The translations under genes were made by a program, and so were the position numbers. From a virus: a DNA stretch of 22,887 nucleotides. The stretch lies in the UHGV virus genome UHGV-0306720; one strand, written 5' to 3'. Positions 1-22,887 of this stretch are shown here, one piece after another; positions within the stretch are counted from its first letter, which is position 1, and every line of letters begins with the position of its first letter. The notes beneath the pieces are model-generated. The model was not told the origin of the DNA, did not search any database, and worked only from the letters and a program-made list of their open reading frames with translations.

Positions 1-1102
1 GAGGTGAACCGACGTTATATCCAGCCCCACCAATCAACGTAATTGAAACAACAGAACTCGCCTGCGGCATGGTTACCGTTGCTAATTTGAACCAACCAGC
101 ACCACCGCTGAATGACATAGTTGTTGAGTTAAGCGTACCAATATCTTTCGGTGTCAGTGTTATATCCGCTGAAAGCGCCTTACCATTCACCTTACGGGCA
201 GAAGGTACCCGACCATTCGCATTGTCATTAGCTGCTTTCACTGCTTTCGGTGTCGCGGCAAGCGTTTCAGATGTGCTGTTAGTCGCGCTGCTTAGCTGGA
301 CAATCCCTTTTTGTGCTGTCGTAGCGTCCTGAGCGGTATATTTCCCGTTAGCAAGGTCATATGCTGTCTTTACCGCTTTCGGTGTTGCGGCCAGTGCTTC
401 AGACGTGCTGTTGGTGGCGCTACTGAGCTGAACTATCCCTTTTCGCGCAGTGGTAGCGTCCTGTGCGGTGTATTTGCCATTAGCCAGGTCATATGCCGCC
501 TTAACAGCCTTTGGGGTTGCCGCAAGCGTTTCAGAATCGCTGTTGGTGGCGCTACTGAGTTGAACAAAGCCTTTTGCAGTCAGCGAGGCGTCCGGGTGAC
601 GTCGTGACTGTTCATGCTCTTTCAGTTTGTCATCCACGTAATCCACTGTGGCCATCACCATGGTGTTATCCACGGTAAGCGCCACGGTGGCCGTGCTGGA
701 TACGGTCAGAATGGTGCGAAATGTTTGTGCACGTCCGGACCCCTCGGCAACGGTTGGTTTGTAACTTTCGGCAGTATTGCCCACCGCGATTAAATCGCCG
801 TGCTCATCAAATACACCAATTTCCCGGATCCAGAATCCGCCCGTTTCAGGAGGAATAACCAGCTCTGCAATAATGCGGTTCTGATGTGTTGCGTCCAGGA
901 TGACGCGATTAACAGTGTGTCGCCACACCTCATGCACAAGACGGGTCTGCTTACTGTCTGGCGAGGGCAACGTGCCGCCGCCGTCACCCACGGCCATATG
1001 AGTCAGGCGGACCGGTTTACCATCTGGTGTGGCTGCCTGCGCTAATTTTTTTTCACCCGTATCGGTGATAACGGTTTTAAATTTTCGTGTTGTGGTACTC
1101 AT
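1..1102 (-). CDS. H: Tail fibre protein (gpH-like), N-terminal 367 codons; 3' end lies beyond window start
   Basis: Open frame from ATG at 1102 to the window edge, so absent from the ORF track. Translation MSTTTRKFKTVITDTGEKKLAQAATPDGKPVRLTHMAVGDGGG...ELVIPPETGGFWIREIGVF...VDYVDDKLKEHEQSRRHPDASLTAKGFVQLSSATNS... resembles the P2 gpH N-terminus as recalled. Sits directly after gpI as in P2. Confidence 0.8.
   Translation of the reverse strand, partial: MSTTTRKFKTVITDTGEKKLAQAATPDGKPVRLTHMAVGDGGGTLPSPDSKQTRLVHEVWRHTVNRVILDATHQNRIIAELVIPPETGGFWIREIGVFDEHGDLIAVGNTAESYKPTVAEGSGRAQTFRTILTVSSTATVALTVDNTMVMATVDYVDDKLKEHEQSRRHPDASLTAKGFVQLSSATNSDSETLAATPKAVKAAYDLANGKYTAQDATTARKGIVQLSSATNSTSEALAATPKAVKTAYDLANGKYTAQDATTAQKGIVQLSSATNSTSETLAATPKAVKAANDNANGRVPSARKVNGKALSADITLTPKDIGTLNSTTMSFSGGAGWFKLATVTMPQASSVVSITLIGGAGYNVGSP
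233..574 (-). repeat. About 2.6 tandem copies of a 132-bp (44-aa) coding repeat inside the tail-fibre gene
   Basis: Protein repeats KGFVQLSSATNSDSETLAATPKAVKAAYDLANGKYTAQDATTAR / KGIVQLSSATNSTSEALAATPKAVKTAYDLANGKYTAQDATTAQ / KGIVQLSSATNSTSETLAATPKAVKAANDNANG; the same periodicity is visible in the plus-strand DNA. Confidence 0.85.
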
Positions 1103-1104
1103 GC

Positions 1105-1635
1105 TTAATCGTCCGGATAAATGGTAATGACTTCACCGTCGTAAGTTGCTGCCGCCGCGAAAATATCCCCCGGAATTTCCTGAATGATATTCAGCCCTGT
1201 CATGTGGCGGCTGACCGGGCGGGCATCAGCAATCAACCGCTCCATTTCCAGATACATTTCCTCCGTCACGCCACTGTCCAGCGTGCCGACTTCAACGGTA
1301 AATGTTCCCGGTTCTCCGCCGAACTCCCACCACTCAGACACGCGAATGAGGTATCCCAGCGGCTCAATGGCCCGGCGCAGTGCGCTGATGGTTCCTTTGT
1401 GTCGGTGTATCAGCCATGCATCACGAATCACCTGTCGCTTTGTCTCTTCCGGCCAGTTGCGATCCCAGCGGTCAACGGAAAACGCCCAGGCGAGATAAGG
1501 CAGCAGATGCACCGGGCAGGTGTCCGGCGACCACAGCGTGTTGAGGTCTACCGGAATGTCTGTAATGCGCGTTCCGACAGCCTCGGCACAACGCATGAAA
1601 CTGCTGGCTGATGGTGGTAACAGTGAATTACTCAT
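1105..1635 (-). CDS. I: Baseplate assembly protein gpI-like (176 aa from ATG at 1635; ORF track extends to 1668)
   Basis: Position after J in P2 order. ATG at 1635 overlaps the J stop by 8 nt and gives 176 aa, the P2 gpI length as recalled. Confidence 0.7.
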   Translation of the reverse strand: MSNSLLPPSASSFMRCAEAVGTRITDIPVDLNTLWSPDTCPVHLLPYLAWAFSVDRWDRNWPEETKRQVIRDAWLIHRHKGTISALRRAIEPLGYLIRVSEWWEFGGEPGTFTVEVGTLDSGVTEEMYLEMERLIADARPVSRHMTGLNIIQEIPGDIFAAAATYDGEVITIYPDD

Positions 1636-2524
1636 TACGCCCACCTTCGCTGATGGTGAATGACTCACAGCGCGCCGCCTGTATGTCGCTGATGGCCATA
1701 TTCTGTGTGGGTTCGATTATCTCCACGCGTTGCACGCCGTGTACATGCAGTGCGGCAGCAATGGCGGACAACGCCACGTCCTGACCGATAAGCCCCTGTT
1801 CAGCCAGCCACTTCCTGAATGACGATTCCGCCGCGGCCAGAATAGGTTCGGATTCCGGGCCGGGGTAAAAGTACAGTTTTGCTTTCAGCCGCCATGTCAC
1901 GATTCTGGCGCTCTGTACCGTCAGGCGGTCGGCCACCGGGCGGGTATCCTCTGCATTCAGAACGGCGCGAACGGTATTAAGCAACGCCTCCGTTGCTGTG
2001 CCGTCGCCTTCAGTGGACAGAATGGAAACCGTCACATTTGCCGGAGACGAACTGATAGCCCGCGCATCACGCACCAGACCGCTGGCGCTGCGGGCAAAAT
2101 ACTCGTATGCGCCTGACGGGCCAGCAACGCTCAGGCCGTCATACGCCCGTTGCGCCCGCAGTCTCAGCGAGGTGTCGCTCTCCATCACCGCGTCGGTGGT
2201 ATCCGTTGCCGGAGTGATGGTCAGGCGCTTTGTGTTCATATTGCCCGCGAGGTTGTCCAGGTCTGTCCCGGCGCTGTGGCTTAACATGCAGGCGCGTGCC
2301 CCCTCATTGACCCGCTGGCGTAACAGCATTTCACGAAACGCTGTTGTCTGGGCGATAACGTTCAGGGGTTCCGATTCCAGCTCCAGCGCGGCGGAGACGG
2401 CTTCACGCTGTTCGGCGGGATAAGCCGCAATCATCATGGCCTTTGTGTCAGCCAGAATTGCCTCAAAGTCAGGCTCCGCGATGATGACGGGTTCCGGTAA
2501 CTGTGAAAGGTCAACGGCAGGCAT
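1628..2524 (-). CDS. J: Baseplate protein gpJ-like (298 aa)
   Basis: Size and position between W and I match P2 gpJ; ATG start confirmed at 2522-2524. Confidence 0.75.
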   Translation of the reverse strand: MPAVDLSQLPEPVIIAEPDFEAILADTKAMMIAAYPAEQREAVSAALELESEPLNVIAQTTAFREMLLRQRVNEGARACMLSHSAGTDLDNLAGNMNTKRLTITPATDTTDAVMESDTSLRLRAQRAYDGLSVAGPSGAYEYFARSASGLVRDARAISSSPANVTVSILSTEGDGTATEALLNTVRAVLNAEDTRPVADRLTVQSARIVTWRLKAKLYFYPGPESEPILAAAESSFRKWLAEQGLIGQDVALSAIAAALHVHGVQRVEIIEPTQNMAISDIQAARCESFTISEGGRNE

Positions 2525-2527
2525 GAT

Positions 2528-2878
2528 TTACTCCCTCAGCGTGATGGTTAATTCAACATTCTGCATGGTCTGCATGACAGTGCCCGACAGCGTCACCCCG
2601 GCGCGGCCTCCTGCCTTCCAGACAACGTCGATGGCATCCAGGGCAATGCGGGGTTCCCATCGTGTCAGCGCAATCACGGCAGCACTCATGCATTGCAGAC
2701 GCGTGGTGTTATTCATGGGTTCGTCAATCAAATCAGGCACAAGGCTGCCATATTCCCGTCGCATAACCCGGCTGGCCAGCGGGGTGGTCAGGATGTCTCT
2801 GACTGACTGTTTCAGGTGCTCCATATCGTTCAGGTTTCCCGTTCCGTCCGGGTTCATTCCTGTGTAGCGGGTTGTCAC
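2528..2878 (-). CDS. W: Baseplate protein gpW (GPW/gp25 family), 116 aa, GTG start
   Basis: N-terminus MTTRYTGMN... resembles P2 gpW (MTARYLGMN as recalled). GTGA start/stop overlap with V. Confidence 0.8.
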   Translation of the reverse strand: MTTRYTGMNPDGTGNLNDMEHLKQSVRDILTTPLASRVMRREYGSLVPDLIDEPMNNTTRLQCMSAAVIALTRWEPRIALDAIDVVWKAGGRAGVTLSGTVMQTMQNVELTITLRE

Positions 2879-3456
2879 TGCGGGCCTCCTGTCGAATCGC
2901 TGCCACCTTTCACGCCACCGTGTTTATGCGTATGCACTGTGATGCCGTTTGAGGTGAAATTGCCGCCGCTGTGCGTGATATTGCCGCTCATCTTTCCCCC
3001 TTTTGTGACGTCAAGCGTCGCCGTTCTCAGAAGGTCTGTGCATTCCACGACGGGCGTGTCCAGTGTCACGCTGACGGATGCCTGCAGGGTGGCTGTTTTC
3101 ATGCCGCTGGCGCTCAGTGCGCCTGCGGCCGCGTCGTAGCGGAACACCGCGCCATCCGGCGCGCTGACCACGATTTCTTTCAGGCTTTTGCCGGGGGCCG
3201 GACTGGCATCACTCCACAGGCTGCCAATTATCATGGCGGTTTCCGGGTTGCCGCCAATGCAGGCAATTACCACCTGTTCGCCTGGTGATGGCGGCAGCCA
3301 CACATTGAAGGCTCCCGCGCGCGTGGTGTTCCAGCGCAACCAGCCTGTTTCCAGTTCGCCGCTGCGAACGCGCACGCACCAGGATTCCTCATCAACTTCA
3401 GAGATGATCCCGGTGCGGATGATGTTGCTCAGCAGTCGCATGAGTTCTGCGCTCAC
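2875..3456 (-). CDS. V: Baseplate spike/assembly protein gpV-like (193 aa, GTG start)
   Basis: IRTGII, Gly-rich C-terminus and HTHKH motif resemble P2 gpV; position between S and W. Confidence 0.8.
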   Translation of the reverse strand: MSAELMRLLSNIIRTGIISEVDEESWCVRVRSGELETGWLRWNTTRAGAFNVWLPPSPGEQVVIACIGGNPETAMIIGSLWSDASPAPGKSLKEIVVSAPDGAVFRYDAAAGALSASGMKTATLQASVSVTLDTPVVECTDLLRTATLDVTKGGKMSGNITHSGGNFTSNGITVHTHKHGGVKGGSDSTGGPQ

Positions 3457-4088
3457 CGTACAGCCTCCGCAATCCGGCCCAGCACCGTGTTATAAATCAG
3501 GCGTTCATCTGCCTGGCTGATACCCAGCAGCTCACGTACCGGGTAATCGGTGAAAATGCCCGGCGCAACCTGATCGCGCTCACCGAACTGATGAACGCGG
3601 GCAATACGTGCGGCCACGCCGCTGTAACCCACCGTCACACCGGAAGCATCTGCACGGGCTTTCAGGTAGCGGGCGGTGCGCAGTTTTACGAACATGGGGA
3701 CGCGCTTTGTGCTGTCCTGGTTGATGCGCCGGGTGCGTATTTCCAGAAAACGGTCGATGTCATCCCGGTAAAACGTGCGGATATTGTTTTTATCCTCATC
3801 CCACCCGGTAATGGTTCGCCCGTATTTCCCCGTGTCGTGATGCCAGTTTTTCAGCGTGCGTGCTTCGTTATTCCAGATAAAGCGAATGCGTTCCTGTATC
3901 CGGGTTACGCGGCGTCTGCGAGGTGTCCACGCGGTCCCGTCCGGCGCTTTCTGTGACCGGATACGTGCCTGCTGGGCGCGGCGTAAATCCTGTGCCAGCT
4001 TTCTGGCGATGTTATTGATGGCCTGCTGATTCAGGCTGTCGCGGATGGCCTCAAAGGTTTCATCCACACGGGTGAATGCCTTATCCAT
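3453..4088 (-). CDS. S: Tail completion / virion morphogenesis protein gpS-like (ATG at 4088; GTG alternative at 4097)
   Basis: Position between R and V in P2 order; the ORF is longer than P2 S. Confidence 0.6.
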   Translation of the reverse strand: MDKAFTRVDETFEAIRDSLNQQAINNIARKLAQDLRRAQQARIRSQKAPDGTAWTPRRRRVTRIQERIRFIWNNEARTLKNWHHDTGKYGRTITGWDEDKNNIRTFYRDDIDRFLEIRTRRINQDSTKRVPMFVKLRTARYLKARADASGVTVGYSGVAARIARVHQFGERDQVAPGIFTDYPVRELLGISQADERLIYNTVLGRIAEAVR

Positions 4089-4548
4089 CGCTTTCACCCC
4101 ACGTCACATCCTGGAATGCATGTGACCAGTCGCCTTCGGAAGAGGGCAGACGGGGTTTTGGCTCCGGCAGGTGTTCTGCCTGCGGTGTGCCCTGACTGTT
4201 GCGCGTAATGCGAACGCGTTCCCGCAGGGGGAGCGTAAACAGGAGATCGGCGCTGTCATCGTCATTGATAACGGCGGAAAATTTGATGTCCTGATTACGC
4301 TCCGGATTGAGCAACAACTGTGGCTGATTTTCGGATAACCACGCCAGTAGCGGCAACGTGAGGTCGTCCAGCTCCCCGGCGTAATCCATGACAAACATCA
4401 CCATCTGATAGCGGTAAACAAACGAGGGCGTTTCTCCGGTCGTTTCAATGTTGCCGCTCTCCACGAAAATGGTGAATTTTTCCGGGTTGGCCTGACACCA
4501 TCGGCATGAACGGGTCATGGCTTCACGCAGGGAATCAGTTTTCAGCAT
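4081..4548 (-). CDS. R: Tail completion protein gpR-like (155 aa)
   Basis: Same length as P2 gpR and same position after the lysis genes; ATG confirmed. Confidence 0.65.
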   Translation of the reverse strand: MLKTDSLREAMTRSCRWCQANPEKFTIFVESGNIETTGETPSFVYRYQMVMFVMDYAGELDDLTLPLLAWLSENQPQLLLNPERNQDIKFSAVINDDDSADLLFTLPLRERVRITRNSQGTPQAEHLPEPKPRLPSSEGDWSHAFQDVTWGESDG

Positions 4549-4825
4549 GGTTGTTGTCCTCGTTGTTCAGTCGTTGCAGCCTGCGCTGTTCCAGTAATTC
4601 AATGGCCCGTTTATCCGCGTTACAGGTTTCCAGTGCATCCAGAAGGCGGTCGCCCCATATACCGAGATTTCCCCATGTGGGAGTGTCAGGGAAGGGGGGA
4701 GGCGTTACCGGTATGGTCAGCGTCTGCGGTATAAGCCGGACTGACGGCGCTGGCCGTAGCGCGTTCTGCGTGCCTGCGCAGCCTGTCAGTAAAACGAGCG
4801 TCAGGCAAAGCGTGGGCGCATTCAT
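4535..4825 (-). CDS. lysC: Outer-membrane spanin (LysC/Rz1-like lipoprotein)
   Basis: MNAPTLCLTLVLLTGCAG has a lipobox (LLTGC) followed by a Pro-rich region. Starts in the +1 frame inside the i-spanin gene and extends past its stop, the P2 LysB/LysC arrangement. Confidence 0.6.
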   Translation of the reverse strand: MNAPTLCLTLVLLTGCAGTQNALRPAPSVRLIPQTLTIPVTPPPFPDTPTWGNLGIWGDRLLDALETCNADKRAIELLEQRRLQRLNNEDNNHAEN

Positions 4826-5093
4826 CTTTTGCAATATCGTTGCGTAGCTGTTCACGTCTTGCCTCTCCGTCCTGATTGCGTTGCTGATTTTCCACGCGGA
4901 GTTGCGCCAGCACCTGCTGCATATCCTGTACCCCGGCGCTGATGATATTCAGGGTGTCGGCGGTACGTTTCAGGGTGCTGGCCTGCGCTTCGTTTCTGGC
5001 GTTCTCCCGGCCCAGCGACCATGACAGACGCATGGATGTTCCCCATCCGGCAATCAGAAGGAAAGCGACGCCAAGCGTTGGCCAGAGCTTCAT
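4686..5093 (-). CDS. lysB: Inner-membrane spanin (LysB/Rz-like), 135 aa from ATG at 5093
   Basis: N-terminal TM segment MKLWPTLGVAFLLIAGW then a charged, coiled-coil-like region (QQVLAQLRVENQQRNQDGEARREQLRNDIAKDE). ATGA overlap with the endolysin stop. The listed 183-aa ORF start is upstream within the endolysin gene and unlikely. Confidence 0.6.
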   Translation of the reverse strand: MKLWPTLGVAFLLIAGWGTSMRLSWSLGRENARNEAQASTLKRTADTLNIISAGVQDMQQVLAQLRVENQQRNQDGEARREQLRNDIAKDECAHALPDARFTDRLRRHAERATASAVSPAYTADADHTGNASPLP

Positions 5094-5482
5094 GCCGGAT
5101 AGGCTCCGTGTGGTAACTGAAAATGCGGTCCGTCTTTCAGGGTCTTCCAGTCGCCGCCCCATTCCACCGGAATATTCAGTTCCCGGCTGGCCTGTCTGAA
5201 TGCGGCTGCGATTTTTTCGTACAGCGGCCATTCCCATGACACCTGGCTGCCGATATAAGCCACAACATCCACGGCATGTCCCGTAAGGTGGCGGCTGTTC
5301 ATGGTCTGGCTCTTACCTGTGGCCACAAGTTGCTTCTGGCGGTAACGGCTGCGCAACCCTTCGGTGATACCAAAATCCACTTCCGAAATTTCCAGTGCCC
5401 GTCGGGTCACTTTCACCAGATCAGGATTTACGCCCTGCAAATTCTTTTCGCTCCGGCTGCTGAATTTAAATGTGTTGCTCAT
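5090..5482 (-). CDS. Endolysin, peptidase M15-type (zinc peptidase, L-Ala-D-Glu endopeptidase-like)
   Basis: SRHLTGHAVDV and DGPHFQL motifs (His/Asp zinc ligands of the M15 family); sits between holin and spanins. Confidence 0.75.
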   Translation of the reverse strand: MSNTFKFSSRSEKNLQGVNPDLVKVTRRALEISEVDFGITEGLRSRYRQKQLVATGKSQTMNSRHLTGHAVDVVAYIGSQVSWEWPLYEKIAAAFRQASRELNIPVEWGGDWKTLKDGPHFQLPHGAYPA

Positions 5483-5802
5483 TCGTCCTTCTCCTTCACC
5501 CTGCGATTAAAGGCCGCAATAACCTTGTCGCGTGCTTTCTCTGCCCCCATAAAACCGATTGATGCGCCGATAAACGTCACGGCATCTTCAGGAAAACCGA
5601 AGAAGCGCAACGACCCGGCCACGGCCATGGCAAGAACGCCGCACGCCAGCGAGCCCGTTACGGTCTGAATCAGTGTTCGTCCGTCATAAAGACTCATCAG
5701 CGCGGAAATGCTGACCGCCGCGCCTACTGCATACACCGTTGGCAGGTGGTCAAAGAGCCATGCAATAACCTGCTCTGTGATCCCTGTTTGAATGGTGCTC
5801 AC
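5479..5802 (-). CDS. Holin-like membrane protein (start GTG 5802 preferred; ORF track start GTG 5817)
   Basis: Two to three hydrophobic segments and a charged C-terminus (NRRVKEKDE). GGGGAG sits 5 nt before GTG at 5802. Directly upstream of the endolysin. Confidence 0.55.
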   Translation of the reverse strand: MSTIQTGITEQVIAWLFDHLPTVYAVGAAVSISALMSLYDGRTLIQTVTGSLACGVLAMAVAGSLRFFGFPEDAVTFIGASIGFMGAEKARDKVIAAFNRRVKEKDE

Positions 5803-5804
5803 TG

Positions 5805-6005
5805 CTACTCCCCCCACAACTGAATCATTTCTCGTTTCTTCTTCTCCGGCTCCGGCATCTCCACTTCCTGCCCGGCGTCCAGAAATACCTGCTGACAGAG
5901 TCCGGGGTTGGCATCCAGCACCTTTTCGGTGACGCCCTGCGTCGTGCCGTAGTACCGGAAACAGAGCGAATCCACGGTGTCGCCTTCCAGTGCCTTAACT
6001 TTCAT
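5805..6005 (-). CDS. X: Tail protein X-like (LysM-like), 66 aa from ATG at 6005
   Basis: MKVKALEGDTVDSLCFRYYGTTQGVTEKVLDANPGL resembles P2 gpX as recalled; TGATG overlap with the L stop. Confidence 0.7.
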   Translation of the reverse strand: MKVKALEGDTVDSLCFRYYGTTQGVTEKVLDANPGLCQQVFLDAGQEVEMPEPEKKKREMIQLWGE

Positions 6006-6508
6006 CAGCACAACTCCGCAAAGATTCGTGGGCGGCACAGAATGTCAGAGATGGCCCAGCTCACATCACGCCACAAATCCGATGTCTGTATATCCAGTGC
6101 GTCCGCCCTGCGGTCGCCCTTGTCCGTTGTGTCTGCATCACGATAACGCTCCAGAATCAGGGCGCGCGTGGCGGTATAAACCGCATTGCGCCAGTGCCAG
6201 AGATTGACGCTTTCTCCGTTAATTACGGGTGCCGGAACATCGGCCAGCGTCTGATGGCCAGCCGCCTGCTGTTCCTGCTGCCATGCTTCCAGCTCGCGGG
6301 TAACGTGTGCCACAGCCCCGGTGGCAGTATGCAGCAGGCGGGAGGTGGTCACGCGGCCCGGCAGTCGTACCGCCAGACGCAGCTCGCGCAGCACAATATC
6401 CGGCCAGAATGCACCTGCTGAAATGCGAGTGTCGCCATCATCGGTATCGGTGATGTCGTCCTCTGCGGGTCCTGGTTCAGTTCTGGCAACCATACTCATG
6501 GGGTTCAC
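6005..6508 (-). CDS. L: Head completion/stabilisation protein gpL-like
   Basis: 167 aa, position after M as in P2; start GTG 6508 or ATG 6499. Confidence 0.75.
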   Translation of the reverse strand: MNPMSMVARTEPGPAEDDITDTDDGDTRISAGAFWPDIVLRELRLAVRLPGRVTTSRLLHTATGAVAHVTRELEAWQQEQQAAGHQTLADVPAPVINGESVNLWHWRNAVYTATRALILERYRDADTTDKGDRRADALDIQTSDLWRDVSWAISDILCRPRIFAELC

Positions 6509-6511
6509 TCC

Positions 6512-6580
6512 TGAAAAAAATCGGGCGGTGGGTGCGCGGTGTAAACGGTCACGGAGTCAAACCGGAACACCGCGCACGCC
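6512..6580 (-). terminator. Long imperfect hairpin followed by a U7 tract on the minus-strand transcript, between M and L
   Basis: Perfect 11-bp inverted repeat GTGCGCGGTGT (6532-6542) / ACACCGCGCAC (6567-6577), extendable with mismatches. Plus-strand A7 (6514-6520) becomes U7 right after the hairpin on the minus strand. Confidence 0.45.
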
Positions 6581-6601
6581 GCCCGCTGACGGGGTCAGTC
6601 G

Positions 6602-7402
6602 TTAACCGCGCTTCGCCTTCTGCGTCGCGGTGGTTTTTCGTGTTGCAGGCTTCCGCGTTGTCTTTTTACTTTTGCTGCTTTCGTCCTGCGCCTGCTGTGC
6701 GCTGGCGTCTTCTGGTGCGGCTGCGGAATCGGCTTTTTTCAGGGCGCGGGAAAGGGTTGCAATCTCGCGTTTCACACCTGCGTTCGGGTTCAGGTGCATT
6801 GCTTCGCGCAGCAGCTTCAGTGACAGGGCCATGCTGTCCGCATCACTCAGGCCACGGCGGGCAAAGGCGCACGCTTTGCATAATTTGGCGCGCACTTCGT
6901 CCGGCATGTCCTGGTCGGTGACAATCTCCCGGAGGGTGTCCAGTGGTTCGATAAAGGCGGACAAATCCGCGTCGGCATCCGTCCCGGCCTGCGTCAGTAC
7001 CGGATTACAGATTTCTTCGGTCAGTACCGTGGCAGCAGTACGGCCAAAGTTATCCGGCATGATGAGGTTGTGACGGACCACATACGCGCCGATACGCAGC
7101 GCAAGCGGAAGATTGCCACAATCAATCGCCCACACCATCAGCGTGGCAATCACTTCATCCTGCTGCCCGCCGTCAGCCTCCAGCGTTCCCTCAATCCAGC
7201 CGGAAAAATCCGGCAACAACTCTTTTTTGATGGCGGCTTTCGCGCTTCTGGCCTGTACGCCCTTAAGCCGGGCCTGTGCCAGACGCAGACGATACAGCAC
7301 CTCTTCATGTGCGGTACGCGCGGCGTGGTCCACGCCTTCATTCGCCCGGCCTGCGCGCTGTGCCATCACGTTCTGCCAGTGTTGCTGTGCAGGAGTAATC
7401 AT
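6602..7402 (-). CDS. M: Terminase small/endonuclease subunit gpM-like
   Basis: 266 aa with a basic Lys/Thr-rich C-terminal tail, position between N and L; ATG confirmed. Confidence 0.75.
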   Translation of the reverse strand: MITPAQQHWQNVMAQRAGRANEGVDHAARTAHEEVLYRLRLAQARLKGVQARSAKAAIKKELLPDFSGWIEGTLEADGGQQDEVIATLMVWAIDCGNLPLALRIGAYVVRHNLIMPDNFGRTAATVLTEEICNPVLTQAGTDADADLSAFIEPLDTLREIVTDQDMPDEVRAKLCKACAFARRGLSDADSMALSLKLLREAMHLNPNAGVKREIATLSRALKKADSAAAPEDASAQQAQDESSKSKKTTRKPATRKTTATQKAKRG

Positions 7403-7447
7403 TTGTTCTCTCCGTTACTGGCGGGCATGATGCCCGCCGTGAGTTGA

Positions 7448-8500
7448 TTAGCTGTCGGCGAACTTCAGGCCAGTGACCATCGCGCACTTGCCATAGTCTT
7501 CAACGACATAAGCGTCATTGATGGACTGGTAGGTGGCGATGCGGTTGTATTCCGGTTCGTCTTTCATCAGACGACGCATTGAACCTTTCTGCCAGTAAAT
7601 CGACAGGTTGTTGAACGAGGTGATCAGCATCGTTGCATCCGGGAAGAACGGCGCAAGGAACACGCCCAGCCCGCCAATGGTGCGCGATGACAGGATGAGC
7701 TGCCCGGCAAGTAATTCCGCATTGGGATTCTGGCCGCTGATGCTGTTCAGCACGGGCAGACGCAGTGAGTTAAACAGGTTGCGCCCCATAATCACCACGA
7801 GGTCGTCAGCTTCCTTGTGCCATTCATCCAGCAGGGATGAGCGTGCGTCCTGTACCAGTGCATCAGCGTTCGCATACTTACCCGCGTGCGCCACGGTGTT
7901 GTCCATGTTGCGTGAGGTCAACGTCACGTCATTCATAACGCGCTCGCTGGCGTTGGTTCTGATGTGCTTCAGCCACCCCACGTTAACGTCCTGAAGCAGC
8001 TTGTTGGTGCTGAAGTTGGACTCATCCGCGTGAGACGTGCCGTTGAAACCGATCATGATGCGGTCAAGTGCCACCTGCCGGGCAATCTGTGCGCTGATGC
8101 GGGACTGAAAATCAGGGTGTGCCGCCCAGGCATCAAGCTGCGGATATGAAATAAACGTGTCGTAGTTCACCTGTTCGCACTGGTATTTGCGGTTTTTCAG
8201 ATCAACCACGTTATTCGGGTTACGGCGTTTTGTGCCGTCATAACTGGTATTCGTGCGTGCAATTGGCCCGGTGGTGTCCAGGAGGATTTTTTCGCCTTTC
8301 TGGTCGGTCACGCCGATCACGTTAATTCTTTTTGTAAATTCGGTGCTTTCCTTTGAGGCGTTTTCAAAACGCTGCTGCACCGAGGGTTCCACGGTAAATC
8401 GCGATACCAGTGCGGAAACCGGAATATTATTAAGCGACGCCTGCTGCGCCATATAGCAACCCAGCTTGTTGCGGGTAATATCTGACATCACCAGATTCAT
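7448..8500 (-). CDS. N: Major capsid protein gpN-like
   Basis: 350 aa; FTVEPSV and other segments match P2 gpN as recalled; strong SD AAGGAG before the ATG. Confidence 0.9.
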   Translation of the reverse strand: MNLVMSDITRNKLGCYMAQQASLNNIPVSALVSRFTVEPSVQQRFENASKESTEFTKRINVIGVTDQKGEKILLDTTGPIARTNTSYDGTKRRNPNNVVDLKNRKYQCEQVNYDTFISYPQLDAWAAHPDFQSRISAQIARQVALDRIMIGFNGTSHADESNFSTNKLLQDVNVGWLKHIRTNASERVMNDVTLTSRNMDNTVAHAGKYANADALVQDARSSLLDEWHKEADDLVVIMGRNLFNSLRLPVLNSISGQNPNAELLAGQLILSSRTIGGLGVFLAPFFPDATMLITSFNNLSIYWQKGSMRRLMKDEPEYNRIATYQSINDAYVVEDYGKCAMVTGLKFADS

Positions 8501-8523
8501 AAAAAATTTGCTCCTTTGTCTTA

Positions 8524-9360
8524 TCAGAAGTCAGCCAGCTGGTCGGAGGCTGCACCTGTTGCGGTGAACCGGTTCTGCGGATCGCCGTCCTGCGTGCGCA
8601 GTTTTTCCTTCAGTGCTGCCAGCTCTGTGGTCAGTGACGTAATTTTCTGGCGGTCCTGCTGATGGCGGGTTTCCAGCACATTAAAACGGTCGATAATGTC
8701 GGCCTGTGACGTTGCGACGCCTTCCACCGCTTCCTGAATACGGGAAAAACTGGCGTCATCCGCTTTGCGGCCACGGCCAATAATCCCCATTACGCGGTTA
8801 AACCACTGGGTGCCTTCTTCCTGGCGTTGTTCTGCCATTTCGATGATTTCAGACTCGATGGCTTCGGAGATAAGCGGTGCTTCACCCTGGACACTGTTGA
8901 ACGTCATTACCGCCTGACGTTGCTGTGCCGTAAATTTCAGGCGCTCAGTGCCCAGGCTTGCCGGGGTGTCGGTCATCGCCAGCCCGACCAGATAGGCGCG
9001 CCCGTTAACGGAGAACTGCGGGTGCAGTTCGATACTGGAATAGATTTTCTTGCCGTCCGCGACAAGCTGCTTCATGCGCTCGGTCGGTTCGATTTCTGCA
9101 TACAGCGCAGTACGTCCGGCCAGCGGACCTTCCGTAATGTCTTCTGTACTCAGTGCGGTGACATCGCCCATTGCGGAAAATTCGCTTGACGGGCATGGCG
9201 AGAGATAGTGCTCAACGTTCACGCGGGCAGCGTAAACATCCGGGTTGAAGTTCTCGGCGGCTTCACGCAGATGCACCGGACTGATTTCACGGCCATCAAC
9301 AGTTGATCCGGAGACAGCCACGCGAAACTTTTTGCGGGATGTCTTTTTTTCATTAGCCAT
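8524..9360 (-). CDS. O: Capsid scaffolding protein gpO-like
   Basis: 278 aa, acidic with a coiled-coil C-terminal part; first gene of the leftward late operon, divergent from P. Confidence 0.8.
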   Translation of the reverse strand: MANEKKTSRKKFRVAVSGSTVDGREISPVHLREAAENFNPDVYAARVNVEHYLSPCPSSEFSAMGDVTALSTEDITEGPLAGRTALYAEIEPTERMKQLVADGKKIYSSIELHPQFSVNGRAYLVGLAMTDTPASLGTERLKFTAQQRQAVMTFNSVQGEAPLISEAIESEIIEMAEQRQEEGTQWFNRVMGIIGRGRKADDASFSRIQEAVEGVATSQADIIDRFNVLETRHQQDRQKITSLTTELAALKEKLRTQDGDPQNRFTATGAASDQLADF

Positions 9361-9515
9361 AGTTTTTTGCCCCTCTGACTGGTTCTTCAGTCATGATGGC
9401 AAAGCGTAACAGGCTGATACAAAGGGCTTTTGTTGTAAGAAAACGGCCAGAACAGGGGGTTAAGGAGAACGGTTTCGCGCGCGGGTAATCTTCCTGTAAT
9501 TACTCAGGGGGAGCA
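9361..9515. promoter_or_regulatory. Divergent late-promoter region between O and P
   Basis: 155-bp intergenic region between divergently transcribed capsid and terminase operons, as in P2. Exact promoter and activator sites not resolved. Confidence 0.5.
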
Positions 9516-11267
9516 ATGATTCAGGACGCTTTTGTGCGCCAGCGTGCGCGGCAACTTTACTGGCAGGGGTATCCGCCCGCAGAAATATCACGTCTGATGG
9601 GAATAAACCCGAACACGATTTATGCGTGGAAAAAACGCGACCAGTGGGATGAAACACCACCCGTGCAGCGTGTTACGCAGTCCATCGATGCGCGCCTCAT
9701 CCAGCTTACTGAAAAACAGAATAAAACAGGCGGTGACTTTAAGGAAATAGACCTGCTGACCCGGCAGCTTAAAAAGCTGCATGATGGCCAGCCGGATGTG
9801 ATGACCGCAGGAAAGAAAGGCCGGGCGAAAAAACTCAAAAATCATTTCACGCCGGAACAGATTGCCGCACTGCGGGAAAAAATCATCAGCAGGCTGGAGT
9901 GGCATCAGCGGGGCTGGTTTGACTCCCTGACCCTTTGCAGGGAAGCCGGGATACGTAACAGGATGATCCTGAAATCCCGACAGATTGGGGCGACCTGGTA
10001 TTTTGCACAGGAAGCTCTGCTGATGGCGCTGCGTGACGATGTGGCGCAACCTTACCAGCGTAACCAGATTTTTTTGTCTGCGTCGCGTCGTCAGGCGTTC
10101 CAGTTTAAAAGCATTATTCAGAAGGCCGCGGCTGAAGTTGATGTGGAGCTGAAAGGGGGCGATAAAATCATCCTCTCCAACGGCGCAGAGCTGCATTTTC
10201 TCGGCACTTCTGCTGCGTCGGCACAGTCCTATACGGGCAATTTTTATTTTGATGAATTTTTCTGGGTCAGTCGCTTTGCTGAACTGCGCAAGGTGGCTGG
10301 CGCTATGGCAACCCTCAGCGGACTGCGGCGCACCTACTTCTCCACGCCATCCACCGAAACGCACGAGGCATACGCCTACTGGAACGGCGACCGCTGGAAC
10401 GAGAAAAAGGCCTCGCATAAACGCCAGCGTTTTTCTGTGGACTGGAAAACGCTGCATAACGGGCTTATCTGCCCTGACCGGACGTGGCGGCAAATTGTCA
10501 CGCTGGAAGATGTGGTTAATCACGGCTGGAAACACACCGATATCGACGAAATTCGTGATGAAAACACCGAAGACGAGTTCCTCAATCTCTATATGTGTGA
10601 GTTTGTCCGCGAAGGGGAATCGGCATTTAACCTGAATATCCTGATTGGCTGCGGTGTTGACGGATACGACGACTGGAAAGACTGGAAACCTTTTGCTCCC
10701 CGCCCGATGGGGAATCGTCCGGTATGGATTGGGTATGACGCAAACGGCAGTAGTGGCAACGGCGACAGCGGCGCTGTGTCCGTGGTGGTTCCTCCGGCTG
10801 TTCCTGGTGGCCGTTTTCGAACGGTGGAGACGCGACGCGTTCAGGGGCTGGAGTTTGAAGAACAGGCCAGAGTCATTGAAGAGTTCACGTATCGCTACAA
10901 CGTGGAACACATCGGCATTGATGTGACGGGCGGGAACGGGGAGGCTGTTTATCAGATAGTGAAGCGGTTTTTCCCTGCTGCTATTCCGTACACCTTCACG
11001 CTGTCATCAAAACGGTCGCTGGTACTGAAAATGCTGCAAATAATGCGTGCCGGGCGGTGGGAATACGATCGCGCCGAACGCGAGCTGGTCGCGGCCTTTA
11101 ACGCCGTGCGTAAGGTGAAAACACCGGGCGGCTTTATCACTTACGAAACGGACCGAGCGAGGGGGATCAGCCACGGCGACCTTGCGTGGGCAACCATGCT
11201 TGCTGTCATTAACGAACCGATTGGCGGCGAAGGAGAAAACGAGCGTTTCACGGTTATGGAGTTCTGA
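9516..11267 (+). CDS. P: Terminase large (ATPase) subunit gpP-like
   Basis: 583 aa; N-terminal HTH-like segment (YPPAEISRLMGINPNTIYAWKKR); SD GGGGGAG before the ATG; TGATG overlap with Q. Confidence 0.9.
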   Translation: MIQDAFVRQRARQLYWQGYPPAEISRLMGINPNTIYAWKKRDQWDETPPVQRVTQSIDARLIQLTEKQNKTGGDFKEIDLLTRQLKKLHDGQPDVMTAGKKGRAKKLKNHFTPEQIAALREKIISRLEWHQRGWFDSLTLCREAGIRNRMILKSRQIGATWYFAQEALLMALRDDVAQPYQRNQIFLSASRRQAFQFKSIIQKAAAEVDVELKGGDKIILSNGAELHFLGTSAASAQSYTGNFYFDEFFWVSRFAELRKVAGAMATLSGLRRTYFSTPSTETHEAYAYWNGDRWNEKKASHKRQRFSVDWKTLHNGLICPDRTWRQIVTLEDVVNHGWKHTDIDEIRDENTEDEFLNLYMCEFVREGESAFNLNILIGCGVDGYDDWKDWKPFAPRPMGNRPVWIGYDANGSSGNGDSGAVSVVVPPAVPGGRFRTVETRRVQGLEFEEQARVIEEFTYRYNVEHIGIDVTGGNGEAVYQIVKRFFPAAIPYTFTLSSKRSLVLKMLQIMRAGRWEYDRAERELVAAFNAVRKVKTPGGFITYETDRARGISHGDLAWATMLAVINEPIGGEGENERFTVMEF

Positions 11268-12313
11268 TGAGCAGAAAAAATAAAAAAGTGCGCATGAGTT
11301 CACGCATTGATCTCGCTGATGCGCTCAGGAAAGAATCATCGCTCAGTGCATTCACATTTGATGGTCCTTATCGCCTGACCGGGCATGACCTGCTGGACAA
11401 TATGTACTGTGCTGATAACGGGCGGTGGTATGAAACCCCGGTGGACTGGTACGGTCTGGCAAGAGCAGCCCGGCAAACGTCCTGGCATCAGTCTGCGCTT
11501 TACTTTAAGCGCAATGTATTACTCGGTTGCTACATCCCGCACCCGCTGCTTTCCCGGCAGGATTTCTCGGCGCTGGCGCTGGACTGGTTTGTGTTCGGTA
11601 ACGCATTCCTTGAGCTTCGAAGCAATATGCTCGGCGAACCGCTTAAATTACGGCACGCACTGGCGAAATACATGCGACGCGGAAGCGATCTTGAATCATG
11701 GTGGTATGTGCAGGATGGCAAGGACGCGTTCCAGTTTCGCCCTGGCAAAGTGTGCCACCTGATGAATCCGGACATTAACCAGGAAATTTATGGCATGCCG
11801 GAATATCTCGGCGCATTACTCTCGGCCAGCCTGTCTCATTCGGCGGACATGTTCAGAAAACTGTATTACGACAATGGATCCCACGCCGGGTGCATCATCT
11901 ACATCGGTGCAGCGCAGGTAAACCGCGAAAGCATGGACTCCCTGAAAGAAACGTTACAGGGTGCGCGTGGTGGTGGCGCGTTTAAAAACGTGCTCATCCA
12001 TGCGCCCAACGGGGGCAAAGAGGGGGTGCAAATTTTGCCGTTCCAGCAGATCACCGCAAAGGATGAGTTCATGAATGTTAAGGCGGCATCCCGTGATGAT
12101 GTGCTGGCTGCGCACCGCGTTCCGCCGCAACTGATGGGGGCGATGCCGGGCGAAAAAAGTGCGTTTGGTGATGTGGAGAAGGCCGCGCGGGTTTACGCAA
12201 TTAACGAGCTGATGCCCGTCATGGAGGCCATGAAGCACATCAATGACTGGCTTGGCGAAGAGGTGATCCGCTTTAACCCTTACGCACTGTTAGACACCCA
12301 GCCCACATCCTGA
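11267..12313 (+). CDS. Q: Portal protein gpQ-like
   Basis: 348 aa, close to the P2 Q length, coupled to P, last gene before the cos region. Confidence 0.85.
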   Translation: MSRKNKKVRMSSRIDLADALRKESSLSAFTFDGPYRLTGHDLLDNMYCADNGRWYETPVDWYGLARAARQTSWHQSALYFKRNVLLGCYIPHPLLSRQDFSALALDWFVFGNAFLELRSNMLGEPLKLRHALAKYMRRGSDLESWWYVQDGKDAFQFRPGKVCHLMNPDINQEIYGMPEYLGALLSASLSHSADMFRKLYYDNGSHAGCIIYIGAAQVNRESMDSLKETLQGARGGGAFKNVLIHAPNGGKEGVQILPFQQITAKDEFMNVKAASRDDVLAAHRVPPQLMGAMPGEKSAFGDVEKAARVYAINELMPVMEAMKHINDWLGEEVIRFNPYALLDTQPTS

Positions 12314-12770
12314 CGCGCTTCGCTTGTCTGCTGCTTCGCCGGGGCATAAAAAATTTATGCCCCGGCTCTCCAGCTCCTGTATCAGTCAGATAATTTCACG
12401 ACGCTTTCCTGCTGATTGCCATCATCGACAGTCAGACTCTTACGCAATCCCACCGCGTTGACTGCATGTTCTCGCCGTCTCAGTGCGATTTTGACGGCCT
12501 TACCTTTCACCCCATCAAATCAAAAGCCCTCACGTCTTTTTCACGCTCAGCGTGAGAAAGACAGCCATTCTGTTGTGTCGCTGCGACATCGTTCAGGGGA
12601 TGCTATTTACCCCCTGAAACGCGGGCTGTTCCCCCGTCACCTGCGCGCAGAAAAAACGCGTTTTTTTGTGCACGTACGGATCCCTGACGGATCCAGCCAC
12701 CACGCGGGCCGGAAGTACAAAAAGTCGTTCAAAAAAATTGTGCAAACTTGTGCACTATCGTGCAAACAAA
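12314..12770. other. Presumed cos/packaging region (joined cohesive ends); exact cos site not identified
   Basis: Non-coding stretch right after the portal gene where P2 has cos. Perfect 10-bp-arm hairpin at 12341-12363, palindromes at 12534-12562, 12592-12618 and 12649-12668, direct repeats ACGGATCC x2 (12676-12694) and TGTGCA-type repeats (12738-12767). Confidence 0.4.
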
Positions 12771-12792
12771 AAAAGCGCCTTATCGGCGCTTC
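12764..12792 (-). terminator. Rho-independent terminator downstream of the 89-aa ORF
   Basis: AGCGCC-TTATC-GGCGCT hairpin; plus-strand A7 immediately upstream gives a U7 tract after the hairpin on the minus strand. Confidence 0.55.
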
Positions 12793-12799
12793 AAAAGTA

Positions 12800-13069
12800 T
12801 CAATTGTTGCTGTGTATTAATCGCCAACCACGAACATATGCTTCATAGGCATCTCTGTGCCTTACAGTTCCAGCCTGGCTAAACGGAATGTTAGCTAAAA
12901 CTAAATCATTCTGAGCCATAGCGCGTCCTTCAAGCGCATCTTTTATGCCTAGCTCAAAAGCACAGGCAGCGCATTTGTGCCGACCTTCTTGTCCTTGATA
13001 TTCAGGGAGAGACAGAAATGTTGGATTATAACGATGAGGGTTCTTGCAAATACCTGTTTTAGCCCGCAC
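12800..13069 (-). CDS. Hypothetical 89-aa protein with Cys/His cluster (GTG start)
   Basis: ORF in the AT-rich island with its own terminator; motif C-x4-H...H-K-C-A-A-C suggests metal binding. SD-like GAGGT 9 nt before the GTG. No family recognised. Confidence 0.35.
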   Translation of the reverse strand: MRAKTGICKNPHRYNPTFLSLPEYQGQEGRHKCAACAFELGIKDALEGRAMAQNDLVLANIPFSQAGTVRHRDAYEAYVRGWRLIHSNN

Positions 13070-13199
13070 TTTATTTACCTCATAGGAAAAATATGCGTGC
13101 CTTTACAGAGGTGCGTGTAAGCAATAAAATATACGACGCACATTTTGATTTACTTCGGAAGGCACGCATATCAGGTTAAGTGAGTCCGACCGAGTTTTA

Positions 13200-13232
13200 C
13201 GCCCCAATAGTTGCTGCTATTGGGGCGTTTTG
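13200..13232 (+). terminator. Hairpin with 11-bp perfect stem followed by TTTTG
   Basis: CGCCCCAATAG-TTGCTG-CTATTGGGGCG then TTTTG on the plus strand, just downstream of the 28-codon plus-strand ORF. Confidence 0.5.
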
Positions 13233-13433
13233 CATGGACAATGCCGCGCAATTATCTTGTCGCTCACAATGCGAACGATCTTACAAAAAGGCACATTACT
13301 GTCAAGATAATTGATCGTTTTAATCGATAGATAATAGACAATCTATTTGTTTAACAGATCGATTATTGAAGTAAGTGTGCCAAATGGAATGATACTGTCT
13401 CTATAAACGTGAGCATTTTTCGCGCAGATGCTT

Positions 13434-13745
13434 TTACTCAGGAAATAACGCCCGGATATTCCCAGCCATCTGGCTGGTTATCTTAGCCACTGGTGCAGAC
13501 TGTGCTTCAAACTTTTTTGAGCTGATTTGTGTCACAGGTAACATCTCATCATCAGCCCATGCGGCCAGTCGGTAAGCCTCTGCCGGATTCGTCTTCAGAA
13601 GTGCCAGCCCGGCCAGAAAAGCCACGCGTTGGCCGCTTTTGCGGGCTTCTGGTGTAAGGCTGTCCAGCCAAGCGCATGCTTCTCCTTCGTTCTTGACGGC
13701 AGCTGGCTTCAGATAGAAACTTATTCTTCTGGTTGGTGTCGTCAT
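13434..13745 (-). CDS. parR: ParR/StbB-like partition adaptor (103 aa)
   Basis: RRISFYLKPAAVKNEGEACAWLDSLTPEARKSGQRVAFLAGLALL resembles the plasmid R1 ParR N-terminal region as recalled. Begins 4 nt after the parM-like stop with SD AAGGAG. Confidence 0.7.
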   Translation of the reverse strand: MTTPTRRISFYLKPAAVKNEGEACAWLDSLTPEARKSGQRVAFLAGLALLKTNPAEAYRLAAWADDEMLPVTQISSKKFEAQSAPVAKITSQMAGNIRALFPE

Positions 13746-13749
13746 TGGT

Positions 13750-14709
13750 TTACTCCTTGTTCATTGCGTACAGCCCATTAACCAGAGCAAATTGTGGCCC
13801 CCCGTCCGCGATGAAAGTCGCATTAACTCCGCAGGCTTCGCGGATAGCGGGTGCCACAATCTCCGCCCCGCCACCGACAACCATCACCCGCCCGTAACCC
13901 GAAAAAACCGCCAGCGCGCGGATCACGCGTTGTTTCAGTGTTTCTTCCTTTTCACGAATAACCGCCATCAGGCTGGCGTAATGCGCGTCATTGTGGATGT
14001 GCTGGCGCAGCCAGGCTTCATCATGGCGATGTTCGATAATGGTATTGGCGATGTGGTGACTGGTGCGCATACCGTTAGTGGCCATCACCGACAGTACGGC
14101 ATCGGCCATAAGAGAAACGCCTACGTGTGGATCGCAAAACACCTGGCTGATACCTGCCAGTTGCCCCTGAACCTTTGCCACATCCAGCGTGGTTCCGCCC
14201 AAATCCACAATCAACAGGGATTCAAACGGACTCATGTCAGCCAGTGCCTTAAAGCCAGCCGGAATGGATTCAGGCATAACCCGTACGTTACGGATAGTGA
14301 ATGCTTCGCCGTTCTGGTACTCCACCGGGCGCATGACGTTCGCTTTTTTGCGGTTGATGTTGGCCATGTCCGGCTGTGCGTTTGTATCGAAATACTCGCT
14401 CAGTGGCAGGGTGACAACCACATCCACTTCCTGTGGTGTGATGCCTGATTTGACCAGCGCGTGATGAATGGCAATTACATTCACATCGCTGTACTGGTAT
14501 TGCGTGTCGGTCGTCTGGACAAAGCGATCGCTGACCGGATCAAAACCATAGCGCACGCCATCAAGCATGTAGTTCGCGGGCTGCGTGCCACCGAATGGCG
14601 CAGACCATTCCGACTTGAAGCTGTTCGGGCTGATGGCGTTGCGGCGTTCGCCGTTCTCAGTCCATGCCAGCTTGATGTTGGTGGAGCCGTCGTCGATACA
14701 AATTTTCAT
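13750..14709 (-). CDS. parM: Actin-like segregation ATPase, ParM/StbA family (319 aa)
   Basis: MKICIDDGSTNIKLAW, YSDVNVIAIHHAL, VMPESIPAG, LIVDLGGTTLDV and VMVVGGGAEI are the actin-fold motifs and resemble plasmid R1 ParM/StbA along the whole length, as recalled. Confidence 0.85.
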   Translation of the reverse strand: MKICIDDGSTNIKLAWTENGERRNAISPNSFKSEWSAPFGGTQPANYMLDGVRYGFDPVSDRFVQTTDTQYQYSDVNVIAIHHALVKSGITPQEVDVVVTLPLSEYFDTNAQPDMANINRKKANVMRPVEYQNGEAFTIRNVRVMPESIPAGFKALADMSPFESLLIVDLGGTTLDVAKVQGQLAGISQVFCDPHVGVSLMADAVLSVMATNGMRTSHHIANTIIEHRHDEAWLRQHIHNDAHYASLMAVIREKEETLKQRVIRALAVFSGYGRVMVVGGGAEIVAPAIREACGVNATFIADGGPQFALVNGLYAMNKE

Positions 14710-14744
14710 GTCGCTTTTCCTTATGTTGATTAATTAATCGGTTA

Positions 14745-14852
14745 CAGGATTTTTAAATCCCGCTTTTGCCTGTTTTGTGCGCGCTTCATATATCGCGGCG
14801 CGTTTTTTGCTCATTTACGGGATTTGTGAGTCCCGTTTCTGTCTGTTTTTTG
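14745..14852. repeat. Two ~35-bp imperfect direct repeats (27/35 identical), each with an internal dyad, 73 bp apart
   Basis: CAGGATTTTTAAATCCCGCTTTTGCCTGTTTTGTG (14745-14779) versus CGGGATTTGTGAGTCCCGTTTCTGTCTGTTTTTTG (14818-14852). The first lies between the A stop and the parM start; the second lies within the last codons of A. Confidence 0.6.
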
Positions 14853-17608
14853 TTTCCACTGGTCAGGCCACCCCGCAGCAGGTCTGCTTTGCGGCTGGCG
14901 CGTTCAGTGGTTTCACTGATTCTCTGTGCGTGCTCTGCGTCGCGGATGGCGCGCAGCATGTCAGAAAGCACGGTAACGGGTGTTTTCATGGTGTTCTGGT
15001 CCTGCTGAAGTGTGGATGCCAGGCGTGCGGCGGCTTCAGGGTCTGATGCCCCCAGCTGTGCCAGATAGCTGGCGACCGGGTTATGGCGGATCTCCGTGCT
15101 GCTTACGCCATGATTACGGCTCAGGCGCTGCCAGAGCTGCGTGATTCGGCTGTCCGGGCGGGTATCCGGTTTGCGTACAATTTCAAATCCCTGCGGTGCA
15201 ATGATGCTGCCGTCAACGTACAGACTGCCGCCCCGTAACAGGTGCTGCATCTGTTGTTCACCGATATGCAGGCCGAGAGATTCAGCAGACTCCCGCCATT
15301 CTTTAGCGAGTAATTCGTGGTTATCAGGCAAAGGCCGCTGCTGTTTGCGGCTCTGTGTCCAGCTCTGCATTTCATCACTGCTGTTTTTTGCCTGTTTGTC
15401 ACGAAGCGAACGCATCAGCGCCCGGCGTTCGTGCCGTTTCAGTGAGCGCATCCATTCGTTCACGTCAACGCCGTCAGGAAGCTGCGGCCACGGTGCTGGC
15501 CGTTCTTCCGGCTGTTCTGTCCCGTTGTTGTCCGTTTCCTGTACACGGGGACAGTTATTGCCACGAGTCCAAGGGGCGGCAGGGCCGCCCTGAAGGTCAA
15601 AACCATTTTCGCGGGCGCTGTCTTCCGCTTCCGGTTTGCGTCTTACCAGCTTCCAGTTATCCGGATGCGTGCACACACGGGAGGATTCCCCGATGAGTGG
15701 CGACCAGATCCCGTAAATCTGTACGCTCTGTTCGCCGTAATCGTTCAGCTCATCTGCGAGGTCGTAGGCGGTGCGAATCAGGTAGTCTTTGCGTGGAACA
15801 AGTACGCCGCCCTGTTTCTCTATGTAGGTGGCAAAACATCCGGCATCAGCGGCAGCAAGAACCGCATCCATTGCGTCATCCTTCAGCCGTTGCGGGCCTT
15901 CGGGGTTGCGTGCCATCTGGCTGGCAAGGCGACGCAGTTCACGCCACACCTGACGGGAGGGGATACCAAAGAACTGGAACTGGCGGACCCGGTGAAGGCG
16001 CGCCCAGCCGATGGCGCGTTCCACGCTCTCGGCCATTGATTTTCCGGTTTCGTGGTCAACGCGTGGTTTGCCCGTTTTCGGGTCGATGCCATCCACGGCG
16101 CGGCTGTCCAGGTTCTTTCCGATGTAGGTGGCGATGTAGCTGGTTGGCGTGCCTTTTGAGCCGTCGACATACTCCACCTTAAAGCGCGGAGTAATATCAT
16201 TGCCCAGCTCGTGGCGGTCTTCCTGAATGGCAATATCGCGGGTGATGGCCACGATGCTGTCGATTTCTTCCGGATGAGCAAAGACCATCATATGCCAGTG
16301 CACGGTGCCGTCATGGTGAGGCTCCACCGTGCGGATGCCATACCAGCGCAGGCCGTCGCGGTTCAGTTTCTTGCGGACCGCCGCAAAAAACGTGTTAACC
16401 AGGTAATCGCTGGAGTCGCGCATGGTGGCCCCGTTCCATTTGGGGTTCGGATGACCGTTCTCCGTTGTTGCGTGGTATTTTGACGGGCAGGTGACAGTCA
16501 GAAACACCGCTCTGTCGCCACGGGCTTCGGCCAGAAGTTCCAGTCCCTTCATGGTGGCCATCATTTCTGCCTTACGGTGAACCGGGTTACTTACTCCCGC
16601 GTAATACACTGTCTCGAGATCAATCGTGAAGCCGTCTTCGTTTTCCAGTTCGAAGCTCTTCAGGAAGTCGCGGGTTTTCTCGCGCTGTGCGCGAAACTCG
16701 CTTAACGCGTCCTGGCTCAGATAGGGTGATGTTTTTCTGGAAACCAGACAGGCGGCGCGGAGTTGTTCTTCTCTCCACTCGCAACGTAACAGCCACAGTT
16801 TGCGTTTCCACCATTCCGCACAGGTCAGGCGAAGGATTGCGCCCGGCAGCAGCTCCGTGTCCGGTTCGTTCCTCCGGTCTTTGTCTGTTGTCAGTGCGTC
16901 ATAATGTGGAGGCATGGCGTGCAGGTGTAACGCCATGCGGGCCAGCATCTGATACGCCTTCAGCGTTACATCCATGGTCAGTTCGCCATCAGTCGCGCCA
17001 AAGCCATCGCAGAGTTTTTCGAAGGTGCTGCTGAACATCGCCGCCGTCATGGTGGCCAGCGTCTGTATCTGGTGCTTGTTGAGCTGCGGCAGGTAAAGCA
17101 AATCATCCAGGCGTTCGCGTCCGGCAAGGGAGCGATAACCCGGTGTCAGCCAGCGGTGGTCGGTGCGGTCCAGACGTTCGAATATTTTGCGCAGGGTTCC
17201 GCGCGCGTAGCGTTCAGCCTGCCAGCTCTTTTTGCCTTTCCGGCGATCGACTTCCTGTTTTTTGCGCAGGAAGGAGAGGTGGCGAATAAGCGGATCGCGC
17301 AGATAGGACGGCAGCAGGCGCAGCGAGGCCATGGCTTCATCCACCGCGCCGCGTGCCTGTTTTCTGGCGTCTCCTGCCAGTGTGATGGTTTTGTCCTGTT
17401 TTTCCTGTGCATCCAGGCTTTTATTAATCAGGTTGCCCAGCGGCGTGGCGGAGAACGCCGCATCAGCCATTTCCTGGCGGCGCTCGTTCTCTGCCCGGTA
17501 GGCATCCAGCCAGGAGGAAAGCGCAGATTCAGGAACGGGGATCCCCGTTCCTTCACGTCCCACTGCGTGGCGCGGTTGTTGCCAGTCCCTGATGTACTCT
17601 GCCGTCAT
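14786..17608 (-). CDS. A: Replication initiation endonuclease gpA-like (HUH rolling-circle initiator), 940 aa
   Basis: HUH motif in VHWHMMVFAHPEE; large last gene of the early operon as in P2; ATG confirmed. Confidence 0.8.
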   Translation of the reverse strand: MTAEYIRDWQQPRHAVGREGTGIPVPESALSSWLDAYRAENERRQEMADAAFSATPLGNLINKSLDAQEKQDKTITLAGDARKQARGAVDEAMASLRLLPSYLRDPLIRHLSFLRKKQEVDRRKGKKSWQAERYARGTLRKIFERLDRTDHRWLTPGYRSLAGRERLDDLLYLPQLNKHQIQTLATMTAAMFSSTFEKLCDGFGATDGELTMDVTLKAYQMLARMALHLHAMPPHYDALTTDKDRRNEPDTELLPGAILRLTCAEWWKRKLWLLRCEWREEQLRAACLVSRKTSPYLSQDALSEFRAQREKTRDFLKSFELENEDGFTIDLETVYYAGVSNPVHRKAEMMATMKGLELLAEARGDRAVFLTVTCPSKYHATTENGHPNPKWNGATMRDSSDYLVNTFFAAVRKKLNRDGLRWYGIRTVEPHHDGTVHWHMMVFAHPEEIDSIVAITRDIAIQEDRHELGNDITPRFKVEYVDGSKGTPTSYIATYIGKNLDSRAVDGIDPKTGKPRVDHETGKSMAESVERAIGWARLHRVRQFQFFGIPSRQVWRELRRLASQMARNPEGPQRLKDDAMDAVLAAADAGCFATYIEKQGGVLVPRKDYLIRTAYDLADELNDYGEQSVQIYGIWSPLIGESSRVCTHPDNWKLVRRKPEAEDSARENGFDLQGGPAAPWTRGNNCPRVQETDNNGTEQPEERPAPWPQLPDGVDVNEWMRSLKRHERRALMRSLRDKQAKNSSDEMQSWTQSRKQQRPLPDNHELLAKEWRESAESLGLHIGEQQMQHLLRGGSLYVDGSIIAPQGFEIVRKPDTRPDSRITQLWQRLSRNHGVSSTEIRHNPVASYLAQLGASDPEAAARLASTLQQDQNTMKTPVTVLSDMLRAIRDAEHAQRISETTERASRKADLLRGGLTSGNKKQTETGLTNPVNEQKTRRDI

Positions 17609-17614
17609 AGTGAT

Positions 17615-17980
17615 TTACTTCGTCATGCCATTCAGGGTGTCGCGGCAGACGGCAGCCAGCCGCTGAATTTCCAGCACGGTGTCTTCTGTGTCGGCATGGC
17701 GATGTGTGATGCGGATGCTGTCGGCAATCACATCGACAATTGCAGAGGATGGGCGCTGGTAAATGCCAATAACGGACGGGGTGCCACCTTCAATGCGGTA
17801 AAGCCTGTAATTTCCCTCGTGGCTGTCAATCATGTAGCGACCATCAATAACAATCTTTCCGTCAGCGAGCTGCGGTACAGGCAGGGATTTCAGGTACATG
17901 TCATAACGATCACGCACGCGAGCGGCAAGATCACGTTCTGTGTTGAGCAGGTATTCAAGAAAGTCGTTGGCGAGAATCAT
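17615..17980 (-). CDS. Hypothetical early-operon protein (121 aa)
   Basis: Immediately upstream of A, same strand, 6-nt gap; no recognised motif. Confidence 0.5.
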   Translation of the reverse strand: MILANDFLEYLLNTERDLAARVRDRYDMYLKSLPVPQLADGKIVIDGRYMIDSHEGNYRLYRIEGGTPSVIGIYQRPSSAIVDVIADSIRITHRHADTEDTVLEIQRLAAVCRDTLNGMTK

Positions 17981-18052
17981 TGCGGCAATCCTCTTGTTAC
18001 AGATGTGCGAAGGCCTCCCGCCGCAAGGTGCAGGAAAGGCCCGGAACAGTAA

Positions 18053-18283
18053 TTAATGGAGTTTGTTTTGCTGCTGGATGAGCTGCTGAAGCTCGCGCAG
18101 ATCATCCGCCAGATAGCTGAAAACAGAGGCGGAATAGCTGTTCGATAGTGCGTGACTGCGCTCATGCAGCATATTGATGTGCATGATTTGCGCGACGCGG
18201 AATGCGCGGAAAAGTCTGCGGTTGATTTCAGTCTGGATGTGACGACGCGCAGCGTATGCGCGGTGCTGTTTGCGGTTTGCCAT
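18053..18283 (-). CDS. Hypothetical basic early-operon protein (76 aa)
   Basis: ATG preceded by SD AAAGAGG; basic N-terminus; no family recognised. Confidence 0.45.
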   Translation of the reverse strand: MANRKQHRAYAARRHIQTEINRRLFRAFRVAQIMHINMLHERSHALSNSYSASVFSYLADDLRELQQLIQQQNKLH

Positions 18284-18457
18284 GGTGTGGCCTCTTTGCT
18301 AGTAAGTTTTAAAAACTCACCATCCAGAGGTTCCAAGCTCGGGGTGGTGAGACGTACAGGGTTGGAACTACCGGCTAGCAAAGAACCCGGCCCGACCGAA
18401 GTCGGCCCCATACGCCCCACCATAATTCGTGTGCGAAAAAGACGTGGCGATACGGTA

Positions 18458-18488
18458 CGCACAAAAAAACCGCTGGCGCGGTTGTGCG
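18458..18488 (-). terminator. Nested hairpin followed by a U7 tract on the minus strand, inside the early-operon gap
   Basis: CGCACAA...ACCGC-TGGC-GCGGT...TTGTGCG; the plus-strand A7 run becomes U7 after the stem on the minus strand. Confidence 0.4.
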
Positions 18489-18605
18489 CTTTGCTAGTCA
18501 GCGGGGTTCCAATCCCGGCACCCGTTTTATGAGGTGCAGCGGAAATGTAACCTGACTGATTGCGGCATGGCAAGCGGTTTTTTTGTGTGTGCATGTTCTG
18601 GTTTC

Positions 18606-18905
18606 TTACTGGTTCAGAAAAAAATCAAAAACCTTGTCAATGCGTTGCAGCAGCTCTTGCTGTATTGCTTCCGGCGTTTCCGGTTCGCCCGGCGCCTCCA
18701 ACGTCGCGCAGAAATCAGCGATTTCATGATGGAGCGTCAGGCGAATGGCTGGAGCCATGGTTCTGGCGTGCTCCAGCTCATCCAGCAGTGCCAGCACAGC
18801 AGACGGCGAGAGCATTGCGCGAAACGCCAGTAATTTTTGATGCGTTGCCATTCGTTGCAGGTCAGTCGCCAGTTCGCGTAGTTCCTGGTGGTTGATGGTG
18901 CTCAT
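18606..18905 (-). CDS. Hypothetical early-operon protein (99 aa)
   Basis: 4-nt overlap with the upstream gene; no recognised motif. Confidence 0.5.
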   Translation of the reverse strand: MSTINHQELRELATDLQRMATHQKLLAFRAMLSPSAVLALLDELEHARTMAPAIRLTLHHEIADFCATLEAPGEPETPEAIQQELLQRIDKVFDFFLNQ

Positions 18906-19147
18906 GCTCTGGCTTCCTTCAGTAGCTGGTTAAACATGTGAGTAAGTGGGTTGCCACACCCGAACGGCATCGGGTTTACCTGGTAAGAGAACCGACCGCC
19001 TGTTTTGCGTTCTTCTCTGATGACTAAGCCGTCGCGCCAGAGTCGGCGTAACTCCGCATTAATGGCTGTGGTTGGGGTATTCAGTGCTGCGGCGATTTCT
19101 CCACCGCTACAACCCGGATTGGCAGCGATGTAGTCCAGAATGATCAT
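18902..19147 (-). CDS. Small putative winged-helix DNA-binding protein (81 aa)
   Basis: GEIAAALNTPTTAINAELRRLWRDGLVIREERK looks like a helix-turn-helix recognition helix plus wing; translationally coupled to neighbours. Confidence 0.45.
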   Translation of the reverse strand: MIILDYIAANPGCSGGEIAAALNTPTTAINAELRRLWRDGLVIREERKTGGRFSYQVNPMPFGCGNPLTHMFNQLLKEARA

Positions 19148-19365
19148 CTGCGTGACTCCTGTGCCTGTCGGATAAGGTTCACCCGCACCACATTCGTGGC
19201 GCAGAAGTAAGTGCCGTCAGTGAGATAGATGTGATGTGCATCCTTTTCTGAACGGTGTTTGTCGATAGTGGTAATCAGGCGTTCGTCGACCTCGTATTCG
19301 CGTCCTCTGGAGGTAAAGCGAACGACGGGAAAATGCTTAATTGCCATTACGCTCTCTTTGCCCAA
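19144..19365 (-). CDS. Hypothetical early-operon protein (73 aa)
   Basis: 4-nt overlap with the downstream gene; no recognised motif. Confidence 0.45.
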   Translation of the reverse strand: MGKESVMAIKHFPVVRFTSRGREYEVDERLITTIDKHRSEKDAHHIYLTDGTYFCATNVVRVNLIRQAQESRR

Positions 19366-19370
19366 TAGCC

Positions 19371-19781
19371 CTATGCGTTAAATACGGCACGTTGCGCGCC
19401 ATCAATGAATGCAACTTGAGAGCGCTCTATCAGGCGGAGATTTGTCAGAATTTCTGATTCCCTTATGGGGTGAGGAGTGATCAAGTATTTATCCTGTAAT
19501 CCGGCGATAATGGTGTATTGCTGTGGCTCCGAGCCAATTGTGTAAATAAGGCGTCCGGTGTTAGACAAATCCAGTCCGGTGACTGGTTGTGTTCTGGGAA
19601 CCGTTAGTTCAGCATCCTGTTTTTCGATAATTTCGGCTGCTTCGGCGGTTACTCTTGCTATCATCATGGCTGTGGTGGCAGGCCCAATCATTCCTGCATT
19701 TGTTGCATCTTGAATGGCTTTGTTTGCGGTCTTCGATATATTTTTTAGCGCAGTTACAATGCCTTTTTCTTTTGCGTTCAT
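19371..19781 (-). CDS. Hypothetical early-operon protein (136 aa)
   Basis: ORF with typical codon usage in the early operon; no recognised motif. Confidence 0.5.
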   Translation of the reverse strand: MNAKEKGIVTALKNISKTANKAIQDATNAGMIGPATTAMMIARVTAEAAEIIEKQDAELTVPRTQPVTGLDLSNTGRLIYTIGSEPQQYTIIAGLQDKYLITPHPIRESEILTNLRLIERSQVAFIDGAQRAVFNA

Positions 19782-19874
19782 TTTTGTATCTCCATTATTT
19801 ACGTGTGTGAATGCCTCCGCTAATTCGGATGGTTTTCACGTTTTCTTATTTAATCTGGTGTTTTATTTGCTCTG

Positions 19875-19988
19875 TTATTCGCCAGTGAAAAAGCGTTCAA
19901 TCTTTTTCACTGAATGAATAATTCGCATAATCCCGATTGCGCAGGCCACCGAAATAATCAGAACAATCCATGACATAAATATACTCAT
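19875..19988 (-). CDS. 37-codon single-transmembrane peptide (MSIFMSWIVLIISVACAIGIMRIIHSVKKIERFFTGE)
   Basis: Not in the ORF track (below its size cutoff). ATG at 19988 overlaps the stop of the upstream gene (19985-19987). Hydrophobic core followed by a basic tail. Confidence 0.35.
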   Translation of the reverse strand: MSIFMSWIVLIISVACAIGIMRIIHSVKKIERFFTGE

Positions 19989-20227
19989 GCGATATTCCCC
20001 AGTTTATATGGTTCAATGCGATCCCCGCATTCTGCAGCGCAGACGAGTTCGGAAAGTTCGTTAATTGCATCCAAATCGTCAGCGTAAAAGGCCACGTCAT
20101 AAAGGCTTCTGATTGCCCTTGCTAATGAATCATGGGCTGCGTGTTCGGCGTGAAGCCCTGATGTGTTTAAGCGAAAATGAAAACGCTCAAGTGCTTTATT
20201 GACGAGAGCTTTATATTCTTTGTCCAT
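19985..20227 (-). CDS. Hypothetical early-operon protein (80 aa from ATG at 20227)
   Basis: ATG at 20227 preceded by AAGGG, 10 nt after the upstream stop. The ORF-track start at 20371 would overlap the upstream gene. Confidence 0.45.
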   Translation of the reverse strand: MDKEYKALVNKALERFHFRLNTSGLHAEHAAHDSLARAIRSLYDVAFYADDLDAINELSELVCAAECGDRIEPYKLGNIA

Positions 20228-20237
20228 CGCACGCCCT

Positions 20238-20525
20238 TTAATCTGCCTTCTGGATTTCTGCTTCTGAATCCATACAAATAATTTCGATATAGGGTTTATC
20301 GCCATTAACCTGACGTGCCTTTTCAGCTTCGCTAATGATTTCTCGTACGCTCTGGTACGGAAGTTCCACAAGCAGTCGAGTGCCGTTCAGATAAACGTAA
20401 GTGGCTTCAGCGGTTCCGTTTCTCCCCGCCGGAGCCACTCCATCAATAGCGGATGCGCGTAATAACAGTTCACCGCGAAAATCAATAAAGCGGATAAATA
20501 CACCCTGAGTATGTTCTTTAGTCAT
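20238..20525 (-). CDS. Hypothetical early-operon protein (95 aa from ATG at 20525)
   Basis: ATG at 20525 preceded by SD AGGTG; no recognised motif. Confidence 0.45.
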   Translation of the reverse strand: MTKEHTQGVFIRFIDFRGELLLRASAIDGVAPAGRNGTAEATYVYLNGTRLLVELPYQSVREIISEAEKARQVNGDKPYIEIICMDSEAEIQKAD

Positions 20526-20535
20526 AAAGCACCTG

Positions 20536-20877
20536 TTATAAATCAGCCTGTTTAATAAAACTTTGCCCACGAAGCAGACGATCAACCGTGCGAAGTGCTT
20601 CGTATAATGTGAAATCCTGCCCGAATTGATTGTCGCCGCAGCTCAATGCAAAAATGCGGTTTCCGGTAAACGGATTGCGTGGGCATTTGTGGACCACGAT
20701 TCCAGCTTTCTCAATCAGCCAGGCATGCTCGCCGATTTGTTTTACTGGGTAGCCATCCGGCGTTGCGTGTGTATCACTCAGGCTGTAGCGGATGTTGCTG
20801 CGTGATGCACTGGTAGCGAAACGGTTAGCGTGGCGTTCAGCACCATTACGAAAGCGTGAATTACGTTGCTGTTTCAT
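20536..20877 (-). CDS. Hypothetical early-operon protein (113 aa)
   Basis: Second gene of the early operon after cox; no recognised motif. Confidence 0.5.
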   Translation of the reverse strand: MKQQRNSRFRNGAERHANRFATSASRSNIRYSLSDTHATPDGYPVKQIGEHAWLIEKAGIVVHKCPRNPFTGNRIFALSCGDNQFGQDFTLYEALRTVDRLLRGQSFIKQADL

Positions 20878-20895
20878 ATCAAAACTCCCTGCATC

Positions 20896-21222
20896 TCATG
20901 CAGCAAAATTAAGAAAGCCTAATCCCAAATCTTCCGCCAGCTTCTTGGCTTTCTTAAGCCAGTGATTGCGCCAATCTTTACGCTCAGGAGGAAGCTGTTT
21001 CGTTGCGTCATAGACCATTTCGAGCCACTCATTCCAAAGGATGAGAAGACGGCGCGAACTCCCTTCCTCGCCTAAAACCTCGCGCTCAGTAGTTAGAGGG
21101 ATGAGTCGACGCTCTACCAACTTTCTTACGGCTGATTCGGTCTTACCTGTGCGGCGGGAAAACTCATCGACGGTGATGGGGTCTGGGATCTTAAACAATG
21201 CCCTCAATAGTTCTTCATTCAT
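20896..21222 (-). CDS. cox: Cox-like regulator/excisionase (108 aa from ATG at 21222)
   Basis: First gene of the early operon, divergent from C. ITVDEFSRRTGKTESAVRKLVERRLIPL and the W-x-x-W pattern resemble P2 Cox as recalled. SD GGGAG before the ATG. Confidence 0.6.
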   Translation of the reverse strand: MNEELLRALFKIPDPITVDEFSRRTGKTESAVRKLVERRLIPLTTEREVLGEEGSSRRLLILWNEWLEMVYDATKQLPPERKDWRNHWLKKAKKLAEDLGLGFLNFAA

Positions 21223-21317
21223 GTGATAATCTCCCTGTTTGGGGTATTTCTTGCGACGGATGCCCCAAATCAAACTCATTTGTATAAACATTAATACAGA
21301 CGTTGGAGAATTGCAAC
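21223..21317. promoter_or_regulatory. Lysis-lysogeny switch region (divergent early and repressor promoters, operators)
   Basis: Intergenic region between divergent cox and C; imperfect inverted repeat TTTGGGGTAT...ATGCCCCAAA. Confidence 0.5.
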
Positions 21318-21620
21318 ATGCGTATGACTATTGGAGAGCGCATAAAAATCATGCGTGAAAGCGAGAGACTTACTAGCCTCCCGGATACAGCAAAAATGCT
21401 TGGTTTAAACCGTGATGCTCTGTGGAGATATGAAAGCGGTAAAACTATCCCTAATGCTGAAGTAATTGAGCAAATACTAAACAACCCCAGATTTGAGAAA
21501 TATGCGTTGTGGTTTATGACTGGGAAAATTGCGCCTGAATCCGGGCAGATAGCTCCGGCTCTCGCACACTATGGGCAAGAGCCAACGGACTTACCCCCAT
21601 CCGAAAGGAAAATTGGCTAA
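21318..21620 (+). CDS. C: Immunity repressor C (P2 C-like), about 100 aa
   Basis: KYALWFMTGKIAPESGQIAPALAHYGQE closely matches the P2 C repressor C-terminus as recalled. ORF-track start is a TTG at 21303; ATG at 21318 or 21324 is more likely. Confidence 0.8.
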   Translation: MRMTIGERIKIMRESERLTSLPDTAKMLGLNRDALWRYESGKTIPNAEVIEQILNNPRFEKYALWFMTGKIAPESGQIAPALAHYGQEPTDLPPSERKIG

Positions 21621-21686
21621 CCCTTTATTATTCTTACGTTTTACAAACTGGAAATGTCTTTCCTCGTTTCACCGGAGGGCTTGCCA

Positions 21687-22676
21687 ATGGCAATTAAAGC
21701 GCTCGATGGTGGACGGTATAAAGTGGATGTTAGACCGCGTGGCCGAAGTGGACGTCGGATTCAGCGGATTTTTAAGAAAAAGGCAGATGCAGTGGCCTTT
21801 GAGCGTTATGTTCTCAGCCACATGCACGATAAGGAATGGCTTGAAAAGCCAACAGAGCAACGTCATCTCTCAGATCTGCTTCCGTTATGGTGGGAATTGG
21901 GTGGACGCAATAAGCCATATGCTAACGGCGTTCTAACCAGGTTGAAAAAAATCATCAAAGAAATGAATGATCCAAGGGTTAGCCAGATTAATGCTCGTTT
22001 CATGGCCGCTTATCGAAGCTCCCGTTTATCCTTGGGAGTAAAAGAGTCTACTGTTCGGCGTGATGAGTCGGATCTCGGAGGAATGTTTACACTCCTGGCA
22101 AATGCCGGGGAATTTCACGGAGAAAATCCGCTCCGCGCCCTCCCCTCTTTGAAACGAAAATCACCCGAAATGACGTATCTCACCACGGAAGAAATCGCCA
22201 AATTACTGGATGCAGTAAGCGGTGATGCCCGGCGGATTACGCTACTTTGTCTCAGTACTGGGGCGAGATGGGGAGAAGCGAAAAATCTGCGCGCGGAACA
22301 CATCATCAATAATCGCGTGACGTTTAACAAAACTAAAAACGGAAAAGTTCGAATTATTCCTGTCTCTGATGAAGTTGTTAGTGAGATCAAAACAAAGAAA
22401 TCCGGCCTTTTGTTTGACGTCAATTATGAGGAATATCGCAAGGTGCTTCGCAGTGTTAAGCCAGACCTACCAAAAGGACAGGCTGTACATGTTCTACGCC
22501 ATACCTTTGCTGCTCACTTTATGATTAATGGAGGAAATATACTTACGCTCCAGCGAATTATGGGGCACGCTACGATCCAGCAAACTATGACCTATGCGCA
22601 CCTCGCTCCTGATTTCCTCCAGGATGCAATTTCACTTAATCCGTTAAAAGGAGGCATCCACATTTCATCCACATAA
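21687..22676 (+). CDS. int: Tyrosine integrase (P2 Int-like); ATG 21687 preferred, ORF-track start 21654
   Basis: C-terminal catalytic signature HVLRHTFAAHFMINGGNILTLQRIMGHATIQQTMTYAHLAP (R, H-x-x-R, Y). MAIKALDGGRYKVDVRPRG resembles the P2 Int N-terminus. SD GGAGGG before 21687. Confidence 0.9.
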   Translation: MAIKALDGGRYKVDVRPRGRSGRRIQRIFKKKADAVAFERYVLSHMHDKEWLEKPTEQRHLSDLLPLWWELGGRNKPYANGVLTRLKKIIKEMNDPRVSQINARFMAAYRSSRLSLGVKESTVRRDESDLGGMFTLLANAGEFHGENPLRALPSLKRKSPEMTYLTTEEIAKLLDAVSGDARRITLLCLSTGARWGEAKNLRAEHIINNRVTFNKTKNGKVRIIPVSDEVVSEIKTKKSGLLFDVNYEEYRKVLRSVKPDLPKGQAVHVLRHTFAAHFMINGGNILTLQRIMGHATIQQTMTYAHLAPDFLQDAISLNPLKGGIHISST

Positions 22677-22790
22677 GTGGGTTTTATAGGGTAATCAGTA
22701 ACCCCCACCAATAACAAAACCCACTGAAAACAAAGGGAAAACATTGAATTCAGTGGGTTTTACAACGCACCTTCGGGCGCGTTTTTTGTT
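22677..22790. other. Prophage-host junction (attR expected here); core not defined
   Basis: Direct repeat AGTGGGTTTTA at 22676-22686 and 22752-22762; inverted repeat AAACCCACTGAA (22717-22728) / TTCAGTGGGTTT (22749-22760); host-type terminator-like hairpin plus T6 at about 22764-22788. Confidence 0.4.
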
Positions 22791-22843
22791 GACAGCGTGA
22801 AAACAGTACGGGTACTGTACTAAAGTCACTTAAGGAAACAAAC
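22789..22843 (+). promoter_or_regulatory. Host pheA promoter/leader region
   Basis: TTGACA at 22789-22794 and a downstream TACTGTA-like -10, followed by the pheL start codon. Confidence 0.6.
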
Positions 22844-22887
22844 ATGAAACACACACCGTTTTTCTTCGCATTCTTTTTTACCTTCCC
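22844..22887 (+). CDS. pheL: pheA leader peptide pheL (partial, window ends before the stop)
   Basis: ATG AAA CAC ACA CCG TTT TTC TTC GCA TTC TTT TTT ACC TTC = MKHTPFFFAFFFTF, the Phe-rich attenuator leader peptide of enterobacterial pheA. Confidence 0.75.
   Translation, partial: MKHTPFFFAFFFTF

What the first reader, a model, noticed from the sequence alone, without database searches (positions are those of the whole stretch)
12764..13232. AT-rich moron-like island: Cys/His 89-aa ORF with its own terminator, plus an IR-bracketed 28-codon ORF
Base composition drops sharply relative to the flanking phage genes. The minus-strand 89-aa ORF (GTG start) has a C-x4-H...HKCAAC cluster and ends at a clean terminator (12764-12792). 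Divergent from it, a plus-strand 28-codon ORF (13093-13179, MRAFTEVRVSNKIYDAHFDLLRKARISG) with an AGGA ribosome-binding site is bracketed by a perfect 13-bp inverted repeat (ATATGCGTGCCTT at 13091-13103 / AAGGCACGCATAT at 13159-13171) and followed by the terminator at 13200-13232. The long-range pairing would occlude the ribosome-binding site. This looks like a small autonomous regulatory or toxin-antitoxin-like unit, or a structured sRNA, riding in the accessory slot.
Basis: partly seen in the sequence, partly recalled or inferred. Interest (0 to 1): 0.5.

Follow-up and report, generated by a model that had tools for sequence, protein, structure and literature searches.

The report
Antisense-controlled zinc-finger gene cassette in prophage
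The AT-rich island is a self-contained cargo cassette in a P2-family prophage: it carries a real 89-residue zinc-finger gene from a large uncharacterised family that elsewhere accompanies GATC restriction-modification systems, apparently kept in check by a small antisense RNA, while the proposed 28-codon ORF is not a gene.

Summary
The sequence features reported are all present. The island is a 654-bp cargo cassette (12780-13433) in the cos-proximal hotspot of a P88-like (Xuanwuvirus) E. coli prophage.

**The protein.** The 89-aa ORF is a real gene (phrog_3941). At least 1,599 homologue clusters exist across many phyla, with no Pfam, NCBIfam, PADLOC or PDB match. A confident AF2 model has no known fold. 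C8, H12, C33 and C36 are conserved.

**Context.** Outside Enterobacterales and Orbales, 43 of 62 homologue loci lie within 3 kb of Dam-class methyltransferase or DpnII-type restriction-modification genes. Tandem copies of the domain are also fused to NOV_C nucleases.

**Regulatory architecture.** In 28 sequence-distinct enterobacterial or Gilliamella loci the gene carries the same upstream layout:
- a GATC-flanked sense promoter about 200 nt upstream (clear in about 23 of the 28);
- a long structured leader;
- a Shine-Dalgarno hairpin;
- an antisense promoter (TTTACA-N17-TAnnnT) inside the leader hairpin, ending at the 13199-13232 terminator.

This predicts a cis-antisense sRNA of about 96 nt (13137-13232). 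The 13-bp inverted repeat is the leader-hairpin stem.

**Micro-ORF.** It is not conserved and starts upstream of the predicted antisense start site.

Transcripts, toxicity and protein function are untested.

The parts
12780..13433 (.). Whole cargo cassette (island) between the cos-proximal backbone and the parR stop codon
   Evidence: BLASTN of window 12000-14200 against P88 (L007) and Shae_phiSM (L008). Similarity stops at 12779/12783 and resumes at 13434, with unrelated cargo in between.
12764..12792 (-). Intrinsic terminator of the 89-aa gene (stem 12772-12792, T-run to 12764)
   Evidence: Terminator scan: 8-bp stem with 5 GC pairs, then TTTTTGTTTGC. It starts 8 nt after the stop codon.
12800..13069 (-). 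89-aa CHCC zinc-finger protein gene (GTG start), family phrog_3941
   Evidence: ORF list. phrog_3941 E = 6e-49. 172 representative clusters at E < 1e-3 and 1,599 clusters with a profile. C8, H12, R30, G41, Q65 and R70 are invariant. AF2 pLDDT 88. Intact in 36 of 37 copies.
13077..13080 (-). Shine-Dalgarno GAGG, 7 nt before the GTG start
   Evidence: Read from the sequence. In 26 of 28 homologous cassettes part or all of the SD is paired in the predicted local fold.
13091..13171 (-). Long leader hairpin of the mRNA (perfect 13-bp arms 13091-13103 / 13159-13171). It encloses the antisense promoter.
   Evidence: Inverted repeat. Chance expectation 0.04 per window. An equivalent hairpin with different arm sequences occurs in other lineages. 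Covariation on CM alignment A9.
13102..13130 (+). Antisense promoter: -35 TTTACA 13102-13107, 17-nt spacer, -10 TAAAAT 13125-13130
   Evidence: Promoter scan, 10 of 12 matches. TTTAC(A/T)-TAnnnT sits 28-41 nt from the start codon in 28 of 28 distinct cassettes, with a 17-nt spacer in 27 and 18 nt in one. A2 and T6 of the -10 box are invariant. It is absent from 35 of 36 distinct non-cassette homologue loci; the one match (L124) is off-register.
13137..13232 (+). Predicted cis-antisense sRNA of about 96 nt (5' end inferred, not mapped)
   Evidence: Start inferred about 7 nt after the -10 box; the end is set by the terminator. The fold shows a 5' tail, a small hairpin and a terminator hairpin, z = -3.8. 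No Rfam family matches.
13199..13232 (+). Intrinsic terminator of the antisense sRNA (12-bp stem 13199-13228, then TTTTG)
   Evidence: Inverted repeat. Across 28 cassettes the 8-nt tail has a mean of 4.25 T on the antisense side against 1.2 on the sense side; the antisense tail has more T in 24 loci and fewer in none. Six of the 9 stem pairs show compensatory changes.
13278..13305 (-). Sense promoter: -35 TTGACA 13305-13300, 16-nt spacer, -10 TAAGAT 13283-13278. The predicted start near 13270 gives a 5' leader of about 200 nt.
   Evidence: Promoter scan, 10 of 12 matches. The equivalent TTGAnn-16..18-TAnnAT lies at -200 to -236 in about 23 of the 28 cassettes. It is conserved in L009 at 75% regional identity.
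13277..13360 (.). Three GATC (Dam) sites at 13277, 13313 and 13357. One overlaps the -10 flank and one lies 7 nt upstream of the -35 box of the sense promoter.
   Evidence: GATC positions. GATC occurs at 12.1 per kb in the regulatory regions of 28 cassettes against 3.5 per kb in the whole loci. Its positions recur at about -217, -180, -75 and -44.
13316..13373 (.). AT-rich palindromic stretch (TAATCGAT...ATCGATTA) upstream of the sense promoter; a possible operator, function unknown
   Evidence: Read from the sequence. About 75% identity to L009/L010 over window 13200-13379. Not found in P88.

Best explanation
The island is an autonomous cargo cassette of about 650 bp in the cos-proximal hotspot of a P88-like, P2-family prophage.

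**The protein.** It encodes an 89-aa protein with a predicted C-x3-H...C-x2-C zinc site followed by two Q-G/A-x3-R-H-K motifs. The protein belongs to a large uncharacterised family. In most other bacteria that family is an accessory gene of Dam-class (D12) methyltransferase and DpnII-type GATC restriction-modification operons. It also forms the N-terminal module of NOV_C nucleases. I infer, without proof, that the protein binds DNA or reads GATC methylation state.

**The regulation (inferred).**
- The mRNA starts at a sigma-70 promoter about 200 nt upstream (13305-13278), flanked by Dam sites.
- It carries a long structured leader.
- A second promoter inside that hairpin (13102-13130) fires the other way. 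It makes an RNA of about 96 nt that stops at the 13199-13232 terminator.
- This RNA is fully complementary to leader positions about -70 to -165. I infer that pairing remodels or cleaves the leader and keeps translation off, as leader-targeting antisense RNAs do in other systems.
- The GATC sites suggest a further layer of control by Dam methylation.

The 28-codon ORF is not a gene.

**Shown:** gene conservation, cassette boundaries, conservation of both promoters and of the terminator, hairpin covariation, and the restriction-modification association.
**Inferred:** transcription starts, the sRNA-mRNA mechanism, Dam control, zinc binding, and the protein's activity.
For: **Gene**
- phrog_3941 at E = 6e-49; 172 and 1,599 homologue clusters.
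- Conserved C8, H12, C33 and C36 and duplicated RHK motifs.
- pLDDT 88. Intact in 36 of 37 copies.
- Homologues sit in moron positions of a P22-like phage (just after cI) and a lambdoid phage (between Q and the lysis genes).

**Cassette and hotspot**
- Boundaries. The hotspot is described in PMC9122126 and PMC13586616.

**Antisense RNA**
- The promoter is conserved in 28 of 28 distinct cassettes at a fixed distance from the start codon, with a 17-nt spacer in 27 and 18 nt in one. It is absent from 35 of 36 distinct non-cassette homologue loci.
- The terminator hairpin has its T-rich tail only on the antisense side.

**Leader structure**
- Hairpin arms differ between lineages but stay complementary.
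- On CM alignment A9, 92.7% of cells pair against 76.4% in shuffles. Fourteen pairs change on both sides. Slid controls give 34-50%.
- U-G pairs on the sense strand of the long hairpin would be C-A mismatches on the other strand. This favours an mRNA-level structure.
- The SD is at least partly paired in 26 of 28 loci.

**GATC**
- Enriched 3.4-fold, at recurrent positions beside both promoters.

**Restriction-modification link**
- 43 of 62 non-cassette species-representative loci have restriction-modification genes within 3 kb (38 D12 methyltransferase, 31 DpnII, 33 N6_N4). None of 18 cassette loci does.
- Six of six metagenomic clusters lie next to a D12 methyltransferase.
- All four NOV_C fusion proteins examined lie beside a PDDEXK_11 nuclease gene; three also have a D12 methyltransferase gene, and none was called in the fourth locus (L225), where only about 1 kb of upstream sequence was retrieved.
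- NOV_C is elsewhere fused to the EVE and McrB-N DNA-reader domains.
Against: - There is no expression data for either strand. Both transcription starts are inferred from consensus.
- The window's own copy matches the covariance model only weakly (21 bits, E = 0.026, though it is the top hit in the window). The model did not align its long hairpin. Its membership therefore rests on shared layout and on close relatives L009, L168 and L172.
- The covariation counts come from an alignment fitted to the model.
- The U-tract of the sRNA terminator is short (UUUUG here, UUCCCU in many loci).
- GATC is not enriched upstream of the methyltransferase in the restriction-modification operons. Autoregulation through GATC binding is therefore unsupported there.
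- The Klebsiella, Citrobacter and Serratia cassettes have few GATC sites.
Confidence: 0.6

Rival explanations
1. The cassette is a type I toxin-antitoxin or abortive-infection module. The 89-aa protein would be toxic and the antisense RNA would be the labile antitoxin. When an infecting phage shuts off host transcription, the sRNA decays, the stable structured mRNA is translated, and the cell is arrested. This shares the regulatory architecture of the best explanation but assigns a killing function.
For: - The architecture matches leader-targeting type I systems: a long leader with a sequestered SD, plus an antisense RNA over leader positions about -70 to -165.
- The location is a defence hotspot.
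- Homologues sit in rex-like and moron slots of other temperate phages.
- Some restriction-modification-linked homologues lie directly downstream of a C-protein-like HTH gene (L221, L065). This suggests that expression of the family is generally kept tight.
- One E. coli genome has IS1 inserted at 13140-13147, separating the gene from its promoter.
Against: - The protein is soluble, mildly basic and 89 aa. It has no hydrophobic segment, unlike nearly all type I toxins (sequence; model).
- Many homologues are co-transcribed in restriction-modification operons with 4-30-nt gaps and no antisense module. This argues against intrinsic toxicity.
- There is no PADLOC hit.
- The ORF is intact in 36 of 37 copies.
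Confidence: 0.2
2. The plus-strand 28-codon ORF (13093-13179) would be a translated micro-protein, such as a small toxin or leader peptide. Its ribosome-binding site would be gated by the 13-bp inverted repeat. Together with the 89-aa ORF it would form a two-gene regulatory or toxin-antitoxin pair.
For: - The open frame exists, with AGGA 5 nt upstream of the ATG.
- The inverted repeat overlaps the ATG.
- The close relatives L168, L172 and L009 also have an ATG ORF starting at the equivalent position, also beginning M-R.
Against: - In 14 of 28 distinct cassettes no ATG ORF of at least 10 codons starts in that region of the antisense strand. The others encode unrelated peptides of 10-63 aa.
- The ATG lies upstream of the -35 box of the only conserved plus-strand promoter.
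- There is no family hit in Pfam, PHROGs, NCBIfam or PADLOC.
- The shared M-R follows from the inverted-repeat sequence itself: the minus strand has the mirror ORF MRAF... at 13169.
Confidence: 0.03
3. The hairpins would be DNA-level or backbone elements rather than RNA regulators. Examples are a bidirectional terminator or centromere-like site belonging to the neighbouring parMR operon, or protein-binding palindromes or cruciforms used for cassette exchange.
For: - The region adjoins parR (13434-13745).
- The window has a second perfect inverted repeat, 11 bp at 13249-13259 / 13303-13313, bracketing the sense promoter.
- It also has an ATCGAT/GATC-rich palindromic stretch at 13316-13373. Both could be operators.
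Against: - P88 and Shae_phiSM keep parMR at 93% identity but lack the whole 12780-13433 block.
- The same hairpin, promoter and terminator layout travels with the gene in lambdoid and P22-like phages and in Gilliamella. The Providencia and Salmonella phage loci inspected show no par genes.
- The long helix keeps U-G pairs on the sense strand only.
- The terminator's T-run is strand-specific.
- An 11-bp inverted repeat is expected 0.87 times per window by chance.
Confidence: 0.05

Closest known systems
Leader-targeting type I toxin-antitoxin systems (hok/sok, ldr/rdl, tisB/istR-1, zorO/orzO); comparison from my own knowledge
   Same: A small autonomous cassette with its own promoters and terminators. 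The mRNA has a long structured 5' leader and an occluded Shine-Dalgarno. A short antisense RNA pairs with the leader well upstream of the start codon.
   Different: The product is a soluble 89-aa predicted zinc-finger protein, not a hydrophobic peptide of under 60 aa. Toxicity is unknown. The family is mostly found without any antisense RNA inside restriction-modification operons. There is no Rfam match to Sok, Rdl, IstR or OrzO.
IS10 RNA-IN / RNA-OUT with the Dam-sensitive pIN promoter, and finP/traJ; from my own knowledge
   Same: A cis-antisense RNA is combined with GATC sites in or beside the promoters, which would couple expression to methylation state or to replication.
   Different: Here the antisense RNA covers an internal part of a 200-nt leader, not the 5' end or start codon. 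Dam dependence is only inferred from site placement. The cargo is not a transposase or transfer regulator.
Phage antisense regulators of accessory genes: P22 sar/ant and P1/P7 c4/ant. A C4 RNA is present in this same window at 18340-18427.
   Same: A short, structured, terminator-ended phage RNA represses a neighbouring gene by pairing with its leader.
   Different: There is no sequence or structure similarity: the best sar hit scores 22 bits against a 43-bit threshold and covers only the terminator. The target gene family is different. This RNA is fully cis-encoded, inside a leader hairpin.
Controller (C) proteins of type II restriction-modification systems
   Same: A small protein of about 80-90 aa sits inside restriction-modification operons. 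In 11 of 36 cases it lies directly upstream of the endonuclease gene.
   Different: It has no helix-turn-helix. It is predicted to be a zinc finger with an unmatched fold. In some operons a separate HTH_3 C-like gene precedes it, so it is an additional component, not the C protein.
Lambda Ral and Rac Lar/RalR with the RalA antisense RNA (small phage restriction-alleviation proteins); from my own knowledge
   Same: A small phage-encoded, Cys-containing protein functionally tied to restriction-modification. RalR is also controlled by an antisense sRNA.
   Different: No sequence similarity: no Lar family (PF14354) match was reported in the Pfam scan. Ral and Lar act on type I systems. The link here is to Dam-class/DpnII type II systems and rests on gene neighbourhood only.
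Cargo of the P2 cos-proximal hotspot (old, tin and many defence systems; PMC9122126, PMC13586616)
   Same: Same slot, between portal gpQ and the replication gene. The content is swapped between otherwise near-identical phages.
   Different: It matches none of the defence models in PADLOC. It is a single small gene with an RNA regulator, and anti-phage activity is untested.

Membership tests
phrog_3941 (PHROGs family of unknown function) | Significant full-length match to the family profile | tested here: met
   E = 6.3e-49; residues 4-89 match profile positions 1-86 of 86.
Type I toxin-antitoxin system | A small antisense RNA encoded at the locus and complementary to the toxin mRNA | tested here: inconclusive
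   Predicted from a promoter conserved in 28 of 28 cassettes plus a strand-specific terminator. No transcript data.
Type I toxin-antitoxin system | The toxin is a small, usually hydrophobic or membrane-active peptide | tested here: not met
   An 89-aa soluble protein of net charge about +4, with three short helices and no hydrophobic segment.
Type I toxin-antitoxin system | Overexpression of the protein is toxic and the RNA neutralises it | not testable with these tools
   Needs cloning and growth assays.
Known RNA families (Rfam 15: Sok, sar, C4, IstR, ctRNA and others) | Covariance-model score at or above the gathering threshold | tested here: not met
   The only gathering-level hits in the window are C4 and isrK near 18.4 kb. 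Within 12700-13500 the best scores are 22 bits for ctRNA_pGA1 and sar, and both cover only the terminator.
Restriction-modification controller (C) proteins | Helix-turn-helix DNA-binding fold | tested here: not met
   No HTH family in Pfam at E up to 1. The model shows a Cys/His site with three helices and no PDB match.
Restriction-modification controller (C) proteins | Gene located in a restriction-modification operon, typically just upstream of the endonuclease gene | tested here: inconclusive
   True for many homologues: 11 of 36 downstream neighbours are DpnII. It is not true for this copy, which has no restriction-modification gene nearby.
P2-family cos-proximal hotspot cargo | Variable block between portal gpQ and the replication gene, flanked by conserved backbone | tested here: met
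   Portal at 11267-12313 and replication gene at 14786-17608. The flanks are 93-96% identical to P88, with different cargo between them. The hotspot is defined in PMC9122126.
Known anti-phage defence systems (PADLOC-DB 2.0) | Match to a defence-protein model | tested here: not met
   No PADLOC family for either ORF.
Zinc-binding treble-clef or zinc-ribbon type domain | Four conserved Cys/His ligands, with the second pair at the N-terminus of a helix | tested here: inconclusive
   C8 and H12 are invariant, and C33 and C36 are at least 90% conserved with occasional Cys-to-His swaps. C33-x2-C36 sits at the start of helix 34-46. Ligand geometry and metal content were not checked, and there is no structural neighbour.
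Rho-independent terminators (both ends of the unit) | A GC-rich hairpin followed by a T-run on the transcribed strand | tested here: met
   12792-12772 plus TTTTTGTTTGC on the minus strand. 13199-13228 plus TTTTG on the plus strand. The strand bias of the tail holds across 28 loci.

The most novel reading that the evidence does not exclude
The 89-aa protein may represent a previously unrecognised fourth component of Dam-class/DpnII-type GATC restriction-modification systems. It would be a zinc-finger that reads or acts on GATC methylation state, or that senses interference with the system.

Temperate phages of Dam-positive bacteria would have captured it as a stand-alone cassette. Its expression would be gated both by Dam methylation of its own promoters and by a cis-antisense RNA.

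In the lysogen or during phage growth it would then modulate the host GATC machinery (Dam, MutH, SeqA) or GATC-specific restriction. It might act as a Ral-like enhancer of methylation or as a defence or anti-defence factor. That would make it a new class of phage-borne epigenetic modulator with a new sRNA family.
Probability: 0.2. Interest if true: 0.8.

Novelty: new variant of a known kind. Interest (0 to 1): 0.6.

Why it matters
- **A large unstudied family gets a context.** The protein family has at least 1,599 clusters at 90% identity across Proteobacteria, Bacteroidota, Firmicutes, Spirochaetes and others. It has no Pfam, NCBIfam, PADLOC or PDB counterpart. Yet it is one of the most consistent neighbours of DpnII/Dam-class GATC restriction-modification genes.
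- **A new entry point.** The prophage version shows the same domain packaged with an unrecognised antisense-RNA control module in a documented defence hotspot. About a fifth of P2-like phages have only unknown genes at that hotspot (PMC13586616).
- **Concrete hypotheses.** It gives testable ideas for both an sRNA family and an accessory factor of restriction-modification systems.
- **An annotation gap.** PGAP calls the ORF in some genomes and omits it in others that carry essentially the same sequence.

Tried and rejected
**Searches that found nothing**
- Pfam, NCBIfam and PADLOC scans of the 89-aa and 28-aa products: nothing beyond a sub-threshold chance hit.
- The word-indexed protein search with the single sequence found only two near-identical clusters. 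The exhaustive search was needed.
- The P2 cos 19-mer is absent from the window at up to 3 mismatches.

**RNA analyses that fell short**
- RNAalifold on a MAFFT alignment of all lineages gave no structure, because the arms were out of register. It worked only on one subgroup.
- Covariance models R1 and R2 recovered other lineages but did not align the window's long hairpin.
- A cross-lineage duplex-energy test was uninformative. Many representatives share arms, and my region definitions were crude.

**Leads that did not hold**
- The STnc6030 asRNA of the BTP1 prophage is unrelated; it is antisense to tail genes.
- The idea that the protein autoregulates by binding GATC upstream of the restriction-modification operons is not supported, since no GATC cluster occurs there.
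- The frameshifted copy in phage 503458 is dismissed as record quality, because its portal gene is also fragmented.
Full report
**Setting**

The window is a P2-family prophage of E. coli of the P88/Xuanwuvirus type.
- The terminase and portal genes (portal 11267-12313) are followed by a cos-proximal non-coding stretch and then the island.
- After the island come parR/stbB (13434-13745, minus), parM (13750-14709, minus) and a 940-aa replication gene.
- The island region is 96-100% identical in 166 complete E. coli genomes and in two deposited phages.
- Against P88 and Citrobacter phage Shae_phiSM, similarity is 93-96% up to 12779/12783 and again from 13434. The 654 bp in between are replaced by unrelated cargo.
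- This slot, between portal gpQ and the replication gene next to cos, is the published defence and diversity hotspot of P2-like phages (PMC9122126; PMC13586616).

**Check of the observation**

All reported features are present.
- GC drops to 0.40-0.45.
- The 89-aa minus-strand ORF has a GTG start preceded by GAGG at a 7-nt spacing.
- Its terminator is at 12772-12792 with a T-run.
- The perfect 13-bp inverted repeat and the 12-bp hairpin at 13199-13228 are confirmed; the hairpin is followed by TTTTG on the plus strand only.
- A 13-bp perfect inverted repeat within 100 nt is expected 0.04 times per window by chance.
- Region 13070-13240 folds 5.6-6.5 SD better than shuffles.
- One correction: the first Cys-His spacing is C-x3-H.

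**The 89-aa ORF is a real gene of a large, unnamed family**

- It matches phrog_3941 at E = 6e-49. It has no Pfam, NCBIfam or PADLOC family.
- An exhaustive HMMER search found 172 representative clusters at E < 1e-3. A profile search found 1,599 clusters. None of the 120 clusters listed carries a functional name or a Pfam domain.
- Homologues at 55-61% identity occur in the P22-like Salmonella phage BIS08P22. There the gene lies one ORF downstream of cI, in the region that holds rexAB in lambda (the rex comparison is from my own knowledge).
- Another occurs in Providencia phage PSTCR7lys, between Q and the lysis genes on the opposite strand. Both are classic moron positions.
- The frame is intact in 36 of 37 near-identical copies. 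The exception is a record whose portal gene is also fragmented.
- Alignments show invariant C8, H12, R30, G41, Q65 and R70. Q25, H31, C33, C36, S64 and H71 are nearly invariant. The pattern is a C-x3-H...C-x2-C set followed by two Q-G/A-x3-R-H-K motifs.
- AlphaFold2 gives a confident model (pLDDT 88, pTM 0.81) in which C33-x2-C36 opens helix 34-46.

**What the family is associated with**

- Among 80 species-representative genomes, the 62 loci outside Enterobacterales and Orbales are dominated by GATC-type restriction-modification genes.
  - Of 32 close same-strand upstream neighbours, 14 are D12-class N6-adenine methyltransferases and 7 are N6_N4 methyltransferases.
  - Of 36 downstream neighbours, 11 are DpnII endonucleases and 9 are methyltransferases.
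  - With HMMs built from these neighbours, 43 of 62 loci have a restriction-modification gene within 3 kb (38 D12, 31 DpnII, 33 N6_N4). None of 18 cassette loci does.
- Six of six independently sampled metagenomic clusters also sit beside a D12 methyltransferase. The partner is a DpnII, PDDEXK_11 or DUF6996-type endonuclease, and gene order varies. In one case the gene lies directly after a C-protein-like HTH gene.
- The same motif occurs as two N-terminal copies in NOV_C (DUF3883) nucleases, at the C-terminus of DndB-like proteins and in a WYL protein.
- All four NOV_C fusions examined lie beside a PDDEXK_11 nuclease gene. Three also have a D12 methyltransferase gene; none was called in the fourth locus, where only about 1 kb of upstream sequence was retrieved.
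- In other NOV_C proteins the N-terminal position is taken by EVE or McrB-N DNA-reader domains.
- From this I infer that the domain binds DNA or reads a DNA state linked to GATC methylation. That is an inference from context, not a demonstrated activity.

**The plus-strand element is a conserved antisense-RNA module, not a micro-ORF**

The first clue came from a diverged island in the same slot of another E. coli prophage (L009).
- It carries a 57%-identical homologue.
- It has a different-sequence long inverted repeat at the same place, and the same terminator hairpin and upstream promoter.

Upstream regions from phage and genome collections gave 28 sequence-distinct cassettes. They come from E. 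coli, Providencia, Proteus, Enterobacter, Salmonella phages, Yersinia, Rahnella, Pantoea, Klebsiella, Citrobacter, Serratia and Gilliamella. Read on the gene strand, they share one layout:

1. **Sense promoter.** TTGAnn-16..18-TAnnAT lies 200-236 nt before the start codon in about 23 of the 28 cassettes. In most of these a GATC lies 6-7 nt upstream of the -35 box.
2. **Strand-specific terminator.** A GC-rich hairpin is preceded by an A-run, which makes it a terminator for the opposite strand. The 8-nt tail has a mean of 4.25 T on the antisense side and 1.2 on the sense side. The antisense tail has more T in 24 loci and fewer in none.
3. **Long imperfect hairpin.**
4. **Antisense promoter.** Inside the hairpin's 3' arm lies the invariant TGTAAA(G), which is TTTACA on the other strand. 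It is followed by T-A-n-n-n-T after 17 nt in 27 cassettes and 18 nt in one, with A2 and T6 invariant. It sits 28-41 nt from the start codon in 28 of 28 cassettes.
5. **SD hairpin.** A short hairpin pairs part or all of the Shine-Dalgarno in 26 of 28 cassettes.

The antisense promoter motif is absent from 35 of 36 sequence-distinct non-cassette homologue loci. The single match (L124) lies at a different distance from the start.

In the window these elements map as follows:
- sense promoter 13305-13278;
- terminator 13199-13232;
- hairpin 13091-13171;
- antisense promoter 13102-13130;
- SD 13080-13077.

The predicted antisense RNA runs from about 13137 to 13232 (about 96 nt). It folds as a 5' tail, a small hairpin and a terminator. 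The mRNA leader is about 200 nt and fully overlaps it. No Rfam family matches.

**Evidence that the structures are selected**

- The arms of the long hairpin differ between lineages but remain complementary. Examples are AAGGCACGCATAT here, AGGTGAACACCTC in L168, AAAGCATTC and AAAGCGTTC in the Salmonella and Pantoea groups, and AAAGCCC...TAATGCTT in Gilliamella.
- A covariance model was built from one subgroup. It recovered five other lineages at the right place (E = 4e-6 to 0.02).
- On the resulting 19-sequence alignment, 92.7% of cells form standard pairs against 76.4% in shuffles. Fourteen of 29 pairs change on both sides, and 71 cells do so against 18.9 expected. Sliding the partners drops pairing to 34-50%.
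- Six of the 9 terminator pairs and 5 of the 9 outer-hairpin pairs show compensatory changes.
- Several outer-hairpin pairs are U-G on the sense strand. This favours a structure in the mRNA rather than in DNA or in the antisense RNA.
- Caveats: the alignment is fitted to the model. The window's own copy scores only 21 bits (E = 0.026, top hit in the window), and its long hairpin was not aligned. Its assignment rests on the shared layout and on close relatives L009, L168 and L172.

**The 28-codon ORF**

- In 14 of 28 cassettes no ATG ORF of at least 10 codons starts in that region of the antisense strand. In the others the peptides are unrelated.
- In the window the ATG (13093) lies upstream of the -35 box of the conserved promoter.
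- The shared 'MR' start in the closest relatives is a by-product of the inverted repeat. The minus strand carries the mirror ORF MRAF....
- I therefore reject it as a gene.

**GATC sites**

- GATC is the most frequent palindromic tetramer in the 28 regulatory regions. It occurs at 12.1 per kb against 3.5 per kb in the whole loci.
- It recurs at about -217 and -180, flanking the sense -35 and -10 boxes. It also recurs at about -75 and -44, near the antisense start and -35 box.
- The window has GATC at 13313 (7 nt from the -35 box) and at 13277 (on the -10 flank).
- All hosts of the stand-alone cassette belong to Dam-positive orders (my own knowledge).
- Together with the family's link to Dam-class methyltransferases, this suggests methylation-dependent control. 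The Klebsiella, Citrobacter and Serratia cassettes have few sites, however. No GATC cluster precedes the restriction-modification operons either.

**Most likely mechanism**

- *Shown:* a conserved gene, a mobile cassette, two conserved convergently overlapping transcription units defined by promoters and terminators, and a covarying leader.
- *Inferred:* the sRNA pairs with leader positions about -70 to -165. This includes the 5' arm of the long hairpin. Pairing either triggers cleavage or frees the 3' arm to trap the initiation region. In several lineages the TGTAAAG segment can alternatively pair with the start-codon region.
- *Outcome:* translation is kept low until the balance shifts.
- *Protein function:* whether the protein is a regulator or reader of GATC state, a defence effector or a toxin cannot be decided here. 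I put the architecture at about 0.7 and any specific protein function well below that.

**Comparison with known systems and novelty**

- The regulatory logic is that of leader-targeting antisense systems. These include the type I toxin-antitoxin pairs, IS10 RNA-OUT with its Dam-sensitive promoter, and the phage sar and c4 RNAs (comparison from my own knowledge).
- The defining toxin feature of type I systems is not met.
- The protein is not a helix-turn-helix controller protein.
- There is no Rfam, Pfam or PADLOC entry for either component.
- I therefore class it as a new variant of a known kind. Both the RNA and the protein family appear undescribed in the resources I could search.

Noticed in passing
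window 18340-18427 (-) and 18463-18537 (-): Rfam gathering-level matches to C4 antisense RNA (82.7 bits) and isrK (69.1 bits) lie side by side inside or next to ORFs of the early region. This suggests a P1/P7-type c4-like immunity RNA in this P2-family prophage.
   Followed up: no
window 13434-14709 (-): An integrated P2-family prophage carries a complete ParM/ParR (StbA/StbB) plasmid-partition pair directly next to the cargo slot. No obvious parC was looked for.
   Followed up: no
window 13249-13259 / 13303-13313: A second perfect inverted repeat (11 bp, CAATTATCTTG / CAAGATAATTG, 43 nt apart) brackets the sense promoter, just as the 13-bp repeat brackets the antisense promoter. It is not conserved in L009, and an 11-bp repeat is expected about 0.9 times per window by chance.
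   Followed up: partly
window 13316-13373: An AT-rich stretch carries TAATCGAT...ATCGATTA palindromic ends and two GATC sites upstream of the sense promoter. The surrounding stretch (window 13200-13379) is about 75% identical in L009/L010. It may be an operator; the binding protein is unknown.
   Followed up: partly
window 12734-12767: Tandem approximate direct repeats (AAAATTGTGC / AAACTTGTGC and ATTGTGCAAAC / ATCGTGCAAAC) sit at the backbone edge just before the island boundary. The P2 cos 19-mer is not present in the window.
   Followed up: partly
L227 (E. coli CH4793), equivalent to window 13140-13147: In one genome an IS1 element is inserted with an 8-bp duplication right at the predicted antisense RNA start. 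This cuts the 89-aa gene off from its sense promoter and the sRNA promoter off from the sRNA body.
   Followed up: yes
L002 versus L003 (RefSeq E. coli genomes), equivalent to window 12800-13069: PGAP annotates the 89-aa ORF as a hypothetical protein in some genomes and leaves it unannotated in others that are 99-100% identical. The diverged homologue in L009 is also unannotated.
   Followed up: yes
L009 1763-2050 (-) and L010: The diverged version of the island in other E. coli P2-like prophages carries a second small gene (95 aa, no PADLOC hit) downstream of the zinc-finger homologue.
   Followed up: partly
L074, L075, L089, L092 (Citrobacter, Buttiauxella, Klebsiella): In this lineage the antisense-controlled zinc-finger gene is followed on the same strand, about 80 nt later, by a 320-405-aa ORF. 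Pfam found three DUF4062 matches among the scanned downstream neighbours; I assume they are in this group, but the per-member assignment was not shown. The arrangement suggests a two-gene operon.
   Followed up: partly
L131, L215, L216 (metagenomic contigs): Some homologues are followed by a DUF3644 protein that matches the PADLOC candidate system PDC-S19. Next come a D12 methyltransferase and a type II endonuclease (DUF6996/6997/7226). The loci are flanked by AbiEii, or lie on a conjugative element with TrwB and RadC.
   Followed up: partly
L007 4506-5173 (phage P88): P88 fills the same slot with two overlapping small genes (112 and 110 aa) that have no PADLOC match. One is annotated 'carboxylate-amine ligase / ClpX' in the record, which looks like an annotation artefact.
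   Followed up: no
L006 (Escherichia phage 503458, NC_049341): This RefSeq phage record has the portal and partition genes split into several CDSs and a frameshifted copy of the 89-aa gene. This is probably assembly error rather than biology.
   Followed up: partly

Follow-up and report, generated by a model that had tools for sequence, protein, structure and literature searches.

What is the function of the DNA that directly follows parR in a P88-like prophage? We addressed this question for the UHGV virus genome UHGV-0306720 (22,887 nt; hereafter, the window), which derives from an Escherichia coli prophage of the P2 family (P88-like; Xuanwuvirus, Peduoviridae). The initial annotation had marked positions 13233–13433 as an AT-rich, dyad-dense segment downstream of parR and had offered three readings of it: an alternative centromere for the ParMR pair, an operator for a neighboring gene, or a recombination/insertion scar marking a cargo boundary. 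Our comparisons indicate that the segment is probably the promoter plus upstream operator region of an uncharacterized hotspot cargo gene. The features discussed below are listed in Table 1.

Table 1. Features of the cargo cassette and its surroundings in the window, with the identity of the diverged allele (L164/L165) to the window
Feature	Position	Strand	Identity	Remarks
Terminase	9516–11267	+
Portal	11267–12313	+
Intrinsic terminator closing the cassette	12772–12792	−		Terminator scan
Cargo ORF, 89 aa, GTG start	12800–13069	−	57–58% (coding sequence)	PHROG 3941, function unknown
Predicted structured leader of the cargo ORF, ~200 nt	13070–13271	−		MFE −71.4 kcal/mol, z = −4.5
Hairpin	13233–13197	−	86%
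Predicted initial transcribed region	13270–13233	−	39%
Left arm, 11-bp inverted repeat	13249–13259			~+12 to +22 of the inferred transcript
Predicted −10 hexamer TAAGAT (TAGGAT in the other allele)	13278–13283	−	92% (−10/GATC block)	Overlapped by GATC 13277–13280
Predicted promoter spacer		−	56–62%	Length of 16 kept
Predicted −35 hexamer TTGACA	13300–13305	−	100%	Invariant in all four variants of the two alleles
Right arm, 11-bp inverted repeat	13303–13313			Overlaps the first −35 bases; center ~−37
O2, proximal 15-bp near-palindrome	13314–13328			Center ~−50; promoter-side edge overlaps GATC 13313–13316
Central dyad	13326–13347			ATAGAT 13327–13332/ATCTAT 13341–13346; center ~−65
O1, distal 15-bp near-palindrome	13345–13359			Center ~−81; edge overlaps GATC 13357–13360
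Upstream block	13372–13306	−	81–82%
Variable junction, parR stop to conserved control region	13373–13433	−	16–46% or unalignable	Large insertions
parR	13434–13745	−		Pfam Plasmid_stab_B, 9.8e-24
parM	13750–14709	−
Replication endonuclease	14786–17608	−

Genomic context of the segment

The segment falls inside a 650-bp unit (12784–13433) that is a self-contained cargo cassette ('moron') between the cos-side backbone and the stop codon of parR (TAA, 13436–13434). The boundaries of the cassette were determined by comparison to the phages P88, Shae_phiSM, and Chuche, whose parR and parM are ~87% identical to those of the window. Similarity to these phages ended at 12764–12783 on the left, in the portal-side backbone, and at exactly 13434 on the right. 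All three keep the TAA stop of parR, diverge from the very next base, and carry unrelated genes in place of the cassette, between the backbone and parR. Alignment to P2-like relatives had been proposed as a way to locate the cargo boundary; the boundary was indeed found at the right edge of the segment (13433/13434), and not within it. The region that separates the replication gene from portal/cos corresponds to the known variable gpA–gpQ cos-proximal hotspot of P2-like phages (PMC9122126, PMC13586616). The annotation of the locus can thus be clarified: the DNA after parR is part of the cargo and not of the partition system, with the edge of the cargo at the parR stop codon.

The intact 650-bp unit was detected in 166 of 5426 complete E. 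coli genomes, at 95–100% identity. The number of genomes with the cassette plus its flanks was also 166, and the copies therefore appear to share one context. Full-length copies of the segment were all located in the 166 genomes with the same flanking DNA, as the matching counts indicate, and the few partial diverged matches that we examined occupied the same slot in related prophages. The copy in ETEC H10407, a lysogen with the cassette, is located at NC_017633.1:2141198–2141398. A search of a plasmid collection yielded no similarity. Neither terminal inverted repeats copied elsewhere nor target duplications, the hallmarks of a mobile-element end, a MITE, or an att scar, were observed, the 11-bp motif described below having no other copy in the window.

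The parMR operon and the cassette are co-oriented. A terminator scan of 13373–13433 did not find a minus-strand intrinsic terminator for parMR; the sole hairpin in this stretch is a weak one (AGCAT/ATGCT, ~13406–13432) with a 5-bp stem and an 11-nt loop.

Composition and symmetry of the segment

The description of the segment as AT-rich agreed with its GC content, which was 0.30–0.36 over 13250–13450 compared to ~0.5–0.6 in the flanks. No minus-strand ORF of at least 30 aa was present in 13233–13433, and the only two plus-strand ORFs (39 and 44 aa, TTG/GTG starts) were both unsupported, leaving no credible ORF in what had been called a non-coding stretch. It is bounded, as had been described, by the parR stop on one side and by a plus-strand hairpin on the other: a perfect 12-bp hairpin with TTTT after it (13199–13232), which directly abuts the segment. 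The individual symmetric elements were also confirmed. These are a palindrome pair, TAATCGAT at 13321–13328 on the plus strand and its complement at 13358–13365 (the TAATCGAT/ATCGATTA pair, placed by the initial annotation at about 13321–13366); three GATC sites at 13277, 13313, and 13357, within about 80 bp; and a perfect 11-bp inverted repeat with the arms CAATTATCTTG (13249–13259) and CAAGATAATTG (13303–13313), which have 43 nt between them.

We compared these elements to dinucleotide shuffles of the segment. At least three GATC sites were present in 7.8% of the shuffles, meaning that the count is not significant. A perfect inverted repeat of at least 11 bp was present in 26 of 2000 shuffles (1.3%). 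Across the whole window, 10 perfect inverted repeats of at least 11 bp were observed compared to 0.6 expected by chance; given this expectation, and with 11 bp being the shortest class, the repeat in the segment could still be a chance occurrence. Neither the DNA folding of the segment (z = −1.3) nor the RNA folding of 13300–13433 (z = +0.25) was better than that of shuffles, and therefore the claim that symmetric sites are dense across the segment as a whole is unsupported. We regard conservation, and not the symmetry statistics, as the strongest evidence that parts of the segment matter.

Predicted sigma-70-like promoter

A sigma-70-like promoter, TTGACA-16-TAAGAT (13305–13278), was predicted on the gene strand, 208 nt upstream of the GTG start of the 89-aa ORF. 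It matches 10 of 12 consensus positions, and it was the sole minus-strand site found when we scanned 12300–14900 for promoters. The scan returned two consensus matches compared to 2.5 expected in shuffles; as this number is no higher than in shuffles, the match to the consensus alone is weak evidence. When the 364-nt upstream region was shuffled, a promoter with at least 10/12 matches and a 170–220-nt leader appeared in 1.5% of cases, and such a promoter with a GATC at the family-typical offset appeared in none of 3000, with the caveat that these criteria (10/12, leader length, GATC offset) were picked after the data had been seen. Transcription would start at ~13271 (±2) and read leftwards on the minus strand.

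Conservation between two alleles

When the 201-bp segment alone was used in a sensitive search, partial matches of 79–81% identity were recovered from other P88-like prophages. Two of the matches, L164 and L165, are located in the same slot; besides a homologue of the 89-aa gene that is not annotated, they carry a second small gene, and they have either a G8..C9 hairpin or a short spacer in place of the junction. Identity between this diverged allele and the window varied strongly along the locus (Table 1). In the four sequence variants of the two alleles, TTGACA, TTTTGTA(A/G)GATCG, and the spacer length of 16 are all kept, and the first half of the promoter spacer varies. Retention of both hexamers and of their distance, with the spacer sequence free to change, is the pattern that would be expected of a real promoter. 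The conservation footprint is present in two deep alleles. When IMG/VR and metagenomes were scanned with patterns to find more alleles of this region, only the same two were recovered, which makes the footprint two taxa deep. Mosaic recombination, rather than selection, could in principle also account for short conserved blocks.

The conserved upstream block (67 bp) contains both near-palindromes, O1 and O2, and two of the three GATC sites. O1 reads ATCTGTTAAACAAAT on the minus strand, and in the diverged allele it is the perfect palindrome ATCTGTTAAACAGAT. O2 reads ATCGTTTTAATCGAT on the plus strand and is identical in both alleles. The two share the form ATCnnTTwAAnnGAT, and their centers are 31 bp, or three helical turns, apart. 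Between them, the central dyad has conserved arms around a spacer that is replaced between the alleles. All three GATC sites, at the edge of O1, at the edge of O2, and in the −10 hexamer, are conserved between the alleles. O1, O2, and the central dyad, being dyads near the predicted promoter and conserved between the alleles, thus qualify as candidate operators. The location of GATC both in the core promoter and in the putative regulator sites suggests that the promoter is possibly sensitive to Dam methylation.

The motif ATCNNTTNAANNGAT was not found above chance level elsewhere in the 22.9-kb window. An informal by-eye comparison to published consensus sites of LexA, CRP, IHF, Fur, OxyR, ArcA, and Ogr/Delta (TGT-N12-ACA) gave no convincing match. 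A methylome paper on 95NR1, a strain carrying the cassette, contains nothing on the locus.

The 11-bp inverted repeat behaved differently from these dyads when compared to the diverged allele. Its right arm is 64–73% identical there, the conserved bases being those that belong to the CAAT and TTG motifs, and its left arm is 27% identical and unalignable; no compensating repeat was found in the diverged allele. Elsewhere in the window, the 11-bp motif occurred at chance level. The repeat therefore appears to be specific to the allele of the window and would be, at most, an accessory operator pair. The suggestion of an operator for a neighboring gene consequently stands with regard to the predicted promoter and the conserved upstream dyads, and it does not extend to the 11-bp repeat, which is not conserved.

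Alternative explanations

We weighed the promoter–operator reading against four alternatives. The segment directly adjoins parR, contains several dyads, and includes in O2 a sequence (CGATTAAAACGATCAA) loosely like the perfect palindrome CGATTAATTAATCAA upstream of parM, so that it could be taken for an alternative or additional parC-like centromere, bound by the adjacent ParR, with ParM segregating the phage genome. This is highly improbable, and we rejected it. P88, Shae_phiSM, and Chuche, with parR ~87% identical and the DNA upstream of parM near-identical, carry unrelated sequence after the parR stop, which rules out that a conserved ParMR centromere lies at this position; it is the 89-aa gene, and not parMR, with which the segment co-occurs. 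There is no iteron array in 13233–13433, only two 2-copy direct repeats of 9–10 nt, and CGATTAA occurs seven times scattered over the window, which is the chance level. It is upstream of parM, the canonical position, that a perfect 12-bp palindrome (14728–14739) and a 38-nt direct repeat (14742–14779/14815–14852) with internal palindromes are kept in all relatives. We also consider it quite unlikely that the segment is AT-rich spacer DNA without a function, or a recombination scar of cargo exchange, and that its symmetry arose by chance. Such an origin would fit folding no better than that of shuffles, the presence of at least three GATC sites in 7.8% of shuffles, the ~0.6 perfect 11-bp repeats expected per window by chance, and the lack of conservation of both the 11-bp repeat and 13373–13433 in the other allele. 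It would not fit the 81–100% conservation of 13372–13306 and both hexamers as opposed to 57% for the coding sequence and 56–62% for the promoter spacer, a central dyad whose arms are retained around a replaced spacer, or GATC offsets that match those at homologous loci in other genera. Of the scar originally proposed, only 13373–13433 remains, which behaves as a variable junction; the boundary itself lies at 13433/13434, and 13372–13233 looks like a functional interior of the cargo.

The two other alternatives concern how the conserved parts would act. The block could work in RNA that is transcribed from parMR or from another upstream start, as a terminator or insulator, a processing site, or a longer leader. 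The co-orientation of parMR with the cassette and the lack of a consensus terminator after parR would be compatible with this, as would the stem that the 11-bp arms could form in such RNA, enclosing the promoter-like sequence, and the small hairpin that O1 would give. Nevertheless, we find an RNA-level role very unlikely, since the folding of 13300–13433 RNA is no better than that of shuffles (z = +0.25), a mismatch in the O1 of the window weakens its hairpin, the 11-bp arms are not conserved, and the retention of hexamers and spacer length with a free spacer sequence is the pattern of a promoter. Alternatively, the 11-bp repeat could be the main operator, with a repressor on both half-sites looping or occluding the promoter and the upstream palindromes being secondary. 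A perfect repeat is seen in few shuffles of the segment (1.3%), and its arms lie on either side of the −35, the −10, and the start, facing roughly the same side of the helix, with centers at ~−37 and +18, 54 bp apart. We still judge this arrangement unlikely: the diverged allele has lost both arms and has no repeat that would compensate for them, the motif is absent elsewhere in the window, and no equivalent bracket was evident by eye in relatives of other genera.

Proposed organization of the control region

If the segment is a promoter plus upstream operator region, as we favor, its order on the minus strand would be the junction (13433–13373), the operator block (13372–13306), and the promoter (13305–13278). 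RNA polymerase would start near 13271 and transcribe a structured leader of ~200 nt, followed by the 89-aa ORF and the terminator at 12772–12792. A putative dimeric DNA-binding protein, which could be a product of the host, the prophage, or the cargo, would occupy the two upstream palindromes. Such occupancy, in the alpha-CTD/UP-element zone, would lead to activation or repression, and the Dam state of the GATC sites in the operators and in the −10 hexamer would modulate either binding or promoter strength. The comparisons above show the cassette membership, the boundaries, and the conservation footprint, and from there we infer the transcription start, the binding of a factor at O1/O2, and any modulation by Dam methylation.

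The element is ordinary in kind, while its GATC-bearing palindromes are unusually well conserved. Cargo genes of the hotspot are usually cloned 'with their native promoter' and without knowledge of their control (PMC13586616). A compact, footprinted promoter–operator such as the one proposed here, with a conserved GATC-studded operator, would be among the few defined inputs for hotspot cargo.

Homologous loci in other genera

Exhaustive searching with the 89-aa protein as the query yielded 172 cluster representatives at E ≤ 0.001; a word-indexed protein search yielded two near-identical clusters only. The loci from Providencia, Proteus, Gilliamella, Pantoea, and E. whittamii contained 336–801 bp of ORF-free DNA upstream of the gene. 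In the 11 protein-derived loci of other genera, a predicted promoter was located 177–194 nt before the start codon, and a GATC was located 36–40 nt before the end of the −10 hexamer in all 11, the position in the window being exactly −39. The loci L120–L162 were left out of this count because the pattern used for their retrieval contained this GATC. A GATC at −3 (TAGGATC/TAAGATC) was common to the window and locus L056. Among 44 IMG/VR matches to the promoter motif of the relatives, 18 were located just upstream of a family member. Searches of the window with nhmmer profiles of the relatives' promoter and leader returned no match at the locus, and thus the link across genera consists of the architecture, the GATC offsets, and one hairpin (E ~0.01).

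Predicted leader RNA and features of the opposite strand

The minus-strand RNA of 13060–13272 was predicted to fold far better than shuffles (z = −4.5), and on this basis the region downstream of the segment appears to behave as a leader. Its predicted parts include a 13-bp perfect stem (13091–13103/13159–13171), a conserved TGTAAAG motif, and a Shine–Dalgarno sequence, GAGGU, that is paired with ACCU in the predicted fold. The GC hairpin P1 (13199–13228), which the initial annotation had read as a plus-strand terminator, is also located in the leader. P1 is 86% conserved between the alleles compared to 28–39% for its flanks, and it may act in the sense leader or terminate an antisense RNA.

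The leader of the relatives in other genera was modeled as a conserved RNA with five helices, in which 89% of cells were paired. Compensatory changes were observed in 15 of 35 pairs compared to 5.5 in shuffles (0 of 500 reached the observed value), although the alignment had been fitted to the model, which biases the pair counts towards structure; slid controls gave far lower compensatory values. This leader was absent from Rfam 15 when six related loci were searched at the gathering score. A covariance model of the clade-A leader (R1) recovered Providencia-type leaders with E ~1e-5. In the searched part of the window (12000–14500), the best match of R1 was to the P1 hairpin only (13200–13230, minus strand, 9.1 bits, E ~0.01), so that homology is not established for the leader as a whole.

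Within 12760–13450, Rfam 15 gave no match at E ≤ 10 except for sub-threshold hairpin matches outside the segment. P1 had weak matches to sar and ctRNA, which were far below the gathering scores. On the plus strand, a promoter-like site (TTTACA-17-TAAAAT) was located at 13102–13130. Conservation of this site in the other allele is only partial, and its −35 corresponds to the universally conserved TGTAAAG motif in reverse.

The cargo protein and its possible role

The structure of the 89-aa protein was predicted with confidence (pLDDT 91.5), with no fold match in PDB or BFVD and no recognizable DNA-binding fold. No match to Pfam, NCBIfam, or PADLOC was found, and a defense role is accordingly hypothetical. 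The family of small proteins to which the cargo product belongs is widespread, and its domain, with Cys/His and a duplicated SQ(G/A)GxxRHK, also occurs fused to NOV_C, DGQHR/DndB, and WYL domains. The undescribed protein family and the structured leader, absent from Rfam, are of more interest than the segment itself.

A bolder interpretation treats the control region, the leader, and the 89-aa Cys/His protein as a single, previously undescribed module for regulation within the antiviral hotspot: the promoter would read the Dam state of its three conserved GATC sites, the leader would gate translation, and the protein would have a new defense or counter-defense function. We consider this speculative and rather unlikely. 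The promoter of such a module could, for example, fire on unmethylated or hemimethylated DNA, either freshly replicated or incoming, or it could be phase-variable; the leader would be a new RNA motif, maybe opposed by an antisense RNA, that gates translation; and the domain fusions to NOV_C nucleases, DGQHR/DndB, and WYL would suggest the defense or counter-defense function.

Comparison to known systems

We compared the locus to four types of known systems. The P2 genes old and tin are cargo of the cos-proximal gpA–gpQ hotspot (Rousset et al. 2022, PMC9122126). The cassette resembles the morons of this hotspot in P2-like phages in its slot, from the replication-gene side to the portal/cos side, in its apparent organization as an autonomous promoter–gene–terminator unit, and in that sister phages carry unrelated cargo with sharp junctions. 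It differs from them in that the P88-like lineage of the window has parMR between gpA and the hotspot, in that no model of PADLOC, Pfam, or NCBIfam matches its protein, and in its unusually long structured leader.

The parC site of type II ParMRC systems (plasmid R1) is similar to the segment in adjoining a ParM/ParR pair, in being AT-rich, and in having symmetric sites. In contrast to parC, the segment is located downstream of parR and not upstream of parM, has no iteron array, and is absent from relatives with the same parMR.

Promoters that are sensitive to Dam, or at which Dam and a regulator compete, include IS10 transposase pIN and the phase-variable promoters of pap, agn43, opvAB, and phage gtr. 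The promoter of opvAB is of the Dam-regulated type (PMC4652898). The predicted promoter of the window is similar to these in that a GATC overlaps the −10 and other GATC sites are embedded in upstream dyads, with positions conserved across alleles and, for one site, across genera. Unlike them, the segment contains no OxyR, Lrp, or Fur consensus that could be matched by eye, and it has three GATC sites only, a count that is not significant on its own.

A final likeness, to antisense-controlled phage genes (P22 sar/ant, hok/sok-type leaders), concerns the DNA next to the segment and not the segment itself. The Rfam matches to sar/ctRNA were far below gathering, and the antisense promoter is only partly conserved, which sets the locus apart from these systems. 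Shared with them are the long structured leader of the cassette, the promoter-like site on the opposite strand (13102–13130), and the hairpin followed by a T-run (13199–13232).

Leader RNA of the 89-aa ORF

The minus-strand ORF encoding an 89-aa protein is preceded by a highly structured leader (table). In Pantoea, E. whittamii, Providencia, Proteus and Gilliamella, homologues of this gene have a conserved leader of 177–194 nt that folds into five helices, with compensatory changes present among the related loci (L038–L056 and L120–L162). This five-helix leader has no entry in Rfam 15 and is thus a candidate for a new cis-regulatory RNA motif. When the relatives' covariance model was run over positions 12000–14500 of the window, it picked up the P1 hairpin alone. 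The 3' arm of the perfect inverted repeat inside the leader contains part of the TGTAAAG motif.

Sequence features of the leader region and of the region upstream of parM
Feature	Position	Strand	Remarks
Structured leader of the 89-aa ORF	13070–13271	-	~200 nt; folding z = -4.5
Perfect 13-bp inverted repeat inside the leader	13091–13103 / 13159–13171		55-nt loop
Promoter-like site TTTACA-17-TAAAAT	13102–13130	+	
Hairpin followed by T-run	13199–13232	+	
Perfect 12-bp palindrome GATTAATTAATC	14728–14739		upstream of parM
38-nt direct repeat	14742–14779 / 14815–14852		upstream of parM

Read on the plus strand, the promoter-like site and the hairpin with its T-run could specify an antisense RNA of ~95 nt directed against the leader. 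The -35 hexamer of this site, TTTACA, is the reverse of the TGTAAAG motif, which is conserved family-wide, and the site is kept as TTTACA-17-TACGAT in L164, a diverged allele of the cassette. Two P1 stems from clade A carry a C.A pair on the gene strand, which would read G.U on the opposite strand.

The 89-aa protein family and variants of the cassette

The 89-aa protein (12800–13069, minus strand) belongs to PHROG 3941. It defines a widespread family, for which 172 cluster representatives were counted at E <= 0.001. Its conserved residues are C8, H12, C33 and C36, and an SQ(G/A)GxxRHK motif is duplicated. The AlphaFold model reached a pLDDT of 91.5, and searches against PDB, BFVD, Pfam, NCBIfam and PADLOC returned no match. 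The domain also occurs fused to NOV_C (DUF3883), DGQHR/DndB and WYL proteins.

The diverged cassette allele was found in two loci, L164 (NZ_OZ474909.1, 1695–2745) and L165 (NZ_CP128926.1). In both, a homologue of the 89-aa gene (MGIKICKNSHRYNP...) is present but unannotated, and next comes a gene for 95 aa (PHROG 33929); a shorter sequence stands in place of the leader's long hairpin formed by the 13-bp stem. In L164, a gene for an Ogr/Delta-like zinc-finger protein adjoins the portal gene. Members of the protein family from Klebsiella, Citrobacter, Buttiauxella and Dryocola (L058, L060, L061, L070, L078 and L102) possess a different upstream region of ~400 nt, conserved among themselves, which retains both a hairpin whose loop reads CGCCAA and a GATC(N3-4)GTAAAC motif ahead of the start codon; this region may represent a second leader variant. 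The 650-bp cassette of NZ_CM166350.1 (strain CH4793, hit H42) is divided by an IS1X4 insertion and is otherwise 100% identical.

Repeats upstream of parM and other elements

In the region upstream of parM (14728–14852), the 38-nt direct repeat overlaps the end of the replication gene, and each of its copies includes a GGGATTT..AAATCCC palindrome. The repeat, its palindromes and the 12-bp palindrome are all kept in the related phages P88, Shae_phiSM and Chuche. These elements make a better candidate for the ParR operator or centromere.

Three direct repeats of (T)TGTGCA(A/C) at 10-bp spacing (12737–12767) lie in conserved backbone directly left of the cargo junction, close to the presumed cos region. 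Rfam matches above the gathering score were obtained for C4 antisense RNA (18340–18427) and isrK (18463–18537), which adjoin each other on the minus strand in the early region of the P2-like prophage.

Follow-up and report, generated by a model that had tools for sequence, protein, structure and literature searches.

Why a phage that integrates into the chromosome of its host should carry a plasmid-type segregation motor is the question raised by two genes of the DNA analysed here (the window, 22,887 nucleotides in full). The window is a P88-like (Xuanwuvirus) prophage that encodes its own integrase, and its parM-parR pair is flanked by a Phage_GPA replication gene on one side and, on the far side from gene A, by the portal and terminase genes (9516-12313). 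A first-pass annotation, made from the letters alone, had placed two co-oriented open reading frames between gene A and the cos region, in the interval of the P2 map that is occupied by tin and old, and had taken them for a ParM/ParR cassette inserted as variable cargo, either as the trace of an episomal phase or recruited for defence or superinfection exclusion. Both frames are exactly where it put them, on the minus strand, and the location between gene A and the cos/portal side, where P2 has orf91 as well as tin and old, was confirmed; cos itself is not claimed, the best match to the P2 19-mer in the window being 13/19, at 12623-12641. As an annotation the cassette is neither rare nor new, since it is already present in RefSeq, where gp17 and gp18 of P88 (NC_026014) are named 'plasmid segregation protein ParM' and 'partition protein', and in PHROGs. 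It is, however, unstudied: our search of the literature on ParM in connection with P2-like prophages, P88, Xuanwuvirus or CP-933T/Sp13/StbA found no functional study of parMR.

The identity of the first protein is clear. parM (13750..14709, minus strand) encodes a 319-aa actin-fold ATPase of the R1 ParM/StbA family, which is covered end to end by the Pfam domains StbA_N (E=1.8e-82, residues 1-157) and ParM C-terminal domain (E=1.2e-68, residues 159-316) and belongs to PHROG 691, 'partition protein'. A phmmer search of solved structures aligned its residues 2-316 with R1 ParM (1mwk, E=2.7e-93), to which it is 47.6% identical over the full length, which bears out the resemblance to R1 ParM/StbA proposed for this product. 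The motifs quoted in its support (MKICIDDGSTNIKLAW, DVNVIAIHHAL, LIVDLGGTTLDV and VMVVGGGAEI) are all present in the translation, and a residue-by-residue alignment revealed IDDGSTNIKL, MPESIPAG, DLGGTTLD and GGGAE as identical in the phage and R1 proteins. The nucleotide-binding and hydrolysis motifs are intact, these being phosphate-1 (DDGSTNxK), the catalytic E in MPESIPAG, phosphate-2 (DLGGTTLD) and the adenosine motif (GGGAE).

The partner gene, parR (13434..13745, minus strand), is separated from parM by 4 nt and has its ribosome-binding site (AAGGAG) inside the last parM codons, in agreement with the translational coupling proposed earlier. Its 103-aa product is indeed a ParR-type adaptor: it matches Pfam PF10784 (Plasmid_stab_B, E=9.8e-24), and a profile built from nine ParR homologues retrieved pB171 ParR (2jd3, 'StbB protein') over its full length with E=2.8e-14. 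Identity to R1 ParR is only 28%. The protein has an N-terminal ribbon-helix-helix region, with the strand RRISFYLKP, and a conserved C-terminal tail, NIxxLFPE. Residues R6, F10, Y11, L12, P14, N96 and F101 are invariant in nine homologues from phages, ICEs and integrated plasmids; R6, F10, L12, P14, N96 and L100 are so once R1 ParR is added, the tail motif N-x-x-x-L/F being common to the phage copies and R1. We take this tail to be the ParM-binding peptide, by reference to the R1 ParM-ParR peptide complex (entry 4a62). At least three alleles of parR exist, while parM stays at ≥98.7% identity, and the allele of the window shares 83% of its amino acids with that of P88; the DNA-reading strand and the dyads described below are unchanged across these alleles.

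Directly upstream of parM, and co-oriented with it, lies the replication gene A (14786..17608, minus strand), encoding a 940-aa rolling-circle endonuclease (PF05840, 1.8e-130) 30% identical to P2 gpA. The P2 origin 20-mer had no match in the window at up to three mismatches, but short-word BLAST recovered a diverged homologue of this origin, GCCGCCCCTTGGACTCGTGGCAATAACTGT (15551..15580, minus strand), that is similar to GCCGCGCCTCGGAGTCCTGTCAATAACTGT around the annotated P2 nick site 29892, occupies the equivalent place in A and is about 0.75 kb away from the dyads. Because parMR follow A in the same orientation and our scan listed no sense-strand terminator-like site between gene A and parM, they are most likely made with the early (replication) genes. 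The expression pattern is a matter of inference throughout, the promoter scan having yielded no convincing sigma-70 promoter.

A type II partition set needs, besides motor and adaptor, a centromere made of repeated ParR sites beside the operon, as a rule overlapping the operon promoter, and two conserved 18-bp dyads upstream of parM are likely to provide it (parC), presumably as the binding sites of ParR. The proximal dyad, CGGGATTTAAAAATCCTG (14745..14762), would be one half of parC and lies 52 to 35 nt upstream of the parM ATG; the distal candidate site, CGGGACTCACAAATCCCG (14818..14835), is 73 bp from the proximal one, within the last gene A codons. Each dyad is contained in one of two 38-nt direct repeat units (14742-14779 and 14815-14852; 79% identity, spacing 73) that enclose the gene A stop codon, the whole candidate region thus extending over 14742..14852. 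The dyad consensus CGGGAYTNNNAAATCCYG occurs at these two sites only in the 22.9 kb, a count reached in 0 of 100 shuffles, and a search of the whole window with it retrieved no further centromere copies. Taken by itself the generic GGG-N10-CCC pattern, found three times against 5.2 expected, is not rare; it is the specific dyad consensus and its conserved position that carry the weight of the proposed assignment. The Plesiomonas and Hafnia loci have a GGG-N10-CC(C/T) dyad at this position too, the spacing of 72-73 bp is kept in three lineages with ParM 62% identical, and in seven close relatives the dyad arms are invariant and the centre is variable. The iterons that precede parM in R1 have, in addition, a core, AAACCC, which the half-site AAAnCCC resembles. 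The candidate centromere comprises two dyads only, as compared with the ten direct iterons of R1. Two flanking repeat regions had been put forward as ParR targets in the first-pass annotation: that at 14745-14852 is real, whereas that at 13233-13433 is part of the neighbouring cargo and not of the cassette, and we rejected it as a ParR-binding region since it falls within the non-homologous cargo block and contains a promoter-like site facing an 89-aa cargo ORF.

Between the proximal dyad and the parM ribosome-binding site (AAGGA, 14718-14722) there is a further conserved element, the ATTAATTAATCAA box (14726..14738, minus strand), whose ATTAAT does not vary between the aligned upstream regions of E. 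coli, Plesiomonas and Hafnia and which is possibly a -10 element. The promoter scan called no sigma-70 promoter between or after the dyads, this box included, and promoter candidates picked manually near the dyads were dropped as weak and not conserved in Plesiomonas. On the plus strand each 38-nt unit also reads as a hairpin followed by a T-run, which opens another explanation for the repeats, namely that they are tandem intrinsic terminators of plus-strand transcription coming from the cargo slot and not ParR sites. The stretch 14817-14836 of that strand was called terminator-like, with an 8-bp stem followed by TTTCTGTCTGTTTTTTG, and the antisense fold amounts to -10.2 kcal/mol. The equivalents in Plesiomonas and Hafnia, however, retain no more than GGG-N10-CCC, have stems of 3-4 bp and lack the T-run, and nonetheless maintain position and spacing, which makes termination an improbable account of the repeats. 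The two roles are compatible with each other.

The idea that parMR is variable cargo did not survive comparison with related genomes. Among 50,697 phage records a ParM homologue was found only in 14 P88-like records and in the phage-plasmid D6, so the first-pass annotation was right to regard a partition module as odd in an integrating phage. Within the P88-like lineage, in contrast, parMR is a core module tightly linked to the gpA type: ParM at ≥95% identity and gpA at ≥80% identity were each found in 14 phage records, and the cassette accompanies its gpA type in 14/14 sequenced P88-like phages. In 5426 complete E. coli genomes parMR is present in 1303 (~24%) and gpA in 1444, a count that includes 58 weak matches (60-80% identity), which puts the cassette at roughly nine of ten gpA-matching loci. 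Prophages of Plesiomonas, Hafnia, Serratia and Enterobacter, with ParMs 54-62% identical to that of the window, retain the order gpA-parM-parR-[cargo]-portal; the Plesiomonas locus reaches the prophage end, where an integrase is present. These distant relatives were reached by protein searches and contig look-ups, the single-protein contig scan giving only 3 near-identical loci. ParMs from E. coli, Hafnia and Plesiomonas group in one clade apart from plasmid ParMs with 100% bootstrap, and the latter are all ≤52% identical, save for six records that hold the prophage itself; a single origin of all phage-borne ParMs was not recovered, the union of the two phage clades receiving only 44% bootstrap. 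The first-pass annotation had stated that its reading would fall if the cassette proved to be a conserved core component of P2-like phages with a known function; what we found goes half of this way, the cassette being core to one sublineage only.

The true variable slot adjoins the cassette and lies outside it, at 12765..13433, since homology to P88 and to the plasmid record pZ1323PEC0009-2 ends at 12764 and restarts at 13434. Here the window has the 89-aa ORF (12800-13069, minus strand), matching phrog_3941, a PHROG of unknown function, with a promoter-like site directed at it (13305->13278, minus strand) and a terminator-like site (12792->12772, minus strand) identified by the scan; in relatives the slot contains HicAB, a KAP NTPase and others. 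A PADLOC search with ParM, ParR and the neighbouring 89-aa ORF matched no family at E≤0.01.

Taken as a whole, we find it somewhat probable that parMRC is a working type II set, made together with gene A, which, once infection or induction has taken place, segregates the phage genome in its circular extrachromosomal form. The module would have been inherited vertically as part of the core of P88-like P2-type phages, making up a single block with gene A, the rolling-circle initiator, and with the origin inside that gene. ParR dimers would bind the two dyads upstream of parM through the N-terminal strand RRISFYLKP, the conserved C-terminal tail of ParR would capture the ends of ATP-ParM filaments, and the growing filaments would push apart paired ParR-bound phage circles, acting on the extrachromosomal genome either after infection or after excision. 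Because P2-type phages replicate as monomeric circles, each copy would be plasmid-like, with one centromere. Separated copies could replicate and be packaged better, or both daughter cells could keep a copy until integration or lysis. A partition motor is of obvious use only where cell division takes place during the extrachromosomal state, which is more in keeping with a plasmid phase than with a short lytic cycle.

Partitioning DNA as cells divide is, in fact, what ParMRC canonically does, and a facultative plasmid phase would give the module precisely this task: P88-like phages would be maintained over many generations as low-copy circles, with gpA for their replication and ParMRC for their partition, and integration would be the alternative state. 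The combination of P2-type virion genes with ParMR is what led Pfeifer et al. 2021 (PMC7969092) to pick P88 in their phage-plasmid screen and to suggest episomal and integrated states, so that the episomal phase considered in the first-pass annotation had already been proposed for P88. A circular 'plasmid' record of 34,461 bp, pZ1323PEC0009-2, holds a whole P88-like genome closed across its integrase end, and KS14 (PMC3091744) is an example of a P2-like phage with a plasmid lifestyle. Nevertheless, 1449 of the 1451 places of parMR in complete E. coli genomes are chromosomal and 2 are on plasmids, hardly the extrachromosomal low-copy carrier that characterises type II partition systems; the window encodes an integrase, as does each related record that was inspected as far as its immunity end; and KS14 relies on RepB and ParA, not on gpA and ParM. 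The lone circular record could simply represent an active prophage in its excised, replicating state, and the other 'plasmid' records that we examined were rejected as plasmid evidence, one (Shigella boydii, 26.7 kb) being a linear contig of a decayed prophage and the other an IS26-bounded prophage fragment in an IncC plasmid. A plasmid phase of this kind is in our opinion unlikely, though not implausible.

Less likely still is lysogenic conversion, that is, ParR and ParM made in the lysogen, with the centromere carried in the chromosome or DNA entering the cell as their target, as in partition-type incompatibility towards plasmids or phages that have related centromeres, in superinfection exclusion or in defence. 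The position does correspond to the tin/old region of P2, incompatibility pressure could produce the contrast between several parR alleles and a nearly uniform parM, and a decayed O157:H7 prophage still has parMR intact beside an IS3 element, which could point to a role while integrated. The cassette is, however, not variable, it shares the orientation of the early operon, which tin and old do not, and its ParR is far from that of R1; the constancy of DNA-reading strand and dyads in all alleles means that specificity has not diversified. Nothing in our data supports the suggested recruitment for defence or superinfection exclusion, PADLOC included, and we know of no ParM-based defence system. 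The alternative that parMR is an inert relic of an old phage-plasmid recombination, retained by linkage to gene A, would fit the lack of a known function and the disrupted parM of one prophage-derived record, phage 503458 (four separate matching pieces, with two 'partition protein' CDSs annotated); because of this disruption parM may be dispensable for prophage persistence. It is, however, already disfavoured by the selection data: parM evolves under strong purifying selection, its dN/dS in comparisons with most close relatives being 0.03-0.07, as low as or lower than that of gpA (0.08-0.17), and 0.18 in the comparison with the nearly identical O157 copy. Intact frames, catalytic motifs and the ParR-ParM interface tail are conserved across lineages at 54-62% identity, and the upstream dyads are conserved too. 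We consider a relic very improbable.

The interest of the locus resides in that a segregation motor of the R1 family is found in an integrating phage lineage of about a quarter of the complete E. coli genomes, O157:H7 remnants included, and its role, once known, would show what use a normally integrating phage makes of a plasmid partition machine. It is tempting to speculate, though with considerable reservation, that a ParM spindle on the phage circle acts either as a small-phage 'cytoskeleton' for the rolling-circle replication and packaging of monomeric circles or in support of a facultative, heritable episomal state beside integration; if the episomal option were true, P88-like phages would be integrative phage-plasmid hybrids with a gpA replicon and a minimal two-dyad centromere. 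Since P88 can be induced and is open to engineering in E. coli, the module is experimentally accessible, and its compact candidate centromere invites comparison with the ten-iteron parC of R1. For annotation, the variable, defence-type slot of P88-like prophages begins after parR and not after gene A, and a 'plasmid segregation protein' in an E. coli chromosome usually marks a P88-like prophage rather than an integrated plasmid.

With ParMRC of R1/NR1 (StbA/StbB) the phage module shares the same families over their full length, the parM-parR order, repeats upstream of parM, the nucleotide-binding motifs and the ParR tail motif. It differs in its putative centromere, two 18-bp dyads 73 bp apart instead of two blocks of five 11-bp direct iterons, in its shorter ParR (103 aa versus 116-117 aa) and in its carrier, an integrating P2-like phage with a distinct ParM lineage as opposed to a low-copy plasmid. 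P88 gp17/gp18 are essentially the same module, with ParM 99.1% identical and the same flanks from gene A through parR, and P88 departs from the window in the parR allele, in the cargo downstream of parR and in the immunity/integrase module. P2 tin and old, variable genes that are expressed in the lysogen and exclude other phages, occupy the same map interval, but they lie on the opposite strand to A with their own mapped starts, whereas parMR is co-oriented with A, conserved and without similarity to defence proteins. Partition systems are also carried by the plasmid prophages P1/D6, N15 and KS14, D6 having an StbA-type ParM 47.8% identical to that of the window; these lead a plasmid life on other replicons, while P88-like phages have an integrase and are overwhelmingly chromosomal. 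KS14 has P2-like virion genes, yet it does not integrate into the chromosome (PMC3091744) and uses RepB and ParA where the P88-like phage has gpA and ParM.

Two integrated elements offer a precedent for a partition module that acts on a circle. In the SXT/R391 family, whose members are chromosomally integrated, a conserved ParM-type module, srpMRC, stabilises the transient excised form, and replication by a relaxase of the rolling-circle type parallels the rolling-circle initiator gpA of the phage (PMC4489591). SXT/R391 is, however, a conjugative element and not a phage, SrpM is distant from R1 ParM and SrpR is without a recognisable ParR domain. The best functional analogue of the phage parMR is AlpC/AlpA/alpS of the Corynebacterium prophage CGP3, which like ParM/ParR pairs an actin-like filament former with a DNA-binding adaptor that binds upstream of its own operon (PMC4446434). 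The host is an actinobacterium, the phage is of a different type and the likeness drawn here is one of function. By analogy with CGP3, whose AlpAC pair is switched on early and is required for the circular phage DNA to replicate efficiently (PMC4446434), parMR might serve the circular genome of P88-like phages.

The two ORFs which the first-pass annotation had described were located exactly at its coordinates, on the minus strand, parM at 13750-14709 (319 aa) and parR at 13434-13745 (103 aa), and all of the actin-fold motifs that it had quoted are present in the 319-aa product. Its assignment of the pair to ParM/StbA and ParR was also borne out by profile searches, with Pfam matches for both proteins and full-length matches to solved structures. 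ParM matches StbA_N (Pfam, E=1.8e-82) and the ParM C-terminal domain (E=1.2e-68) from end to end and the solved R1 ParM structure 1mwk over residues 2-316 (E=2.7e-93); its global identity to R1 ParM is 47.6%, the motifs IDDGSTNIKL, MPESIPAG, DLGGTTLD and GGGAE showing no differences between the two. ParR matches Plasmid_stab_B (Pfam, E=9.8e-24) and, through a profile built from nine ParR homologues, the full-length pB171 ParR structure 2jd3 (E=2.8e-14). Only 4 nt separate the two genes and the parR ribosome-binding site, AAGGAG, lies inside the final parM codons. In RefSeq the products are named 'plasmid segregation protein ParM' and 'plasmid partitioning/stability family protein', and PHROGs holds a family for each, both labelled 'partition protein'. 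Judged by its sequence, the cassette falls within the ParMR family of R1/StbAB type, and it is predicted with high confidence to form a functional ParMRC-type module.

Escherichia phage P88 and further Xuanwuvirus (Peduoviridae) records share 94-97% identity with the region, P88 aligning with the window over 226-12764 and 13434-18587. Cox, the repressor-side region and a tyrosine integrase are present as well; this end (20857-22887) is without nucleotide match to P88 or to the circular P88-like record pZ1323PEC0009-2, the remainder being ~88-97% identical, and the immunity/integration module has evidently been swapped, a case of mosaicism. A nearly identical copy adjoins dmsABC in an E. coli chromosome. 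Upstream of parM and co-oriented with it lies gene A (14786-17608, minus strand), encoding a Phage_GPA replication protein (gpA) of 940 aa, and the terminase and portal genes (9516-12313) occupy the other side of the cassette. In P2 the equivalent interval carries orf91, tin and old, the latter two on the strand opposite A. The proposal that the cassette fills the tin/old accessory slot was right as an analogy of map position, but the cassette behaves like a conserved piece of the replication block and the accessory slot starts after parR.

A ParM homologue occurs in 16 of 50,697 phage records, namely 14 P88-like ones (at least 95% identity) and two of phage-plasmid D6 (47.8%). Of 383 phage records with a gpA homologue, exactly 14 have one at 80% identity or more to the window protein, and among the matches listed this set coincides with the ParM-bearing one. 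Of 5426 complete E. coli genomes, 1303 had parMR (1449 chromosomal places and 2 on plasmids) and 1444 the window gpA type, a count that takes in 58 records matching at 60-80% identity. The order gpA, zero to two small genes, parM, parR, cargo and portal is shared by P2-type prophages of Plesiomonas, Hafnia, Serratia and Enterobacter ludwigii, whose ParM proteins are 62% (Plesiomonas, Hafnia), 58% and 54% identical to that of the window. Neighbour-joining grouped the ParMs of E. coli, Hafnia and Plesiomonas in one clade (bootstrap 100%); the union of this clade with the Serratia/Enterobacter phage ParM clade received 44%, so that one or two acquisitions are possible. Homologues about 50% identical reside in Dickeya and Mangrovibacter, in a conjugative element and an integrated plasmid, and among at least 5000 plasmid records no ParM exceeded 52% identity except in six containing the prophage itself. 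A 226-kb contig labelled as a Firmicute (Vagococcus sp. WN89Y, NZ_JBQPOM010000071.1, comparison locus L004) also encodes a ParM with 98% identity to that of the E. coli phage, probably through assembly contamination by enterobacterial sequence. For parM, dN/dS came to 0.03-0.07 with most close relatives and to 0.18 with the nearly identical O157 copy, that of gpA being 0.08-0.17; parM is under strong purifying selection. The module thus belongs to the core of a P2-like sublineage, deeply rooted and passed on vertically. The claim that it is variable cargo fails, since the cassette tracks the gpA type, gene order is kept down to 54-62% ParM identity, and the survey of its frequency found it throughout the P88-like records.

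As the alignments place it, the variable slot begins after parR, at 12765-13433, where homology between the window and P88 breaks. Its equivalents in relatives hold small ORFs (P88), HicAB (a Serratia prophage) or a KAP NTPase (an Enterobacter prophage). In the window it contains an 89-aa ORF (12800-13069, minus strand; phrog_3941, unknown function) with no Pfam or PADLOC match, a sigma-70-like promoter (13305->13278, minus strand) between the arms of an 11-bp inverted repeat (13249-13259/13303-13313) and a terminator-like site (12792->12772). A short plus-strand RNA is possible, from a promoter-like stretch (13102-13130) to a hairpin (13199-13228) followed by TTTTG. A query containing the slot part 13100-13433 had matches covering 80% or more of it in 657 complete E. 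coli genomes. In many genomes, O157:H7 included, nucleotide homology begins only at ~13691, and hence the recombination boundary of the slot can fall within parR, in its 3' two-thirds (13434-13691).

ParR homologues from phages, ICEs and plasmids share an N-terminal strand, R(R/K)ISFYLKP, followed by helices, and a C-terminal tail N-x-x-x-L/F (NIRALFPE in the window, NAMKLIN in R1), joined by a linker of varying length. We take the tail to be the ParM-binding element, as in the R1 ParM-ParR peptide complex (entry 4a62). Among E. coli prophages parR has at least three alleles (83% and 54-57% identical in amino acids to the window allele; comparison loci L001, L013 and L014), across which ParM is at least 98.7% identical and the first 24 ParR residues and the tail are unchanged. 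Upstream of parM, two 38-nt direct repeat units (14742-14779 and 14815-14852) each contain an 18-bp dyad with the consensus CGGGAYTNNNAAATCCYG, found nowhere else in the window and its count reached in 0 of 100 shuffles. In seven close relatives the dyad arms are invariant and the centres variable, and GGG-N10-CCC dyads persist in the Plesiomonas and Hafnia loci despite strong divergence of the surrounding sequence. Relative to the ATG they lie at -131/-59 and -128/-55, respectively, and at -125/-52 in the window; the spacing of 72-73 bp and an ATTAAT box 5' of the ribosome-binding site are common to all three. The Serratia/Enterobacter clade has another arrangement with related GGGAAC/GTTCCC half-sites. 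R1 iterons have a core, AAACCC, to which the window half-site AAAnCCC is similar; that core was read from an R1-type locus with a ParM 99.7% identical to the crystallised protein. The two dyads are most likely ParR sites. The repeat units could instead be plus-strand terminators, as which they can be read in the E. coli lineage, but this fits that lineage only, the Plesiomonas and Hafnia sites forming no hairpin with a T-run after it.

The distal dyad falls within the final codons of A, and between this gene and parM the scan listed no sense-strand terminator-like site and called no sigma-70 promoter. Inside A, at 15551-15580 (minus strand; GCCGCCCCTTGGACTCGTGGCAATAACTGT), is a diverged P2-origin homologue, its P2 counterpart around nick 29892 (GCCGCGCCTCGGAGTCCTGTCAATAACTGT) occupying the equivalent place in the A protein alignment. 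This predicted origin is ~0.75 kb from the dyads. With the origin inside A and the dyads at its end, predicted origin, initiator, centromere candidate, motor and adaptor are contiguous, much as in a plasmid maintenance region. The 940-aa gpA is longer than that of P2 (761 aa; 30% identical, aligned over 77-800), about 140 C-terminal residues being without P2 counterpart; in related prophages its length ranges from 785 to 907 aa. Further upstream, a C4 antisense RNA (18340-18427, minus strand; Rfam 82.7 bits) and isrK (18463-18537, minus strand; 69.1 bits) stand in tandem just before a 76-aa ORF (18053-18283, minus strand) that is the counterpart of P88 gp14 ('derepression protein'), and the three resemble an antirepressor module under RNA control within the early operon. 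A 205-aa 'Ash' ORF call (17977-18594) overlaps both RNAs.

We propose that ParR binds the dyads and that its tail recruits ATP-ParM filaments, which would push pairs of phage circles apart. As the module seems to be transcribed together with the early operon, its action would fall after infection or excision, on the circular genome outside the chromosome. Replication in P2-type phages follows a modified rolling circle and yields monomeric double-stranded circles, the packaging substrate, and such circles could serve as plasmid-like cargo for a ParM spindle. Our confidence in this timing and benefit is moderate.

An episomal state has already been proposed for P88 (Pfeifer et al. 2021, PMC7969092), and pZ1323PEC0009-2 (NZ_CP148288.1), a circular record of 34,461 bp, is a whole P88-like genome with integrase, Cox and parMR; it agrees with that proposal, and could be an excised replicative form or a true episome. 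A heritable plasmid phase of these phages is nevertheless argued against by the overwhelmingly chromosomal location of parMR (1449 places against 2), and by the other 'plasmid' matches being a linear decayed contig and a fragment bounded by IS26 within an IncC plasmid. In pC-Ec2-KPC (NZ_MK439959.1), a 228-kb conjugative IncC KPC plasmid, a rearranged, IS26-bounded P88-like segment carries gpA-parM-parR, which would place the phage partition module on a genuine plasmid. A role in the lysogen, be it incompatibility, exclusion or defence, would suit the persistence of intact parMR in a decayed O157:H7 prophage; it finds little support, as neither ParM nor ParR has a PADLOC match, the DNA-reading strand of ParR and the dyads are undiversified, and the module is co-oriented with A, so that the defence function suggested by the first-pass annotation is not upheld. 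The prophage of FRIK804 (O157:H7, NZ_CP034384.1, 1744263-1748440) is P2-like and decayed, with gpA, parM and parR intact and directly adjoining an IS3 pseudogene and stray tail genes. That parMR is an inert relic is contradicted by the dN/dS of parM. Segregation of extrachromosomal phage circles is the reading that we prefer.

The module itself is already known as an object, its genes being annotated in P88 and thousands of genomes and the episomal idea published; in the literature searched we found no experimental work on P88-like parMR. Our analysis adds its deep vertical core status, the slot after parR, a two-dyad centromere candidate, a predicted origin close by and the constraint on parM, and raises the question of what use a plasmid segregation motor is to a very common integrating coliphage. 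A role of the proposed kind has two precedents in its favour. The integrated CGP3 prophage has an actin-like protein with an adaptor; the pair is induced early and binds upstream of the operon encoding it, and circular phage DNA needs both for efficient replication (PMC4446434). In the SXT/R391 integrating elements the ParM-type srpMRC stabilises the excised form (PMC4489591). CGP3 AlpAC and SXT/R391 srpMRC are the closest functional analogues. R1-type partition systems reside on plasmids, whereas the places of parMR are overwhelmingly chromosomal, and R1 parC is an iteron array, from which the candidate centromere described here differs in architecture.

Follow-up and report, generated by a model that had tools for sequence, protein, structure and literature searches.

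The window, which is the whole stretch of 22,887 nt that was analysed, comes from an integrated P88-like prophage (Xuanwuvirus, P2-like) of E. coli. Its gene set was of the P2 type and included capsid, scaffold, terminase, portal, a Cox-like protein, an HTH repressor, and a tyrosine integrase. The region 13300–15100 showed 94–97% identity to Escherichia phage P88 and other Xuanwuvirus records and was present in 1371 of 5426 complete E. coli genomes (about a quarter). Among the E. coli placements of the prophage, 1540 of 1542 were chromosomal, and over the junction 14600–14950 many O157:H7 chromosomes were 100% identical. A literature search (P88, Xuanwuvirus, P2-like parM) found no study of the present locus. 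Gene A, parM, and parR all lie on the minus strand, with gaps of 76 bp between A and parM and 4 bp between parM and parR. The A protein was 30% identical to P2 A, and the ParR family profile matched the solved pB171 ParR structure (2JD3, E = 1.6e-14). The features of the locus are as follows.

14786–17608, minus strand: gene A, P2-type replication endonuclease of 940 aa (Pfam Phage_GPA, E = 1.8e-130).
14788–14786, minus strand: stop codon TGA of A, in the loop of the GC hairpin.
13750–14709, minus strand: parM, actin-like ATPase of 319 aa (Pfam StbA_N, E = 1.8e-82; ParM C-terminal domain, E = 1.2e-68; PHROG 691).
13434–13745, minus strand: parR, ribbon-helix-helix adaptor of 103 aa (Pfam PF10784, Plasmid_stab_B, E = 9.8e-24).
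14742–14855, minus strand: the whole putative parC-like region; homology to other cassette contexts starts at about 14850–14855.
14815–14852, minus strand: repeat copy 1, within the last 22 codons of A, conserved in the Hafnia locus L006.
14742–14779, minus strand: repeat copy 2, inside the 76-bp gap between A and parM.
14817–14836, no strand: dyad 1, population consensus ACGGGATT-CACA-AATCCCGT, with a GGG-N10-CCC core at 14819–14834.
14744–14763, no strand: dyad 2, population consensus ACGGGATT-TCAG-AATCCCGT, with its core at 14746–14761.
14780–14808, no strand: GC-rich palindromic spacer with arms CGCGC (14780–14784) and GCGCG (14798–14802), a 13-nt loop holding the A stop, and T6 on the plus strand (14803–14808).
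14718–14722, minus strand: parM Shine-Dalgarno sequence AAGGA, with CATAAGGA after the last repeat, as in R1.

The original prediction described two 35-bp elements of 77% identity lying 73 bp apart, one in the gap before parM and the other in the last codons of A. The repeat finder returned the same pair as 38-nt direct repeats at 14742–14779 and 14815–14852, 79% identical (30/38) with a start-to-start distance of 73, and the gene layout agreed with the placement. In 500 dinucleotide-preserving shuffles of 14500–15100 the best 38-nt direct repeat reached at most 25/38, and none of the shuffles reached 30/38. The pair was the second-best 38-nt direct repeat of the whole window. The best one (243–280 and 375–412, 33/38, spacing 132) looks like a repeat within a coding region close to the left end. 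A simple 73-bp tandem duplication was rejected as the origin of the pair, as the 35 bp past copy 2 are unlike the 35 bp past copy 1.

Each 38-nt unit is a direct repeat of the other, and the conserved core of each is a palindrome made of two inverted half-sites. The internal dyads that had been predicted were confirmed, and the dyad pattern ACRGGATTTNTRARTCCCG occurred at just these two places in 22.9 kb, giving four strand-wise matches where 0.08 were expected. The order of elements, read along the parM sense strand, was A-rich units, dyad 1, an A-rich unit, the GC-rich spacer, further A-rich units, and dyad 2. The repeats end 33 bp 5' of the parM ATG, and AACATAAGGA stands after the last repeat unit. 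The GC hairpin followed by T6 across the A stop was found on the plus strand as described. The T-rich tails of the repeats were also present, but the description had missed the orientation of the genes, which are encoded by the minus strand. Relative to these genes both the tails and the T6 are antisense, and in the mRNA they become A-runs 5' of the hairpins.

Related loci were collected from IMG/VR and from genomes. The IMG/VR scan with the ParM alignment gave 80 loci, which were all 98–99% identical and informative for population variation alone, and the ParR-alignment scan of species-representative genomes gave three loci. In all, 85 related loci were reduced to 60 distinct 281-nt haplotypes, of which 49 remained distinct over the 128-nt core. 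In these 49 haplotypes both repeat cores had the form ACGGGATT-N4-AATCCCGT, with perfect 8-bp arms in the consensus. The GGGA and TCCC cores were essentially invariant, and the central four bases varied (CACA, CACG, or CATG in dyad 1; TAAA, TCAG, or TGAA in dyad 2). Variation within the region was greatest in the GC hairpin that separates the repeats. The window itself carries the minor allele C at 14830 in dyad 1 and minority or near-minority alleles at 14746 (T), 14752, 14754, and 14763 in dyad 2; the C at 14830 and the T at 14746 weaken their respective dyads. In IMG/VR, pairs of palindromes occurred exclusively next to parM, and single palindrome matches away from parM were about as numerous as chance would give by our own estimate.

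One IMG/VR locus (L023, IMGVR_UViG_2657245439_000011, 3440–3470) lacked exactly 73 bp and showed one hybrid repeat, in which the head of copy 1 is joined to dyad 2. This deletion removes the normal A stop codon, and it is either a real variant or an assembly artefact.

The repeats accompanied parM–parR in three different upstream contexts. In the Hafnia locus L006, the adjacent upstream A coding sequence was about half identical to that of the window, and the identity rose to about 83–85% from position 14853 or so through both repeats. The A stop codon TGA of L006 falls in the dyad 1 loop, so half of repeat 1 is non-coding there. In the IMG/VR locus L071 (2957–3424), a shorter A (871 aa) was followed by a different 155-aa ORF, which continues across repeat 1 and ends at the same TGA; homology to the window set in exactly where repeat 1 starts. 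L071 marks the left boundary of the parMR cassette, at about 14850. At the other end, 3' homology in most phages stopped at the parR stop codon. The DNA homology of some phages breaks earlier, about 18 codons into parR, near 13691. The A C-terminal peptide encoded by repeat 1 was not conserved, and the repeats were the only conserved non-coding DNA of the parM–parR cassette. The conservation of the repeats exceeds coding constraint, and sequence comparison assigns them to the parMR cassette and not to gene A. A parC located 3' of parR was also considered and rejected, as no repeats were present there and that DNA was unconserved between cassettes.

More distant ParM homologues (54–62% identity) were found between A and the portal gene in Plesiomonas (L094), a second Hafnia locus (L095), Serratia (L097), and Enterobacter (L098). 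L094 and L095 had ParM proteins 62% identical to that of the window and ParR strands TRRISFYLNP and TRRVSFYLKP. In L094 the units GCGGGACAACAAAAACCCG and GCGGGACAACACTAACCCA were 72 bp apart, and the first of them lay in the last codons of A. In L095 the units GGGATTGAGGAAACCC and GGGTTCATTAAATCCC were 73 bp apart and overlapped the end of an unrelated 167-aa ORF. The pattern GGG-N10-CCC, with an A-rich 3' half, fitted all units of L094, L095, L006, and L009, copy 1 of the window, and the consensus form of copy 2. Relative to the parM ATG, one unit of each pair started within −124 to −131 and the other within −51 to −59; elsewhere in these loci the pattern occurred at 0.1–0.9 per kb. The DNA between the units was unrelated across the three lineages. 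The conserved spacing of seven helical turns, together with the fixed distance from parM, indicates a protein–DNA assembly and not an RNA hairpin or a terminator.

The motif ATTAATCAA, at 14724–14734 of the window, lies just 5' of the parM Shine-Dalgarno sequence, and its counterpart in L094 and L095 lies at about −30 to −20 from the parM ATG. It was conserved in the three lineages despite differing surroundings, and it could be a weak −10 region.

The layout of the repeats changed together with the ParR N-terminal strand. The three lineages with the GGG-N10-CCC pair all encoded a strand of the form TRR[IV]SFYL, and the putative recognition strand of the window ParR is TRRISFYLKP. L097 and L098 (NRKISFYL) and L221 (LRKVSFYL) showed no GGG-N10-CCC pair at 72–73 bp and had a different layout made of 11-bp iterons of the type GAAATGGGAAC. 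L221 carried about eight such direct iterons, followed by inverted copies past a GC-rich palindrome. As in the window, the cassettes with these iteron arrays lie between A and the portal gene, encode a ParR of the same family, and have a GC-rich palindrome that splits the repeat groups. They differ from it in their repeats, with as many as about eight 11-bp iterons in direct order and further inverted copies, and in a ParR strand of NRK or LRK type instead of TRR. The iteron GAAATGGGAAC is similar to the E. coli arm taken together with the bases before it (GAAACGGGAYT). Within the E. coli group, ParR alleles fell to 55% identity in phages otherwise 95–97% identical, with all of the variation in the linker that joins the DNA-binding domain to the ParM-binding C-terminal tip; both the N-terminal domain and the tip itself (NIRALFPE) were conserved. 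Such linker-only variation would fit one common DNA site and one common ParM.

GC-rich palindromes of unrelated sequence were also seen between the repeat groups of L097 (4395–4425), L098 (4403–4430), and L221 (about −100 to −75 from the parM ATG). Their counterpart in the window is the spacer at 14780–14802, and the position recurs without sequence conservation.

For comparison, the R1 parM–parR region was retrieved, and the R1 ParR sequence matched it at 100%. Read along the parM sense strand, R1 parC is a series of A/C-rich iterons of 11 bp that close with CCC (AAACAAAACCC and AAAAACAACCC are two examples), the last of which stands directly next to CATAAGGAG. The promoter lies between two groups of these iterons; the DNA of R1 parC shows strong curvature, and its complex with ParR is U-shaped (PMC2241845). 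Like R1 parC, the phage region is directly 5' of parM in a parM–parR operon and has two repeat groups flanking a non-repeated core. The two ParR proteins are of the same Pfam family, with 34% identity over the N-terminal 56 residues. The phage region also shares the A/C-rich parM sense strand, half-sites AAWCCC, units ending in CCC, 10.5-bp A-tract phasing, and a last unit abutting CATAAGGA. The half-sites resemble the R1 iteron core, a likeness over short, low-complexity sequence. A-tract periodicity at 10.5 bp over 14742–14855 had a power of 1.01, which was the maximum of the window and was matched by 2 of 1000 shuffles; R1 parC gave 1.22. The same periodicity analysis showed no A-tract phasing in L094 or L095.

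The phage region also differs from R1. R1 parC is built of ten 11-bp iterons in direct orientation, five on each side of a 39-bp promoter core, whereas the phage has two 38-bp units with 20-bp palindromes around a 22-bp GC-rich palindromic spacer that holds the A stop. One phage repeat lies inside coding sequence, and the phage region has no promoter above background (the R1 promoter scored 10.6). A second relative is the par1 site of pB171, whose ParR is reported to use just two repeats 5' of parM (PMC9426499). The phage shares with it a homologous ParR, by the profile match to 2JD3, and the number of repeats; the pB171 repeats are described as 10-bp direct repeats, whereas the phage cores are palindromes 73 bp apart. 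The phage layout differs from characterised parC sites in its two palindromic cores 73 bp apart, one of them in coding sequence, and in having no evident promoter.

Taken together, the two repeats and the flanking phased A-rich units (about 14742–14855) probably form a parC-like centromere or operator to which ParR would bind and whose layout of two palindromes is unusual; we assign this reading a probability of about 0.7. The suggestion that the repeats are candidate ParR sites is favoured by their co-inheritance with parM–parR, the maintained spacing and distance to parM, the change of layout with the ParR strand, and the A-tract phasing. We infer ParR binding of the repeats from their position and co-inheritance, and we likewise infer the ParR–DNA stoichiometry, the DNA bending, and any effects on transcription or DNA movement. 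In the proposed mechanism, ribbon-helix-helix ParR dimers would bind the half-sites (A)AATCCCG, and each 20-bp palindrome ACGGGATT-N4-AATCCCGT, being two inverted half-sites, would take up a dimer of dimers. As 73 bp corresponds to seven helical turns, both palindromes would face the same side of the DNA, and the DNA between them may be curved by the helically phased A-tracts. The ParR–DNA complex would then cap ParM filaments, so that the phage DNA becomes attached to the filaments. If a weak promoter with its −35 in the dyad 2 spacer is used, the ParR complex might also repress it. Even if the region proves to be an ordinary parC, the logic of its annotation is corrected: the 3' end of A is then just the preceding ORF continuing into a cassette that was inserted, and the hairpins that resemble terminators are on the wrong strand.

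A role of the structures in transcription was weighed in two forms. The prediction that a terminator or antiterminator controls readthrough from A into parMR did not hold. The three structures of a hairpin with a T-run are antisense to the genes, with T-runs on the plus strand only, and the T-runs are absent in L094 and L095. A scan of the minus strand over 14709–14860 found no terminator-like site between A and parM, and the stems showed no compensatory changes; the repeats are not transcription terminators for gene A. The other form is that the hairpins are antisense-strand intrinsic terminators or insulators, which would stop plus-strand transcription (from the cargo region, or late P–Q operon readthrough across cos) before it reaches gene A. 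The T-rich run after each hairpin on the plus strand is what such a function would leave, the scan listed 14817–14836 as terminator-like on that strand, the plus-strand RNA fold had a z of −3.6, and a plus-strand promoter-like site was present at 13102–13130. However, promoter-like sites were at chance level (2 found against 2.1 expected), and the stems carried no compensatory change in the 49 haplotypes. The equivalent units of L094 and L095 persist with unchanged spacing and position although the antisense T-run is missing, and in L094 the pairing is confined to GGG/CCC, a stem of 3–4 bp that is too weak for a terminator. Terminators require neither a fixed spacing of 72–73 bp nor a fixed distance to the parM ATG. 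We regard this explanation as very unlikely.

Much the same evidence bears on the sense-strand RNA, where local hairpins or pairing of dyad 1 with dyad 2 might control parM translation, A translation termination, or the processing and stability of the A–parM mRNA. The sense RNA fold (z = −3.0) did pair dyad 1 with dyad 2 at minimum energy, several one-sided changes yielded G–U pairs on the sense strand, and the A stop lies in a hairpin loop in both E. coli and the Hafnia locus L006. Since pairing of this kind is open to any two palindromes, the long-range fold is uninformative, and folding z-scores of this size are expected of two palindromes. None of the 21 pairs had changes on both sides in the 49 haplotypes, the paired fraction equalled that of the shuffle control, and in L094 and L095 the pairing beyond GGG/CCC was lost while the spacing was kept. 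An RNA function has little likelihood on this evidence. A further alternative, which we judge about as improbable, gives the palindromes a different protein partner in place of ParR, such as a host factor or some other phage regulator, or a part in replication, for example through lagging-strand priming or as accessory sites for protein A. Perfect 20-bp palindromes are typical of many dimeric regulators, and the sites overlap the 3' end of a replication gene. All characterised ParR proteins bind direct repeats (PMC9426499), and the two palindromic cores of the phage count against the reading as ParR sites on this point. Against another protein, the sites move with parM–parR into backgrounds of differing A and upstream genes, and the conserved cassette encodes no DNA-binding protein besides ParR. 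The homologue of the P2 nick site (GCGCCTCGG/AGTCCTGTCAATAACTG, NC_001895 29892) is about 700 bp away, at about 15551–15585 inside A.

The repeats were also considered as a P2-type ori with the A nick site, and this identity was rejected on the position of that homologue, CCCCTTGGACTCGTGGCAATAACTG, on the minus strand about 700 bp upstream. The P2 sequence around the annotated nick is GCGCCTCGGAGTCCTGTCAATAACTG, and from the likeness of the two, 15551–15585 of the window is probably the phage ori. A LexA box, the P2 late-promoter motif TGT-N12-ACA, a Cox box, and the IHF consensus were compared by eye, and none of them fitted.

Returning to the putative centromere, its second expected role would be that of an operator. 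The claim that copy 2 overlaps an autoregulated parM promoter found no support in the promoter scans. The consensus scan for sigma-70 gave no site in the A–parM gap. In the weight-matrix scan the window scored 5.5 (TTTAAA-17-ATTAAT) and the majority haplotype 2.4, compared with a random-tile median of 4.9 and 10.6 for the known R1 promoter. No promoter rose above background in these scans, which thus lend no support to an operator role of the kind that parC sites typically have. The weak promoter candidates of the window, L006, and L095 always had their −35 in the site 2 spacer, so repression by occlusion is possible. As there is no sense-strand terminator after A, co-transcription of parMR with the early operon is the simplest reading.

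ParMRC is the textbook machine for plasmid segregation. The present prophage has an integrase and 1540 of its 1542 placements were chromosomal, which leaves a centromere without an obvious maintenance role and counts against the centromere reading. The closest functional precedent for ParMRC in an integrating prophage is AlpA/AlpC/alpS of the C. glutamicum prophage CGP3, a system that the phage requires to replicate its DNA efficiently once induced (PMC4446434); the P88-like system is known from sequence alone. In both cases an integrated prophage encodes an actin-like filament protein together with an adaptor that binds DNA, and repeated sites for the adaptor lie 5' of the operon. In CGP3 the adaptor gene comes first, the proteins are unrelated at the family level, alpS consists of 24 short TTAAnnG repeats, and the host is Gram-positive. 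By this analogy, a tentative proposal is that the E. coli P2-like prophage carries a complete, conserved ParMRC, its centromere reduced to a pair of palindromic ParR sites separated by seven turns of curved DNA, that acts not in prophage inheritance but on excised or replicating circles. There it might position or separate them during lytic growth or as a transient episome, as AlpAC does for CGP3, or it might interfere with resident plasmids. We consider this proposal as a whole possible, with the odds against it. The cis site of about 115 bp is a small, concrete target for asking whether a phage-borne ParMRC moves phage DNA, and it opens the further questions of how ParR recognises palindromic versus direct repeats and how few sites a type II centromere needs.

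One complete P88-like genome with integrase, parM, and parR (L220, NZ_CP148288.1, 34461 bp) was deposited as a circular non-mobilizable 'plasmid' of E. coli. Its circular record shows that an episomal circular form was abundant enough for assembly.

The cargo gene 3' of parR, in 12800–13305 on the minus strand, is an 89-aa ORF of PHROG 3941 (unknown function). A reading of parMR as a defence system in a P2 cargo hotspot was rejected, as PADLOC gave no match for ParM, ParR, or this 89-aa neighbour. The 89-aa ORF has its own near-consensus promoter, TTGACA-16-TAAGAT, at 13305–13278, and a strong hairpin with a T-run lies past it, at about 12770–12795.

Follow-up and report, generated by a model that had tools for sequence, protein, structure and literature searches.

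The 322-bp gap at positions 18284-18605 of the DNA studied here is almost certainly an antisense-RNA immunity cassette of the P4/P1 type, placed inside the early operon of a P2-like prophage. The window (the whole stretch analyzed, 22,887 nt) belongs to a phage of the P88/Xuanwuvirus type, and its early operon lies on the minus strand. A covariance-model search with Rfam found two RNAs in the gap above the curated thresholds, both on the minus strand: the small RNA IsrK and a C4-type antisense RNA (Table 1). An sRNA had been one of several candidates offered for this region in a preliminary description of the sequence, and these two families, both above their gathering scores, bear that candidate out. 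The same pair of matches is present in P88, in phiSM, and in Stx/lambdoid phages, and also at the positions of seqA and CI in P4. Most likely, IsrK and C4 keep a small anti-repressor gene, and with it the replication genes that follow, from being expressed. Taken as one statement, the identity of the cassette together with its dynamics seems to us a probable explanation of the gap; for the dynamics alone, which we draw from analogy, we would claim that they are somewhat more probable than the contrary. The cassette is a further example of a known switch and not a novel type of element.

Table 1. Features of the cassette and its surroundings (window coordinates)
Feature	Coordinates	Strand	Basis or remark
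A7 tract	18578..18584	-	Just upstream of the -35 box; candidate UP element
Internal sigma-70-type promoter: TTGCCA, 18 nt, TACATT	18544..18573	-	Promoter scan, predicted
IsrK sRNA	18463..18537	-	Rfam RF01394, 69.1 bits vs gathering score 50, full-length
a1 target TTGGAAC	18512..18506	-	In IsrK hairpin 2
b1 target CTAGCAAAG	18497..18489	-	In IsrK linker
C4-type antisense RNA	18340..18427	-	Rfam RF01695, 82.7 bits vs gathering score 45, model positions 1-87 of 87
Recognition loop b' TCTTTGCTAG	18384..18375	-	C4 loop
Recognition segment a' GTTCCAA	18368..18362	-	C4, single-stranded
a2 target TTGGAAC	18330..18336	-	4 nt past C4 3' end; complement of a'
b2 target CTAGCAAAGA (18302..18293) plus Shine-Dalgarno	18291..18302	-	Overlaps Shine-Dalgarno AGAGG (18295..18291) of the epsilon-like gene
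'Ash'/eta-like ORF, 205 aa	17977..18594	-	Pfam PF10554 Phage_ASH, 30.6 bits vs cutoff 26
76-aa homolog of P4 epsilon (derepression, anti-repressor)	18053..18283	-	Pfam, BLASTP, hhalign
Putatively gated genes: orf121 (17980..17615) and gpA replication initiator (17608..14786)	14786..17980	-	

The cassette appears to have its own promoter. The 5' end of IsrK comes 7 nt after the last base of the predicted TACATT hexamer, and the promoter would place the transcript start at ~18537, which is that 5' end. In 18 cassettes the two hexamers never change, although the spacer between them does, and other cassette subfamilies have TTGnnn, ~17 nt, and TAnnnT at the same position with a different sequence. 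We regard this predicted promoter as the analog of P4 PLE and P1 P51b. The A7 tract is found in all 18 P88-type cassettes (as A5 in two), homology between cassettes with different upstream genes starts at this tract, and it forms one arm of an inverted repeat with the U-tract of the IsrK terminator. It also accounts for the T7 run of a plus-strand hairpin that had been proposed at about 18558-18577, which is its complement; the terminator scan called no terminator there, and the stem has ~4 bp by eye. The scan did recover the minus-strand terminator proposed from a hairpin with a U7 tail, with a stem at 18483..18468 followed by U7 at 18469..18463. IsrK comprises two 5' hairpins and then an intrinsic terminator. 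In 18 relatives the helices of these elements are paired, hairpin 1 showing one compensatory change, and we take the RNA to be the counterpart of the P4 seqA RNA and of the P1 a1/b1 leader. Two other Rfam matches were discarded: c4-a1b1 was sub-threshold (19 bits versus a gathering score of 46.7), and STnc410 was a fragment at chance level.

The C4 RNA of the window, counterpart of the P4 CI RNA, has a long outer stem enclosing two inner hairpins. Its minimum free energy fold (-44.5 kcal/mol, z -4.5) is the Rfam fold. Across 77 distinct C4 homologs, the 27 pairs are canonical in 99.5% of cells and 16 of them show compensatory (double-sided) changes, with the stem GCCGG/CCGGT having been set by the search pattern and hence being uninformative for covariation. 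A leader helix between anti-Shine-Dalgarno and Shine-Dalgarno sequences, predicted by minimum free energy, was 74-82% paired with zero compensatory changes in the comparison, and we left it out of our claim.

The repeats that first drew attention to the gap are explained by this one known system, that is, by the C4 recognition loops and two pairs of targets: they map exactly onto a1/b1, a'/b', and a2/b2. In the 22.9-kb window, CTTTGCTAG occurs three times, always within the gap (18294-18302 and 18489-18497 on the plus strand, 18375-18383 on the minus strand), compared with a chance expectation of 0.12; three copies were reached in none of 100 shuffles. The copy reported at 18293 is the 18294 site plus one base, TCTTTGCTAG. 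For GGTTCCAA, the two direct copies at 18329 and 18505 were found as described, whereas the inverted copy reduces to the 7-mer GTTCCAA/TTGGAAC (18362-18368), and the direct pair taken alone is within chance (0.72 expected; at least two copies in 16 of 100 shuffles). An inverted-repeat analysis of the gap also recovered the long-range complementarity. In the window, the loops and their targets are exact complements of 7 nt and 9-10 nt, and the ATG of the epsilon-like gene, at 18283, lies 7 nt past the AGAGG that b2 overlaps.

The case for loop/target pairing rests on co-variation; duplex energies are not discriminating, those of single loop/target duplexes being not clearly better than with shuffled targets. 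Across 107 related cassettes, loops and targets change in concert and form 63 barcode combinations (17 variants of a', 50 of b'). Complementarity extends over 6.8-8.6 nt for the pairs of the same cassette versus 3.1-4.4 nt for cross pairs, and runs of at least 7 nt are seen in 74-91% versus 0-1.8%, respectively. For a'/a2, at least 7 nt are complementary in 91% of own pairs versus 0.5% of mismatched pairs, and for b'/b2 the mean is 8.6 nt versus 3.85 nt; a1/b1 and a2/b2 co-vary with a'/b' to the same degree. The distance between a target and C4 takes one of a few fixed values, which are not the same in all cassette subfamilies, and in nearly all cassettes b2 ends in GGA, GGAG, or AGA beside the start codon. 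Even P88-type cassettes that are otherwise near-identical have 14 barcode combinations in 18, and some contigs carry tandem arrays of cassette units with different barcodes.

Such diversity suggests selection for distinct specificities. Together with the tandem arrays, and with the defense role that Barquist et al. proposed for IsrK-C4 systems in lambdoid prophages (PMC3632133), it invites the reading that the cassette RNAs work outward, in trans, on P4-like satellites or related prophages with matching a/b sites, with the control of the phage's own epsilon-like gene being secondary. This would provide superinfection immunity or satellite protection. We consider it improbable as the main role: every cassette has its own matching targets on the ribosome-binding site of its own downstream gene, so that self-regulation is built in, and the b site has no further match elsewhere in the window.

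The co-variation bears as well on an origin or attachment-site reading, to which we give almost no credence. It holds that the repeats mark a replication origin or the nick site of gpA, or a relic tRNA or attachment site, given that direct and inverted repeats adjoin a replication gene and that the string GGTTCCAATCC resembles a tRNA T-arm. This string is in fact the hypervariable a1 target, which differs among close relatives, and ARAGORN finds no tRNA or tmRNA gene (0 genes), which leaves the relic tRNA or attachment site without support. The P2 nick site lies inside P2 gene A, and its positional homolog in the window, at 15580-15551, is likewise inside gene A and matches ~21 of 30 bases by eye; at up to three mismatches, the P2 nick-site sequence matches nothing in the gap or elsewhere in the window. 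RNA pairing, on the other hand, accounts for all the repeats.

The first gene with its own ribosome-binding site past the internal promoter is the epsilon-like gene. Its 76-aa product matches the Pfam family Derepression (PF25738) marginally (28.0 bits versus a cutoff of 27), and it aligns with P4 epsilon both by BLASTP (31% identity over 51 aa, E 2e-7) and in a profile comparison with hhalign (94.5%, E 7e-8, 63 columns). P4 epsilon binds the P2 repressor C, and the repressor encoded in the window is 52% identical to P2 C. Searching genome contigs with the 76-aa protein returned three close relatives only, its profile had no meaningful match among solved structures, and NCBIfam contains no family for the 205-aa, 76-aa, or 121-aa products. 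The proteins encoded downstream gave no match of Ant, KilA, or Icd type, and match Pfam Derepression or nothing. In other cassettes, b2 is followed by an anti-repressor or toxic early gene of the Rha, Bro-N, KilA-N, or Kil-like kind. Over the epsilon-like gene of the window, the C/G ratio of the minus strand is 1.5-1.9, and the RNA is C-rich and G-poor over 18308-18100.

Behind it come orf121 and, 6 nt past the orf121 stop, gpA, which matches Pfam Phage_GPA (E 1.8e-130) and is 30% identical to P2 A. A regulated terminator or antiterminator gating the expression of A had been among the candidates for the gap. Comparison and the P4 analogy support such a regulated element, but the gene directly gated would be the epsilon-like gene, not A.

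The gap had also been described as lacking any ORF, which is mistaken: the 205-aa ORF, starting with ATG, crosses it entirely. It has its start codon 11 nt beyond the stop of the preceding gene and 21 nt ahead of the -35 box, runs through IsrK, C4, a2/b2, and, out of frame, the epsilon-like gene, and its stop overlaps the ATG of orf121 (ATGA, 17980..17977). In the window, its start codon has no obvious Shine-Dalgarno sequence. The spanning frame is free of stops in 88 of the 107 cassettes, versus 5 and 18 for the other two frames, and it is open over all 15 distinct epsilon-like genes, where codon shuffling gives a probability of being open of 0.03-0.16 each. In 14 of 18 cassettes the ORF terminates on the start ATG of whatever gene follows, and four different genes are found in that place. 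It is broken or altered in 4 of the 18 P88-type cassettes and absent in some other subfamilies, and conservation of the RNA sequence could partly keep it open. At the 5' end of C4, the Rfam consensus includes an ATG, which in the window (18423..18421) falls in the Ash frame.

Could the region simply be a protein-coding gene, a 205-aa 'transcriptional regulator' of the Ash family, with its RNA-like features incidental? The ORF is intact and above the Phage_ASH threshold, it matches PHROG 'transcriptional regulator/repressor' families at ~1e-20, and it is annotated as CDS in NC_049391 and ON470599. Nonetheless, we find this very improbable. The compensatory base-pair changes and the three-way co-variation of loops and targets are inexplicable by coding constraints, and the ORF overlaps, out of frame, a gene that is independently homologous to P4 epsilon. 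The Phage_ASH match covers residues 16-111, which are translated IsrK and C4, and it may reflect conservation of the RNAs rather than a folded protein. The C-terminal 85 residues look by eye like out-of-frame, low-complexity sequence, and PGAP either passes over the frame or calls it a pseudogene. The Ash-type annotations go back to the P4 'cI protein', which later turned out to be an RNA.

In its layout, the cassette agrees with the immunity region of P4 (details in part from the P4 sequence itself and from the summaries in PMC10111431 and PMC3632133). P4 has PLE, seqA, the CI RNA, seqC, the nested eta/kil, then epsilon, small ORFs, and alpha. The window shares with it, in the same order, a constitutive-type promoter, an IsrK/seqA RNA with a terminator, a C4/CI RNA, and beyond it a target situated on a ribosome-binding site; a long ORF that begins upstream of the internal promoter and spans the cassette; and an epsilon-family gene followed by small ORFs and then a replication gene. 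Both RNAs are matched by the same Rfam models in the two elements, and IsrK and C4 have been equated with P4 seqA and CI (PMC3632133). There are also differences. P4 is a satellite, whereas the window element is a full P2-like phage of the helper type. In P4, eta occupies 8812..8168, kil starts right after b2 and is in frame with eta, and epsilon comes after eta, whose stop overlaps the epsilon start; in the window, the epsilon-like gene is directly after b2 and out of frame inside the spanning ORF. The window is without a kil homolog, although Kil homologs (MATT..FVFVFAAVRR..) occur in other cassettes. The spacer from IsrK to C4 is 35 nt in the window versus 107 nt in P4, and the replication protein is gpA, of the HUH family, instead of the alpha primase.

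The immI region of P1/P7 has the order P51b, a1b1, c4, a2b2, icd, ant. As in the window, the a' and b' of its C4 match sites before and after the RNA, and b2 falls on the ribosome-binding site of the gene that comes first downstream; an anti-repressor is the output; and specificity is set by co-variation of loops and targets, as between P1 and P7 (Rfam clan CL00128). The window differs in being without icd or ant homologs, the protein under control belonging to the P4 epsilon family, and in that its a1b1 part matches Rfam isrK and has a terminator.

The locus of Gifsy-1 with isrK, orf45 (STnc1160), and anrP resembles the window in having an IsrK with its own promoter and a leaky terminator, and a C4-like region read by ribosomes in the same frame; this translation is coupled to that of an anti-repressor further downstream, and the locus is linked to prophage induction (PMC4825925). 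Gifsy-1 is, however, a lambdoid phage with the anti-repressor AnrP and, as output, the AntQ antiterminator, whereas the ORF of the window has 205 aa, starts ahead of the promoter, and is coupled to replication genes. IsrK-C4 cassettes (Rha/Bro/KilA-N fused) are also found in Stx-converting and other lambdoid phages, with ~73-75% nucleotide identity over the cassette. These are situated in the early operon between cII and the replication gene O, and their cassette-spanning ORF is in the same frame as that of the window. In them, the spanning ORF shares its frame with the gene that follows b2, resulting in nested long and short Rha-type forms, in contrast to the out-of-frame epsilon-like gene of the window.

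By analogy with P4, P1, and Gifsy-1, we suggest how the cassette may work. In a lysogen, the P2-C-like repressor would shut the main early promoter while the internal one remains active. Most transcripts begun at the latter would stop as IsrK, and those that read through would be processed into C4, whose pairing with a2/b2 would occlude the ribosome-binding site of the epsilon-like gene. The untranslated C-rich RNA might then be exposed to Rho-dependent termination or decay, and no anti-repressor, orf121, or gpA would be made from this promoter. IsrK would act as decoy sites for C4, so that the balance between IsrK and C4 could free the translation of the epsilon-like protein, which would inactivate the repressor and bring about induction. 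On transcripts from the early promoter, ribosomes would load onto the spanning ORF at its start, ahead of the internal promoter, and read through the whole cassette, and this translation would override the RNA structures, the C4 pairing, and Rho. The ATGA overlap would hand the ribosomes to orf121 and then gpA, and the replication genes would be expressed. All of this is inferred for the present phage, from where the transcript starts and terminates to how C4 is processed and which way the regulation runs.

Several of these steps are documented elsewhere. In P4, translating eta keeps transcription from terminating; the transcript that starts at the internal promoter, which is not translated, does terminate and gives rise to CI by processing (PMC10111431). 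In Gifsy-1, IsrK activates in trans the translation of an ORF that begins in the C4-like region and is translationally coupled to the anti-repressor gene anrP, and deletion of the isrK promoter abolishes spontaneous induction (PMC4825925). In Gifsy-1 lysogens, IsrK and STnc1160 are highly transcribed (PMC7067206). Binding of IsrK to Hfq and its trans-activation of the read-through mRNA are known only for Gifsy-1 (PMC4825925).

The Gifsy-1 logic may be carried over to the window as a whole. The read-through transcript would then be inhibited in cis by pairing of its own a1/b1 with a'/b', free IsrK would be the trans activator that opens this structure, ribosomes would start at the ATG at the C4 5' end with coupling to the downstream genes, and C4 would not be a free trans-repressor. 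Such logic has been demonstrated experimentally at the homologous Gifsy-1 locus with compensatory mutants and with coupling via orf45 (PMC4825925). It would also fit the C4 5' ATG being in a conserved frame, and a1/b1 co-varying with a'/b' to the same extent as a2/b2. In spite of this, we judge it rather unlikely for the window, since a2/b2 co-vary with the loops and b2 sits on the Shine-Dalgarno sequence, which a cis-only model does not need and which the P1/P4 trans-repressor model predicts. Moreover, the window RNA matches the P4 CI/P1 C4 family at gathering level. The CI RNA of P4 and the C4 RNA of P1 are established repressors that act in trans. Neither model excludes the other.

With the trans-repressor reading, what was a puzzling structured gap is now a specific, testable circuit. 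If the model holds, helper-type P2-like phages and the satellite P4 share an immunity/derepression module, and the induction of a phage family whose repressor is, to our knowledge, not RecA-cleavable would be explained. The co-varying barcodes, in turn, represent a natural, ready set of orthogonal RNA regulators. More tentatively, and with doubts of our own, we put forward that in P88/Xuanwuvirus-type phages the RNA-gated epsilon homolog is the phage's own induction switch, that the barcodes are RNA immunity groups evolving by loop/target swaps, and that the spanning ORF is a selected 'ribosome conveyor' past the RNA block, coupled to the replication genes. If this is true, the epsilon-like switch gives a P2-family phage an inducible route, which P2 itself, as far as we know, lacks. 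As a bolder corollary, epsilon could allow these phages to lift the repression of other resident P2-like prophages. P88 was obtained after mitomycin C treatment, and nothing ties that to the cassette (PMC5285337).

Our literature search found no paper describing an IsrK-C4 cassette in P2-like phages. The public records that we inspected carry no ncRNA feature for the region, which is either unannotated or labeled as an 'ash family' pseudogene, a 'transcriptional regulator', or a 'hypothetical protein'. The element is nevertheless common, since 957 of 5,426 complete E. coli genomes contain a homologous region that covers at least 80% of a 1-kb query.

The 322-bp gap (18284-18605) between an Ead/Ea22-like gene and a 76-aa gene carries, on the minus strand, full-length matches to two Rfam families, isrK and C4 antisense RNA, both well above the curated thresholds (see table). 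The pair is also matched in P88, P88_4B11, phiSM, 569R5 and several Stx-converting and lambdoid phages, and in phage P4 the two matches fall on the positions of seqA and CI RNA, an equivalence (IsrK with seqA, C4 with CI) already in the literature (PMC3632133; PMC4825925). The C4 of the window adopts the family fold (MFE -44.5 kcal/mol, z -4.5). The preliminary description had pointed to repeats here: CTTTGCTAG indeed occurs three times in the window, always within the gap, twice direct and once inverted (chance expectation 0.12); for GGTTCCAA, the two direct copies are present, and the supposed inverted partner is only a 7-mer. Read on the minus strand, these repeats resolve into three sets: the recognition segments a' and b' of C4, their targets a1 and b1 in IsrK, and a second pair of targets, a2 and b2, downstream. 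This anatomy is that of P1 immI (a1b1, c4(a'b'), a2b2) and of P4 (seqA, CI(seqB), seqC). There is very little doubt that the gap element is an IsrK/C4 antisense-RNA immunity cassette. The long-range complementarities reported earlier were recovered by a repeat finder, and the minus-strand hairpin with a U7 tail scored as a terminator-like site. Other suggestions did not hold: the plus-strand hairpin followed by T7 received no call in the terminator scan, the tRNA-like string in the gap is not a tRNA, and the replication-origin and attachment-site readings both failed direct tests and were rejected. Nor is the gap devoid of ORFs, being crossed by a 205-aa ATG frame (the spanning ORF). P88 has a 62-aa "hypothetical protein" annotated on the opposite strand (L001 3745-3933), antisense to both the C4 and the IsrK gene; it is almost certainly an annotation artefact.

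Features of the cassette and of the early operon, in window coordinates
Feature	Position	Strand	Remarks
Cox-like gene		minus	first in the early-operon order
DUF4761 and DUF4754 genes		minus	after the Cox-like gene
MarR-type winged-helix gene	19147..18902	minus
Ead/Ea22-like gene	18905..18606	minus
Spanning ORF	18594..17977	minus	205 aa, ATG start
Putative promoter	18573..18544	minus	TTGCCA, 18 nt, TACATT; promoter scan; ends 7 nt 5' of IsrK
isrK RNA (RF01394)	18537..18463	minus	Rfam, 69.1 bits (threshold 50), full length
a1 (UUGGAAC)	18512..18506	minus	second IsrK hairpin
b1 (CUAGCAAAG)	18497..18489	minus	IsrK linker, ahead of its terminator
C4 antisense RNA (RF01695)	18427..18340	minus	Rfam, 82.7 bits (threshold 45), full length
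b' (UCUUUGCUAG)	18384..18375	minus	C4 hairpin loop
a' (GUUCCAA)	18368..18362	minus	3' junction of C4 hairpin loop
a2 (UUGGAAC)	18336..18330	minus	begins 4 nt past C4 3' end
b2 (CUAGCAAAGA)	18302..18293	minus	overlaps Shine-Dalgarno AGAGG of 76-aa gene; ATG 7 nt on
76-aa (epsilon-like) gene	18283..18053	minus	after the gap
orf121	17980..17615	minus
gpA replication initiator	17608..14786	minus	940 aa

The window is a P2-like prophage that, over the 1.8 kb around the gap, shares 93-94% identity with Escherichia phage P88 and other Xuanwuvirus/Peduoviridae phages. Its minus-strand early operon has the gene order tabulated, and the integrase and repressor (52% identical to P2 C) lie at the far end. 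The gpA gene contains, at 15551-15580, the positional homologue of the P2 ori nick site (GCCGCCCCTTGGACTCGTGGCAATAACTGT).

Searching with a degenerate C4 core pattern yielded 120 viral contigs which, together with annotated phages, gave 107 distinct cassettes with flanks. Their recognition segments are hypervariable (17 a' heptamers, 50 b' 12-mers, 63 combinations), and the targets vary along with the loops, lying at a small set of fixed distances from C4 that depend on the cassette subfamily. Pairing a loop with its own target gives a longest complementary run of 6.8-8.6 nt on average, versus 3.1-4.4 nt against the flanks of another cassette; of own pairs, 74-91% contain a run of at least 7 nt, compared with 0-1.8% of cross pairs. 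Even among 18 otherwise near-identical P88-type cassettes, we counted by eye 14 distinct a/b combinations. Canonical pairing holds in 99.5% of stem cells across 77 distinct C4 sequences, with compensatory changes at 16 of 27 pairs; one stem, fixed by the search pattern, is uninformative in this count. As predicted for an RNA-RNA recognition system, this co-variation shows that loops and targets are co-evolving specificity determinants. A purely protein-coding reading of the region fails, contradicted by the compensatory changes and the three-way co-variation. The diversity of these a/b barcodes would also fit an outward-facing role of the cassette, in immunity or anti-satellite defence, as suggested by Barquist (PMC3632133); such a role does not account for the targeting, in every cassette, of the cassette's own downstream ribosome-binding site. 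Three comparison sequences carry tandem arrays of IsrK, C4 and Rha-type units (three units with a 656-nt period in L043, two each in L027 and L100), each unit with a different barcode.

In the 18 P88-type cassettes, both promoter hexamers are invariant, while the spacer and the upstream genes vary, and homology between cassettes has its sharp upstream edge at an A tract immediately 5' of the -35 box (A7, reduced to A5 in two of them). Other subfamilies differ in sequence and keep the same TTGnnn, about 17 nt, TAnnnT layout before the first IsrK hairpin. We take the TTGCCA/TACATT match as a putative internal promoter, the equivalent of P4 PLE. A 21-nt inverted repeat (18570-18590 and 18457-18477) is complementary at 19 of 21 positions, with no co-variation seen between its arms. 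Upstream of the -35 box, the stretch A7CCGC is complementary to the IsrK terminator (3' half) and its U7, and could be a UP element or mediate long-range pairing restricted to early-promoter transcripts. Additional genes lie between the Ea22-like gene and the cassette in P88 (L001 4052-5082; lipoprotein/protease and membrane protein) and in phiSM (L008 640-1191; a DNA-binding protein), and the upstream border of the cassette looks like an insertion hotspot.

The spanning ORF matches Pfam Phage_ASH (30.6 bits, cut-off 26) and PHROG "transcriptional regulator" (also regulator/repressor) families, over residues that translate IsrK and C4. Public labels for it are regulator, hypothetical protein or "ash family" pseudogene, and none of the public records inspected annotates isrK or C4 as RNA. 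These protein families may for the most part represent a conserved RNA in translation, a holdover from the old P4 "cI protein". The frame is conserved: relative to C4, it is stop-free over 231 nt in 88 of 107 cassettes, compared with 5 and 18 cassettes for the other two frames. Most cassettes have the gene that follows b2 in the spanning frame, giving nested long and short forms. The layout is the same in P4, where the eta ORF (8812..8168) begins upstream of PLE and covers seqA, CI and seqC, kil (MATTLTPSHPEFVF...) begins just after b2 (UUCACAGGAGG), and the eta stop overlaps the epsilon start. In P88-type cassettes the epsilon-like gene is out of the spanning frame, which is open over all 15 distinct epsilon-like genes (probability 0.03-0.16 each by codon shuffling); these belong to at least three diverged lineages, one very different in sequence. 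In 14 of 18 cassettes the stop codon of the spanning ORF overlaps the ATG of the gene that follows (ATGA), despite four different next genes. In our reading, the spanning ORF is selected to let ribosomes through and to couple translation, and a folded protein need not be what selection maintains. A conserved ATG at the C4 5' end (18421-18423, minus) shares its frame; it appears to correspond to the Gifsy-1 orf45 start and could be a second, IsrK-activated ribosome entry point.

The 76-aa product narrowly passes Pfam "Derepression" (PF25738) and is 31% identical to P4 epsilon over 51 residues (E 2e-7); a profile of eight relatives aligns to epsilon with an hhalign probability of 94.5% (E 7e-8), from the N-terminus to the FSYL(A/N)(D/E)D motif. 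P4 epsilon binds the P2 C repressor and thereby derepresses P2, and the repressor of the window is a close P2 C homologue. In other cassettes, the products of the gene directly after b2 are Rha, Bro-N, KilA-N, Kil-like or other small proteins; anti-repressors and toxic early genes of this sort are what C4-type control would be expected to govern. In two comparison sequences (L093, L021) a Tad2-like gene (Thoeris anti-defence 2, PF11195) starts about 50 nt after C4, which suggests that anti-defence genes can also come under C4 control.

The C4 RNA of P1 occludes the icd ribosome-binding site, which also blocks ant through polarity. For P4, a summary in PMC10111431 describes an untranslated PLE transcript that is terminated and processed to CI, termination being prevented by eta translation from the upstream promoter. 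In Gifsy-1, IsrK activates in trans the translation of orf45, located in the C4-like region and coupled to the anti-repressor gene anrP; without the isrK promoter, spontaneous induction no longer occurs (PMC4825925). Lysogens of Gifsy-1 transcribe both IsrK and STnc1160 at high levels (PMC7067206). Our model combines what the analysis shows (the parts, complementarity, co-variation, conserved promoter and terminator signals and conserved spanning frame) with dynamics inferred from these three systems, and we consider it, as a whole, reasonably probable. In a lysogen, IsrK would be made from the internal promoter and C4 from read-through, and C4 would clamp a2/b2, hiding the epsilon-like ribosome-binding site. 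Since the RNA over the epsilon-like gene is C-rich (C/G 1.5-1.9), it would be prone to Rho when untranslated, so that orf121 and gpA would stay off. IsrK would compete for the C4 loops, and the IsrK:C4 ratio could thus free the anti-repressor. Early-promoter transcripts would be translated through the cassette from the spanning-ORF ATG, escaping the block and feeding ribosomes into orf121. This ATG lies 11 nt past the stop of the upstream gene, and gpA starts 6 nt past the orf121 stop. The same parts would also serve a cis-inhibited switch of the Gifsy-1 type, in which IsrK alone acts in trans; this alternative is partly compatible with the model proposed here.

P4, P1 and Gifsy-1 already provide precedents for the RNA families, for their pairing logic and for the spanning-ORF bypass, and an Rfam scan detects the element at once. 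In the literature searched, we found no description of the cassette in P2-like helper-type phages, of an epsilon homologue as its gated gene, of the out-of-frame nesting of an epsilon-like gene inside an eta-like ORF, or of the ATGA hand-over to replication genes. The finding is solid and of use for annotation, if only mildly surprising to a specialist; a homologous region is present in 957 of 5,426 complete E. coli genomes. The gpA of the window (940 aa, versus 761 aa in P2; 30% identity) has additional N- and C-terminal sequence. Directly 3' of its gene (13434-14709, minus) are genes for ParM/StbA (319 aa; PF06406 and PF21523; a ParM is annotated in P88 too) and a Plasmid_stab_B protein (103 aa); the pair resembles plasmid partition genes and raises the question of plasmid persistence in such P2-like phages.

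What the first reader, a model, noticed from the sequence alone, without database searches (positions are those of the whole stretch)
19875..19988. Translationally coupled 37-codon single-TM peptide in the early operon
A 37-codon ORF (MSIFMSWIVLIISVACAIGIMRIIHSVKKIERFFTGE) starts with an ATG overlapping the stop codon of the upstream gene. It encodes one hydrophobic helix and a basic tail, and is too short for the ORF track. Small membrane peptides in phage early regions often act in superinfection exclusion, cell-division inhibition or as toxins.
Basis: seen in the sequence. Interest (0 to 1): 0.4.

Follow-up and report, generated by a model that had tools for sequence, protein, structure and literature searches.

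The report
Conserved small phage membrane protein gene
The 37-codon reading frame is a real, conserved gene for a tiny single-pass membrane protein in the early operon of a P2-family (P88-like) prophage found in about a quarter of E. coli genomes; databases already list it as a hypothetical protein and its function is untested.

Summary
On the minus strand, 19875-19988 encodes MSIFMSWIVLIISVACAIGIMRIIHSVKKIERFFTGE. Its ATG overlaps the TGA of the upstream DUF4754 gene (ATGA), and a GGGGA Shine-Dalgarno lies 7 nt upstream.

It is a gene, not a chance ORF:
- In 175 related loci (81 haplotypes; E. coli, E. albertii, Salmonella, Citrobacter, Hafnia) the ATGA overlap is always kept.
- 79 of the 81 haplotypes keep the membrane helix.
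- pN/pS is 0.21-0.31 in this frame and above 1 in the other sense frames.
- Where the partner DUF4754 has drifted to 30-40% identity, the peptide stays 56-75% identical.

The conserved part is the transmembrane helix (invariant Ser6, Trp7, Ala17; Arg/Lys22). The tail varies between 37, 41, 45 and 47-49 aa forms.

The gene closes the promoter-proximal block of the early operon (cox-DUF4761-95aa-DUF4754-peptide). A conserved hairpin and a variable gene slot follow it.

It matches no family in Pfam, PHROGs, NCBIfam, PADLOC, PDB or Rfam, and I found no literature on it. RefSeq already annotates it as "hypothetical protein", and phage P88 gp07 as "membrane protein".

Function is inferred only. The most likely role is an early lytic effector acting through its helix in the host inner membrane. 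A lysogen-expressed exclusion role is disfavoured. This is ordinary in kind and an orphan in sequence.

The parts
19875..19988 (-). Small membrane protein gene (sTM): 37 codons plus TAA. Transmembrane helix about residues 3-24, cytoplasmic basic tail residues 25-37.
   Evidence: ORF and translation. Hydropathy 2.58. Conserved in 175 loci / 81 haplotypes. pN/pS 0.21-0.31. Annotated as a CDS in RefSeq and in phage P88.
19985..19988 (-). ATGA overlap: the start codon of sTM shares two bases with the TGA stop of DUF4754 (translational coupling signal).
   Evidence: Sequence. Present in every locus examined, including alleles whose flanking coding sequence is otherwise different.
19996..20000 (-). 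Shine-Dalgarno GGGGA, 7 nt upstream of the sTM ATG, embedded in the last codons of DUF4754.
   Evidence: Sequence. GGGGA/GGGAA in P88-type alleles. Most divergent alleles carry GGAG, GAGG or GGAGG at the same distance; two carry only GGGA, and the Hafnia and Citrobacter alleles have no clear match.
19985..20227 (-). Upstream partner gene, DUF4754 family, 80 aa, predicted three-helix bundle. Always immediately precedes sTM.
19807..19839 (-). Conserved hairpin in the 93-nt spacer after sTM (GUGAA..CC.UCCG-loop-CGGAGG..UUCAC). Marks the end of the conserved promoter-proximal block. A possible counterpart of the 186 tR1 / P2 post-B terminator, but without a U run.
   Evidence: MFE -12.8 kcal/mol, z = -2.9. 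3 pairs with changes on both sides and 0/500 shuffles reach the covariation score. Kept in E. coli, Salmonella, Hafnia and Citrobacter loci whatever gene follows. Compared with P2 and 186.
20238..21222 (-). Upstream genes of the same early operon: cox (20896-21222), DUF4761 (20536-20877) and a 95-aa phrog_3800 gene (20238-20525).
   Evidence: ORFs and family hits. RefSeq and P88 annotation of homologous loci. Synteny in divergent prophages.

Best explanation
SHOWN BY SEQUENCE AND COMPARISON:
- This is a genuine protein-coding gene for a 37-residue protein with a single hydrophobic helix.
- It is the last gene of the promoter-proximal block of the early (Pe, cox-side) operon of a P88-like (Xuanwuvirus, P2-family) prophage.
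- It carries the signals for co-translation with the preceding 80-aa DUF4754 gene: an invariant ATGA overlap and, in most alleles, its own Shine-Dalgarno.

INFERRED, TOPOLOGY:
- The N-terminus has almost no extramembrane residues and the C-terminal tail is net positive. The protein should therefore sit in the inner membrane N-out/C-in, with a cytoplasmic tail of 12-16 residues.

INFERRED, FUNCTION:
- It should be made only when the C repressor is lifted, that is, on infection or induction.
- The transmembrane helix is the most conserved part (invariant Ser6-Trp7 at the outer edge, Ala17 mid-helix, Arg/Lys22 at the inner edge).
- The tail and the partner protein drift or are swapped.
- From this I infer that the helix itself is the working part. 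It would pack against a host inner-membrane protein or against copies of itself, perturbing a host membrane function (division, transport or energisation) early in lytic growth.
- That would be the kind of host-takeover role that fil and dhr play at the equivalent position of phage 186.

Confidence that it is a real small-protein gene with a membrane-spanning hydrophobic helix is about 0.9. Confidence in the 'early host-membrane effector acting through its helix' mechanism is about 0.35-0.4.
For: Gene reality:
- ORF, ATGA overlap and SD.
- 175 loci / 81 haplotypes, with 79 keeping the helix.
- pN/pS 0.21 and 0.31, against 1.06-1.86 in the other sense frames.
- The start at M1 is conserved while M5 is usually Ile.
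- The gene is present in the active phages P88 and phiSM.

Constraint stronger than on the neighbour:
- The peptide is 56-75% identical where DUF4754 is only 30-40% identical.
- Hafnia and Citrobacter homologues of 47-49 aa keep FSWV(I/V)..LSIIAAI.I.R but have a different tail.

Membrane character:
- KD 2.58 for residues 3-21. All positive charges lie C-terminal of the helix, and the 41-aa forms add KRRK.

Early-operon, repressed-in-lysogen setting:
- Tight same-strand gene chain from cox, divergent from C-int, as in P2.
- No promoter-like site above chance on the coding strand between cox and the peptide.

Positional analogy:
- 186 has apl-cII-fil-dhr and then tR1. P2 has cox-orf78-B and then a terminator. 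Here the order is cox-DUF4761-95aa-DUF4754-sTM and then a conserved hairpin.
Against: - No experiment shows translation, localisation or any phenotype, and no literature exists on the family.
- There is no homology to any characterised protein, so the mechanism rests on architecture and position only.
- The conserved positions do not cluster significantly on one helix face (992 of 10000 permutations reach the observed moment), so a defined packing interface is not demonstrated.
- Tail-altering alleles are tolerated in nature: the 45-aa frameshift forms, a 30-aa truncation, and one early frameshift in a Cronobacter-run assembly. The gene is therefore dispensable at least in some prophages.
- fil and dhr of 186 are not membrane proteins and are unrelated in sequence.
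Confidence: 0.4

Rival explanations
1. Membrane anchor for its partner. The peptide and the three-helix DUF4754 protein would form a stoichiometric complex, and the peptide's role would be to hold DUF4754 (and whatever it binds) at the inner membrane. The working part would then be the cytoplasmic tail / DUF4754 interface.
For: - DUF4754 and the peptide are adjacent with an ATGA overlap in every locus across five genera. This arrangement favours equimolar co-synthesis.
- The tail motif K-x-I-E-x-(F/L)-F-T-G-(E/D) is shared by the E. coli subtypes.
- DUF4754 keeps a C-terminal (I/V)-(E/T/Q)-P-(Y/F) motif in all alleles.
Against: - The same peptide allele (100% identical) is found behind DUF4754 alleles that are 38% and 79% identical to the window's (L091 vs L092). 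The two genes recombine independently.
- The helix is more conserved than the tail, the opposite of what a passive anchor predicts.
- A Salmonella locus has a frameshifted DUF4754 but an intact peptide (L173).
- The 45-aa alleles replace the FTGE end.
- No complex prediction could be run.
Confidence: 0.2
2. Exclusion or defence protein: a small membrane protein that blocks DNA entry or aborts infection of competing phages, as T4 Imm, HK97 gp15 or P22 SieA do.
For: - Small single-pass membrane proteins are a common form of superinfection exclusion (established knowledge).
- The module is very common, in 1361 of 5426 complete E. coli genomes, which fits a benefit to the host.
- Early expression could protect an already infected cell, as with T4 imm.
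Against: - The gene is inside the C-repressed early operon with no promoter of its own above chance, so it should be silent in a lysogen.
- No PADLOC or PHROG exclusion or defence family matches the peptide or the neighbours scanned: DUF4761, the 95-aa gene, DUF4754 and the downstream 136-aa and 73-aa genes.
- Known P2 conversion genes (old, tin) sit elsewhere with their own promoters.
Confidence: 0.15
3. Toxin of a toxin-antitoxin-like pair. One version is a type I toxin controlled by an antisense RNA. The other is a membrane toxin neutralised by the upstream soluble protein, in the common antitoxin-ATGA-toxin layout.
For: - The architecture (N-terminal hydrophobic helix plus charged tail, 30-50 aa) resembles the Fst/Ldr-type type I toxins. 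This is recalled knowledge, not tested homology.
- A 4-nt overlap with an upstream small soluble protein is typical of type II pairs.
- A sigma-70-like match lies antisense inside the ORF at 19904-19931.
Against: - Rfam finds no antitoxin RNA family anywhere in 18000-22000 apart from C4/isrK, about 1.3 kb (1.3-1.5 kb) away.
- The antisense promoter match is at chance level (5 found, 4.0 expected). Its -35 hexamer is changed by the commonest synonymous variant, GTG to GTA at codon 27.
- There is no structured leader around the start (z = +0.46).
- The pair has no promoter of its own and sits mid-operon.
- No NCBIfam toxin family matches.
Confidence: 0.1
4. Not a functional protein: a fortuitous ORF, or an ORF whose translation matters (for mRNA stability or for expression of downstream genes) while its amino-acid sequence does not.
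For: - Tail length varies through a nonsense change and homopolymer indels.
- One truncated and one frameshifted allele exist.
- It is not called by the gene finders used for several assemblies.
Against: - pN/pS is 0.21-0.31 in this frame only.
- Ser6, Trp7 and Ala17 are invariant across genera.
- The peptide is more conserved than the adjacent bona fide gene.
- 79 of 81 haplotypes keep the helix.
Confidence: 0.04

Closest known systems
Escherichia phage P88 gp07 (YP_009113050.1, 'membrane protein') and RefSeq WP_000021716.1 / WP_161620296.1 / WP_000021655.1 ('hypothetical protein')
   Same: Same gene family, 37 aa, about 95% identical (94.6% for P88 gp07). Same position after DUF4754 with the ATGA overlap, in P2-family (Xuanwuvirus) phages and prophages.
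   Different: Nothing essential. These are annotations without any functional study. Some records (phiSM, several assemblies) do not call the gene at all.
Phage 186 fil and dhr (early host-takeover genes upstream of tR1); phage P2 orf78/B upstream of a putative terminator
   Same: Same place in the P2-family early operon: promoter-proximal, after the cox/apl regulator and before a hairpin that separates them from the replication genes.
   Different: No sequence similarity, and Fil, Dhr and Orf78 have no transmembrane helix. The hairpin here lacks the U run of tR1.
Small single-pass inner-membrane regulators of E. coli (AcrZ, MgtS, MgrB, SgrT type)
   Same: Size class and predicted layout (one helix and a short cytoplasmic tail). 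The helix is the conserved element, as expected for proteins that act by packing against a larger membrane protein. This is established knowledge for that class; the layout here comes.
   Different: No homology. Those are chromosomal genes with their own regulation, whereas this one is a phage early gene coupled to a soluble partner. No target is known.
Type I toxins of the Fst/Ldr, Hok and TisB kind
   Same: A hydrophobic helix followed by a charged tail, 30-50 aa.
   Different: No antisense RNA, no promoter or structured leader of its own, and no family match. The gene is embedded in a repressed operon behind a conserved protein gene.
Phage membrane exclusion proteins (T4 Imm, HK97 gp15, P22 SieA)
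   Same: Small phage-encoded inner-membrane proteins.
   Different: No homology. The gene is not positioned for expression in the lysogen.

Membership tests
Bona fide small protein-coding gene | Reading frame kept intact in relatives | tested here: met
   79 of 81 haplotypes (175 loci, five genera) keep the start, the frame and the helix.
Bona fide small protein-coding gene | Purifying selection specific to this frame | tested here: met
   pN/pS is 0.21 and 0.31, against 1.06-1.86 in the other sense frames. The antisense frame that shares third positions gives 0.33-0.42, as expected.
Bona fide small protein-coding gene | Translation initiation signals | tested here: met
   ATG with GGGGA 7 nt upstream. 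Most divergent alleles keep a GGAG/GAGG-type element; two carry only GGGA and the Hafnia/Citrobacter alleles have no clear match. The ATGA overlap is invariant.
Bona fide small protein-coding gene | Direct evidence of translation (ribosome footprints, peptide detection) | not testable with these tools
   No data set is available here, and literature searches found nothing on this family.
Single-pass inner-membrane protein, N-out/C-in | Hydrophobic stretch of about 19 or more residues above the membrane-spanning threshold | tested here: met
   KD mean 2.58 for residues 3-21. Hydrophobic in all homologues.
Single-pass inner-membrane protein, N-out/C-in | Positive-inside charge distribution | tested here: met
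   There is no charge before the helix. R22, K28, K29 and R32 follow it, and the 41-aa forms add KRRK.
Single-pass inner-membrane protein, N-out/C-in | Experimental membrane localisation and topology | not testable with these tools
   Needs fractionation and PhoA/LacZ or GFP fusions.
Type I toxin-antitoxin locus (Hok/Sok, Ldr/Rdl, Ibs/Sib, TisB/IstR, Fst/RNAII) | Cis- or trans-encoded antisense RNA antitoxin | tested here: not met
   Rfam e-value scan of 18000-22000 gives no match at or near the ORF. The one antisense promoter-like match is at chance level and is not conserved.
Type I toxin-antitoxin locus (Hok/Sok, Ldr/Rdl, Ibs/Sib, TisB/IstR, Fst/RNAII) | Own promoter and structured leader that gates translation | tested here: not met
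   No promoter-like site on the coding strand between cox and the ORF. The region around the start folds no better than shuffles (z = +0.46).
Type I toxin-antitoxin locus (Hok/Sok, Ldr/Rdl, Ibs/Sib, TisB/IstR, Fst/RNAII) | Toxicity of the peptide on overexpression | not testable with these tools
   Experimental.
Superinfection exclusion / anti-phage defence protein | Homology to a known exclusion or defence family | tested here: not met
   No PADLOC, PHROG, Pfam or NCBIfam match for the peptide.
Superinfection exclusion / anti-phage defence protein | Expression in the lysogen (own promoter outside repressor control) | tested here: inconclusive
   The consensus scan finds none and the gene is mid-operon. 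A consensus scan cannot exclude a weak or non-sigma-70 promoter.
P2-family early host-takeover genes (186 fil/dhr type) | Promoter-proximal position in the early operon, before the hairpin/terminator that precedes the replication genes | tested here: met
   Gene order and hairpin compared with the annotated P2 and 186 records.
P2-family early host-takeover genes (186 fil/dhr type) | Sequence or fold relationship to Fil or Dhr | tested here: not met
   Fil and Dhr are soluble, unrelated sequences.
Any curated protein family (Pfam, PHROGs, NCBIfam) or solved structure | Significant profile match | tested here: not met
   Zero hits in Pfam, PHROGs and NCBIfam. Best PDB E-value is 1. A profile search of 1.84 billion representatives finds only 17 proteins, all from this same small family.

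The most novel reading that the evidence does not exclude
DUF4754 plus the peptide could be an unrecognised, obligately co-translated two-protein early effector of P88-like phages. In this reading the highly conserved helix (Ser-Trp ... Ala ... Arg) docks onto one specific host inner-membrane machine, such as the divisome, a transporter or a respiratory complex. That would arrest the host, or shut out competing phages, during lytic growth. Because the module sits in about a quarter of E. coli genomes, it would be a widespread, previously unstudied phage-host interface.
Probability: 0.3. Interest if true: 0.5.

Novelty: new member of a known kind. Interest (0 to 1): 0.3.

Why it matters
Small phage membrane proteins are under-annotated and mostly unstudied. 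Those that have been studied often turn out to be precise inhibitors of host membrane machines or exclusion factors.

This one has several features that make it a reasonable experimental target:
- It is unusually well constrained for its size, evolving more slowly than the protein it is coupled to.
- It is an orphan: only 17 representatives among 1.84 billion.
- It is carried by 1361 of 5426 complete E. coli genomes, including O157:H7, and by the active phages P88 and phiSM.

As it stands it is an ordinary kind of gene with unknown function, already present in RefSeq annotation. Its immediate value is modest. The work here confirms a real small gene that some annotations miss, and defines its family, its conserved core and its operon context.

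Tried and rejected
Family and structure searches:
- Pfam, PHROGs, NCBIfam and PADLOC scans of the peptide and of 11 family members gave nothing significant.
- A PDB profile search gave a best E-value of 1.

Antisense RNA and leader:
- The Rfam e-value scan gave no RNA family at the ORF.
- The promoter/terminator consensus scan gave counts at shuffle level. The antisense match at 19904-19931 was rejected as not conserved.
- An RNA fold around the start codon, run to test for structure-enforced coupling, gave z = +0.46, so no structure.

Partner and neighbour structures:
- Neither informs function.

Other tests:
- A helical-wheel test for a conserved face was not significant.
- Comparison with P2 orf78 and 186 fil/dhr showed no relationship.

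Search limitations:
- The search for homologous proteins refuses queries under 40 aa. I worked around this by adding the three in-frame upstream residues.
- The search for related loci refuses single proteins under 48 aa. I worked around this with an alignment.

Literature:
- Searches for DUF4754, DUF4761, Xuanwuvirus, P88, peptide strings and accessions found no functional study.
- One search was badly framed and yielded nothing relevant.
- I did not attempt a fused-chain complex prediction, because the tool reports no interface measures and does not accept constructed sequences.

Full report
WHAT IS THERE

The finding's coordinates are right, but the ORF is on the minus strand. Window 19875..19988 (minus strand) reads ATG AGT ATA TTT ... 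GGC GAA TAA and translates to MSIFMSWIVLIISVACAIGIMRIIHSVKKIERFFTGE.
- The ATG shares two bases with the TGA stop of the upstream gene (ATGA at 19985-19988).
- GGGGA lies at 19996-20000, 7 nt before the ATG.
- Residues 3-21 have a Kyte-Doolittle mean of 2.58, and every positive charge (R22, K28, K29, R32) follows the hydrophobic stretch.

An ORF of 37 codons is not in itself unusual here: 74 ORFs of at least 20 aa overlap 18000-22000. However, only two of the 72 ATG-ORFs of 30-60 aa in the window carry such a hydrophobic stretch, against 0.08 per window in mononucleotide shuffles. The other one is antisense to the replication gene.

SETTING

The window is a P2-family prophage of the P88 type (Peduoviridae, Xuanwuvirus).
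- Phage P88, Citrobacter phage Shae_phiSM and vB_EcoM-569R5 match 19300-20700 at 86-88% identity, P88 over 68% of the query because it lacks the 136-aa gene.
- The gene order is integrase (21654-22676, +) and C repressor (21303-21620, +). Divergently, on the minus strand, come cox (20896-21222), DUF4761 (20536-20877), a 95-aa gene (20238-20525), DUF4754 (19985-20227) and the 37-aa ORF.
- A 93-nt spacer follows, then a 136-aa gene, a 67-aa gene, a MarR-type wHTH, an Ea22-like gene and others, up to the 940-aa replication endonuclease (14786-17608).
- From cox to the small ORF the gaps are 18, 10, 10 and -4 nt on one strand. No promoter- or terminator-like site exceeds shuffle expectation.
- This is the layout of the P2 early operon, so 'early operon' is justified by homology of organisation.

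ALREADY ANNOTATED

RefSeq (PGAP) calls this 114-nt CDS 'hypothetical protein' in E. coli genomes (WP_161620296.1, WP_000021716.1, and WP_000021655.1 in O157:H7 86-24). P88 lists it as gp07 'membrane protein', and vB_EcoM-569R5 as 'putative membrane protein'. Other records and gene callers omit it.

The DNA is present in 1361 of 5426 complete E. coli genomes.

IS IT A GENE?

I collected 175 loci: RefSeq and phage records, two IMG/VR scans, and contig look-ups through the neighbouring DUF4761 gene.

Retention:
- They give 81 distinct haplotypes of the ORF plus 30 nt upstream.
- 61 haplotypes encode 37 aa, 13 encode 41 aa, 3 encode 45 aa, and one each encodes 47 and 49 aa.
- One is truncated after the helix (30 aa) and one is frameshifted at codon 4.
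- The ATGA overlap is present in every locus.

Substitution pattern:
- For codons 1-33 in 38 unique P88-type sequences, pN/pS is 0.21. The other two sense frames give 1.58 and 1.13, and the neighbouring DUF4754 gene gives 0.12.
- With the divergent alleles added (65 unique sequences, codons 1-36), pN/pS is 0.31 against 1.06 and 1.86.
- The antisense frame that shares third positions scores 0.33-0.42, as it must.

Start and initiation signals:
- Position 5 is Ile in most alleles, so M1 is the conserved start.
- In most divergent prophages (integrase 43-59% and repressor 33-41% identical to the window's) the sequence before the ATG differs, yet a GGAG, GAGG or GGAGG element sits at the same distance. 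Two alleles carry only GGGA, and the Hafnia and Citrobacter alleles show no clear match.

WHAT IS CONSERVED

- Where DUF4754 has fallen to 30-40% identity, the peptide remains 56-75% identical.
- A profile search without word index over 1.84 billion representatives returned only 17 proteins, all from this family. They include the 41-aa subtypes (for example MSVFLSWVILIISVLMAIGIMRIIEALKNIESLFTGEERRK).
- Hafnia and Citrobacter sp. TSA-1 prophages carry 49- and 47-aa homologues, again with ATGA after a DUF4754 gene. An example is MSDVSIPVCFSWVILTLSIIAAIAIIRLWRAISKQEESADTDIKKRNHK.
- Across all of these, Ser6, Trp7 and Ala17 are invariant. Leu10, Ile20 and Arg/Lys22 are nearly so. The tail differs.

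Tail variants:
- The 37-aa form is the 41-aa form with AAA changed to TAA at codon 38. The window reads GAA TAA CAG AGC AAA TAA, and L104 reads GAA AAA CGC CGT AAA TAA.
- The 45-aa form is a 1-nt deletion in the T run at codons 33-34.

So the helix, not the tail, is the constrained element. A test for a single conserved helix face was not significant.

RELATION TO THE PARTNER

The two genes are always adjacent and overlapping. Even so:
- L091 and L092 carry the identical peptide behind DUF4754 alleles that are 38% and 79% identical to the window's.
- A Salmonella locus has a frameshifted DUF4754 with an intact peptide.

The pair is thus co-expressed but recombines at the junction. This weakens, without excluding, a tightly co-evolved complex.

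WHAT FOLLOWS THE GENE

The roughly 75 nt after the stop are conserved whatever gene comes next. That gene is a 136-138-aa gene in about half the loci, a 67-aa gene in about a quarter, and others elsewhere.

The spacer holds a hairpin at 19807-19839:
- MFE is -12.8 kcal/mol and z = -2.9.
- Three pairs show changes on both sides, and 0 of 500 shuffles reach the covariation score.
- Its inner stem, TCCGC-N4-GCGGA followed by GG, is kept in E. coli, Salmonella, Hafnia and Citrobacter.

In place and form it resembles the putative terminator after P2 B and tR1 after 186 dhr: a short GC hairpin followed by GGGC(A)TTC. It lacks their T run. I read it as the boundary of the promoter-proximal block, and this is an inference.

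WHAT IT IS NOT

- Not a known family. There is no hit in Pfam, PHROGs, NCBIfam, PADLOC or the PDB.
- No support for a type I toxin locus. There is no antitoxin RNA family. The only antisense promoter-like match (19904-19931) is at chance level, and the commonest synonymous variant alters it. There is no structured leader.
- Not related to P2 orf78 or to 186 fil/dhr, which are soluble proteins.
- No paper mentions the family.

MOST LIKELY MECHANISM

Shown:
- A conserved gene with a hydrophobic helix under purifying selection.
- Signals for co-translation with DUF4754.
- A location in the repressor-controlled early operon.

Inferred:
- N-out/C-in insertion in the inner membrane, from the charge distribution.
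- Synthesis only on infection or induction.
- Action through the helix on a host membrane component or by self-association, as an early host-takeover function. This is positionally analogous to fil/dhr of 186.

I put about 0.9 on 'real small-protein gene with a membrane-spanning helix' and about 0.35-0.4 on this mechanism. The rivals are:
- a membrane anchor for DUF4754 (0.2);
- an exclusion or defence role (0.15), disfavoured for lysogens by the operon position;
- a toxin-antitoxin-like toxin (0.1);
- no peptide function (0.04).

NOVELTY AND VERDICT

In kind, this is an ordinary small phage membrane protein. In sequence it is an orphan family restricted to P88-like prophages of Enterobacteriaceae. 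It is already annotated as hypothetical, and nothing is known of its function.

It is a sound candidate for experiment because it is widespread and better conserved than its neighbours, but nothing about it would surprise a specialist. Interest is 0.3, and I class it as a new member of a known kind.

Noticed in passing
window 18340-18427 (-) and 18463-18537 (-): Rfam matches well above gathering score: C4 antisense RNA (RF01695, 82.7 bits) and isrK Hfq-binding RNA (RF01394, 69.1 bits), plus a weak c4-a1b1 target match at 18498-18550. All lie inside the 205-aa ORF 17977-18594 that RefSeq annotates as 'ash family protein' in related prophages. This suggests a P1/P7-type C4 antisense immunity or anti-repressor control element, and possibly an over-called CDS.
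   Followed up: no
window 19807-19839 (-): Conserved hairpin (inner stem TCCGC-N4-GCGGA, then GG) in the spacer after the small gene. It is kept across E. coli, Salmonella, Hafnia and Citrobacter loci regardless of the downstream gene, with compensatory changes. It resembles 186 tR1 and the P2 post-B terminator in place and form, but has no U run.
   Followed up: partly
window 19371-19781 (-) and the equivalent slot in L009-L088: The gene right after the hairpin is a variable slot. A 136-138-aa phrog_9338 gene sits there in about half the loci. In about a quarter, including P88, the 67-aa MAIKHFPVVRFT gene follows directly. Elsewhere a 105-aa gene or others occupy it.
   Followed up: partly
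L094, L095, L098, about 14 nt after the small gene's stop: In one divergent subtype the small membrane gene is followed by a second small hydrophobic ORF, MKNVKAILTIATVWLIFQVCALIWLALKIWG (31 aa), in place of the usual spacer and hairpin.
   Followed up: no
window 19875-19890 and the 3' ends of homologues: Length polymorphism of the tail. The 37-aa form is the 41-aa form with AAA changed to TAA at codon 38, and the old stop is still in frame 4 codons later. The 45-aa form is a 1-nt deletion in the T5-6 run at codons 33-34. A 30-aa allele (L049) arises from an indel in the A run.
   Followed up: yes
window 19795-19839 (-): A 14-codon GTG-initiated mini-ORF (MKTIRISGGIHTRK) overlaps the hairpin. 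In L025 and L076 the same frame starts with ATG and runs on into a 105-108-aa ORF. In other loci the start codon is absent. This may be a remnant of an ancestral gene's 5' end at a mosaic junction.
   Followed up: no
L173 (Salmonella enterica GCA_007234975.1); L171/L172 (Logan runs SRR6659519/SRR6659521, reached through a DUF4761 protein that NCBI names Cronobacter sakazakii): Broken alleles. The Salmonella locus has DUF4754 frameshifted in a C run while the small gene is intact. The two Logan-run loci have the small gene frameshifted at codon 4 (23 aa) behind an intact DUF4754. These could be real decay or assembly errors.
   Followed up: no
L006 (NZ_JBQPOM010000071.1, titled Vagococcus sp. 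WN89Y): A 226-kb contig labelled as a Vagococcus (Firmicutes) genome carries this enterobacterial P2-family module at 85% protein identity. This looks like contamination or a mislabelled assembly.
   Followed up: no
window 16974-17096 (+): This is the only other small ATG-ORF in the window with a strongly hydrophobic stretch (40 aa, KD 2.53). It lies antisense to the replication endonuclease gene and is probably a by-product of that gene's codon composition.
   Followed up: no

Follow-up and report, generated by a model that had tools for sequence, protein, structure and literature searches.

A P2-type prophage junction in the predicted intrinsic terminator of raiA, upstream of pheL, and a repeated motif that may provide Cox boxes in its P' arm

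Where does a prophage end when its integrase gene lies just upstream of the host pheL leader gene, and what is the role of the repeats that occupy the gap between the two? Phages have long been known to use attachment sites that fall on elements of dyad symmetry, terminators and tRNA genes among them, and the short interval between int and pheL holds both a terminator-like hairpin and several copies of a repeated motif. The DNA analysed here (the window, 22,887 nucleotides of UHGV virus genome UHGV-0306720) covers the right-hand 22.9 kb of a P2-family prophage. Late genes of the prophage (portal, terminase, scaffold and capsid, positions 7448-12313) share 97.6-98.7% nucleotide identity with P88-like phages (Xuanwuvirus), and the gene order at its early end, cox, C and int, is that of P2 (Table 1). 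The same prophage is present in E. coli strain E2855, where it is about 37.8 kb long and lies between raiA and pheL. It is well supported that positions 22656-22789 form the int-proximal junction (B-O-P' type) of this P88-like, P2-family prophage, integrated in the intrinsic terminator of raiA. Taken jointly, the whole account, comprising an Int-mediated junction, its core and the interpretation of the repeats as Cox sites, appears probable to us.

Table 1. Features of the early region, the int-proximal junction and the adjoining host DNA, in window coordinates.
Feature	Position	Strand	Remarks
cox-like gene, putative excisionase / recombination directionality factor, 108 aa	20896..21222	-	divergent from repressor gene
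C-type immunity repressor gene	21318..21620	+	Pfam HTH_31/HTH_3; RefSeq; upstream of int, same strand
int, P2-type tyrosine integrase gene, 329 aa	21687..22676	+	TAA stop at 22674-22676
Predicted P' arm-type Int sites, ATCCACA tttc ATCCACA	22656..22673	+	11-bp spacing; within the last six int codons
Repeat copy 0, AGTGGGTTTTA	22676..22686	+	first A doubles as the final base of the int stop
Box A, AACCCCCACC	22700..22709	+	degenerate copy of the 'GAnACCCCA' box of relatives
Repeat copy B, AAAACCCACTGAA	22716..22728	+	left arm of the 13-bp inverted repeat; inverted motif copy
Repeat copy C, TTCAGTGGGTTTT	22749..22761	+	right arm of the inverted repeat; 1 nt short of the core
27-bp common core, CAACGCACCTTCGGGCGCGTTTTTTGT, predicted raiA intrinsic terminator	22763..22789	+	shared with the empty site (L003) and the raiA-side junction (L002 4961-4987)
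CCTTC, segment within which strand exchange probably occurs	22770..22774		terminator loop; overlap region here or including CCTTC
pheL-pheA promoter region	22789..22818	+	TTGACA 22789-22794, TACTGT 22813-22818; same in empty sites
pheL leader peptide gene, MKHTPFFFAFFFTF...	22844..22887	+	RefSeq annotation of identical sequence; runs off the window end

The integrase matches the Pfam families Int_N (5.2e-23) and Phage_integrase (4.1e-17). It shares 53.8% identity with P2 Int (over 328 aa) and 64.4% with the Int of Klebsiella phage 3LV2017. A nucleotide search of a phage collection with the int region returned no close phage, the sole match being the host pheL part in a Salmonella record; the relatives of int were found by a protein search after this result. 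The integration and immunity module is mosaic relative to the rest of the prophage, with late genes almost identical to those of P88-like phages and an Int that is only 56.6% identical at the protein level. The 108-aa product of the gene divergent from the repressor scored 24.6 bits against Pfam Phage_Cox (E = 2.2e-5), under the cutoff of 27.5, and an NCBIfam search with this protein gave no match. Its top match in the PDB was P2 Cox (4LHF, E = 1.7e-4, residues 12-88 against 8-84), and a near-identical allele is named 'Cox family DNA-binding protein' in RefSeq. These weak but consistent matches, together with the syntenic position of the gene and its divergence from the repressor, suggest that it encodes a Cox/Apl-type directionality factor.

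We compared the window with the empty site of strain G749 and with the raiA-side junction of an integrated prophage. The three have the 27-bp core in common, with the consensus CAACGC(A/G)CCTTCGGGCGCGTTTTTTGT and a single A/G difference: core position 7 (22769) reads A in the int-side junction, whereas attB and the raiA-side junction have G. Unoccupied E. coli genomes align with the window only from 22763 onward. The pheL side of the interval is matched in all complete E. coli genomes (5426/5426), whereas a match that extends across int is found in only 125, and about 2.3% of these genomes therefore carry the junction. Some genomes keep only a remnant, consisting of the last 141 nt of int, the spacer and the core. 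The circular, attP form of the junction, GGGTTTTACAACGCACCTTCGGGCGCGTTTTTTGTAAAGCTAAC, was not present among the fetched loci.

The first-pass annotation had placed the prophage end between the int stop and a pheL leader lying 168 bp beyond it, and had named comparison with an empty site as the way to challenge this. The comparison puts the boundary inside that interval, and the distance is also correct as an inclusive count, since 167 nt (22677-22843) separate the int stop from the pheL ATG at 22844. The annotation further held that defining the core required the other prophage end, and it was indeed the raiA-side junction, together with the empty site, that defined it here. Its picture of an end immediately upstream of the pheA promoter and a host-type terminator needs one amendment: a T-run hairpin and TTGACA do follow the int spacer, but the terminator is the recombination site itself. 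The name attR has to be replaced, as the int-proximal junction is attL in P2 usage.

The core is the predicted rho-independent terminator of raiA. It begins 24 nt past the raiA stop on the same strand and has an 8-bp stem, a TTCG loop and a T-run (AACGCGCC-TTCG-GGCGCGTT followed by TTTTGT), and a terminator scan picks up the raiA terminator in the empty site. The left part of the terminator at the int-side junction is phage-derived, as marked by the A at 22769, and the right part is host-derived. Integration leaves raiA with a perfect terminator at the far junction, identical in predicted stability to the host copy (-14.4 kcal/mol), while the copy gained by int is a hybrid whose stem contains a single A.C mismatch (-9.0 kcal/mol). 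Since the phage brings its own copy of the terminator, neither the termination of raiA nor the pheL-pheA promoter should be damaged.

On the host side, the last T of the core (22789) is also the first T of the hexamer TTGACA, and the host sequence is unaltered from this -35 hexamer downstream after integration. A promoter scan did not flag the TTGACA/TACTGT pair, which has a weak -10 element and which we take to be the pheA promoter. The Rfam Phe_leader model gave a partial match at 22843-22887 that covers only the first 45 of its 125 positions (27.7 bits against a gathering score of 55), being truncated at its 3' side by the window end, and the identical sequence is annotated as pheL or Phe leader in RefSeq genomes, where it is followed by pheA. 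Regulation of pheA is predicted to be unaffected by the prophage. Nothing on raiA/yfiA-pheL as a prophage site was found in the literature searched, and the table of P2-like attachment sites in PMC3448106 does not list the raiA terminator next to pheL. The attB of this phage group is the predicted raiA terminator, a site apparently unnamed in the searched literature whose architecture is of the known P2 type.

The position of strand exchange is narrowed by the single base difference in the core and by two secondary integrants. The A at core position 7 occurs only on the int side, which places the exchange to the right of 22769. In the first secondary integrant, the same prophage lies inside a tail-fibre gene of the 129-kb plasmid pCREC455-3, where the int-side junction reads ...CAACGCACCTTC/tggagctg and the other junction ...gtcaatgct/CCTTCGGGCGCGTTTTTTGTaaagc (slashes mark the switch points). 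Two other plasmids match the reconstructed empty site, which has one CCTTC, at 100% identity over 193 nt; in pCREC455-3 only CCTTC is duplicated. The second is IMG/VR contig L068, with ...CAACGCACCTTC/TGAGCGTTTG at the int-side junction; the empty target, found in a plasmid (L088) of a family of about 48 kb, is TAGCGCCCCTTCTGAGCGTTTG, also given as TAGCGCCCCTTCTGAGCG. Phage sequence including the A at position 7 runs in both integrants up to the C at 22774, and target sequence begins at the next base. Because two independent secondary insertions switch after CCTTC, strand exchange appears to take place in or around this segment, at the centre of the terminator dyad. This placement is well supported and bounds the cleavage positions; the usual overlap of 6-8 bp must reach 1-3 bases past CCTTC on at least one side. 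Natural evidence of site-specific integration activity comes from the two secondary sites, where the insertions are clean, the phage ends precise and the 5-bp CCTTC shared.

The end of int in the window (22656-22676, ATCCACAtttcATCCACATAA) contains two ATCCACA sites. At the same place before the stop codon P2 has, in int-sense orientation, TGTCCACAcagTGTCCACAgTAG, which is annotated as the Int P' arm, and the ATCCACA sites match the P2-type arm-site consensus tgTGGaCa (PMC3448106). They are invariant in 11 relatives. The far arm carries a matching pair, ATCCACAaactGTCCACA (ATCCACA/GTCCACA; L002 5029-5046), again with 11-bp spacing; beyond this pair, as in P2, the neighbouring phage gene has a terminator. 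Arm sites and core are 89 bp apart in the P' arm (87 bp in P2) and 41 bp apart in the P arm (35 bp in P2). An IHF consensus scan found AAACAATTTGTTA (L002 4993-5005), a consensus match at 12/13 positions to WATCAANNNNTTR, between the P-arm sites and the core; in the P' spacer the same scan gave only a 2-mismatch match. By homology with the footprinted P2 system, the N-terminal domain of Int would bind the two ATCCACA sites in the int 3' end and the matching far-arm pair, and an IHF-like site would lie between the far-arm sites and the core.

Within the 86 bp between the int stop and the core, the motif AGTGGGTTTT occurs three times, twice in direct and once in inverted orientation. The first-pass annotation had reported an 11-bp direct repeat with one copy over the int stop, and both copies of AGTGGGTTTTA are where it saw them, at 22676-22686 and 22752-22762. 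It had also reported a 12-bp inverted repeat, which is real; the arms are in fact 13 bp and perfect (AAAACCCACTGAA/TTCAGTGGGTTTT), with 16/18 positions matching over longer arms, and the annotation overlooked that the inverted copy (AAAACCCACT, 22716-22725) makes a third copy of the same motif. Three exact copies of the 10-mer are present in 22.9 kb, where about 0.04 are expected from length alone; shuffled sequences gave a mean of 1.19 motif hits with one mismatch allowed, and beyond the three copies the window holds a single 1-mismatch match, at 5372 inside a late gene. The repeats are not a chance pattern. Among the sampled E. coli copies, the spacer is invariant except for the length of the C-run at 22702-22706 (C5 to C7), and this invariance holds in a lineage with a swapped operator and repressor N-terminus. 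The sole substitution seen in a box is an A to G change in copy B, from a metagenome contig (L032). Most IMG/VR contigs stop at the int stop, and thus gave no spacer sequence.

To place the spacer among its relatives, 11 relatives of Int (59-70% identity) were aligned over the whole segment from the int end to the core. The aligned elements are the arm sites, a GAnACCCCA box, an AAC..C..TGA box, a variable loop, an inverted box and a terminator-type core. The core terminator is paired in 96.6% of cells, with covariation, whereas RNAalifold did not recover the B:C helix across the 11 relatives and a fixed register pairs 46.8% of cells. When each sequence was folded separately, a significant hairpin was found at the same place in 8/11 relatives and in P2, in spite of differing sequences; L065, L073 and L006 retain box-like sequence and have lost the stable hairpin. 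The stretch that corresponds to copy 0 is coding in the relatives, where it specifies the last six Int residues, and int stops earlier in the phage studied here. An exact third copy thus arose in what is coding sequence in the relatives, which suggests selection for the motif. Overall, the members of this Int clade seem to integrate at intrinsic terminators, and an inverted repeat seems to be retained in their P' spacers.

We propose that the repeats are boxes for Cox or an accessory protein in the P' arm, a reading drawn from their position and one that we would put at nearly even. Together with the degenerate CCCCC box, the three AGTGGGTTTT copies take up the 86-89 bp from the P' arm sites to the core. 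A Cox-type factor, possibly with a host bending protein, would bind them and bend the P' arm, and this bending would promote excision and inhibit integration. The repeats occupy the position of the Cox-protected interval of P2, a 74-bp region in the P2 RefSeq record, and P2 Cox protects at least 70 bp of attP with six cox-boxes (TTAAAG/CNCA) that face two ways (PMC3936717). The cox-box-like TGAAAGCCC is the basis of an inverted repeat of 15 bp in the P2 spacer as well. The spacer boxes of the Klebsiella and Raoultella phages (L007, L008 and L005) match the box ACCCCATGA of those phages' own cox-C switch region, and the ACCCCA-type box of relatives, ATACCCCA, also occurs in the cox-C switch region. 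The inverted boxes of the Klebsiella and Raoultella phages thus behave as cox-boxes should, and these matches, together with the boxes kept where the hairpin is lost, favour boxes that bind a protein.

Several observations fit the proposed Cox boxes less well. The cox-C switch region of this phage, a second expected target of Cox, lacks the exact AGTGGGTTTT motif and has TTTGGGGTAT and ATGCCCCAAA instead. The sharing of k-mers between spacer and switch region is not above chance (p = 0.66) in a test of low power, since the P2 positive control also fails; in the relatives this low-powered test is positive or borderline. The copies are spaced 40 and 36 bp apart, compared with the 10-11 bp period of the P2 cox-boxes. 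The weak homology of the putative Cox protein, under the Pfam cutoff, counts against Cox boxes, and the 13-bp complementarity and the hairpins in 8/11 relatives fit an RNA structure equally well. Two groups were considered as a natural experiment in which the same int and attachment site would be paired with a different Cox. The group of about 93% identity proved to be an immunity swap, of the operator plus the C N-terminus, with Cox nearly the same, and in P88-type phages both Cox and the int module are unrelated; neither was informative.

The RNA alternative places the repeats in the 3' UTR of the int mRNA, as a 13-bp stem-loop (22716-22761) stacked on the terminator hairpin, which would make the int transcript more stable, lead to its processing, or back up the weakened hybrid terminator against read-through into pheL, with copy 0 as an alternative partner of copy B. 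We consider it unlikely as an explanation of the repeats. The minimum-free-energy fold of 22670-22795 reaches -39.3 kcal/mol (z = -4.7) and the B:C hairpin -20.3 kcal/mol (z = -5.7), with none of 200 shuffles as stable (0/200). The recurrence of a significant hairpin in relatives and P2 despite differing sequences, the G.U pair that is kept by the A to G substitution in copy B, and the weaker terminator on the int side (-9.0 against -14.4 kcal/mol) point the same way. However, RNAalifold misses the helix, which pairs in under half of the cells where the core terminator pairs in nearly all, and L065, L073 and L006 have box-like sequence with no stable hairpin. A plain hairpin leaves the third, direct copy unexplained, loops of ~20 nt are atypical for terminators, and the 'compensatory' pattern is one that symmetric protein sites give as well. 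An Rfam scan of the spacer found no family above threshold; a hit to SpF19 scored 29 bits, below its gathering score of 60, and is a terminator-like artefact. Cox boxes and an int-mRNA hairpin are not mutually exclusive.

An elaboration of the RNA structure, which we regard as improbable, is a translation-sensed 3' switch between two mutually exclusive hairpins, 0:B (-14.6 kcal/mol) or B:C (-20.3 kcal/mol). If this were true, a ribosome terminating at copy 0, on the int stop, would free copy B to pair with copy C, and translation of int would be coupled to the 3' structure beside the weakened hybrid terminator, at the border of prophage and host, and through it to int mRNA stability or to read-through into pheL-pheA.

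The first-pass annotation had taken the AGTGGGTTTTA repeats for possible Int arm-type sites or the attachment core, and this now seems highly improbable. The repeats do adjoin int, one copy abuts the host boundary, and the box AAAACCCAC agrees with the core half-sites ACAACGCAC and AAAACGCGC at 7/9 positions. However, chance matches at 7/10 positions are frequent in this region, the sequence that attB has in common with both junctions begins at 22763, past the last repeat, and neither attB nor the other arm contains the repeat. Conserved P2-type arm sites exist elsewhere, in both arms: the core is at 22763-22789 and the P' arm sites are the two ATCCACA at 22656-22673. Equally remote is a functionless relic, an older terminator-type core or former int terminator left behind after a change of target, for although the B:C repeat is terminator-like (A-run, stem, T-run), the cores of the Int clade are all terminators whose AAAACCCCG-type stems resemble the box AAAACCCAC, and the module is mosaic (late genes 97.6-98.7%, Int 56.6% identity), the spacer is invariant except for C-run length across 125 E. 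coli genomes including immunity-swap lineages, the new exact third copy argues for selection, and the P2 equivalent is functional Cox-binding DNA.

The junction map has practical uses. It gives base-level coordinates for prophage annotation in the 125 of 5426 complete E. coli genomes that carry the junction, some of them as a remnant only, and it adds a further P2-type integrase and attachment-site pair as a possible genetic tool. The apparent targeting of terminators and the P'-spacer inverted repeat across the Int clade make a tidy generalisation that will not surprise specialists.

Comparison with known systems indicates which parts of the junction are shared and which have diverged. The P88-type phages (Xuanwuvirus, Peduoviridae) share the late genes, at 97.6-98.7% nucleotide identity, and carry, downstream of int, both an inverted repeat and a sequence resembling a terminator. 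P88 differs in its Int (56.6% identical) and in an unrelated Cox of 173 aa, and integrates next to dmsA rather than at raiA-pheL. The sib and tI elements of lambda offer an analogy, in that a hairpin and a terminator downstream of int, near the attachment site, could control the fate of the int mRNA. Lambda sib lies beyond attP and is split from int by integration, whereas the hairpin described here is linked to int in both the attP and the prophage form, and thus cannot discriminate between the two states. The likeness to sib is one of analogy only.

The closest integrases, at 59-70% identity, are those of 3LV2017 and enterobacterial prophages (L005-L010, L065 and L072-L074). These have a homologous segment with arm sites, an ACCCCA box, an inverted AAC..TGA pair and a terminator-type core, which is annotated as attL in 3LV2017. 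They differ from the junction described here in using other terminators and host loci, in an int that is about 6 codons longer and runs through the stretch that is copy 0 in the window, and in boxes of the CCCCATGA or TTGATA type.

P2 attP (NC_001895, 24293-24496) is alike in the order of its elements: arm sites, an IHF site (a consensus match in the present phage), a 27-bp core, a spacer of ~87 bp and arm sites that lie over the int 3' end. The arm consensus TGTGGA, read on the complementary strand, the placement of int after C and divergent from cox, and an inverted repeat in the P' spacer are also common to both. The two differ in their proteins, with Int just 53.8% identical and Cox distant (E about 1e-4), and in their host target and core sequence, which is P2 locI in one case and the raiA terminator in the other. 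The AGTGGGTTTT repeats of the spacer do not resemble the P2 cox-box TTAAAG/CNCA, and the P2 sites are footprinted, the present ones predicted from sequence. A shared Cox-box consensus apart, the junction by its architecture matches or is consistent with a P2-type Int/IHF/Cox attachment junction.

The comparison loci carrying related integrases share a feature downstream of int. Every relative examined there (L005–L010, L065, L072–L077, L085 and L091) has a hairpin followed by a T-run, resembling an intrinsic terminator, at the position of the core, and these hairpins often have a CTTCGG-type loop. P88-type phages adjoining dmsA also carry terminator-like sequence at this position. Terminators seem to act as attB for the whole Int clade; of the relatives examined, 3LV2017 alone carries an att annotation that bears this out.

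The 3′ end of int differs between the window and the relatives. In an alignment of the segments from the int end to the core (A4, columns 25–45; window 22674–22700), int is about six codons shorter in the window than in 10 of 10 aligned relatives. Its stop codon lies immediately 3′ of the second arm-type site, and the first AGTGGGTTTTA copy in the window occupies a stretch that was formerly int coding sequence.

In some E. coli genomes the prophage at the raiA-pheL site is reduced to a remnant (L089, NZ_CP066032.1; L090, NZ_CP077479.1), comprising the last 141 nt of int, the intact spacer and the core, beside pheL. In these genomes the C-run within box A of the spacer has one extra base. The related locus from Symbiopectobacterium purcellii (L006) is probably a decayed prophage. 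The ORF next to its int looks, by its sequence, like a putative transposase, no cox-like ORF was seen in this locus, and its spacer holds two direct CAGTGATTAA copies in place of the clean inverted repeat.

Features of the prophage and of the comparison loci
Feature	Location	Strand	Remarks
Secondary site 1	plasmid pCREC455-3, NZ_CP183151.1 (L013–L015)		tail-fibre gene
Secondary site 2	L068 (occupied contig) vs L088 (empty plasmid, NZ_CP062206.1)		gene of ~48 kb plasmid family
ORF of 254 aa	L006 2234–2998		directly upstream of int, expected repressor position
ParM + ParR-like partition pair	window 13437–14709	minus	family domain matches
GPA-type replication protein, 940 aa	window 14789–17608		adjoins the partition pair

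The same prophage has also integrated at two secondary sites, both within other mobile elements. The first target, pCREC455-3, is a 129-kb plasmid with phage tail and baseplate genes, and here the prophage sits inside a probable phage-plasmid. The plasmid family hit by the second insertion carries ParB and methyltransferase genes. Both targets contain CCTTCTG and match the core in part.

At the raiA-pheL site itself, about 51 of 125 E. coli prophages carry a different immunity cassette. In these prophages the operator region has been exchanged together with the repressor's N-terminal HTH half (window 21245–21560 against 795–1110 in L011/L012, two such prophage loci). The recombination breakpoint falls within the repressor gene. 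Cox and the C-terminal half of C are nearly identical, as are int and the att spacer.

Finally, the prophage encodes a plasmid-type partition pair. ParM matches StbA_N (1.8e-82) and has the ParM C-terminal domain, while its partner is a Plasmid_stab_B/ParR-like protein (9.8e-24). Integrating P2-type phages do not usually carry such a segregation system, and its presence in this P2-like prophage makes one ask whether there is an episomal phase.
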